Source: Auanema rhodensis
Lineage: Eukaryota > Animalia > Nematoda
NCBI GenBank assembly: GCA_964057225.1
Contig: OZ059895.1
Coordinates: 15,748,001 to 15,812,000, forward strand
DNA: 64,000 bases
Direction of reading: 5' to 3'
In this document: piece by piece, positions 1-64,000 of the stretch
How positions within the stretch are numbered: position 1 is the stretch's first letter
Layout: each line of letters begins with the position of its first letter
Notes under the pieces: model-generated
What the model saw: the letters and a program-made list of their open reading frames with translations, nothing else
What the model was told of the DNA's origin: nothing
Database searches by the model: none
Program-made: the position numbers and the translations under genes

Positions 1-1715
1 GAGTCGAAGTCAGTATTTTGGTAGAATTGAATCATACTATTATAATCAATGGAACTGCAGCCAAATTGGCCTTGTATGTCGTTGAAATAGTTATTAACCT
101 AAAGGGGAAGTTATAGAATGTTAAACGATTACATTAGAATCAACCCTTTTCAGCTTAACCAAAGAAGAAAGAGTATTGTCGTTGTGGAAACGGCAGATAG
201 CATGATCGATTGTTAAAGAGTTCTTGAAGAGACCCTGAAAATACATAATGAAGTTAAAGATATGAAAACGATTATAGAATCCTTACAGCATTATCTCCAC
301 TGTATTGAACAGTTTCCATGTAAGGTCCAAATACAGTTGACCAGAAATTTTGAATTTGTTTTTTGTCGTTGATATCTAATTTCTCACAAATACTACAAGA
401 AAATATTTACAAAAAAGTTGAAAAACACCAATACGTACCCGAATGTACTTTGAAGAGTGGTTCGGCCTGAAGCAACGGCAAGGAGTGTGGCAACTTGTTT
501 CATAGCGCTAGCTATAGATGCAGCGCAGGAAGCACTGGTGGATTTAATGGAAGCTTGAACGACCTCCATATATTCTGAAAAATTCAAAATTAGTTCAGGG
601 AAGTATATATCAATTTACGAGTAAAATCAAGCTCAGCCATAACAGGACCACTGCTGCCAACGGCGAAAGAAACGAGCTCTGGGTGTTTGATTCTCATCCA
701 AGCAGCCAGATTTCCTAAACCAAAGCTTTCTATGATCACCGATATTAAATAGAAATACCGGAGTAAGATCCTCCGAAAGTAACAACAGTGGAGTTGCCAA
801 GACTAGGCTTCAGTACCTTCAGTCCCTAAACAGCATTAATTAAATCATCTAATTAATAGAAATCAGAATACTTTGATCAAGTTAGCATAATCCTCAATAG
901 CTTGTTCAGAACTCAAATACTGGAGGTTATCAGTAGACATGTCACTGAGCGAAAGAAAGTTACTACATGTAACGAATCAACCGAACTTACGAAGTAGGTC
1001 TACTTTGTCCATAATACCGATGCTCAGCACTCAGAAGGAAAGCATTTCGTTCTTTGGCGAATTGAACCCATGGGAGAGAACCTGAAATACATATTGTAGA
1101 ATGATATGCAAAATAACGCTTACTATCAGTAACCCAATATGAACTTTCAGCAGATTCTCCTCCAAGCATGAAGAATATTGGTCCACCGACTTTATAGTAA
1201 TCGGCAGAGTACCAATATCTCTGTAAATTAAAATTTAGATAGAAAATTTTAATGTCTAAGTTTAACCAGTAGTCATTCCTATTCATATTCGTTCTATCTT
1301 TGAGTTGTAAAAGAACATTACCTGCTTATATGTTCCACGATTTGGGTTGTTATGATCAATGTAATTATCAAAAGTTGAGGCAACATAGTTTTGTTGGGGA
1401 ACGAATTCAGATTCCTAAAAATAAACTCTAAATCCACGTTTTAGAATATTTGGATAGTTTTTATCAAAAGACGCAAAGTACATGAGTACGATAGCAGGTA
1501 ATAGGGAGTCAACTTCATGAAGATACCTGTGGTTTAAGAACGAGTCCATGAGAGAATCTGCCACCAATCATAGGACGGCGTTTGTTCACCTTTTGAACAG
1601 GAGTTGCATGAGCCAGCAAGGCCAAGCCTGAAAATTTATCCAATATATTATTCAATCTCTAGCAAACTGTATGAAACATACCCAGAAGAACTAAAACAGT
1701 CCGAGAAGCTAACAT
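1..1715 (-). CDS. Peptidase family S28 (prolyl carboxypeptidase / pcp-like) secreted serine peptidase, copy A; multi-exon, 3' end runs off the window
   Basis: Spliced translation: signal peptide MLASRTVLVLLG-LALLAHA, then YIDHNNPNRGTYKQ-RYWYSADYYKVGGPIFFMLGGE, AEHRYYGQSRPT, LQYLSSEQAIEDYA, nucleophile motif VTFGGSYSG, AVGSSGPV. Short GT-AG introns. Confidence 0.92.
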
Positions 1716-1734
1716 TGTCAATGACTGTAAAGAA

Positions 1735-2095
1735 AGCTTTATCTTGAAGCATTTATATAGAAGATGGGGTGTGGTAATTCTTATCTAAATTTTTAATTCA
1801 ATACAGCATGATGTGATTAAAAACCAAATAATGATAAAAATCCGCAAGGATTTAATGCGTTTAACAACAAAAAAAAACCAAAATCAAAATTTGGTTCGTG
1901 TTTAATAATTTTCATCTGATTGTCTTATTAAATGACGTGATTATCTCAAGTTGACGTTTGATACGCCACGTTTTGATAAAATGACGTGATTATCTCAAGT
2001 TATCAGAGATAGGTATGCAAATTTTTCCCGTAAGTTCATTAGAGCGCGTTTCATATTTTCATTTTTAAGCTGTCAAATGAGTTAACCGGCTGTAT
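1735..2095 (-). promoter_or_regulatory. S28 copy A promoter: TATA-like box plus several GATA (TGATAA/CTTATC) sites; duplicated at 8743-9103
   Basis: TATATAAA on the minus strand ~40 nt upstream of the ATG; repeated ttatc/gataa motifs and two ATGACGTGATTATCTCAAG direct repeats. Clustered TGATAA is the known nematode intestinal (ELT-2-type) signature; function here is inferred. Confidence 0.5.
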
Positions 2096-2319
2096 CCACC
2101 AGGAGAAAATTCTCATTTCACCTTTAATCGGGTCATTTTCGTTCAAAAAGATCATATTCAACCCATGAGAACTAAGGTTATATTGGAATAGCTCATGTTT
2201 AATTTAATTTTTCCGTTGCCTGTGTTATATCATAGTTATGTGAATAATATATCATACAATTTACAAAAACTTAGTAGTCATAAAAATTTTATTTATAAAT
2301 GGTGTTTATGCTGTTAACA

Positions 2320-4684
2320 TTAAGCGGTAGATCCATTCAGCCAGGTTCTCAATGTATCATAAATAGTTTTTTTGGCGGCAGCAAGAGTTGGAGGATCGCT
2401 GGTGGAAGAACCAGCTATATCAGCACAATGAGCGAATCCTAAAACAAATTATAAATTATCATCTTAGGAAAATGTAGTGGCACCTTCAATCACAACAGTG
2501 ACAACACCTTTGTTATCGGACTTCTGTTTTCCTAAAGCAAACCATGGATCTAGGCTACCGTTGGACAGAATAATGCCAGTGGTCTAAAAAGTTGTGTTTA
2601 AATGACTTAGCTGTTATTCATACCTCTATTGAAGTAGCTCCATAGTTTTTGTTTGTTTTCTCTACAGCCTTAAGAATGTTGTCTTTGCTGAATTGTTCTC
2701 CGAAAACAGCTGCACACTGCTGAGCATAGAAACTAAAAATGATATGAATAATTTGTCATTCATGTTGAATCATACTCGGTGTTTAAAGTTCCTTGTCCTC
2801 CCCAGAAAGATCCAACTGTGCTGGAATCTGTGGTGATGTAGAATCCAAATTCATTGCAAGTTTGGTAAAGCCGAGCGCGATCTACAACATATCGTATTGA
2901 TATTTCGTCGTTTGGCTAGAACATACTATCAGAGTTTCTATTTCTAGTAGTATTCTTGAATGGTTTAATCAAACTGTCAAAGTCAATGGAAGTGCAAAGC
3001 CTTGGATGGTATCTTGGATCGTTAACAGAATTGAAATATTCATTAACCTAAAGAAACTATTAAAGAGGGTACAAAAACAAAATTTACAACCTCTTGAAGC
3101 TTAGCCAAACTTGTAAGTGAATTATCGTCGTGGAAAGCGCAAATACTATACTTAATGTCAACATAAGAATAATCTTTCTAAAAAGGTTTTCAATAAGAAT
3201 TATTCAATAAAAGAGTTAATCTTCATAAAAAATGATTTAAACGCTTACGTAGAAAAATCCACTTTGATAATCGAGGTTCATGTAAGGAATTAAGATAGTT
3301 GACCAGAAATTTTGAATTTGTAACTTGTTATTGATATCCAATTTCTCACAAAGACTGTAAAAGAGTACTTGTATACTGATCAGAAATGTGTAATATTTAA
3401 ATATTTACCCGAATGTTGTTTGAAGAGTAGCTCTACCAGCTTCAGTTTTTAGAAGTGATGCAACTTTTTGGAATGAAGTTTCAATCGAAGAAGCACATGA
3501 AAGGCTGCAAGCTTCCAATTGAGCCTTAATACCTTCCATATATTCTAAAACGGTTATGATTTCTTTGGAAAACTATATTTCAAATTACGAGAAAAATCAA
3601 ACTGAGCAGTAACAGGTGCACTGCTAGCATAAGCGAAGTCAACAAGCTCGGGATGCTTCTCCCTCATCCAGACAGCAAGATTTCCTAAACAATATGTGAA
3701 TAAAGAATTGCGAATAATTCACTTCAATACCGCTATAAGCTGATCCAAAAGTGACCCATTTAGAATCCTTAACCATTGGAAACTTGCTTTTTACTTCCTG
3801 AAAAAAAAAACAGTAAAACATATACTTAATGGAAATCAGAATACTTTGATCAAGTTAGCATAATCCTCAATAGCTTGCTCAGAAGTCAACACTTTAAGAT
3901 TTTCAGTAGACATATCACTGAAAGAAAAAAGATCATTACATGCTAGGAATGAACCAAACTTACGAAGTAGGCAAATTGTCTTTATAAAAACGATGAGTAG
4001 CGCCCACAAGAAGTGCTCCTTGTTCTTTAGCAAATTCATACCATGGAGTTTGGCTTCCTAATATAACAAAATTAAATATAAAATAGAGAAACATTAAACT
4101 CACTCATAGCAACATATTCTAAGCCACTACTTTCTAGGTAGCCAAGAATGAGGAAGACTGGACCTCCAGGTTTGAAGTAGTCAGCAGAGATAGCGTATTT
4201 CTGAAATAGATAAGTATGATATGAATTCATTCACAGTCTGGTTGTTGTGAACAATCTTTCTCCAAACTCTGTAGATTTTTCATTTTATGGAAATGTTTTA
4301 CCTGCTGATATGTTCCACGACTTTTGTCAAAATGATCAATGTTGTTATCAAAAGTCAAGATTGAACTTCCTTCTTGTGGAGGATATCCAGAATCCTAAAA
4401 CCCAAAATATAATCAATCATTCTGCATATATACATATTTTAGTGATTAAGTTTGAATATTTTCATATAATTTATTTAAGTAGTTTTATTTTATTTTTAAA
4501 TTCAAATTTTTACCGGGTTTGTCTGAAGTTCTTTAGCAAGATTTCCGATTATGGGTTGGTGTCCAACTTTATCCACGGGAATCGCATGAGCCAGAAGGGC
4601 CGAACCTGTAAATATCAGCATTATAATAAAAATAACTATTTGACACAAACCCAGAAGAAGTATAACAGTTCTTGAGGCCAACAT
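2320..4684 (-). CDS. Peptidase family S28 paralog B, apparently intact ORF with a substituted catalytic motif (probable pseudo-peptidase)
   Basis: ATG at 4684 (MLASRTVILLLG); exons give KYAISADYFKPGGPVFLILG, THRFYKDNLPTS, LKVLTSEQAIEDYA, WVTFGSAYSG, NGSLDPWFALG, FAHCADI; stop TAA at 2320-2322. Confidence 0.88.
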
Positions 4685-6383
4685 TGTGCTAGACTGTATC
4701 TCGCTGCTTCACCATTCAGCATTTATATATAGGAAGGGGGAGTGTCTCTTCTTATCTTAATTATCCTTTGAGCTGATTTCACACTACATTGGGCCACCGC
4801 CTTTTTGTAATAAGATAGGACGAAATACAATAAACCTATATTCTCGAAGATAAGCTATATTAACTTATTTATTTAATATTGTAGACTCGCAAGTGATACA
4901 GTTTATGCCTAGGTTCTAGGCTTTTCTTATATCTTTCAAATTTAAAAATTGGAATCAGTTAACTATGTTTATTCGATGAAAAAATGAGAGGACGAAAGCC
5001 ATATTGTTCTCATAAATTGAAAAATATTTACGATTGCTTATACAAACATATTCTTTAATTTTTAATTTCAAGATCTGGCTTATTAGTACATAAAATGTTA
5101 TGTTTTTCTGTTCGATTACTCTTCTGTCCGCCTAGTGTTGCAACATACAGTAATCAAACTATGCCGTAACCTGGATTGTAATATTAGTGGTGAACTCTAT
5201 TAATATAATTCAAATATATTTTTTTGATGAATTCAAATTTAAAGCTTATAATAGTGAAAAATATTCTTTAGATTTGGTTCATCATTTCGAATACCTTAAA
5301 GAAGATTTTAAAAACTTTGTATTTCTTTTCAAAACCAGGTTTGGAAAACAGAGGCTAATGAACGTTACAATGATGAACCTAAATCTTTTTCGATTCACAA
5401 AGTTATATCTCAAACTCTGTGATAGACTATAATTAGAAACTTGAACTCGTTATCTCGAGAAAGACTGTGGGAAGTGCCATTCCTGTTTTTTCCATTGACT
5501 CTCTGTTAACTTATCGCATGGAGAAATAAGAAAAATGATTACAATGATTAGTAAGGTTTGACTATATCATAGGTATAAAAATTGAAACCATCTTGATATG
5601 AAGAAAAAATTGATAATTCTGAATTCCAAAACGTCACTTTTTGATAAAATGAAGTTGTTATGTCATATTAGGTATGAAAATTTTACCCGACAGTTCATTA
5701 GAGCGCGTTTCATATTTTCATTTTTAAGCTCTCAAATGAGTTAACCGGCTGCATTAATTATCTGAACTTAATTCATGTTCGGCTCATGTTCAAATAATTA
5801 GTTTAAACAAAAAAAGATTTTCCACTTCAACATATTTAATTTTAATTTGAGATACCCCTAGGTTTTCCACCAAAATCTTGACAAGCCTGACTGCATCACC
5901 GAAACTATCCTTATTTTTTCATATGCATCATTATATTCACGCATGCATATGAGGTCAATCTGTTGTAGCTATTGGTGTTTGAGAGTGACGAACCCTTATC
6001 AGTTTCGCAGCGGATGTTTCACCTCCTGGAGTGGCACTGTTGAAACAGTGCGGAATGAAAACGGTACAGTAATCGCAATGTGTATCATCATTTTGCATGC
6101 AAGTTGAAACACGTTGATCAATCTACAATTGGTCCACAGAATAACTAAACTGAGAGCTGCCACTAGCTATGATACACGGATACACGTTGTAATAAAGTTG
6201 TATGCTTTTTCATTCTATTTTACAATGTAAGTCTCAACTCTAATGATACTCAATTCGTACGATCCTATCTGTCACTATTTTTCTATGAAGCATAGCTTTG
6301 GGATTACAATTGCGATCAGAAAAAATATAATTCAAGAAATATTTTATTTATATAAGTATTCTATTATGTTCTCTAATTCGAAA

Positions 6384-8723
6384 TTAAAGTCCAGAGTTCA
6401 ACCAGCTTCTTAAAGTAGCATAAATAGTTTTTCTTGCAGCAGTAAGACTGGCACGATCAGTACTAGAGGCAGAATACATATCAGCGCAATGGGAAGTTCC
6501 TGAAATAAAATTTCATATTTTTTCCTAAGAAATAGAGTTGAACCTTCAATGACAACTGGAACGATGCCAGTCTGGTTATAAGCATCGAGCTTTCCAAGTG
6601 CATGCCATGGGTCATAGCTACCATTAGGAAGAATGATGCCTTTAGTCTGAAAACTTCAGTTGAGACAGTTTGGTTTATCATATATTCGTACTGAAATTGA
6701 AGTAGCTCCGTAGTTGTTATTAGTGCCAACAATCGCCTTAGCAATGCTATTTTGGGTGAAGTTGCCTCCATAAATATCAGCACATTGTTGAACATAGAAA
6801 CTGAAGAAAAATAATAAATCATTGAAAACACGAACTTAAACCTACTCAATGCCAACATTGCCTTGTCCTCCCCAGAATGGTCCAGCGGTAGTGGAGTCAG
6901 TTGTCTGATAGTATCCGAATTCAGTGCAAGTTTGGTAAACCCAGGCACGAGCTATGGCAAAAAAATATTAATTCGAACATTCATTCTATCATACCATCAG
7001 CACTGTCGGAGTCGAAGTCAGTATTTTGGTAGAATTGAATCATACTATTATAATCAATGGAACTGCAGCCAAATTGGCCTTGTATCTCGTTGAAATAGTT
7101 ATTAACCTAAAGGGGAAGTTATAGAATGTTAAACGATTACATTAGAATCAACCCTTTTCAGCTTAACCAAAGAAGAAAGAGTATTGTCGTTGTGGAAACG
7201 GCAGATAGCATGATCGATTGTTAAAGAGTTCTTGAAGAGACCCTGAAAATACATAATGAAGTTAAAGATATGAAAACGATTATAGAATCCTTACAGCATT
7301 ATCTCCACTGTATTGAACAGTTTCCATGTAAGGTCCAAATACAGTTGACCAGAAATTTTGAATTTGTTTTTTGTCGTTGATATCTAATTTCTCACAAATA
7401 CTACAAGAAAATATTTACAAAAAAGTTGAAAAACACCAATACGTACCCGAATGTACTTTGAAGAGTGGTTCGGCCTGAAGCAGCGGTAAGGAGTTTGGCA
7501 ACTTGTTTCATAGCGCTAGCGATAGATGCAGCGCAGGAAGCACTGGTGGATTTAATGGAAGCTTGAACAACCTCCATATATTCTGAAAAATTCAAAATTA
7601 GTTCAGGGAAGTATATATCAATTTACGAGTAAAATCAAGCTCAGCCATAACAGGACCACTGCTGCCAACGGCGAAAGAAACGAGCTCTGGGTGTTTGATT
7701 CTCATCCAAGCAGCCAGATTTCCTAAACCAAAGCTTTCTATGATCACCGATATTAAATAGAAATACCGGAGTAAGATCCTCCGAAAGTAACAACAGTGGA
7801 GTTGCCAAGACTAGGCTTCAGTACCTTCAGTCCCTAAACAGCATTAATTAAATCATCTAATTAATAGAAATCAGAATACTTTGATCAAGTTAGCATAATC
7901 CTCAATAGCTTGTTCAGAACTCAAATACTGGAGGTTATCAGTAGACATGTCACTGAGCGAAAGAAAGTTACTACATGTAACGAATCAACCGAACTTACGA
8001 AGTAGGTCTACTTTGTCCATAATACCGATGCTCAGCACTCAGAAGGAAAGCATTTCGTTCTTTGGCGAATTGAACCCATGGGAGAGAACCTGAAATACAT
8101 ATTGTAGAATGATATGCAAAATAACGCTTACTATCAGTAACCCAATATGAACTTTCAGCAGCTTCTCCTCCAAGCATGAAGAATATTGGTCCACCGACTT
8201 TATAGTAATCATCAGAGTACCAATATCTCTGTAAATTAAAATTTAGATAGAAGATTTTAATGTCTACGTTTAACCAGTAGTCATTCCTATTCATATTCGT
8301 TCTATCTTTGAGTTGTAAAAGAACATTACCTGCTTATATGTTCCACGATTTGGGTTGTTATGATCAATGTAATTATCAAAAGTTGAAGCAACATAGTTTT
8401 GTTGGGGAACGAATTCAGATTCCTAAAAATAAACTCTAAATCCACGTTTTAGAATATTTGGATAGTTTTTATCAAAAGACGCAAAGTACATGAGTACGAC
8501 AGCAGGTAATAGGGAGTCAACTTCATAAAGATACCTGTGGTTTAAGAACGAGTCCATGAGAGAATCTGCCACCAATCATAGGACGGCGTTTGTTCACCTT
8601 TTGAACAGGAGTAGCATGAGCCAGCAGGGCCAAGCCTGAAAATTTATCCAATATATTATTCAATCTCTAGCAAACTGTATGAAACATACCCAGAAGAACT
8701 AAAACAGTCCGAGAAGCTAACAT
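6384..8723 (-). CDS. Peptidase family S28 serine peptidase, copy C (complete; near-identical to copy A)
   Basis: Same exons as copy A at +7008 offset; further exons give WVYQTCTEFGYYQTTDS, NGSYDPWHALG, TSHCADM, completing a Ser-Asp-His triad; stop TAA at 6384-6386. Confidence 0.92.
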
Positions 8724-9229
8724 TGTCAATGACTGTAAAGAAAGCTTTATCTTGAAGCATTTATATAGAAGATGGGGTGTGGTAATTCTTATCTAAATTT
8801 TTAATTCAATACAGCATGATGTGATTAAAAACCAAATAATGATAAAAATCCGCAAGGATTTAATGCGTTTAACAACAAAAAAAAACCAAAATCAAAATTT
8901 GGTTTGTGTTTAATAATTTTCATCTGATTGTCTAATTAAATGACGTGATTACCTCAAGTTGACTTTTGATACGTCACGTTTTGATAAAATGACGTGATTA
9001 TCTCAAGTTATCAGAGATAGGTATGCAAATTTTTCCCGTAAGTTCATTAGAGCGCGTTTCATATTTTCATTTTTAAGCTCTCAAATGAGTTAACCGGCTG
9101 TATCCACCAGGAGAAAATTCTCAATTCACCTTTAATCGGGTCATTTTCGTTCAAAAAGATCATATTCAACTCATGAGAACTAAAGTTATATAGGAATAGC
9201 TCATGTTTAATTTAATTTTTCCGTTGCCT
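7009..9229. repeat. Direct segmental duplication: 7009-9229 is a near-identical copy of 1-2221
   Basis: Line-by-line identity at a constant 7008-bp offset, including introns and promoter, with only scattered substitutions; identity ends after ccgttgcct (2221/9229). Confidence 0.97.
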
Positions 9230-9587
9230 ATATTTGAACAATTATTACTCAGCATATAGGATATGTTTGTTTCAATGACTTTTTCTGCTTGTTGGTAATT
9301 GTAAAGTTCATCATTTTAAAAAGGTAAAGTTTATATCACGAGGAATACTTAATATTTCTAAATTTTATATTAACAGACGAGGTTTTTAAGTTTTTCAGTA
9401 ATTCACCATTTCTGGAATTTACTGATGAAGTGAAGTTAAATTACCGTAATTGTTTAATAGTAGTAGAATAGTAATTTAAACATCCTTTTCACATAATTGC
9501 ATCACGCAGGTAAGTATACAAATTATTATCAGAACAACTAGCAGATTTAAGTTTAACATGTATTTAATATTACGCCGTACGTTCCAG

Positions 9588-9853
9588 GCTTTTGTTAGAA
9601 TTCTTAAGTTGAACTATTCATTTAAGCAGTGAGTTTTTCACAGAATTTAATTCAACTTTGAATAACTTAACTAAGTTTATTCAAGGGGAACGAAAAAATA
9701 GGTGATAAACACTTGATGTTTATGTTGTTATTATTCATCTATTTCAGAGTGCGTGAGTTGACATGGAGGAAACTTTTTGATCGCTTGGACATGTTGCTTT
9801 TAATTATTTTCCAAACAACTAATGCTATTGTCACATTTTTAATTTGTAAATGA
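9588..9853 (+). pseudogene. Orphan 3' exons (MA helix + TM4) of a Cys-loop ligand-gated ion channel paralog
   Basis: Exon ending 9701, 46-nt GT-AG intron (9702-9747), exon 9748-9853 splice in frame to EFNSTLNNLTKFIQGERKNRVRELTWRKLFDRLDMLLLIIFQTTNAIVTFLICK*, which resembles the neighbour's LREQWVFIFDRVDLICLILFQTLNITASALFMR*; AATAAA follows at 9871. Confidence 0.7.
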
Positions 9854-10224
9854 GATTCACAGTTTTACTCAATAAATGTAAAACCAATTATCCAACTCGT
9901 TCATACATGAACTTCGGTATTTTCATTTTGAAACGGCAGCTTCATGAGCAGTTCTAAAGCTAAATGTCGTCTGATATTAAGTATAGAATAACATGGATGT
10001 CTATCTTCATTTGAAAGAAAGCAAATAATTCTTCGGAAAATTGAGAGGGCGGATAGTCATATTGTCATGAGAATTTGGGAAACATCTGAGAATTCTCCGT
10101 CATACCTAAAGAGCAACAGCTTTAACAGTTCTGTTCTTGAAATTCTATTGAATTTTTATTTTTATTAACATTTTAAAAAATAATTTTGATTTGAATAACT
10201 CTTATTATTGGAAAGAAATGTTTT

Positions 10225-13200
10225 ATGCAATATGTGGGGAAGTATTGTGTTTGTGTTTGTGTGTTGTGTTTCTCTTTTGAAAAATTTTCTTTTTTTTCAA
10301 ACTTATTCCAAATTCAAGCTTTAAGCTTTTGTTCATCAAAATATTATATTGATTATCCATTGAATGATAAAGATATTCGTGAACTAAAGTTCTATTTTGA
10401 AAAGTAAAATCAAGAATCAACACAACATGCACAAGTAATAACTAGAAAGTTCAATAATAGTTTCAAAGAATAATAAATATATTTGCCAACTCAATTGAAT
10501 TGAAGAAATTCGATCCTAATGTGAGTTTGGAAGATGCGCTCATTTCTATATTTCACACAACGAATGCTGCTCCAAATTTTTCTTTATTCAACAATAACAA
10601 GAGGTAAACTTGATTATACAACCATATTTAAAGTATAATAAATACAAAAAACTATTTTCAGCTGTCACACCAACTCATGAACTTAAAGAAGACATTATTA
10701 AGAGGGAATATGTTGCAGATATAAGACCAACCCTCAAGCCAGATGATGTGACTACCGTAATCATAGAACATGAGAAATATTTTAATAATTCCATAATAGG
10801 TTACAATTGTTCCTAACAAGTTCATTTTGCTGGTGATGGATCAACAGCAGGAAACTATTCGTTTTGCCCAGGAATTTATGATGGTTCGTTACCTTACTGT
10901 ATAAAAGGATATTAAGCTATTCCCTGCTAGACAGCAGTTTTCAGAACTAATGTTTTCTTTTGTGGGAGTAGATTTGAATTTAATATAACGACAACGTTGA
11001 ATACTACCTGTTCTTTACTTCTTATCCATTTTTTTACATCTGAAAAGAACTCAGAAAAAGAATATTTTTTTAAAACATTACAACGACTTTTGCAATATTT
11101 ATAAACTCGGTTCAATTTTCAATTATTTCTTTCCTTTTCGCAACTTTTATTGCTGATAAATTGGTCCCCCAGCATAGTCACGTATTGTCTTTGGAGCGAA
11201 TGGTTTTCATAACAATAATGATTAAAAGTTAAACATGACAAAGTATTTCTTCAACAACATCACATGAGAGCCATGTGGTAAAGTTGGGTTGCTTGATCGA
11301 TCATGTTCCGATTTCTTACCAAATGAACTTTAAATACACCGACTTTTACCAGTCCCGGCTGCGGATGTATAAAAGTTTTGCGCGACGAAAGTGCGTTTTT
11401 AGTAAGGAATGCCACTGATAAGATTTAAGAAGCTCACGTATTCAGTTAATTATTTGCTTTTTCCCATAAGCTTTTCTTTGCAAAACAATAGCAATAATTC
11501 CATTATCTAAATCTGGCAATAAACTTGACAGCATAGCAATCGTCACTGTAACCCCTTTTCTTTTTATTTTCTCCATGATACATATATTCGCCTAATTGAA
11601 ATTTGTCATGCTCTATCTTTCAATCAACACATAATCTGGGTCGAATGTCCGGCTTCCGAACTAAGATTTTGCTGATTTCAGACATGGGTAGATCCGCATC
11701 TAACATGGAATCGCAGCTCATATGGGTATGGTAGAGATTGGATAAAGATTCCTGAAACATTTGTTTGGACCCCAGACGTGATTTTTGAATCAGCGTACGT
11801 ATGAAGTACTTTGAAGAAACAAAAATTATGCGAAGAAGAAAGACAAGGAGAATATCTGTATTAAAGTGAAATAGCCGGTTTTCTCGACATTGTCTAAGCT
11901 CTCTCTTTCTCTCCCTCTCAGTCACCACCACAGTGATGCTTCAGCGAAAATTTTGATAAGAAGCGTAACTGCATTAAAAAGATAACTAATAATACAGCTT
12001 TCTTATCATATGCTTCAGAATTGATAAAACCGAGATGATACCGCTTGTTCACCGCATGATAGATTTAAAGTATGATGGAACGTTACGCCAATCGAACCCT
12101 TCTGTGGTTAGTGAAATAAAACTAAAATAAACAATATATAAATTTGTCAAAGCGTACTTAGATACATTATCATCGAAGAGTATAGATAAAAATCTTTTTG
12201 TTTTTAAAAAACTTATTTGATTGATCTCTATCACGTTTATGTAGATGGAATTGCCTTGTAATTTGCGCATCCAGGATTTTCCGTTTGATGTACAGATATG
12301 CAGCGTGAGCGTGGGTGCGAAAACTAAATAAGCTAAAGATTCGATGAACTCGGTTCAGGTTCTTGGAACTTTGACAACACAGAAATCATAATGAATACAT
12401 CATCCAGACATTTTTTGCCCGAGGAAGATCGTTTTGAGGTTTTCCACAAGATTTAGTGCTTAATCTCACAAAAGGCTGATTTCCAGGGCAATAGCGAATG
12501 GGATTTGGAGAGCATTGAAGCTATTGATGAGAAGTCCGTCGATCCATTCACAGTAATCTTTGATCTTAAGCTGTTCATGCAACAACAACTCTTTTTTTCA
12601 GAAAAAATTATACTCTTCTATAAAATATAAAATTAAATTAAAACGGAAACCGGTGTATTATGTGCTTGTCATACAGGTTTCTTTATCATTTTTTTTCTAT
12701 CAAAAAATTAACGATTTTTAGGCACCGACCTTCATAGTGTCAACCTTAACAATTTTTGGCCTTTTTACTCCATTTAGTCAGGGAAACCTAAGAAGAGAAA
12801 AGGTCCAGAATCCTCGATTAAAACAACATTGCTTTCTCATTATAGGTTACATTGGGATTGAATATGTTCGTCTCCATCTCTATGATGTTAAACCTTGTGT
12901 CTAGTATGATGCCCAAGGCCTCTCGATTGCCATTGCTAGGTTTTAAAAACAAGAGTACCATATCATATAACTTGTTTGAAGGAAATTACATATTAGCGGA
13001 AATTTTTGTATGCGGATCTGGAGTTCTTGTTTCAATTTTAATAATTACATTACATCATAGATGTCACACACGAGCACTGAACCCACCTAATTGGTAATTC
13101 ATAAGCAATCCACAAACAAACTTTAACTTACATGTTTAAAGGCTTCTCCGAATTATATTTCTACGTTGCTTCAAACAAAAGAAAAAATGCAGCAACAATA

Positions 13201-13465
13201 CTGTTCACGTTGTGATCCAAAGTACACAATTCCCACAAATCGGAAAAATACATGACACGTTGCGAAAGGTTTGCACATGAATTATGAACGATATCAACAC
13301 CAGCAATTTCAGACAACGTTGGCAGTAGCGCAAGAGATAAAATACATAGAAACGACAGAATCACTGAGAGAGCAGTGGGTGTTCATATTCGATAGGGTTG
13401 ACTTAATCTGCCTCATTTTATTTCAAACTTTAAATATTACCGCCTCTGCTTTGTTTATGAGGTGA
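10225..13465 (+). CDS. Cys-loop ligand-gated ion channel subunit (nAChR-like, non-alpha, cation-type); 5' exon structure before ~10660 uncertain
   Basis: Exons: YVADIRP, TWVDPHLTWN, VWTPDVIF, Cys-loop CNLRIQDFPFDVQIC, GSWNFD, GNSEWDL, LKRKPVYYVLVIQAPTF (TM1), RREKVTLGLNMFVSISMML (TM2), LPLLGNYILAEI (TM3), FDRVDLICL (TM4); stop at 13463-13465. Confidence 0.92.
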
Positions 13466-14024
13466 CAAACACCTAGAACATACCAGCAATGTCAGGAAAA
13501 TAATAAATTGTACGTAAATGAGATGAAAACAACAATATTTTGATAGTTTTATTTTTATCTCAAATCTGATCACGGGCGCTCGTTATGGATAAATAGTTAC
13601 GTATTAACACAGCCGGAGTGACAAATCATGCTTCAGTCACACGAGAATTGATAAATTAGAATAATAATAGAGCAGATGAGAAGAACACAACAAAATTGAT
13701 ATAAATTTTAAATAAAACGTACACCCCAGCGAGTTTTGGGTATCTATTAACGAGTAAAAAAGGAAACCAGTAACCCAGTAAGGGTTCTTAGCAGCAGGCA
13801 TAGATAGAATGAAAAGTTTTGCACGGAGGAATGAACCATTGTAAAACAACCTACTAATATGGTCAAAACAATGCCATATATCGTAGCAGTGTTAAAACAA
13901 ACTAATAGTGAAAATAAGGAGTGGTAGGGATTCGAACTCGTTATCGCCCAGCCACAAAGCTGAACAATTCAATGATAAAAGCTATGTGACGAAAGACGAA
14001 ACACACCTATAGTTTAACATGGCC

Positions 14025-14807
<783 letters not shown>

Positions 14808-14974
14808 CTATGACATTAGCCACGTGCCCGAAGTTTAAGAAAACAGATAATAATGCTTTGGCCATGAATATGTTGAAGTGTAATTAACATCTACAACACC
14901 TTAAGCGGTTAACAGACGATATTTTATGAAAAATAGGGGAAAAGATCGAAAAGACTAAGTACAACGCTCGTATA

Positions 14975-15050
14975 ATCTAAGTGACGTCGCACCACGTCAG
15001 CGCATCGCGACCGCGTCGCTTTGTTTGCTAAAAATACGGTTGCCGCATGC
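14975..15050. promoter_or_regulatory. GC-rich core of the divergent arf-1/gei-8 promoter with bZIP-type ACGT sites
   Basis: CpG-rich island in AT-rich DNA between head-to-head genes; TGACGTC at 14982 and CCACGTCA (TGACGTGG on the minus strand) at 14992. Confidence 0.5.
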
Positions 15051-15363
15051 ACATCTAAGACGATTAGGCAATGTGCCAAAGTAAAAATAATTATATTTTG
15101 ATTCTTTTACGGTAATTAAAATAGTATATGTAATGCTGATTACTTGATATGAATTATGATAATTCATTCTAGGACTTAATATTCCTATTTAGACTGTTCT
15201 GTGAACAAAAATCACCTTAGAAACGGTGATTCAAACAACTGCAATTTCGTTCAAGAAGAAAACGGGCAAGAACAAGACCAAAAAAATAGTTTTAATAAGT
15301 ATATTATTATTGTTTTCATCTTTTTTTAAATGTTCATCTTCTCTATTTCTTAGATTACCCCGA

Positions 15364-18300
15364 ATGAACAAGAAACCCAAACAAACAAGTTCAAAGTGTC
15401 TTGTAAGTAAAAGAACCTATTATTCCGGTTTAAAATTGACTTCCACATCATTTTCTTATTTTTCATTTTATTTTATATATATTTCGTTATAACCCTGTCT
15501 TTTTCATTATTTCTGATATTGAGCTAGCTTAATTATAATGTCTGGCTGAAGCTGTATTACTTCAGGGTCCTGGCGGTTCACAGAAAAATAGTGCAGACCA
15601 GCCACCACCCAAAAATAGTCTTTCAAAACCTACCTTTTGCAAATTTGTATCGCGAACTGAAAAGGTTTGGAATTTATAAATTTAATTACAAACTACTCTT
15701 TTCAGTTTACCAACAATTTTGAATTGTCGTATGAGAAATTAAAGCTGAAGGTAGGGGGATTTCCTAACAAAATTGAGTAATTATATTCAATCAGGCCCAA
15801 AAGGTATTGGAAGTAAATATTGATTCATTTCTTAATGTGAACTCATCAAGTTTTGGTGAAGAATCAAATTCCCAGGTATTTGACAATTTCGCCGGCAGAA
15901 TAATCAAAACATTCAGTCCAATTCTGATAGAAAGCGGCCCTATCCTGCCACCGAACAAGATTCTTCTGTTAGTACACGGATGCCCTCTTCAGATTCTCGG
16001 AGGGCACCTACCAACGAAGGAGTGAGATTGGCAATTAATAATACGCACCTTACCAGTCTTGACCTTTTTTTCAGTTTGGAGAAGTGGATGGACCAGTTAA
16101 CCAAAACGAACAATCACAATCTGGAGAAAATTTATATGATTTAAAACCTACTTTGGTATATTTCTATTATATAAGTTTTAAAGCGTTATTGAATTAAAAT
16201 TTAGGTAAACACAACGTTTGAAATGTTAAGAACTGAGAGAAGAATGCTAGACTATAATATGGAGAGATTGTGTGAAACGATTAACTCATGCGCGGTAATG
16301 AATTCTTTTAATACTATTATTTATTCTCTGTGAATTTTTAAAGAAGGAAATGGAAAATCGAGCGAAAGCTAAAGATGTAGATAAGAAAGCAGACTTTTTC
16401 GATCAAGAACCTCTCTGGAAGCGCATCATATCAGAAAATTCCAGTCAAAAGAATGATAATAAACCTTCTCATTTGAATTATCCTAATTTCTATAAGAGAG
16501 TGGGTTTTTCTGGAAATTGTTGAATTACAAATATTTTCTTTTTAGCCTATGTATTATGAGCCGCGAGATGTGCCGGGAATGATAGATTTAGTTAATAGTA
16601 ATAAGGTGAGAAAATAGTTATTTTCGCGTTCTTATGTTTATGTTTTCCAGTATTTCCAACCAAAATTAATTGATATGCTCACAGCCAAGAGGAGAGTTGA
16701 TATGGCGACTCATAAGAGAGAACATCAAGAATACACACGTAGATTAGAACAATGGAGACGTACCATAGACCGATGGGAAAAGTTTCCTTCAAAAATGTAA
16801 TGCTTCTATTTAATCTTCTATTTTTTATATATGTAATTATAGTAGTCGTGATAACAAGAATCGTCTCATTTATGAATCTATATTCCCCGATTTGAAGAAG
16901 GTAGTAAATCTGAGTCTTGTAATTACATAATCTTTTGACTGTAGATGCGCGAAGAAAAGGAAAGGTCTGGCAGAACTGAACGCATTAGTCTTCGTCAAGA
17001 AGCTACAGGCTCCTATTTATCTGTGAATTCTGATAAGGTATGCTTCATGTCTTGTATTTAAATTGAAGCTTCTTTTTAAATGATTCAGGATGAAAGTGAA
17101 AGAAAAATGTTAAATGCTGCTGCGGTTCCTCCGCTCGCCTATAAGGTTTAATATTTTCATTTATTTCTTGTCGTTTATTTCTATCTCTCTTAGCCTCCTT
17201 TCAAAAATGACTTTTCCTTCAATAACATGGGCAATGTTATAAGAAACGTTGAGGAGATGAGTAGGCTTGGGTAAAAATCTATTTTTTTTATTAATTTTAA
17301 TTTCTAAATTTAAGTATTCAAAACTTTCTCTCTAATTGGACTGAAGAAGAGATTGATATTTTTCGTGACCGACTTCAAGTTGTTGGTAAAAACTATGCTA
17401 ATATTGCAACTTATTTACCAAACAAGGTTTGATAATTTTGTATATGATATTTTATATTTTTTGTATGATTTGTAGTCTGTCAAGGATTGTGTTCTTTATT
17501 ATTACCTCACCAAGAAGAGCTCTAATTTGAAAGCATTATTGCCGAAGAAAAAACGAAAATTAGCCAAATCTTATAAGGTAATCAAATTTTATAATAATTT
17601 GTCTATGACTTTTCTTTAGCCTCCGGTTATGCCGACAGAGGAAGAACTGAACTTGTATCAAGCTTCTGTTTCAAACCCTGTTGTTAATGGTGAGTAATAT
17701 TGATTTCGCAACAGGCACTTTGATTTCTATTTTTAGTCCCGCCTCCTGTTGTTCAAGAGATTACTTGTGCAAAATGTAATCAAAGAGTTGATCCTTCAAC
17801 TTCTCGCGTTCAAACAAGAGCTAGTTATGAAATCAACGGTAAGTTGCATCTAAGACTAATGTGTTATTAACCTTTTACATTTAGTCATAGGCTTAGGTAG
17901 TAAAAAAGGCGTCGACATTGCTAACTATTGCGAGAAATGTCGGAATGAGGCAATAAAGCAAACATATCCTTAGTATGTACCCATCATACAGTTCTATAAA
18001 ATAGTTATTTGTTTTAGCAAATGTTTCGTTAAAGCTTGTAGAGTTGGAGTTAAAAAAGGAAAAGCTGCTAGAACGTTACCTCAAACATATAAAGCATTAC
18101 CCGAAGACTTAAAGTTTGCTTTCGTATCTATAGCTTTCTTGTAATTTTCAATTCCTTAGGACTTTTCTCATTCATGATCTCAATATATTAGATGATACAG
18201 GGAAATTTTGTGTGTTATGTTTCAAAAAAATTTCAAGAAGAATTGAGCAGGTTTCTTTTATGTTGCAATGTTTTTTAAAACAATTTTCTTTGTTATTAAG

Positions 18301-19891
18301 GCTATGGCTTATGAATTGGATGATACGGCCATGAATTATCTGTATCCTGCATCTAGACATTGGACTCCTTTCCAAGTATTTGTTTAGAAATCCATGTTAA
18401 ACTATGTTTTGTTTTATTATAGAAAACTCAATTGATAACCATGGCTCATCAAAATGGTAAAAACTGGAATCTCATTGCTGAAACGATGATTGATCGGAGT
18501 GCAGCCGAATGCCGATCTTATTTTATACTTTTGGATAGAAGAAGGCCCAGATTTGATTGGGATCCTAATCCTAAAGTTCTGAAGAGTTTATTTGAAGGGG
18601 AGAAAACGTACGTTCAACATGACATTTAGATATTTTTAATCTGATATCTACAGGGAAGAAACAACTATGGAGGAGGATTCGCAAGACGTCCCTGAAGATG
18701 GTGCTCAATTGTCGCAAGAACATCTCGCTGTAAAAAATGAAGAATCTCGAGAACTTTCGCCTGAAATCGTTCCTGTTCAGGCGACTTCTCCGGTAGTTGC
18801 CGATTCAAAACCGAAAGCACAGAAAACTGAAGAGCCGCAACCAGAAGTTGCCACTGAGAATTCAAAAAGCGCTTTGAATATGCCTGTTCCTGAAGCTTCC
18901 ATACCTGGTGCAGGATCTCTTACTATGGGAACTCCTATGAGGCCAGCGTCTGCTACTCTTGCCGATGGAGTTTCTTCGAAAACTCAATCAATTACTCCAA
19001 CTCTTTCACAGTCACAGCCCCAATCCAAGGCTCAAACTCCTCTACCAATTCCCATTTCTCAGGTGCTACAATCTCAAAATTCGGCACAATTGCAACTTCA
19101 AGCTCAACTTCAAGCAGCGCATGCTCAAGCTCATGCTCAAGCGCAGGCCCATGCTCAAGCTCAGGCACAAGCTCAGGCACAAGCTCAGGCACAAGCTCAG
19201 GCACAAGCTCAGGCTCAAGCTCAAGCTCAGGCTCAAGCTCAGGCTCAAGCTCAGGCTCAAACGCAGGCACAAACTCAGGCACCAAATCCCTCTCAACTAC
19301 ATACCCCAACTCAGCAGCACATTCAAACTCATTTACAAACTCAGGGTCAAGCTCAGGTTCAAACGCAGGTTCAACCGCAAGCACAGTCTCAAGCGCAAAT
19401 CCAAATTCAAAATAAGGCTCCAGCACAGACCCTACAGCATTCTCTGCAACTTGGACACCCCCTTCTCCAGGCACATCAATCACCATTTCAACAACACCTT
19501 CAAGCCCAACAACAACAACAACAGCAGCAACAGCAACCGAATGTGGTACTCACTCAACCGTCAACCATATCACAGTCCTCTGTTACTACTGCTCCTGTGT
19601 CCTCTTTACCGTCCACATCCGGATATGCTGGAATACCTGGAATTTCTTCTAACGCTCTTGCAGCTATGTTCCCCGGGGGTGTTAATGCTGCAACCCTTCA
19701 GCAATACGCTGTGAGTGATTTATATTGTTTCAATCTATATTTGTTTATTTAGACCATCTTGCAGCAAGCCGGTGGAAGTAACATTGCTCCTCAACTCCTT
19801 GGAGATTACGGAGCTTTTCTTTCTGGCGCACTTAACCACCAGCAGCAACAGCAGCAACATCAACAACAACAGCAACAACAGCAACAACAGC

Positions 19892-19923
<32 letters not shown>

Positions 19924-20553
19924 ATTAATCCTCAGGTAATTTTTTGTATTTTATTTTGTAAATTATCACTTGTTTAGGATTTATTGAGAAATTTGGATAA
20001 ATTTGGAACCCGTGATGTTAACGCTGTTCTTGCTGTTCTACAACAACAGCAGCAAGTACAACAAGCTCAGCAAGTTCAGCAAGCTGTTGCGGTTGGTTTT
20101 GTAAAGAACTTTCTTATTTATATTCTGTTTTCAGAAAGGTAATTTGAACACAAATGCCATTGTGGAGTCCATTATTGCACAGTATAGCAAGTACTCTGAT
20201 CAAGGTATATAGTGTAACATCAATTATGAAATATATGAAAGTGTTTGTTTAAGATTTGGACACAATATTCAGCAAATGTACGGATCCGACAACCAAAGTA
20301 CTTCTACAAATCGTAATGGAACGTAGAAAAACTACTGCTAATCAACTAGCTCAGCAACAATTCCAAGCCAATTCTCTACAGCAAGCCTTTTTGCAACAAC
20401 AGCAGCACCAGCAATCTGAACTTATGAAACAGCAACAAGCTGAACTTTTGAAGCAGCAACAAGCTGAACTTTTGAAACAACAAGCTGAACTCTTGAAACA
20501 ACAGCAAATTAAACAAATGCAAAAACAGCAGGAGCTGATCAAGCAACAGCAAC

Positions 20554-20587
<34 letters not shown>

Positions 20588-23051
20588 ACAACAACAACAA
20601 ATGGTATGAATTATAATTATTAGAGATTAGTAAAGGACTTTCTTCAGATTGCTCAGCAATTAAAGCAGCAACAGTTATACCAAAATATGAGAACTACTCA
20701 GATGTCTCTCAGTGCTCAAGGCCTAATCCCCCAAGTTTCTACCGCTGTTAGTACAAGTGGTGATGCACGTGCTGATATGCAAGACCTCCAGGTAGATTTA
20801 AAGGTTTTTAAGAAACTATTTAAATACTAATTAAGAAGAAGTATACTGAGTTGTTCAAACAAGCTCAACAAAACCAACAGGTTCAACAGATCCAACAAGC
20901 TCAGCAAGCTCAACAGGCTCAGCAAGCTCAACAGGCTCAAGCTCAAGCGCAGGCACAAGCTCAAGCACAGGCACAGGCACAAGCACAGGCGCAAGCACAA
21001 GCACAAGCACAAGCACAAGCACAGGCACAGGCGCAACAAGTCCAGCAAGCACAGCTTCAGCTTCGTAGCTATGTTTTACAACAACAGATGAAAGTTCAAG
21101 AAGCAACTCAATTACAAGAAGAACATGATACAGTGAGAGCTTTTTTTCTGATAATTACATAATTTTCTCTTTTTAGTTATCTAAAAAAATTGATGAAATT
21201 GCTGAAAATCTTCAGCGAATTGAAAATGACGAAAGAAGCTTAGCTGCTGCTAAAAAGGTTCTCAACCTATATATTTGATTTGTACTAAACTCTTCGATAT
21301 TAAGCAATATGAAAGCATTGCTCCATGGTCAATGTCGCCAGAATTCACTCGAGGAAAAAATGAAGTTAATGATCAAATCAAGATGCATGCTATGAATAGG
21401 CTGACAATGCAAACAAGACTCGCCGAACTAAGAAATACGTTAGTTATCTCTCTCTTTTCTATAATTTTGACTCATGTTTTTTATCAATTTTAGACGCGAA
21501 AAGGTGCGACAACGCATTGTCCAAAATAGGGCGACTTTGGAATTAGCCAGTAGCCTTTCAAGTCCCGCTGCTGCTGCTGCAGCTGTTGCAGCTACTTCAC
21601 TTTCCAGTAAAGACTTTGTTTCTAAGATGCAAGGAGCTCCAACTAATTACTCAGTAATATCTTTTGGCTGATACGATATACTCATTTTTCTCCTGATTTC
21701 AGCAATTGATGGCTCAACAACTTCAACAACAACAACAGTTTCAACAACTTATTAGCCAGAGGTTTATGCAAGAAGCTGCGAAGGTACTTTTCAATATACT
21801 AGAAAGACTGTATTGAATCTTTTCAGTCTCAACCCACTACATCTATTACAACCAAACAACATGATCATGCTAAACAGGTCAATAATATCGTAGATAAGGT
21901 GAATGCTACTGCCGTTACTTCTATGATAATTTACCCTATTTCTCTATATAGGTTTTGAACGAAGAACTCTTCGTCAACCATTCTCCAACATCATCATATA
22001 CTCAACAGCCATCTGATACTGTTAAACGAAAATCAGGATTAGAGACCATTTGCTTGCCATCAGCTCCTATCCAACATCGTCATCCTTTGACTGCTCCTGC
22101 TCAAAGAAGGATGCCTACCCCTCCTCGCACGGTTTGCCAGCATTCGGTACCTTTATCCATTTTCTATATTTCAGAACTCACGAAGTATCACTGGAACTCC
22201 ACTGACAATCTCCACATCAAATCATTCTGGCAATCATTCAGGTTCATCAACAGTTCAGGTTTACTTCCATACTCTAGATATTCAATATCAATTTGTTCTC
22301 AGAATTCACCCAGACCCTCTTTATCAAATGGTGTTCCTAATCGAAGTACCGGTCCCGTTAAGCCTCCAATTCTTACTGGCTCAGCACCTTCTGCTTCAGT
22401 AATATCATCGGCCATTTCTCACATGGTTTGTCTAAATTACTTTTAATTCTTGTAACATTTACTCTTGCTTTAGAATCGAACTGCTTCACCATTCATGATG
22501 TCTTCTCAAACAGCTACCTCTGTTTCTTCAATACCTACCTCTTCTGCTCTAGCTGGGATTTCCTCTGTTAATAGTCCAGGTTCAGCTAAATCTGTACCTA
22601 ACCAAGCTCCACCCCCTCCACCACCTCATCGTCCCACTCCTCCTCCTCCGCCGCCTTCAGCTTCGGTCCAGGAAACTAAGGTCGAATCTTCTTCACACGC
22701 TGACTTCGAACCTCTATCCCCGGATGATAGCACTTCAAATGTTGAAAATGCTGCTCCTTCGAGCTCATTAATACAAGAAAAGCAAAAAACTGCTTCTGAA
22801 GGTACTAGTTGAACTTTGCATGTCCCACAACATAGATGCCTTTTTCAGAATCTCGTGTGTTCAGTTGTTTGGATCTTGATTGGAACGGTCCACCAATTAC
22901 TGCCAATGGTGGTACCCCTTCGAATGGAAATCAAAATGTTTCAACATCTACTGCAAACCCTTTCCAAATGGTTGGACTAATGCTTCCAGTTGATCCTTCA
23001 GCTCCTACCGCACCCCCTCAATTCGAGCCTTTATCCGATGACGAGAGCTAA
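15364..23051 (+). CDS. gei-8: NCoR/SMRT-family nuclear receptor co-repressor (GEI-8-like), many exons; exact start codon uncertain
   Basis: SANT1 [44 protein letters not shown]; SANT2 ...[25 protein letters not shown]; long Q/AQ-rich region; C-terminal [10 protein letters not shown] matching the NCoR/SMRT terminal LSD motif. Confidence 0.88.
19121..21040 (+). repeat. Coding low-complexity repeats in gei-8: two (AQ)n tracts and several poly-Q tracts
   Basis: gctcaggcacaa-type repeats at ~19121-19280 and ~20900-21040; (caa/cag)n at ~19508, ~19840-19923 and ~20544-20600. Confidence 0.95.
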
Positions 23052-24014
23052 ATTTTGGTACATTTAAGCTTTTTCTTTCTTTTGGGTTATTTTTGTTTTC
23101 ATTCTCTCTGTGATATCAGTGTGTACACATGATCTCTCCATAGGTTTGCAGAGTTCTACAGTTTTTTACTCTTTTACGCTGTCAGACAATGCATAGTGTT
23201 AACACATTGTATTTATGCTGGTTCTAACCTTACTTGACCCGGTTAATCAGTAAGGTGTTATTTGTATCTCGTTGTCTTTATTTAGTGAACAGTGAATTTA
23301 GCAATTTCATGTATTGTATCAATCCCAATCTACATTATTCATCTCATTTTTAAGTGTTGTGTTCCTTGTTTATATTTTGTCTCTCAGCGTTTTCGCCAAC
23401 TTTAGTGTTCATCTTTACCAGGAATATACTATAGAAGAAGTATAAATGGTGTGCTGTAAATAATATCTGTTCTGTTTGTTACTTTCTTTCTCTCGTTTCG
23501 TCTTTTTATCGCTCTCTTTCTTCTTTTGGCTGTATGTCTATCTGTTTTTCAGTTCAATTTATGATTCGAATGACTGCAAGTTCAATCATTTTCAATTTAT
23601 TTTCTCTATTTCTAAGCTTTATGTTAGACCAGTGAACCATTTTATATCCAAGTATATCCGATCAACATTGAATTTCTTGACCCCAGTTGATATTAACGTA
23701 CTTGATGAGACTTATAAAGTTTACTAGAAAACTTATAGTATATATACATGAGTTACCACATATAAAGAGACATCAGAGCATATAATGAACAGAACTAAAC
23801 GATACGATCAATCATGTTGAAGAAAATCATGATATTTTCATTATTAATGCAACTACTATATACGATATTCCATGAGTAAACGCACAGAATCTATGTAGAA
23901 AGATAGGTGTAGGTGTAGGAAAACTTTCGTTTCATTATTATGAAATTGACTCAAGATTATACGGTTTATGGACCCCTGTATGTAATACGGGAAACCAATA
24001 TATGATCAAGTTTC

Positions 24015-24204
24015 ATTAGGTTTGTTAAGATTGAGGGGGACTGTCTTTGGCAGTTGGAGAAGAGCTGGTTAGCACTTCTCGTTGGGGTGAGGTTCTGGCC
24101 CTCGGGATTCTTCGGAGTTCCTAGGACCGAAGACTTCCAAGCCCGGAACCTCCCCCCACCGGGGAAATATGTTTAAATTTTTGGAAAAGCATCTAATTAG
24201 GTGC
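24015..24204 (+). ncRNA. Putative Sm-class snRNA-like RNA, type A (also at ~24335-24524, 24655-24844, 24975-25164, 25294-25483, 25613-25802, 25932-26121); 5' end inferred
   Basis: GC-rich stems ACTGTC/GGCAGT, GAGAAG-GCT/AGC-CTTCTC, TGGGG-GAGGTTCTGG/CCGGAACCTC-CCCCA and GGGATTC-TTCG-GAGTTCC (cUUCGg loop); single-stranded AATTTTTGG Sm site at 24176-24184; terminal hairpin GCATCT-AATT-AGGTGC. G-U pairs define the + strand. Confidence 0.65.
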
Positions 24205-26252
24205 AACAATTCTCGATTTATCATTTTGAAAACTTATTGTAAAACTTTCGTTTCATCATTATGAAATTGACTCAAGATTATACGGTTAATAGCCCCTGTA
24301 TGTAATACGGGAAACCAATATATGATCAAGTTTCATTAGGTTTGTTAAGATTGAGGGGGACTGTCTTTGGCAGTTGGAGAAGAGCTGGTTAGCACTTCTC
24401 GTTGGGGTGAGGTTCTGGCCCTCGGGATTTTTCGGAGTTCCTAGGACCGAAGACTTCCAAGCCCGGAACCTCCCCCCACCGGGGAAATATGTTTAAATTT
24501 TTGGAAAAGCATCTAATTAGGTGCAACAATTCTCGATTTATCATTTTGAAAACTTATTGTAAAACTTTCGTTTCATCATTATGAAATTGACTCAAGATTA
24601 TACGGTTAATAGCCCCTGTATGTAATACGGGAAACCAATATATGATCAAGTTTCATTAGGTTTGTTAAGATTGAGGGGGACTGTCTTTGGCAGTTGGAGA
24701 AGAGCTGGTTAGCACTTCTCGTTGGGGTGAGGTTCTGGCCCTCGGGATTCTTCGGAGTTCCTAGGACCGAAGACTTCCAAGCCCGGAACCTCCCCCCACC
24801 GGGGAAATATGTTTAAATTTTTGGAAAAGCATCTAATTAGGTGCAACAATTCTTGATTTATCATTTGAAAACTTATTGTAAAACTTTCGTTTCATCATTA
24901 TGAAATTGACTCAAGATTATACGGTTTATGGACCCCTGTATGTAATACGGGAAACCAATATATGATCAAGTTTCATTAGGTTTGTTAAGATTGAGGGGGA
25001 CTGTCTTTGGCAGTTGGAGAAGAGCTGGTTAGCACTTCTCGTTGGGGTGAGGTTCTGGCCCTCGGGATTCTTCGGAGTTCCTAGGACCGAAGACTTCCAA
25101 GCCCGGAACCTCCCCCCACCGGGGAAATATGTTTAAATTTTTGGAAAAGCATCTAATTAGGTGCAACAATTCTTGATTTATCATTTGAAAACTTATTGTA
25201 AAACTTTCGTTTCATCATTATGAAATTGACTCAAGATTATACGGTTAATAGCCCCTGTATGTAATACGGGAAACCAATATATGATCAAGTTTCATTAGGT
25301 TTGTTAAGATTGAGGGGGACTGTCTTTGGCAGTTGGAGAAGAGCTGGTTAGCACTTCTCGTTGGGGTGAGGTTCTGGCCCTCGGGATTCTTCGGAGTTCC
25401 TAGGACCGAAGACTTCCAAGCCCGGAACCTCCCCCCACCGGGGAAATATGTTTAAATTTTTGGAAAAGCATCTAATTAGGTGCAACAATTCTTGATTTAT
25501 CATTTGAAAACTTATTGTAAAACTTTCGTTTCATCATTATGAAATTGACTCAAGATTATACGGTTAATAGCCCCTGTATGTAATACGGGAAACCAATATA
25601 TGATCAAGTTTCATTAGGTTTGTTAAGATTGAGGGGGACTGTCTTTGGCAGTTGGAGAAGAGCTGGTTAGCACTTCTCGTTGGGGTGAGGTTCTGGCCCT
25701 CGGGATTCTTCGGAGTTCCTAGGACCGAAGACTTCCAAGCCCGGAACCTCCCCCCACCGGGGAAATATGTTTAAATTTTTGGAAAAGCATCTAATTAGGT
25801 GCAACAATTCTTGATTTATCATTTGAAAACTTATTGTAAAACTTTCGTTTCATCATTATGAAATTGACTCAAGATTATACGGTTAATAGCCCCTGTATGT
25901 AATACGGGAAACCAATATATGATCAAGTTTCATTAGGTTTGTTAAGATTGAGGGGGACTGTCTTTGGCAGTTGGAGAAGAGCTGGTTAGCACTTCTCGTT
26001 GGGGTGAGGTTCTGGCCCTCGGGATTTTTCGGAGTTCCTAGGACCGAAGACTTCCAAGCCCGGAACCTCCCCCCACCGGGGAAATATGTTTCAATTTTTG
26101 GAAAAGCATCTAATTAGATGCAACAATTCTCGATTTATCATTTTGAAAACTTATTGTAAAACTTTCGTTTCATCATTATGAAATTGACTCAAGATTATAC
26201 GGTTTATGGACCCCTGTATGTAATACGGGAAACCAATATATGATCAAGTTTC

Positions 26253-26415
26253 ACTCTAAATATCTTTAACTTTCCCTATATATGAGTATATTATGGGGAA
26301 GCCCAGGGATCGCCCTCAGTTGGGTGTAGGTTGCTAAGCCCCGGGGTTTTTCCTTTCCCGTGGGGGGCGCTCCCTGTGCTTCGTTTATTTTTTGGAAAAG
26401 CATCTAATTAGGTGC
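26253..26415 (+). ncRNA. Putative Sm-class snRNA-like RNA, type B (divergent 8th unit)
   Basis: Same upstream flank and same terminal hairpin; Sm-like ATTTTTTGG at 26387-26395; different body folding as TTCCCTATATAT/ATATTATGGGGAA and GAAGC-CAGGGA-CGCCCTCA/TGGGGGGCG-TCCCTG-GCTTC. Confidence 0.6.
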
Positions 26416-26490
26416 AATAATTCTTGATTTATCATTTTGAAATTAGCTTATATCATGTATATTTATTAGGTGAAACAGTATTGTAACGAG

Positions 26491-27978
26491 TTATCGTTGA
26501 TATGTGTGATGGCAATGCATGAGAAGTAGCTTGTAGTCGACGACTGATTGGTTTAGAAGCTGAACAAGTTTGTTATTATAGTTGTCTTCAAAGAAATCAA
26601 ACTTACTCATTGTAAAATATTGTTTTGGATTGTATTCGAGACACAATTTGTAAATTCCTTGACGAATTGCTCGATTAAGAATAATATAGGCAAAAGGTGG
26701 AAGACCTAAATCATTGAACATTCATTGAATGATGAAGAAAATTAGTAGCACTTGTTGCTAACTGATACAAAAGTCCAGTAAATTTCTGTATGATAGCAGG
26801 ACATTCGAAAAAAAAGTTGAATACATGTAAAGAGGCGGCCATATTGCTTATGGTTACTGTAGCTAAGCATTGGCAAAAAAGCTGAAAAGAGACTAAAGTT
26901 GGTTATTGATGTGGAGAAGGTGAAGACCATAAATTGACGTCGTCTATCTATCATTGATCCAAAATTCTTTTCTAAGTGTTTGGTTATATTGATACACAGA
27001 ATAATACTTAATGTGCTATTACATGAAAGAAGTATAGTGTTGTTGTATACAAGCATATGACCAAAGTACTGCAAAAACGATTTGTTTGTACTTCTCGCAT
27101 GGAATATAGGCTTGTACCAGCCACCAGATATGATACTCACTTGAGATGAAGCATTTTCATAGATCTGTGGGTCCCATAAATCCACTCCACTATTTAGATC
27201 CAGTAGCACAGGTAATTCACAGCTCAAGCAGTAAAGCCCGATTGATACAGGAATACACATAAGGATAGGTGTGTATTTTCCATTAAAGATATCTGTCCAT
27301 AGTTTGTTTCTATAAGGTTTGTATTGAAAACTTGAAGCTTAGAGCTTACTTGGGTGAATTCAATTCAACAAATCGATTCATGATCAGAATGGAAGAGAGT
27401 AAGGAGGTTGTTATCCATGCACCTGAAAGATGAAATCGATGGTATAAGCAAAGATGGAGTTTGAAGTATACTTGAAGCGAAAAGGCCAACGACATAAAGT
27501 GTATTTGGATAATCACAGAATACAATTCCATAATAGTAGATAAATCCTTAAAAATTCGAATTGTTGATAGAAAGATTAGAGAATATACCGTATGTTATGC
27601 AACTGTAAACTGTTCCACACATATCACAGAACGATATAACTACCATAATCTTATATGCTGTACATACAAAGTTGGTAGGTTCTAGCATTACCTTAACGCA
27701 GAGAATGAAGAGAATCTGAATCTTGCAAGTAATTTAAGTTGGCCACCATGTTGATTCAGCTCACTTCACTCACAACACCGAACACGAAAGAACATGTTCC
27801 ATAATGTATTTCGGGTTCAAAGATATTCATCTCGATCATCTTAGGAGTTCGTGCACTTGAAAGGTGAAAAGCTTAGAGCTTGAACATGACACACAAGACT
27901 CTGGGAAAGAGCAATGACTGACCTGCAGTTGTACAGAGGATCGTTAGTGATACTACCATATCGGATGAGTCGTTCCAT
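26491..27978 (-). CDS. Serpentine chemoreceptor (7TM GPCR), Srt-like family
   Basis: Spliced MERLIRYGSITNDPLYNCSARTP..., TAYKIMVVISFCD, GIVFCDYPNTLYVVG, WITTSLLSSILIMNRFVEL, LWDP, LPPFAYIILNRAIR; these are Srt-type motifs. Confidence 0.82.
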
Positions 27979-29977
27979 GAATGAATAGTTAAGGTAGGAA
28001 ATCAGATGGATATCAGGAGAAGCACAGATGGATTAATATGAAAAACTGAGACAACATTCTGAAAATAGCTATTGCTAGAAGTACAAAAATGAAAATTAAA
28101 CACTCAAGCTATTCTAAGAATTATTGAAGATATTTATAAAAGATTATAAAACAAACAATATAATTGTACTTGATTATATGTACTAATTTCTTGACGGTTT
28201 CATTATTTAAATATACATTGTTTCAATAGTTTGATTCAATTTTTCATGTTAATATTCCAATATTTTTGCTTTTCATTGTACGTGCTTCTATGTAATTTAT
28301 GCTCATATCTTCTGATAATAACACATTGTATCCAGTAATTTATTCGAATATAGGAAATGCTAAAACCACAAATTTCTTAAATATCCTATTCCGATAGTTG
28401 GTAACCTTTATATATCTTCATGTATCCACTGATTACCGTTTTGAGAGGCTCAAGCTTAGACTTATTATTGCCGGGGGGTGGCAAGAGGCTACAGATGAAT
28501 CAATGAAGCACTTGCCTAAGTTTCCATGAGGATGCTACGTAATCGCATTCAAACAACGTTGTCTTTACTGTCTTAACTGTATTTTATTTTGTATATTATT
28601 GCTTAATTCATTAATATATAATTTAAAAAAAAATAAATTTATAATATAAAATATTTAATTTTTATGCTGTCGATGAAAAAAACACTCGGCGGCATTGAAA
28701 AAACTAGAAATCTGACTTAGAAAAAGATCACAATAAAAATAAAAATTTGTTAATAACATGTTCTTAAGAATATGGGATGTGGGAGGAGGCAGGGCTGGTG
28801 GGAAGCTGTTGTTGGTTTGTAAGGTATTGGGTGTGCAGGGTCGGTGGGGGCTGGTAGAAATACGACACATAATCTATAATATTATTGAAATTATAAGAAT
28901 AATACAAAAAAGATGATAACAGATTAAGCTGAATAATGAAAATTCAAGATATATTTCATATTTGTGTAAATATAATTGATGATGTACATAGAAAGATAAA
29001 AAATATTGTTAAGACACAAATATAGGAGATGAGAAAATGATTATTCTAACTATATGAAATAGTAATTTCTTGATATAATTACATTATGCTGTTCACAACC
29101 GGCATCAGAAGAATATGAATATTCATATGTATATTGATTATTTGATTTTGAAAAAGAAATATCTTCATCAGATATTCAAAAGGCATCTTATGTATATCTT
29201 TTCGTTTCTCAAAATATTAATTAGAAAATTAAGAAATGATTGCTATGGATGGAAGACAAACAAACAAACCAAAAAACACAAAAAACTGAGCAAGTAGTGT
29301 TGATGAAAGGCGATCGTTAGACACACAGATATACAACATTGAGATTGTAAGTATTCATAGATGTGTAAATGCATTTTGATACCAGAGATAGACGTATGTT
29401 AGAGAGCATCAGATGAATATCTAGTTGCTGCTGCTAGCTGTGTCTTCTGTAACTAAAATTCTAGAGCATAAACAAGAATTTTCGGGTAGAAATGATATAT
29501 TTCCGTCTAAGTTCCCGGTATGTTTACTTATGCTACTTAGACATCTATCAAACCTAATCATGCTGCTATAGAACAGATATATCAATATGATATTCAGGTT
29601 GGAAAGGAGGGAGGGAGGAAGGGAGGGAGGGAGAGGAAGGGAAGTGCTTTTCTATCAGAGTTTATGAGGTATATATACGGTCTTTTAGATTATAGTCGAA
29701 TGATTCAGAAAGGCATTTGATATAGAAGTCGAAGTGTTTTGAGTCACGTTCAGTCGGTTAAGTCTGATTATCCCGCTATCATATGTAAGGGCACTTGCGT
29801 AAAAGCTTGAGAATATAAATGAAATTTTCTCATTGAATGAGGAAAATGAAGAAAAAAAACGAATATTGGATTTGGAAAAGAGTATAGGAAGAGAAAGGGA
29901 CACTGAGGCTAGAACCGTTTTAGTCTATGACAGAGCAGATGTGGATACTTCATTGGAGGAAAGCTCATCCGGCATGG

Positions 29978-44790
<14,813 letters not shown>

Positions 44791-45115
44791 AACATTAAAG
44801 GATCTACTCTATGCAGATTGAAACTGTGACTATGGTACCCGAATATAGTCTGAAAAGAGAAGAATCAACGATATGTACATACATGTCTATGATGTGAGCT
44901 AGTAGTAAAGAAAAGTAGGTGAAACATGATGAAAGATTCAATTAAGATGAGAAAAAGACAACGAAATTGGAAAGATAAACCTGTAAATGAAAGAAAATAT
45001 CGCACAAATATGAAATTATTTGTAGGATGATGAACGAGAAATACGGAAGCTACTTCAGTTCCAAAAGAGAAGAATATATTCAGAGGTAAATGGAGGACTT
45101 GAAGAGGAAGAGAAT

Positions 45116-45155
<40 letters not shown>

Positions 45156-45483
45156 TGGACATAGAGAGAAAGAGGTGGACACAGAGGGCATAATTACATG
45201 AAAGAGTGAAAGAAGAACATGAATAAGGTGAATGGAAGAAAAAATCGATGAGAAAACGAGAACTGAACGACGAGGCTGTCGGTAGGAAGATGTCTGAACG
45301 AAGGAGATGTGGATGAGAGAATTAAGGATAGACTGAATCGAAAAGGTGTACAACAACGATTTCCTTGCTATTTAGTGAATTTATAGAATTTTAACACACG
45401 TCAAGATGTCAAATATGCAAGAACGGTGAAGGGGGCAGTATGTTAGTGAGGATGACAAGAGGAACGGGGAGGGAGAGAGAGAT

Positions 45484-45520
<37 letters not shown>

Positions 45521-45880
45521 ACGAGAGAGAGACAGTAAGTTACTTTAACCTTCAGTTTTTTTTTCTTTTTGAGGAAAAAAACTTTTCATTTAGAATGTGC
45601 GAAAGAAGAGATTAGATAGCCTGTCTCTGTCAACTGTGCTCTAAAGCAAAAGCATGTTCCAATATAGTGAAAATGAAAAATGAAATACAAATAAAAAAGT
45701 TTTTTTAGTTCATTGTATCTTATGGAGAAGAGGAAAATGATATATATAAACATGGAAAATAGGAATAATTGATTGATTCAATCATACAATATGTGGTAAT
45801 AGATGGACAGTAAACGACGACGACACAGACAGTAGACAGTACAGCTTACAGAAAATTCGGAGAGACAAAGAGAGAGTGAG

Positions 45881-45919
<39 letters not shown>

Positions 45920-47142
45920 ATGCAAAATAATGTTACAAAAATTGTTTTTTTTAAGTGAGTGATAACGGAACAGAACATGATTCATTCACTGGTTCATGTA
46001 TGATGCACCCAGTGCCACGAGCTGCTGCGCACAAAATCAAAGCGAGAACGCAAGAATCAGAGAAGCAGGTCAACTAAGAAGACATAACATCAAAAATCGA
46101 TTGAAGTTACGGTTGACAAGCAGAAAATCAGAAATTGAAAGAGAGAGAGAGAGGGGTGAAGATATGCTTAAGGAATTATCATTGACAAACTTAGCAACAG
46201 ACAACACATGCCGGAACTATCTTGTTGTGAATACTTGGAATGAGATTACAGTCAAAGGGAGTTAAGTAGAAGTCATTGTGCATCAAGTTTGTTCTTCACA
46301 CTATACGATAACAGAACAACATTCTTTCCCTGTAAGAGGGAGAGAAAGAAAGAGAGAGAGAGAGAGAAATAGAGAGAGAGAGAGAGAGAAATGATGTGAG
46401 ATAAGGGTTTTGAAAATTATTGCAAACGAATATCAATAATATGATTATACACATAGAAACAGTGATAGGTTGTTGCTAGCTGAACGATGAAGGAAGTTCA
46501 AAACTAGATGATTTAAGTCAAATTAAGGAATGGGACGAAATGATTTGAGTACAATACAAATCAGGCTAACTCTACTAGTAGAACTAATTTGTTTCGTAGC
46601 AAATATGATGTGAATACGATAACAACAAAAATGTATTGAAGGTAGAGAGAGAAAGAGAGAGAGAGGTGGGAGGGAGAGGAGAGAGAGAAAGAGAGGGAGA
46701 TATATGAGAAAAGTAGGAGAAAGTAGGAGAAAGTAGATAATACATTATAAAATCACATTGAATATGAAATGAAGTGATGTTAAATGACCAAAATTATAAT
46801 GAAAATATGTAGTCGGCTAGGTTAATGTGTTAATCCAAACGTTAGGCCAAATCAAAGAAACACTAATAATAACGAAAAGCGAAAACGGGACAGATAGATA
46901 TCTTGAGAGAGAGAGAGAGAGAGAGAAAACAGAAAAATTGATGTACCCATTGAAAAGAGCGTAAGAGGGCGTAGTCAATATACGAAGAGAAAAGAGTTTA
47001 TTATATTCTAAGTGAAGCATGATAAACATAACATCGAATGGTATTATCGAATTGTATTAAAGTATAAGAAGACTATGACAGGAGGATTCATGAATGATCC
47101 AATGAAAAATTATAAGAAGTGAGAAAACGACGATATAGAGGG

Positions 47143-47206
<64 letters not shown>

Positions 47207-50200
47207 ATAGGAAAGAATTGAGGCATTTGAAGGCAATACTGGAATATATATTTGTAGCACATGAAAAGGCTGCATGATGACGTCAAATATTGGAAGAAAA
47301 AAGTGAAAAGAAAAAAGAGGATTAGACAACTAATATAACCATTATTAGTTTTGTTAATGAATAGAATAACAACAATAACAACAATAATAAATTTAATAGA
47401 AAAAATGATAAATCATCCATGAATTGAAGTAAGAATGGTTAGGAAGTCGTGAGAAATGAAATAAAGAGGCTTATCTGCTAGATGGACAGAAACATATTGA
47501 CATAGAAACATTGAAACCGAGAGATAGTTGCAAACAAAAATAAATAAAATGAATGGCGATGACCGGGTGGCTGTGAGAAGCCCGGAAACTAGACTGCACA
47601 ATCTACCGGACCTTCTGCTTTTCCACATAAAAGGAGTGAAAAGAAGGTGAGCTGAACAGTGCTATTAGACAACGATGACAATCGTCGTCGCAAAAGCCAT
47701 GAGAAGAAGGATCGACGGCTAGTCGATGTGGGTGAGAGAGAGAGCAAGAGGTGCAGAGCGCTGAGAAAGAGCTTTTGGAATGAATGGACCTAGAGAAGGC
47801 CAAGGAGAGTGGAGTGGAATACAAGACGTCTAGAAAGGGTAACGACCGAACAAGAGACAAAATGCGAAAAAAACAGAATAAACAAAGCATAGTGTGTGAA
47901 ACAGTATGAAAACGCTAGAGGGTTCAAGATAACGAAAAAGGTGAAGCTGGAGTCGTAAAAGCTGATTCGCCAAACAATTCAGCTGAAGGCTTGAGGTACC
48001 AAGAAACTGACAACATCAAGCCAATAGCAATAGGGTATAGAGCAAAGGTAAGCTGTTGATAAGCAACATGAAAGATATATACTCTAAGGCTCTTCCACTG
48101 TAATAGCTATGACTACTGCAAAGATTAGGTTGGATATGCCGATCAAATATTCTAAAAATCATAAAAACTTAACTATTACAAAATCAATATAAGTTATACT
48201 TGCAAACGATACACAAAGCTATAGAGGTCATACACAAAAGCAAACGAAACCATGAAGATGACGATTGAAAAGAGTTTTTTTCTCATATTTATGACTACCT
48301 TACACATCACACATTTTGAATTTTTCAATATGCGACGAAATACAAGAATATTCTCAAGAACAGCAGAAAGATGTTGTTAAATCATTGAAATTCAGAGGGA
48401 GGGAGAAGGGGGAGACGACAATTTTTTTTTGTTTGGAATTTCAGTCTTACATGTTCATCAATGAAATTGACAAACTACATGCATAGTGTTATGCATATAC
48501 ATCGTGAATCGTGAAGAAAAAGTGAAATTTTTTTTTCTTTTTGATTTGGAACACAAATCAAGGATAGCTGTACATGATGAAGAAGAACAATAACATCATT
48601 CGTATCTTGTTGTACTGTTTCGTGACAATATGAAGAAGAAAGAGAAAAAAAGCTGAGAAAAAAAACATTAAACTATGATTACGTGAAATGAAATTTCTCA
48701 ATACAATATAGTTGTGGGATTAAAATGGTTTTATGAAGAGATATTACATATATATATATAGAAATAGTTAGATATATAGATCAAAGTATTATGTGAATGT
48801 ATGTTTTTCAGTAGGACATCATCGCACTGACGAATAACTTGAATGAAACACTTCACGTAAAAATGAATGATATGTGGTTGGTATGAAGAAGAAGAAGAAG
48901 ATGAAGAAGAAAACGTTTTTTTAGACGGATTGACAGAAACATCGTTGTAGGTAGTAGTTGTAGGTTAGAATTCCTGGTTGTCCTGAATTCATAGTTGTCT
49001 GTCATACTTACTAACTTTTTCTTTTTTTTTTTAGAAGTTCTAGTTTTCTGGTCGACATAACATGAAAATGGATAGAGGACAGTTGAAAGAGAGGAGAAAC
49101 ACGAAACACGAAGAGAAAAGCTGAAGCAAGAGAGAGAGAGAGAGAGGGAAAGAGAGAAAGATTGAAAGGTAAATTGAGTATGTGGTAGGAGATCACACCG
49201 AGAGAGAGAAAAAGATAGGTGAGCTTTGCATTGGTGAAATGCGAGATGATGACAGAGAGCGTTAGCTAAATGAAATATATTATAACAGAGAAAAAGCTTA
49301 ATATAATAGTTAAAAACATAAATCAATAAAAAAAACAAAAAAAAACCAAAAAATAGCTCATGAATCAATTGAATTGATAGTCCCGAAAGTTATGAATAAT
49401 TTGCAAGAAAAAAAAGATTACAGAGACTGAACTGATTAGTGGGTGAAAACATGCTATTGGCCTCTCTTCTCTCACAATCTTCTTCTACCTCTACTCAATA
49501 AGTCGTAAGAAAACACAGTTAAAGCTATTGTATGCTAAAACAACAACTACGTAAAAATGAAAAAAATGAGTAAAAGTAGATGCATAAACATGTCAACAAG
49601 CTCCAAATATCATAAGTTTTGAAGTAAGTTGCCAATCCTGGTATGTATGCTTGAGATAAAGAGAGAGAGAGAGAGGGAGAGAGAGAGAGAGAGAAAGCAG
49701 TAAGAGAGAAAAACAGTTGTCACTTCATGCAGATACGAAACGAAGGAAAATGAAAACATGACGCATACGCAAACTACTCCATCTGTCGCTTCTCATATGC
49801 TTAGTCCCAGTTGACCATGGTGAGGAGTTTAGAGCAAGGCATCTAGCTTACCAGCAGCCACGTGTGCTTCTTTCATACATCGCAACTAGCATTCATTGTC
49901 GTCAAAGCAAATGATGCTGATGATGAGGATGATGATGCTGCTGTTGATGAAATTGTCATATCTGACAATTGATGTGAATATGACAAAGTGATAATCACAA
50001 AATACAATGAGAAAGAGCATAATGACGGAATGCCAGCTGCTAATCGGCAATCAACTCCTCCCCCTCCTCTACCAAGCTAGAAAAGAAGAGCAATTGAGGG
50101 ACAAGGTAATTTGAGAATTAGCAACAGCTTGGGAGGGAGGGGGGGGGGGATTTTCATTGAGCTTCTTTGACCATCAAAAACATTCATTTAGTACTTTATC

Positions 50201-52418
50201 TTGTTCGTTTCAAATTGTAACATCGCTCACAGAGCATAAAGACACAAAACCATCTGACAAACAAGATCAAATAAACGGCAATATAGATGAAGTCAATTAC
50301 GACAGGAAGGTCAATGAGAAAAAAGCCTATTAAAGCTAAAATAGCTGAGTTAGCAATGTAGTATCAAGTCCGTACTATAAGCAGTTTATGTGTATATGTG
50401 TCTGTGTCTCTGTGTGTGTGTGAATAAGTATAGAAAAATATACAATTTGAGATGAGAAAGACAAGAAAAGCGGACATCGTCAAGCTAGAATCCAGTATTT
50501 AATTATATCTCACCAATTAATGGCTATATGAATTTTACAGCCGACAACGAGGGCATGAATATGCGACGATAGATACAGCTTAGCATGCTTAGGCAACGCT
50601 ATAACGCTCTATCCGAATTCGCATGCGTTTAAAATCTCAAAAGTAATAAAAAATTATAAAATGTGAAGAAAGAACAGACAAACGGAAAAGTGAAAAGATG
50701 AACGTAAAATAGCAGCAAGTGAAGAATGAGCGAAAAATGAAGGCAGAAGACGGCAACAGCGAAAAGCTCAAAAAGACAATTCGTTGGTGAGATATGTATG
50801 CAGCTCAAAAGATATAAATCTTTAAAAAAAAGAGAAAATAGAAGAAAAAAATGCTAAAAGCGAACACACACTGCTTTAATATTAATGTAGATTCTATGAG
50901 CTAAAACAATGTGCTGTGGTATTTCCTCGTTAGCCTTCTTTGAATTATCCTGTTTCTCTTTCTCTCTCCTTCTCTCTCTCTCTCTGTGTCTTCTGTGGTC
51001 TTCATTCTTTAACTGTTAGTCTGTTTGACAAAAGCTACATGGCAAAAACAGAAGATCATTAGATGGAAATTTAGTTATTAGACGGACTCTCGACTGGGTA
51101 GAAACTAAACAATGCGGAGAAATAAGCTAAGCTACAGATTTCAATGTGCTGACGTTTTATGACAGAAATTACATTTCATCAGATAATTGAAGAAGCAGCT
51201 TTAAATTGGAAAACAGATTTACAAGCTATGCATGCATTCAAAAAGATTTTTGGCACAGACACGATGACAGTAAGAGATAAAGCAAGTTAAGGAAAGTGGG
51301 AAGAGCAGAACGATAAACAGATAACAAATCAGAATTAAGAGAAATATAATGATAAACAACTATATACTATACATATACATATATAGATATATAGATATAT
51401 ATGATCACATAATGTTCAAACTTCATGACCAACTTAGTACATATGATTCAGAACTGGGTTACAAGCTGCCACCTGAAGCATATTGAATTGCAATTTGGAT
51501 TCAACAGACATCAAATAATATTGAAACAATTTTAAGTGACCATAAAATAAAATAACATATAGTATAAGTAATATTAAATAGTAAATAGCATAGTTAACGA
51601 ATAATAGTTAACGATTTAGACGAATATACATACACATATATATGTATTGAATGCATAACTATATTAAGATATAGTAAAAAGGTCAAAGTGTGGGCATATA
51701 TGACAATGGCTATAAGATAGCAATGCTCATTCATCTTTGTCGAATCGAAAAACATTCGTAGACGACGGATTTCGACGTTTTAGCCGTTGCAGGCCTTTCA
51801 TTGGCACTGAGAGATAGCATCCAGCGACAACGCTGGTGAAGGCAACTAACTGAAGTCAATCGACGGCAACTATGCAAACTATAATGACAAAAGAAGATTC
51901 GTATTGACGTGTAAGATACATCTGTTTGCTATGATGTATGAACGAGATGAGGTATGGCTAACTTCCCTCTTCCAATTGTCTTTTTATTTAAACGAAGGTC
52001 AGGCTATATACACTTATGAGTAAATGTAGATGAATGAATGATGAGCATGAAGAAGACGATGACGGTATTAAGCTTGGAGGGGGGGGAAGGGAAGTTTGAG
52101 AAGTATTGGAACAACAACAAACAGCTCATTATGAAATATGTACGTATGTTTGTTGAAGGATTTGTAGCTGAACTACAAATTAGCGACCAAATAAGAAGAA
52201 AGCTAATGAAGATAGCTGTTTGACATTGAATAAAAGCTCTCACAAATGGCTGATGACCATAAACGAAAATTTAGTTGCATCGACATCAGGCTCAGTGATA
52301 ACTAGAAAATACGGGTTTTAAGTCATATCCATCTCAATCTCTGTATTCAATATCTATATAGGCAAGGACTAGCCGCAAAAACAACCAAGAGGAGAGATAT
52401 CGAGGAATTTACAAAGAT

Positions 52419-52477
<59 letters not shown>

Positions 52478-55400
52478 TGGAAAGACAGAGAGGTTGTAGA
52501 AAGAAAGAACAAGAACTAAAAGAGAAATGAAGAGGAATCAAGAGGTATCATAATGATGTATGCGTGTCATATAAAATCAAAGCTGTTGCGAATGTTATCG
52601 TTAAAGCATATACATCAACGTAACGATGACATGTAGCTGGCAAGTTCTCTTTTAGATAATTAATAATCATCAGCTAGATTCAGCTTTAAAGTCCAAAAGC
52701 TATGTATTATGCGTGAAGACCGGCCGATGTATCAACGCATATGACATGCTTATGTTCGATAGAAATACAGATTATTGCCTGAAGCGATAATGATGATGAC
52801 AAAGAAGCTTGAAGATGAACAAAAGAAATACAAATATAGCCACAACGCATATTCCTGATAAGCAAAGATCATCAACAACTTGACATCGATACGAACCGTT
52901 AAAATACATTTGAAAACAATGTTTAGATAATGAAACTCAAGCCAGTTCAAGATGATGATAAGACGGAGAGGAGAAGCCGACGAAAAGACATTTATCATCC
53001 AGATTAATGAAATAGTCATCTCAATGATCATATACGAGTTATATAAATACTAGAAAAATTGAATAACAAACAGCATCAAGTTGATATAGTAAGCATAGTA
53101 AGTAGCATGAGTAGGTATTAGCAGAATTTGTGCGATCATAGTTTTATGAATCTGGCACATACTGTGCAAATTCAATTGAGCATCATGTTTAGCTATAGGA
53201 TAACCTATGAACTTGTCTGTTATAATTCAGTTGCTTGTTCCATTTGTATTGTATTTGTTTGTTTGTTTGTCACTGCAAGAACGTTCTTCAACGAATAACA
53301 AAAAGGAAGACAGACAAGGAAGAGGAGAGGGGAAGAGGAGAGTCGAATAGTTATAGCAAAAGGATAGAAGGTCAGAAGCTATTTTCAAACCAATCAATAA
53401 TCAAAGAAAAAGGAAAAATAATAAAAATAATTTTTCACATAATCTGTATATAGATATGAATGAAGAAAGGCTGTATAAGTTTAATGATTTTTCATCAATG
53501 CATGTGTACATAACACTGAATTTAAGGTCAATAAGAATATTTGAGGGGTACAGTTAACGAAATAATGAAAATTGTGCTATTAACCTATAAAAACTTAGAA
53601 TCATGTGGTTGGAAAAAATTAAGACTATCTGAAATGAATAATCAAAGACAGACAGATTTTTACGATGATGATGATGATGATGATGATTGTATATGAAACT
53701 TAGAGAAGAATTGTAGAGATTCTGATCGGTGATCGGATGAAAATTCTCTTTCTCTTTTCCATTTTTTTTTATTTCAACTTGGTCAACTGATCGGTAGCGA
53801 GTTCGGATAAGCCGAACAAACAGATCTACAACGTGGGGGCAAAGAAAAGCATCAGATCGGCGGCGAGCTCAGATTCTCAAACAGTTCAACAGATGCTCAG
53901 AGCTATTTTCAATCGAGTACACACTGTTTCATTTATATTTTTAAAATCTTAAAATAAACTATGAACAAGAGACAAGTATTGATAATGTTTAATTGTATAA
54001 TGAGATATGAAGACATGCAATGATTATTATAGAATAATAGATAAATCATAGCAAGATGCTTATGTAAGCAGTGCAATTGAACAAATATGCAGGTTTTGAA
54101 GAAGAAGAAGAAGAAGAAAAAAAACTTGAACTTGAACTTTCTCTTCATATTACATGGGTGGGTGGGAGAAAAGGGGCACAGGAGGGAGACAGCATTTGAT
54201 GAAGAAAGTACAGAAGTGACGAACAATTATGGCGAACAGATGGTGTTAAACTAATGATAATGCTATGATGATAATGAAATGATGCTATAATCAGGATATA
54301 GATGACTAATATTCAACAAAAAAAAAACGATAAAAGGAAAGGAAAAGGAAGAAGATCAGCATTGCATCTGAATTCATTCACCCACCTCCCCTCCACATTC
54401 ACCCAACACCTACCGGGCCCAACTACATTTAACACAAAAAAAAGTGTTATTATTATCTTCATAAACAGTAATTGCTCATAGAGAAAAACAGATTGAAAAC
54501 TAAAGAGACAGAATAGATGAAAGGTGCACACATACACAGATACGACGACACAGACGTACACACACACACGTCGAAATTGTCAAATCGCTAGACTCCTCCA
54601 TATAGATGGGATAGAATCAATATTAGTGATGACCGAAATCGGCTTAAAGCAGTATAAGAGAAATGAGAGATGGAAAATGAGGCAGTATACTGATGAAGGG
54701 CACAGGAAATTGAGGAACAAGACAAGGAGGACGATGCAAATACTAAGATATGCAAACTGTATAAGGCGAGAGCAGTCAAAAACTGATTAGCGATGAATTA
54801 ATGGGCTCATATTTGGATAAGATGTTGCTGACATGTCTTCTGACGCTCAAGAAAGGAATGATAGAAAGAAAGAGAAAGAGAGGATTAAAGCAGGTAGAAA
54901 ATGCTGAAAATGCTGTTCTTGACGATGATGTTGAAGGCGTTCCTGCTGTATTGGTTGTAACGTGGAACATCTATGTATATGTTTGAAAGCAATTCACTAT
55001 TATGTTCATATCATGATAATACTGACAGTAATCATCATCATCATAAACATAGTTTCAAAAACGGGTTCTTAAAATGGCTATTGAGGACTTTCGGAAGAAG
55101 TCGAGAAAATTAAAGAGAGTGAGTGAGCGAGAGAGAAAGGAGAAAAGGAAAGAGACACAGAGAGAGAAAGAGAGAGAGAGAAAGGGAGAGAGAGAAAAGA
55201 GACTAAAACGTTCTTCTATCTACATAAGGTAGATGAAAACGTTATCTCAGAAATATATGTGTATGTAGGAGAAAGACGAACCGAATTCAATGAAAATTAA
55301 GGTCAGTAGATAGATACTTCTTCGTATTGCTAACCATCTCATTTCAACATAACACATTTCAAGAATGAAAAAGAAACAACATCGTACTTTGAAGCATGAA

Positions 55401-56474
55401 CTTAATCTTCAAATAACTCTCGCATTTATGAAATGGCAATGTTCAAAAACATGAGCTCAAAACATCAAAGATTTCTAACGATTATGAAAAATCTGATCAC
55501 TGAATATTTCGATTGTTTTATGGAAAAAAAAAGTTTTTTTTTGACATGAGTTTGCATTTGTCGGCGATAAACTGGAAACTTTAATAGAATCACTGATAAT
55601 ACCATGCCAAGCGAATTTTAAAAAAAAATTCCATCAACCATTTCAAATAGCATATCACAGATAAATAATGAATAAGTATTCGAAATTGTGTATATAATAT
55701 AGAATATAGAATATATATATATATATAGTTATATATAAGATAACCCCATATATGTGTGTGGAACATTGTTATGACTGACTGAGGCAAACTGGTAGAAAAC
55801 TGGAAAGCCACAACACGGAACACAGTAACAAGCGAGGAGAATTAGAGAAAACGAGATAAATAGTCCACTTTAAACGACCTCAGTCATTCATCCAATACTA
55901 ATTTCCTTTCTCACTTTACCTGGTTTGCAGATAATAAAGGTAACGTACGATTTTTGAACTAGCCACTGAAATTAAGTGGTACTTACAACAATATTTTCTT
56001 GGTAAGACAGAAGTGCGGAAAGAAAAATTTCGAAGCAATATAACCTTGACCATCGGGGTGAGGGGGACAGATTCAATTATTCGTCTTCCAACAACCCGCA
56101 ATCCGCCTCTTGCCATCGCTTCAGATGACCTTAGATGAAAACTAACTAACAGCTAATAGGATAGATCTTTTCGTAAAACTGATTACTTGTGATGAATAGC
56201 ACTAAGTAAGATGAAATAGCCAACTGGAGGGTGGTCATAGAAACAACGTGTGAAGAAAACAAATCAAAACACACAAGTTCATAACAGAATCAAAGTTATG
56301 ATTTTCTAACAGCCAGTCAGTCCATACAACATATAGATGTATGTACATCCATACATTCATATGCATGCATCATTGATGTCATTATGAAATAAAAAGCCAA
56401 ATTAGAAGAGAATAGTTAGAATAGCAGGCAATATACTAGTAGAAAGATAAAAAAGTGAGAAAAGAGAGAGAAAA

Positions 56475-56530
<56 letters not shown>

Positions 56531-59500
56531 TGTTAACAAGGGCGGTGGTAACAGCTTCAATGTTAAAGTTACAAAGAACAAAAAAAACCTGTGTATATGA
56601 TGATAGACATCAAAGGCATAAGATTCATACAGGTTTTATCATTAAGAGTATGTCAAGTTTCGAACACATTTCATCAAAATCCTTACAGTTGTGTCTCATA
56701 TAACGCCAATAACACAATATAACACATAATACATATACATATAGAACATATAGATATTTAATTAGCTGGTTGTTCTGTAAAAACAACCTGAGGAGTGAGA
56801 GAACAGAATATATTACTAATAGCATACATACCCACGCACACACACACATACATACAATCATGACGGCAAGTACTATATAAGGACGGTACGAAAAAAGTTT
56901 AAATATAGTAAGCTTATGATGATATTATGTGAGTATAGTTATATAAATTTTCATTTGTTAGAAAGAGAAGTAAAATACTGAAAAAACATGCTATATACAA
57001 CATTGTTGGCAAAGTTCAACAATAAATTTAAGTAAAATATTGGAAGAAAAAAAAAGGTTGCGAAGCAAATGAACTGTAATATTGAATCTTTTTTTTTAAA
57101 TTATTTTATTCAACAACAATTTGCTCGATGAACGCATTCATCTCACAAATGTATTATGAGCTAAATTTACTCCACAACTGAATAGAGACTAGAAAGTGAA
57201 TACATTCATAAATATGTAAAAAAGGCTTTCTCTAAGCAGTGCCTCGTGCTGATTTCGACAGCCTCTACCACTTTTTGTCCACAAATTTGCTCCAAACGAA
57301 AATTTATTCAGAGCAAACGTGATGGAAAATAGTTGAGAAGAGACAATGAATTTTCAAAAAGTGACAATCATTTCCGCTCAGTAGAACTAATAGCATGCGG
57401 ACAGTCAAAAAGAAATCAAACTTTTCATCTCATTCTTATATTAACATGGTATTCTAATAAGGAAAGATCTTCCGTCCTTGGAAAGGGATCGACCTCAAAA
57501 ACGAGCAAATAATAAACTAAATCATAAGAATGAGCCGAAGACGACCTTTTACAGTTCTCTAACTAATCGATCATCCTCATTTCATGCCTTAATAATTAGT
57601 TAAATTAATCTTTACTTAAGTGACGCAACAATTCTATGATAAAAATTGATATAATATGAAAATTTTAAGAAAAAAAGAAAGAAAAAGAAAATGGTCAATA
57701 TTCAGTCTACCTTTGAATTAGTTCAAAGGCTGTTGCAATTGCAAAGAGATGAAAGATGTTTCGTTCATCATTCACCCAACAACAGTGGAACAAGGAAAAT
57801 AATGTGCAGGGGGTGTAAAAAGTGTAAGATTCTCAAGACTAGAACGACTATTTAATTTAGAAAATATGCTAGACTAACATGAACAACTCCATTGATAGGC
57901 AGCAAAGTAAATGAAAAATTAATATTCTATCAATGTTTCAAACAGTATTATTCTTGACCTTCCAAGTGAAGATAAGCAATTGAAAACTCATAATCAAAAC
58001 TCTAAGAACCACGCCCTATTATAGTGAATGAGCAGGGGAACGTAGACATTATATAGAATCAGTTCTATAATAGTTTTAATTTCAAAAAATCTAAAAACGG
58101 GTAACAGCATTGCTTAAGACATGAGTGAAAGGAACTTAAAAGGATTGAGGTAGAGCTGACTAGTCTTCTCTCGTTGTCTCTCGGCTGTTTCATCGCTGTC
58201 GAGTTTGTGTATTTGGTCAGCCATGGGGCTCCGGCCAACTACACCCACCTGTCTGATCACTAAACTCTCTCTTATAACCTCAATATTTAATTGAGGTTGA
58301 TGTCTGGATGCTCTTTGTCTAGCATGTAGGTTGAGCCGTCTAGCTCATCTCTAAACCTATGTTCTTTCTGCTCTCTTTACGTTTTCCTACGGACCACCAA
58401 ACTTTCTCTGAGAACAAAATGAGAAAGAGAGAGGAAGAGAGGTCGAGAGAGAGAGAGAGAAGCACATAGAGAATAAGGGTAATGAGGTAACAAGAGTGAA
58501 AAGAAAAAGAAAATGAGAGATCTATTCTATGCAGAGTAATACATAGAGAATTTCAGAAAAGGAGAAATAAAATTAAATGAGGCAAGAGTACATAATATAA
58601 GAGAGTTGACCATCAACAGCAATATTGGAGCGGAACAGAGGAAATGTACTTTAGCTCTAAAATAACTTTCTAAGGATTCGTATTAAAGTCGATGAAGTCG
58701 TGTTTCAATTGTTAATCCCGAATAAATTAAAATAATTGTTGAAACGGAGTTAATAGTTTCAAATTTTTTCAATCTTTCATTTTGGATGGAACATCAGGTT
58801 TGATGGGAAATAGGGATATAGGAAGCTATAGGTGGCAACGATTGCGTAAGAATGAATCTTATTTTATAATAGTGTAAGACTATGGAATATATAAATACAC
58901 AAAGTGAATGATATGATGGTCCAAGAAGAACAGAACATAACACAAAATATTGGTTTATGTGATCCGAAGGTCCACATGAACACTAAAAATAAGAAGATTT
59001 CTTGCAAAGTTAGACATATGTAAACATGGGTAGTCCCGAAATGAAGAGATCATTCGGTCGGAAAAGTGAAGACAAATATGAAATTGTCTTATTAGTGTGT
59101 TATCATTTTAAGTAGAACACAAAAATACTCAAAAATAGAATTTTGTAGTCCTGTCAATGAGGCTACACAGTTCATGTTTGAATTAAATAAGTTGTAACAT
59201 TTTTCAAAAGAATAGATTCCTTGTGTGTTGTATATAAAAGAGCACAAGCTTAATTATGTGCATTTCCATGACAACCACATCTACAGCGATATGCTTTCAG
59301 AAAGGCAATGAAGGACAGAGAAATACAAAAAGTGGAAATAAATTTCGTCCTATATTCTCATGAAACTTATTGAAATCTAATTTTGAATTATAGCTATGGT
59401 AAAGAATCTAAAGAACAACAATACAGATAAATTATCACTAATTTTGAAGTTGAAAAAAGAAAGAATAAAACAATTTTAGTTAATATAAGCAATAAAGATA

Positions 59501-59809
59501 ATGAATATAAATATAAAACAAAAAATTAAAAAATAGATATATTCACGTACCGGGATGGTTAAGCCGCATCTTCGAGACAAAAATAAGAAAATGAATAGAC
59601 ACGTTACGCATATTACGTGAAATTAGCGTAAAACTTATTTGAACGCTATTTAATGATAATACGGTCGACAACGCACAAGTAAAACCAAAACAAGCAAAGT
59701 TGACATAAACACGCAAGTTTTTTATTTCTCTCATATTCACATTTTGAATTTACAATTGTTTTTTATTTTTATTTTATTTTAAAAAACTTATTAAAGTTTA
59801 GAAAATATA

Positions 59810-60795
59810 ATGGGAACACAGAGTTGGATAAGTTGCCATTGCTGTTCTCGTAAACCATCGGATGAATATAAAATATTTTTTATTACACAATGTGAAGTAT
59901 TGCTTTGTGCCCCATGTAAGGAACGATTATGTCGAAAAGAATGTATTAAATGTAAAACCAAATGTAATTACTTTGAAGTTAATAAAAACCTACCCTCCAA
60001 TTTAAAGGTAAAGTATCTGCCTGTGACTATATTAGGATTGTTATGTTCTTTTCTTCAGATACTTTTCCAAGATCCTGTTGAATTTGCCAGAGATTCTGTA
60101 ATTAAGCTAAAACAGATGTTAAAGTATCAATCTGAACAGAAATCTAGTTATGAAAAGTGCTTGTCAAAAAAGGTATAGTATTATTATAGCAGTTTTCTAG
60201 GTAATCATTTGTTTTAGTGGCAGCGCGTAGGACAAACTGTCAAGATTGCCACAGCGAAAAGAAAGTCACCAAGTGCTGATGGTTTAGGAGAACTGATGTA
60301 GTTTAATCATTTGAATCATTTTATTTTTTTTTATTTTCAGGAAAGAAAATAAATTATTGAAGTTAGAACTACAACGTTTAATGCAATTGGAACATAGTTT
60401 GAACGCTCGAGGAGATGAAAGGTTTGTAAGAATTTGATTTGATACTTATTCGATATAGTGTATTTTAGTGCTGATTTTTTTGAGTTTTGTAAGGATAAAA
60501 CTGATACAGGTTGAAATAGTGTTGAAAACATGTACTGTTTTCTTTCAGATTCAGGTCTTGGTAGTGACTCATCGTTTACATTTATAACATCTACTCCTAA
60601 GCTAGAGGTAAGATATCTGAATCAGTTCTATCCTACTTAGTTGTCTTTTTCAGCCTAAAGGAAGTCTACCTGGTGGTACATTACCATTTATTTCTAATTT
60701 CTTCCGGTATTTCTAGTATTCAAATCTAATATAATTTTTTTTTCAGAGATGGGCTTGTCATATCGCCAATTTGTAATGGCGTTAAACGAGCGTAA
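59810..60795 (+). CDS. ZHP/RNF212/Zip3-like meiotic pro-crossover RING + coiled-coil protein, 8 exons
   Basis: MGTQSWISCHCCSRKP...FFITQCEVLLCAPC...CIKCK...VNKNLPSNLK-ILFQDP...LKQMLKYQSEQ follows the ZHP pattern (W-x-x-C-x-x-C, F-x-x-x-C, F-x-DP, F/YQ); coiled coil KENKLLKLELQRL; Ser-rich tail; all exon phases join; stop at 60793-60795. Confidence 0.8.
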
Positions 60796-62297
60796 TAGTT
60801 TTATTCATATTCTTTTTATACCTTTTTATATCATGGAAACTTATTCTATGTATAATTTTTGATCTTAAGGTTTTCCTCTGTATCGTAGTTATCAAGTTTG
60901 GGCTGTTCTTTGATCTAATCAGTATTTGGGTTTTGTAGTTTTGAAGAATTTTTTTTGTTAAGTATATATTTGATTGCGAGGGTAGTGCTCGCCTTAATAA
61001 ACTTATCTTAAAGAAATCGGCTTGGCTAATATCGCGAAGATGACTTGAGAGCCGAACCATAAATTTGTTTTCATTATGTTACTACGATAGTGAGTAAATT
61101 TTTTTTGGAGGAATAAGAATGTGAGAAAATTTTCTAGAAGATAGTTGTAGTTGCGGAGATACATGAAAGTCGGAGTGCATTGGGATTGAATAGTGAATAC
61201 TGGTTAGTAATTTAATGGGAGATATTACGGGAAGGTGAAACCGATAATCCAGGAGTACGGCGAACAAGGCAGTATTAAAGGAAATATATTGAATGCTGAA
61301 GGTGACTAGAGAGGATCGGACAACAGATTGTGCCAATAGTTGCCAATATACTTTTATAAGTAAATATAATAAATATTTGCATACATGTGGTAAGGATATG
61401 TATGGAGTTTATGGAGTGCAGGTAGATGTAGTAGACCTTCAGATTACTTTCGTAAATACTGAAGTTACTATCACTGTTAACATAAGAAAAGCTTACGGAA
61501 TGAATAGGGAAAATGTTCGATTTCATCAAAGAAAGTCAGTTAATTTCTAAATTTTCGTTTGATTCTTGTCATATATTAGGCTTCATATTTCAATGCAAAG
61601 TATTAAAATAAGCTGGTTCAATTGAATTTAACAATACTGGCAATTAGGTAAACTAATAGATTTTACATTTTCTTTATAATACTGTTCTAATAATGTAATG
61701 GTTGGATAGTTGATTATCTTGTTTTTATTAGACATATAAGAAATCGAAACATTTTTAAAACGTTTTAAAACCTTTTTATAGGATTGTTTTTCTAAGCTTA
61801 TTAATTTTAACAGAATTATCTATGGATATATACATATTAAATTAGCTATACGATTTTGATTTTTAATTGAAACTATTAGAGATTTTGAATGACTGTTACT
61901 ATTGTGCACAATTCAGCTGTTCAAATATGATACAACACTTGTTTATTTTCTTTTTTGAAACACAACACGAGATAAGTACCTAGTATGGGTTACTTTATTT
62001 TTTGATTATCCACCTAAATGATTTTCGAATAACTTTTCTTTTTTCATCAATATCTAATTGATTTTCATATAGAAACTGCAATTGATGTCACTATGATATC
62101 ATCTTTAACATTTCTTTCTATGATTTAAGAACCAGACGAATAATCCAAGATAAGATATTATATATAAGTTTAACGTATCATTTTGATCTTATGTTAGTTC
62201 ACTGATACGTAAAGCCGACAATGGACCTTAAGACAGCTGTCCAAATATGTAGCTTCATTTTGACAAATTTCTCATTTTAATAGCGAAGTGTAACAGT

Positions 62298-64000
62298 ATG
62301 CGTGTGCTTTCCAGACAGTTAAATATACGTCTTCTCATAAATGTTATTGGTAAGTATTTAGTTTCATTTATTCCTGTAATTAGGCTTCAACACATCTAAG
62401 AGAAACTTTGTTCTAGGTTTTATCGTTATAACTATCTTAGCTTTACTTATTCGACACGATATTGAAGGTATTCGAGTTCAATTGTCACAACCCAGGTTCT
62501 TTTTTATTTCTTTTTCTTGATTTAGTTGGTCCCAATCTGTATTCGTAAGCTGTATGCTTTATGTCTTATCAAAGACTTTGCCCATGCGTGTTGTATCGTT
62601 TCTTTTAATATTCAATTGCTTCTATCATACCGTATATTAATATTTCGTTACAATTAATTTAAGTATTCTATTTACTAGAATATTCTCATATTCGATATAT
62701 TTCGATTACAAATTTCTTGAAGATTAACAATAATTTATTTATTTTCTTTTAAATTCTCTTCGTTTTTGAGTTTTTAATATATTTCTATTATACAGTAGTC
62801 ATTAGAAATATGGGTCAATTCGTTATCACTGATTATCTCAGAAACATAAATAGATTCTAGCAGTGTCATCCAATAAAACTAATCTTACTGTCAAATATTG
62901 TTTATTCAAACAATTTATTCCTAACTGATATAACTTCTCATTTGGGAAAAACCGTTTACGTTTTGTCTTTACAGCTCGCCTGAAATAGAACTTGTGCAAT
63001 TAGAACCTGATACTGCGAGAGGCAATGCTTCCGCTGAAGCTTTTCTCGATATACCTGATATCTCTTATGAACAGAGAATAGAACTAGAAGCATGTTTAGA
63101 ACTTTTTAATCAATCCAACTGAATTATTATAGCCGCCTCCACTTCGATTTGCAATGCCACCGCCTCTTCCTGCGGTTTCACGAAACGATGTAAAGTATTT
63201 GACCACACAAGCTTATGGTATTGTAGCTGGTGGAGGATTAGGTAATCTCATATTCTAAACCAGATCATCAATGATAGCCTGCTATTAAGGAAATCAATTA
63301 TTTGAACTAATCTCAATGTTAGGAATAGCAAGAACTATCAATCGAGTGCCATTACTTAATCCATCCGAGCTTACACTGATGCAGGTTTTATTCATTTCAA
63401 TTTTTCAGCTATTATCGTTAAATTTTTTTATATTTTCAGTTATTACAATCGAATATCTTGCAACGTTTTGATAATTTATTGGAAAATTTTGAATTTAAAA
63501 TGATGTCTGTATGTTTAAATATTATAATTTTTATTCAAAATGATATAATATTTAAGACAAATATCTATACAACAATTCCATTTAACCGATACTGTTGTCG
63601 CTATGATGATATTGAGCGTCTACATTATTATCAAAATTCATCCGTTCTATTTCTGCAAGGCTACTACTTTCAGGTAAAATTATATAAACAATATTCAACT
63701 CACTATAATTCTGAATATTTTTAAGAGTTTTAAGTATTTTCATTCTTATAAAGCTGATGTAAGAAAGATGTTAACACCTCATTGGCTTGCTTTGAAACGA
63801 GCTGAATCACTCATTCCTCAATCCTATTCGTCAAACTTCGTGTTGGGTATCTTAATATTCTTCTGAGTATTTCATGTTTTCGCAGAATATGCACGCATGT
63901 ACGACGTGGTGATTTCGTTTCTGATGGAATGCATCAGCCATCTGATCCTATGTTCACTTATTCAGCTTCTGAATATTTAGTAAATAAATGTATTTTAAGC
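62298..64000 (+). CDS. Glycosyltransferase family 11 (alpha-1,2-fucosyltransferase-like), type II membrane protein; 3' end runs off the window
   Basis: MRVLSRQLNIRLLINVI-GFIVITILALLI (TM), stem region, GGGLG-NQLFELISMLGIAR, CCRYDD, LQGYYFQ-SFKYF, ICTHVRRGDF (GT11 GDP-fucose-binding motif). Confidence 0.9.

Follow-up and report, generated by a model that had tools for sequence, protein, structure and literature searches.

Tandem arrays of short units with GC-rich cores can be inert repeats or clustered RNA genes, and one such array in the nematode Auanema rhodensis raises the question of which it is. It lies in a 64,000-nt stretch of contig OZ059895.1 (the window), and a preliminary description had proposed that each unit encodes an unrecognised, highly structured RNA with an Sm site. 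Sm-class snRNAs form a small and very old set, to which SmY is, to our knowledge, the last nematode addition. From the sequence features set out here, we give about even credence to the view that the array represents undescribed, lineage-specific Sm-class snRNA genes of two types, A and B. That judgement is a joint one, and it includes the reading of type B as a paralogous or cassette-sharing second RNA at the 3' edge of the array.

TRF delimited the array at 23920-26253 with a period of 319, 7.3 copies and 98% matches, and the units measure 319-321 bp, as expected from the ~320-bp units first described. The array start at 23920 in that description also held, but its end at 26157 only closes unit 7, and a partial eighth flank reaches 26253. 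This flank is the promoter region of the predicted type B gene. The RNA-like part of the units has 51% GC and its core 56%, compared with 28% in the spacer, in agreement with the AT-rich flank and GC-rich core noted before. Alignment of the units revealed 10 variable columns out of 321, and the array copies carry 4 variable sites in the 178 nt of predicted RNA versus 6 in the 143 nt of spacer. Because the copies are so alike, purifying selection is inseparable from recent duplication. The repeat itself is excluded as a product of chance. The features are as follows, in window coordinates.

23920..26253, + strand: tandem array, seven full units and a partial eighth flank (TRF and unit alignment)
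24030..24207, + strand: predicted type A RNA, copy 1, 178 nt, placed by promoter spacing and terminal hairpin
24350..24527, + strand: predicted type A RNA, copy 2, with an internal T5 that arises from a C to U change in the long helix
24670..24847, + strand: predicted type A RNA, copy 3, the consensus copy used for folding (MFE -69.8 kcal/mol, z -2.89)
24990..25167, + strand: predicted type A RNA, copy 4
25309..25486, + strand: predicted type A RNA, copy 5
25628..25805, + strand: predicted type A RNA, copy 6
25947..26124, + strand: predicted type A RNA, copy 7, with three private or shared variants
24613..24629, + strand: PSE-like 17-mer CCCCTGTATGTAATACG of copy 3, 10.0 bits on the genome's snRNA promoter matrix
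23973, 24293, 24933, 25252, 25571 and 25890, + strand: other occurrences of CCCCTGTATGTAATACG in type A units
26211, + strand: occurrence of CCCCTGTATGTAATACG before type B
24816..24824, + strand: Sm-site consensus AAUUUUUGG of copy 3, at an equal offset in every copy, matching the genome's SL1, SmY, U5 and U4 Sm sites
24829..24844, + strand: terminal 6-bp hairpin GCAUCU-AAUU-AGGUGC, followed by AAC, laid out as in SL1, SmY and U5 3' ends
26268..26418, + strand: predicted type B RNA of 151 nt, whose GC-rich body differs from that of A while the promoter flank and Sm-site/hairpin tail are those of A
26387..26415, + strand: type B Sm-like site AUUUUUUGG and terminal hairpin

The predicted type A RNA begins at AUUGAGGGGG and is 178 nt long, a length that follows from a start predicted by promoter-element spacing and an end placed after the terminal hairpin; it replaces the ~190-240 nt suggested previously. 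In the predicted fold of the + strand, two short hairpins and a long helix of 29 pairs precede AAUUUUUGG and the 6-bp hairpin GCAUCU/AGGUGC, in keeping with the three helical domains of the preliminary description. None of 200 shuffled sequences was as stable as this fold (MFE -69.8 kcal/mol, z -2.9). The - strand reached -57.0 kcal/mol (z -2.25). In the folds compared, the + strand had an advantage of 12.6-12.8 kcal/mol. The 12.8 kcal/mol gap fits the presence of nine G-U pairs on the + strand only, the strand on which the preliminary description had placed its mostly G-U mismatches. The tip of the long helix has two alternative pairings. The cUUCGg-capped hairpin described earlier is one of them, but the MFE favours UCUUCGG/CCGAAGA at this position.

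Variants between the copies retain this fold. In copies 2 and 7 a C to U change converts a C-G pair to U-G, and in the terminal hairpin of copy 7 a G to A change converts U-G to U-A, both just as first reported; in an eighth type A copy, outside the window, a U/C mismatch becomes U-A. All three stem variants therefore keep or improve pairing. They carry no statistical weight, however, because all are one-sided changes, and no double compensatory change or covariation was found among the type A copies.

The known snRNA-type genes in this genome share a 17-nt promoter element, the end of which lies 36-49 nt upstream of +1. We built a PSE matrix from 17 such A. rhodensis genes, whose leave-one-out scores range from 6.6 to 25.4 bits. 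In every A and B unit the PSE-like 17-mer has the correct orientation, and its end lies 40 nt upstream of a purine that borders the GC-rich body. The match is moderate: at 10.0 bits it is outscored by 16 of the 17 known genes but not by SL1 (6.6 bits), and equally good matches arise by chance about 8-11 times in 128 kb. For the 21 other PSE-like matches in the window, the 300 nt downstream include an Sm-like word in just one case, and there the hairpin is missing. The type A promoter aligns best with the U2 (z 4.4) and U4 (z 3.8) promoters of this genome. The first TACGG word in the flank was rejected as the promoter element (-8.8 bits), and only the second is PSE-like.

The putative Sm sites of type A (AAUUUUUGG) and type B (AUUUUUUGG) fit RAUUUUUGG and are identical in form to those of the genome's SmY, U5 and SL1 RNAs. 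Only eight other Sm-like words occur in 128 kb, both strands included. The U-run can pair weakly in the unconstrained MFE structure, and forcing it to be unpaired costs 1.9 kcal/mol. At its 3' end, type A follows a plan common to SL1, SmY and U5, with the Sm site, a 4-nt spacer, a 6-bp hairpin and a 3-nt tail, and the Sm site with its terminal 6-bp hairpin thus stands as originally noted. This 3' module showed local similarity to those of SL1 (z 3.1-4.7) and of a single SmY gene (z 4.5). The promoter match at the right distance, the Sm site and the terminal hairpin support the interpretation that the unit has the architecture of a nematode Sm-class snRNA gene.

The predicted type B RNA, which would start at AACUUUCCC, has an MFE of -58.3 kcal/mol (z -2.84). 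Its body contains an internal T5 and is weakly alignable to that of type A (z 3.2). Genome-wide, the family comprises only eight A and three B copies, all within 40 kb, and the array is preceded, 35 kb upstream, by an inverted B-A-B cluster. In the divergent third B copy, five of the eight changed pairs are broken, and the fold of B is unsupported by that copy. New here are this 151-nt type B within A's promoter/3' cassette and the inverted B-A-B cluster. Two resemblances of B were rejected. A possible telomerase template, CUAAGCC (7 nt of the TTAGGC complement), has an estimated chance probability of ~5%, falls within a predicted helix and belongs to a multi-copy gene. The 5' end of B also resembles U1 (AACUUUCCCU compared with AAACUUACCU), but the body lacks the U1 stem-loops.

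No Rfam family matched at gathering thresholds anywhere in the window, and ARAGORN detected no tRNA-like gene. In E-value mode, the array unit gave only sub-threshold matches to U4atac (18.8-25.6 bits against a cut-off of 53) and mir-1261 (22 bits against 91). Thus no Rfam family explains the unit, as the label "unrecognised" had implied. The mir-1261 match was discarded as noise, as were weak, unrelated matches to snR52 and CC0196 in the flanks. Canonical SL1, SmY-like, U1, U2, U4, U5 and U6 genes were found elsewhere in this genome. Type A is therefore none of these RNAs, which agrees with the earlier exclusion of U1, U2, U5, SL and SmY.

Searches for relatives and partners of A and B were negative within their scope. 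A metagenome pattern scan with the 3' module word returned one bacterial coding sequence, by chance. A related nematode's 10.6-kb contig that carries the neighbouring kinase-like gene, and ends 1.1 kb past it, contained no A/B-like sequence. Duplexes of A and B with one another or with U1, U2, U4, U5, U6, SL1 and SmY did not exceed those of shuffled sequences (all z above -1.8). A full-text search of the literature found no description of such an RNA. In three public runs of the species (~20 Mb each), the sole matching contig, 165 nt long, covers the promoter and core; it is uninformative on expression because it includes the promoter, as genomic DNA would.

If A and B are Sm-class snRNA genes, the PSE-like 17-mer, some 58 to 42 nt upstream, would be the binding site of SNAPc, with RNA polymerase II initiating close to AUUGAGGGGG in A and AACUUUCCC in B. 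Cleavage of the transcript would follow directly behind the terminal hairpin, an Sm ring could assemble on AAUUUUUGG between the folded body and the hairpin, and after cap hypermethylation the snRNP would re-enter the nucleus. Similarity of the 3' module to those of SL1 and SmY makes an SL/SmY-type gene cassette the likeliest source. As for function, the most probable role would be that of an accessory particle in nematode (trans-)splicing. The most specific version is speculative and rather improbable: both RNAs would then belong to new, lineage-specific Sm snRNPs that arose from SL/SmY-type cassettes and take part in trans-splicing, either as cofactors like SmY or, in the case of B, by donating a hitherto unseen leader.

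The main competing explanation is a young, functionless tandem duplication, either a nascent satellite or a pseudogene array of a decayed SL/SmY-like cassette, whose promoter and Sm words would be relics yielding no stable product. We regard this as a real but minority possibility. The small family confined to 40 kb, near-identical copies in which selection is indistinguishable, a PSE match weaker than that of most real genes, and one visibly decaying B copy are all compatible with it, as is a genome that tandemly amplifies many things. No homologue was found outside the genome, and the one matching run contig is DNA-like. Yet the promoter element, spacing, Sm site and hairpin are intact in all units, and SL1, which is real and essential here, has an even lower PSE score (6.6 bits). 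Two unrelated, strongly folding GC-rich bodies in one cassette would be hard to obtain by decay, and a stable GC-rich core in a spacer of 28% GC is typical of RNA genes. Gene-like spacing of the promoter-like, Sm-like and hairpin modules, with the + strand favoured by about 13 kcal/mol, further argues against an inert satellite. The preliminary preference for an snRNP RNA family over such a satellite is partly supported: it gains from the Sm-class gene architecture and the lack of an Rfam family, but receives nothing from covariation among the A copies. A different reading accepts the genes but assigns them to Pol III (U6, stem-bulge or Y-RNA type), with termination in the T5-T6 run and a type A RNA of ~153 nt that has a U-tail and no hairpin. 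Nematode U6 genes, including U6 here, use the same upstream element, the supposed Sm site holds T5 (A) or T6 (B), and the word AATATATGA occurs some 33-26 nt upstream of the predicted start. However, the genome's own U6 has no TATA word there and ends in T9, and the full AAUUUUUGGA, with the spacer, hairpin and short tail after it, matches the SL1/SmY/U5 plan in more than a T-run. Pol III transcripts would be cut short at the internal T5 runs present in the body of B and in copies 2 and 7 of type A, so Pol II fits better, and we consider Pol III transcription unlikely.

The SL1-like 3' module also suggests variant spliced-leader RNAs, in which B would donate a new ~18-nt leader from a GA|GUAUAU donor in its first-hairpin loop and A would be a donor-dead derivative. 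That loop holds ..UGAGUAU.., much as SL1 has UUGAG|GUA, and UUGAG (A) and AUGAG (B) occur near the predicted 5' ends. Against this, UUGAG in A is followed by GG rather than GU, no nematode SL RNA comes near these bodies in size, and the Rfam SL1, SL2 and SmY models gave no match at E values up to 10. Leader similarity to SL1 was no better than in shuffled sequence (z 0.0-0.4), and the candidate SL1-like leaders GGUUUGUUAAGAUUGAG before A and CUUUAACUUUCCCUAUAUAUGAG in B were dismissed on the same ground. We consider this explanation very unlikely. A highly divergent U4atac snRNA of the minor spliceosome is effectively refuted, although U4atac is the best Rfam match (model positions 1-132). The score is far below the cut-off and owes most of its value to the Sm site and to generic GC stems, and the alignment leaves sixty-odd additional nucleotides on its 5' side. 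In the genome-wide search, which scored the 40-50 best candidates per family, none for U12, U4atac or U6atac attained the cut-off of its family, and we therefore regard the U4atac match as noise. Resemblances to U6atac (GGUUAGCAC and GGCCCUCGGG) were also set aside, as the U6atac model has no match on the unit and none of the U6atac candidates scored exceeded the cut-off.

Among known systems, the closest parallels to the candidate snRNAs are in nematodes. SmY RNAs (RF01844) are nematode-specific Sm snRNAs needed for SL1 trans-splicing, about 75-80 nt long, with two stem-loops flanking the Sm site and a conserved first stem-loop sequence (PMC11229312). Like SmY, A and B are nematode-only and combine a PSE-type promoter with a consensus Sm site and terminal hairpin in multi-copy clustered genes, and they lack splice-site complementarity. 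Unlike SmY, they are 178 and 151 nt long with three or more predicted helices and lack the ..GGYC..GACCC.. motif of its first stem-loop; the SmY model does not match the unit at E up to 10, and bona fide SmY-like genes exist elsewhere in the genome. With SL1 (RF00198) and SL2 (RF00199) they share tandem genes, the PSE promoter, an Sm site (AAAUUUUGGAA) with a hairpin that ends in ..GCAAC, and a similar downstream flank. However, there is no 22-nt leader, A has no GU donor and that of B is doubtful, the GC-rich bodies are twice as long, and neither Rfam model matches. U4atac (RF00618) likewise has a 3' Sm site preceded by a GC-rich hairpin, but A has an extra 5' domain, scores 19-26 bits against 53, and has no detected U6atac/U12 partner. 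Finally, the C. elegans RNomics study of Deng et al. 2006 (Genome Res) reportedly described orphan snRNA-like RNAs ("snlRNAs") carrying the snRNA upstream motif. Compared by description only, those differ from A and B in being mostly single-copy and shorter.

All the canonical genes listed above except the SmY candidates occur in tandem arrays, with units of 226-2470 bp. This layout is therefore normal for snRNA genes here, which makes the type A array less odd. Because two bodies occupy one promoter/Sm-site cassette that is amplified like canonical snRNA genes, the locus bears on how new snRNPs originate. If A and B are new snRNPs, they would illustrate, in progress, how a new RNA body comes to occupy such a cassette, and a further orphan Sm-type RNA pair would offer new particles to those who study nematode splicing. 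Should the loci prove silent, the array would still show an snRNA-type cassette becoming a satellite. Type B, the inverted B-A-B cluster and tandem amplification as the rule for this genome's snRNA genes had all been missed in the preliminary description.

Tandem Repeats Finder reported a single array at 23920-26253 of the window (C3:15748001-15812000 in the 181-Mb assembly), with 7.3 copies, a period of 319 and 98% matches. Sequence reading and unit alignment resolved seven complete units of 319-321 bp each and a partial eighth flank, with a GC content per unit of 28% in the AT-rich spacer versus 56% in the body, up to the Sm-like word. The + strand fold of the predicted type A RNA comprises two short hairpins plus a long helix of 29 pairs; next comes AAUUUUUGG, and then a terminal hairpin of 6 bp (MFE -69.8 kcal/mol, z -2.89; 0/200 shuffles as stable). 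The - strand value is -57.0 kcal/mol (z -2.25), and this gap fits the nine G-U pairs that are present on the + strand only. The tandem array and folded unit noted in the preliminary description are thus borne out by the repeat call, the unit alignment and + strand folding. The copy variants listed there are also real, with stem pairing kept or improved. Among the A copies, including an eighth that lies outside the window, we counted three one-sided stem changes, all of which keep or improve pairing; no double compensatory change was found in this set, so the pair counts carry no statistical force.

The partial eighth flank continues into a different GC-rich body, termed type B, whose tail (AUUUUUUGG plus hairpin) and downstream flank are the same as those of type A. 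Genome-wide searches recovered just eight A bodies, seven of them in the array and the other on the opposite strand, 35 kb upstream, and just three B bodies, at these loci:

23920-26253, + strand: array with seven copies of type A (predicted RNA of 178 nt)
26268-26418, + strand: type B (predicted RNA of 151 nt)
G000:C3:15736688-15737472, inverted: second cluster, B-A-B, in the same genome 35 kb upstream of the array (about 1120-1990 of the stretch L007, read on its minus strand)

The outer B of the upstream cluster is 100% identical to the B of the window. The inner B is 89% identical, with 17 differences over 154 aligned positions, almost all of them in mid-body, and is probably decaying, because five of the eight changed pairs of the B fold are broken. 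Alignment of the A and B bodies is weak and limited to a 40-nt stretch that lies equally far from the predicted start in both (z 3.2; 13/1000 shuffles as good). Since the bodies differ and the flanks and tail are common, the family consists of two bodies on one promoter/3'-end cassette. Beside the second cluster, an open frame at about 2650-3186 of L007 has a transposase-type look by eye (motif ..GGPGKTVEIDETL..).

Whole-genome Rfam searches showed that canonical U1, U2, U4, U5 and U6 genes are present, together with SmY-like genes (31-38 bits versus a cut-off of 39) and genes of about 96 nt whose leader is the classical SL1 leader of nematodes (54-62 bits, slightly below the cut-off of 75). 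A. rhodensis has the nematode combination of SL1 and SmY-like genes, which have been reported together in clades III-V (PMC11229312). All snRNA-type genes found, except the SmY candidates, lie in long tandem arrays with the following units:

U6, about 226 bp
SL1, about 252 bp
U5, about 371 bp
U4, about 472-490 bp
U1, about 727 bp
U2, about 2.5 kb

Because snRNA genes are mostly arranged in this way, the 319-bp unit represents normal packaging in A. rhodensis rather than an oddity. U1 arrays lie 50-260 kb away from the window. Very large SL1, U6, U5, U4 and U1 arrays were seen at C3:6.74-7.10 Mb, C1:6.37-6.39 Mb, C8:10.43-10.53 Mb, C4:15.50-15.56 Mb and C3:15.86-16.07 Mb. The SL1 units apparently lack a 5S gene, which those of C. 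elegans do carry.

We built a promoter matrix from the aligned upstream regions of 17 distinct known snRNA-type genes of this genome. These genes have in common a 17-nt element (consensus about CACCCATATGnnATACG) that ends 36-49 nt upstream of the annotated start. Every A and B unit carries CCCCTGTATGTAATACG on the + strand, scoring 10.0 bits, which is below 16 of the 17 known genes (12.7-25.4 bits, leave-one-out) and above SL1 (6.6); about 8-11 equally good chance matches occur in 128 kb (both strands). From the end of the element it is 40 nt to a purine that lies at the border of the GC-rich body, and the predicted RNA lengths follow from this spacing. Among promoters, those of U2 (z 4.4) and U4 (z 3.8) give the best alignments to the A promoter; for the A 3' module the best partners are SL1 (z 3.1-4.7) and one SmY gene (z 4.5). 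The A/B 3' layout of Sm site, 4 nt, 6-bp hairpin and 3-nt tail resembles the plan of SL1, SmY and U5 in this genome. Elsewhere in the window there are only eight Sm-like words, and only one of 21 other promoter-like matches has such a word within 300 nt, with no hairpin there. The co-occurrence of promoter and Sm word at gene-like spacing is therefore specific; the promoter match by itself is moderate. The interpretation originally proposed is partly supported: its gene architecture holds, with further support from the promoter element and genomic context. The strongest promoter-element-like match in the window, CCATACCCATATGAGCTGCGAT (11710-11731, - strand, 18 bits), is followed within the next 300 nt by neither an Sm-like word nor any obvious folded RNA.

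Types A and B would most likely be Sm-class snRNA genes that form a lineage-specific family, a reading to which we give an even chance. Such a family would use a promoter and 3'-end cassette of SL/SmY-like type and be amplified as other snRNA genes of A. rhodensis are, and its role may be linked to (trans-)splicing. Duplex predictions of A and B against canonical snRNAs gave nothing over background, so no target is proposed. The main rival, a young and silent duplication of an SL/SmY-like cassette, is possible and distinctly less probable. Public runs for A. rhodensis comprise three sets of about 20 Mb each; one 165-nt contig matches the array, and it covers promoter and core, as DNA would. 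Pol III transcription that terminates in the T5-T6 run is unlikely, since B, like A copies 2 and 7, has an internal T5 and the Sm-site/hairpin plan is complete.

No Rfam match reached gathering thresholds, an outcome that, by the preliminary description, would support novelty. The unit did not match the SL1, SL2 or SmY models, and apparent SL1-like leaders were as similar as shuffled sequence; variant spliced-leader genes are quite improbable. In E-value mode, Rfam returned for the unit only sub-threshold U4atac (18.8-25.6 bits, cut-off 53) and a weak mir-1261. Genome-wide, none of the best 40-50 first-look candidates per family for U12, U6atac and U4atac scored above cut-off, and the minor-spliceosome reading was rejected on this basis; a divergent U4atac is the least credible alternative of all. 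No tRNA-like gene was found, a word scan of metagenomes for homologues gave one bacterial chance match only, and we found no description of such an RNA in the literature.

Upstream of the array, 18667-21030 holds a long Q- and A-rich ORF or exon (AQAQ.. and poly-Q), for which CAA/GCT-type short tandem repeats of periods 3-45 code. On the - strand, about 27000-36700 contains exons of a ROC-domain/death-domain (DAP-kinase-like) gene. Its exon at 31910-32281 has matches in other nematode assemblies (64-92% identical), and the exon neighbouring the array has a named protein match in Brugia. In a relative's contig (L075), a Death domain lies downstream; a relative's contig with the neighbouring gene stops too early to reveal synteny. 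Beyond this gene, AG/GA dinucleotide microsatellites are very dense at 37000-56600, a stretch of about 20 kb in which GC skew and AT skew are both strongly positive.

Follow-up and report, generated by a model that had tools for sequence, protein, structure and literature searches.

The window that we analysed is a 64,000-nt stretch of Auanema rhodensis DNA (G000:C3:15748001-15812000). It contains a tandem array whose eighth unit resembles its neighbours at both ends and differs from them in the middle, which raises the question of what kind of unit this is: the decayed edge of a repeat, one member of a modular RNA family, or a relative of a known class of small RNA gene. Eight consecutive units were aligned to compare unit 8 (type B) with units 1-7 (type A). 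The following features were delimited:

23920-26157, + strand: tandem array of seven type-A units of 318-321 bp, each unit a complete candidate gene (TRF and alignment).
26158-26446, + strand: type-B unit (unit 8), with upstream and 3′ modules as in A and a different body (alignment).
26315-26352, + strand: block of about 37 nt of residual A/B homology, at the same offset from the boundary in the A body (local alignment).

TRF described the repeat with a period of 319, 7.3 copies and 98% matches, spanning 23920-26253. The first 96 bp of unit 8 are shared with A units 1 and 4 without a single difference, and the sequences diverge sharply at 26253. From the Sm site onwards unit 8 rejoins the A units, and the match (94-96% identity by BLAST) extends past the 16-nt terminal hairpin into some 30 nt of the 3′ flank. 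An earlier note on this DNA had described about 95 bp at the 5′ end and about 55 bp at the 3′ end of unit 8 as matching the array, and the alignment bears this out. Its description of the intervening 135 nt or so as very different also holds, as the ungapped A/B identity over the 77 nt after the boundary is 24/77, which is chance level. The note had further pointed to residual homology between the two bodies, and the block listed above reaches a local alignment score of 23 against 15.4 ± 2.2 in shuffles (p ~0.009). Since this block is collinear and homologous, the A and B bodies are very diverged relatives rather than unrelated inserts. The proposed start of unit 8 at 26158 was kept, whereas its end was moved from 26442 to about 26446 by homology with a second B copy. 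The array is intergenic, lying between a + strand gene rich in poly-Gln and Gln-Ala repeats (window 18667-23051), which ends about 870 bp before the array, and minus-strand genes further to the right.

Whole-genome BLAST (181 Mb) with the B unit and the A body as queries found two clusters only, about 35 kb apart. Together they hold eight A copies, two intact B copies and one degenerate B copy (B′). The cluster in the window consists of seven A units followed by B; cluster 2, at C3:15736670-15737790, lies in inverted orientation with the order B′-A-B. The second intact B copy (G000:C3:15736670-15736953, minus strand) is 99% identical to unit 8. The B body thus recurs in a second cluster, again beside an A unit, in agreement with the earlier view that unit 8 is not a decayed edge repeat. 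The genome was also searched for other bodies that share the A/B flanks, as the note had proposed, and none was found at any locus of the 181 Mb beyond the two clusters. With A and B as the only bodies in the genome, there are two body types and not an open family. The idea of a fixed cassette with a variable payload therefore survives as a fixed promoter/Sm cassette around two structured bodies, and its open-ended part does not. The combination of Sm site and hairpin was also sought in a metagenome collection, one that is unlikely to hold nematode DNA, and gave no matches there. Beside cluster 2 lie a roughly 107-bp palindrome that consists of 21-bp tandem units (G000:C3:15739191-15739338), with a sequence unrelated to the A/B units, and an intron-poor open reading stretch at L003:2400-3030 that looks transposase-type by eye.

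The degenerate copy of cluster 2 allows a comparison of intact and damaged units:

L003:1503-1790 (G000:C3:15737286-15737573), minus strand: degenerate B′ copy (whole-genome BLAST).

B′ lacks the distal part of the upstream region and is thus promoter-truncated. Of its 16 differences from B within the RNA, 15 fall in the 81-nt core helix and one in the other 82 nt, and its closing helix is broken (-48.7 vs -57 kcal/mol for B). Several of the differences are multi-base changes clustered in the core, a pattern that points to partial gene conversion, or to template switching in a quasi-palindrome, more than to decay spread evenly over the copy.

The flanks themselves have a mixed history. The upstream module occurs in two haplotypes with three differing positions around 26205-26210. 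One haplotype is carried by A units 1 and 4, the A unit of cluster 2, unit 8 and B′; the other is carried by A units 2, 3, 5, 6 and 7 together with the intact B copy of cluster 2. Variants of the 3′ flank are likewise mixed between the types. Flanks are exchanged between A and B by unequal crossing-over or gene conversion, and the unalignable bodies are not. The near-invariant flanks had been read earlier as a sign of selection; because both upstream haplotypes are found with both bodies, their likeness needs no more than recombination or gene conversion, and that argument is not supported.

These observations bring in the reading that the locus is a dead or neutral relic, that is, a small satellite-like array derived from spliced-leader (SL) type genes, young and homogenised by recombination, with stems that are local inverted repeats of no function. 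The 11 copies at two nearby loci, flank identity for which recombination accounts, and a B′ copy that is visibly decaying all fit such a relic. The contrast within cluster 2 argues the other way, as its intact A and B copies have stayed 99% identical to the window copies while their truncated neighbour B′ has drifted to 92%. Taking in the promoter, Sm site and folding results given below, we regard a relic as a serious but rather unlikely explanation.

The genome is that of a rhabditid-type nematode in which U1, U2, U4, U5, U6 and SL1 genes all occur in tandem arrays. Rfam models located canonical nematode U1 genes, starting with AAACUUACCUGG, in 727-bp arrays 0.1-0.3 Mb away on the same contig, canonical SL1 genes in 252-bp arrays, and SL2 genes; SmY-like genes elsewhere in the genome score just below the Rfam threshold. 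From 24 known snRNA, SL and SmY promoters of this genome we built a position weight matrix (PWM) for the PSE, with a consensus of roughly CACCCATATGnnATACGG. In 18 of these 24 genes, 39-42 nt separate the TACG core from +1. Applied to the array, the matrix and this spacing gave three features:

26208-26229, + strand: PSE-like element of B, TACG core at 26224-26227 (24930-24951 in A unit 4; PWM).
26196-26201, + strand: second, distal ATACGG motif, 26 bp further upstream, with a poor 5′ half (PWM score -13.1).
26267-26270, + strand: predicted transcription start of B (24989-24992 in A unit 4), from the TACG-to-+1 spacing in U1, U2, U4, U5, SL1 and SL2 genes.

In every A and B unit a PSE-like match scores 8.4-8.8 bits, or 10.0 when a 1-nt deletion is allowed, and these copies rank about 10th to 21st among some 128,000 window positions on both strands. 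Their score is below that of 23 of the 24 known genes, which score 10.5-30 in leave-one-out, with SL1 at 1.4. A promoter score under that of nearly all working genes is what a relic might show. It also counts against the A/B units as functional genes, as does the ambiguity of the start that two ATACGG motifs and a TATA-like run create. The TATA-like run (AATATATGA) lies at window 26235-26243, about 30 bp before the PSE-predicted start, and recurs in every A unit; the other snRNA, SL or U6 promoters read in this genome have no such run. The top PSE-like match in the window is at 11710-11731 on the minus strand (19.1 bits, TGCG for TACG), with neither an Sm site nor an Rfam match downstream of it.

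The predicted start bears on the proposal that the units form a family of modular guide RNAs, with exchangeable bodies set in a constant expression/Sm cassette and with unpaired 5′ ends that would pair with target RNAs. The cassette-and-body layout is real, the flanks match while the bodies differ, and the multi-base changes of B′ are clustered and confined to the core, all of which would suit exchangeable bodies. The genome nevertheless offers two body types only in 181 Mb, and the predicted start falls in the wrong place for a guide that begins at the homology boundary: the PSE puts it about 15 nt downstream of the boundary, inside the proposed guide, the distal ATACGG puts it about 10 nt upstream, and neither motif puts it at the boundary itself. 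Complementarity does not help this proposal either. The longest complementary runs of A and B with U1, U2, U4, U5, U6, SL1, SL2 and SmY, and of A with B, are 5-9 nt long and not above shuffles, so that the weak A-to-B complementarity seen earlier is within chance; full-length RNAduplex runs against the snRNAs returned uninformative whole-length duplexes. We consider a guide-RNA family very improbable.

In the 3′ module the following features were delimited:

26387-26395, + strand: Sm site AUUUUUUGG (AAUUUUUGG in A units, e.g. 25136-25144), single-stranded between two stems (predicted fold).
26400-26415, + strand: terminal hairpin of 6 bp with a 4-nt loop (25149-25164 in A unit 4; predicted fold).
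26424-26435, + strand: possible 3′-box, a TGAT-type motif 9 nt after the hairpin (by eye, weak).

As in Sm-class RNAs, (A/U)AUUUUUGG is single-stranded in the predicted folds, flanked by stems and followed by a terminal hairpin. The exposure of this site between stems is not what a relic with functionless inverted repeats leads one to expect. The sole variant of the terminal hairpin, in unit 7, changes a U-G pair to U-A. The 14-nt Sm context WTTTTTGGAAAAGC occurs 20 times in the genome vs six times for the reversed control; 11 of the 20 matches are the A/B units and two are SL2 genes. The seven other matches are at C4:6273361(+), C5:8095263(-), C5:16934756(-), C6:11968198(+), C6:15791322(+), C7:13081653(+) and C8:9720685(-); about six are expected by chance, and some could be further Sm-class genes. 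A 17-nt stretch that covers the Sm site and the bases after it is identical in A/B and one SL2 gene. When the A/B 3′ module was compared with known RNAs, SL2 scored highest (z 5.5-7.4), followed by SmY4 (4.2) and SL1 (3.6), while U1, U2, U4 and U5 align poorly. The Sm domain of A and B is thus of the spliced-leader type, which makes duplication of an SL-type gene, followed by rapid divergence of its 5′ domain, the most likely origin of the family. TGAT motifs that resemble the candidate 3′-box also follow SL1, SL2 and U4 genes.

We then considered the body, for which three features of B are relevant:

26273-26299, + strand: 5′ hairpin of B, an AU-rich stem closed by CCC/GGG, with GA/GU in the loop (MFE and centroid structures).
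26300-26380, + strand: core of B, a long GC-rich closing helix around a three-way junction (predicted fold).
26347-26351, + strand: T5 run in the B body (sequence).

With the limits given in the earlier note, B folds at -59.9 kcal/mol (z -3.57), and 0 of 200 dinucleotide shuffles were as good. From the PSE-predicted start the z-score of B is -2.70, and A reaches -2.1 to -2.3 against shuffles. The claim that the divergent middle of unit 8 folds into stems, for which a comparison with shuffled controls had been proposed, is therefore supported. The minus strand has z-scores similar to those of the plus strand and is 11-13 kcal/mol less stable. Three substitutions among the A copies lie in a stem or opposite one, and each either retains a pair or creates one: C-G has become U-G in units 2 and 7, the hairpin of unit 7 has U-A for U-G, and a U.C mismatch is replaced by U-A in the A unit of cluster 2. 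Extended pairing that is kept in two different bodies, and stem substitutions that preserve or create pairs, speak against a relic; z-scores alike on both strands speak for one. These moderate z-scores, similar on the opposite strand, are also to be counted against functional genes, as is the near-identity of the copies, with A copies near-identical to each other and B copies likewise. A common A/B structure from RNAalifold was set aside; it conflicts with B's own best fold, and it draws on two independent sequences only. T5 runs are also present in A units 2 and 7. As internal T5 runs would stop Pol III, a Pol II snRNA-type gene fits best, and a Pol III gene was rejected for B on account of its internal run.

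Rfam searches of A and B, run at the gathering score and again at E<=10, yielded no matching family; all that appeared was noise from U4atac and mir-1261 below threshold. The SL1 and SL2 models (RF00198 and RF00199) find true SL genes elsewhere in the genome and no A/B unit even at E<=10. SL1 and SL2 RNA genes have a PSE-type promoter, for which A/B carry a PSE-like candidate, and share with A/B the Sm context, the tandem arrangement, a similar 3′ flank motif, and a hairpin that begins with GC directly after GGAAAAGC. Unlike them, A/B have no GGUUU-type 22-nt leader, lack the donor GU at the expected place, and have a GC-rich body 1.5-2 times longer than the SL1/SL2 RNAs. At the SL donor position A has GG, and the only candidate in B is the GA/GU in the loop of its 5′ hairpin.

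It could nevertheless be asked whether B (A is the weaker candidate) functions as a spliced-leader RNA whose leader is non-canonical, the 5′ hairpin of B being SL stem I with the GA/GU donor in the loop. B has the three-stem SL layout as well as the SL-type Sm domain, and by eye the CCC.../GU...GGG spacing of its 5′ hairpin resembles stem I of SL2. This has to be set against 5′ segments that are not significantly similar to the SL1/SL2 leaders (p 0.02-0.2), the GG of A at the donor position, the silence of both Rfam SL models, and a body far longer than in any known nematode SL RNA. A leader-donating B seems to us very improbable. Both this interpretation and that of a guide-RNA family are conceivable and lack positive support. 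The disappearance of any SL-type leader or splice donor would, for its part, be in keeping with a relic.

The 5′-splice-site-like and branch-site-like strings in the 5′ parts of A and B could alternatively mark minor-spliceosome or variant U-snRNA genes (U12, U11, U4atac-like or U1-like). A weak U4atac match of 18.8-25.6 bits, driven by the Sm site, and a local similarity of A to U1 (z 3.8) would be the points of contact. The Rfam scores are far under threshold (the U4atac cut-off is 53), canonical U1 genes are present in quantity, and the 37-nt similarity to U1 loses the pairing of U1 stem-loop II and is not significant after some 70 comparisons; RF00003 gives no match, and we rejected a U1 variant. 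We judged the local similarities of A/B to U1 and U5 to be chance. A minor-spliceosome origin founders on the lack of U12, for which the best match in the genome search has 24 bits (E 0.72), and we hold genes of this kind to be extremely unlikely here. On this sequence search U12 is absent from the genome, which fits the loss of the minor spliceosome in C. elegans.

Two further ideas were set aside. A telomerase RNA came to mind through a 7-nt permutation of the nematode telomere-repeat complement in B, which is too short, paired in the best fold and absent from A, in a gene that is multi-copy. For the piRNA upstream motif, suggested by two GTTTCA hexamers in the upstream module, the anatomy of an Sm gene explains more.

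Among nematode-specific RNAs the SmY RNAs are close analogues, although the SmY model RF01844 does not match A/B. To our knowledge, no Sm-class RNA is known from nematodes beyond spliceosomal snRNAs, SL RNAs and SmY RNAs. PMC11229312 describes SmY as nematode-specific Sm snRNAs of the trans-splicing machinery, 70-90 nt long with two stem-loops and a conserved first loop. Measured against that description, A/B are alike in being nematode Sm-class RNA candidates beyond the canonical spliceosomal set, with a PSE-like candidate for the same type of promoter and with stem-loops that flank the Sm site; they differ in their predicted 150-180 nt, three or more stems, and unrelated bodies.

Weighing this evidence, we think it on balance probable, as far as sequence can tell, that A and B are paralogous orphan genes of Sm-class snRNA type, derived from an SL-type gene and with a fast-diverging 5′ domain. 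They look like a young, species-restricted offshoot of the spliced-leader RNA genes. In such genes the PSE, about 45-60 bp upstream, would recruit the snRNA transcription machinery, and transcription would start about 40 nt past its TACG core, at about 26268 for B and about 24989 for A unit 4. The predicted RNA, some 150 nt long for B and 178 nt for A, would fold into one or more 5′ hairpins followed by an extensive GC-rich system of helices, then an unpaired Sm site and a short hairpin at the 3′ end, and an Sm ring may assemble on this RNA to form a stable nuclear particle. Recombination between units would keep the promoter and 3′ cassettes alike, with bodies too different to recombine. The copy number is tiny beside that of true snRNA arrays, which also counts against genes of this type.

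The proposed origin, duplication of an SL-type gene followed by fast divergence of the 5′ part, would parallel that of the Drosophila LU (Like-U) snRNA, which was proposed to derive from a neighbouring U5 gene by duplication and rapid divergence (PMC4053861). LU is a lineage-restricted Sm-class snRNA with an snRNA promoter that has kept only a parent-like 3′ stem-loop (PMC4053861). LU comes from one intronic gene, and its TMG cap, its binding by Sm proteins and its conservation among drosophilids have been demonstrated (PMC4053861), whereas A and B, known here from genome sequence, form short arrays with two types of body.

As to the role of such RNAs, our guess is an accessory or dispensable part in splicing or trans-splicing. 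In a bolder form of the same origin, A and B would work as two lineage-specific, SL-born Sm snRNPs with a dedicated role in trans-splicing, or B would donate a new non-canonical leader, and in either case the distinct bodies would specify different partners; this appears unlikely to us. If they are expressed and Sm-bound, A and B would show how new snRNPs arise, through SL-type duplication, a cassette kept by recombination and a new body, and would be a new particle for researchers of trans-splicing. They would then join SmY (PMC11229312) among the non-canonical Sm RNAs of nematodes. Should they be silent, the locus is no more than a gene array in decay and adds to the many snRNA-related repeats that this genome carries.

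The U6 genes of this genome were seen in passing. They form a 226-bp array (L086, G000:C1:6375382-6375483, minus strand), and, judged by the PSE spacing, the 5′ end of U6 may be several nucleotides upstream of the point where the Rfam model starts. They have no clear TATA box, unlike vertebrate and fly U6 genes, which have one.
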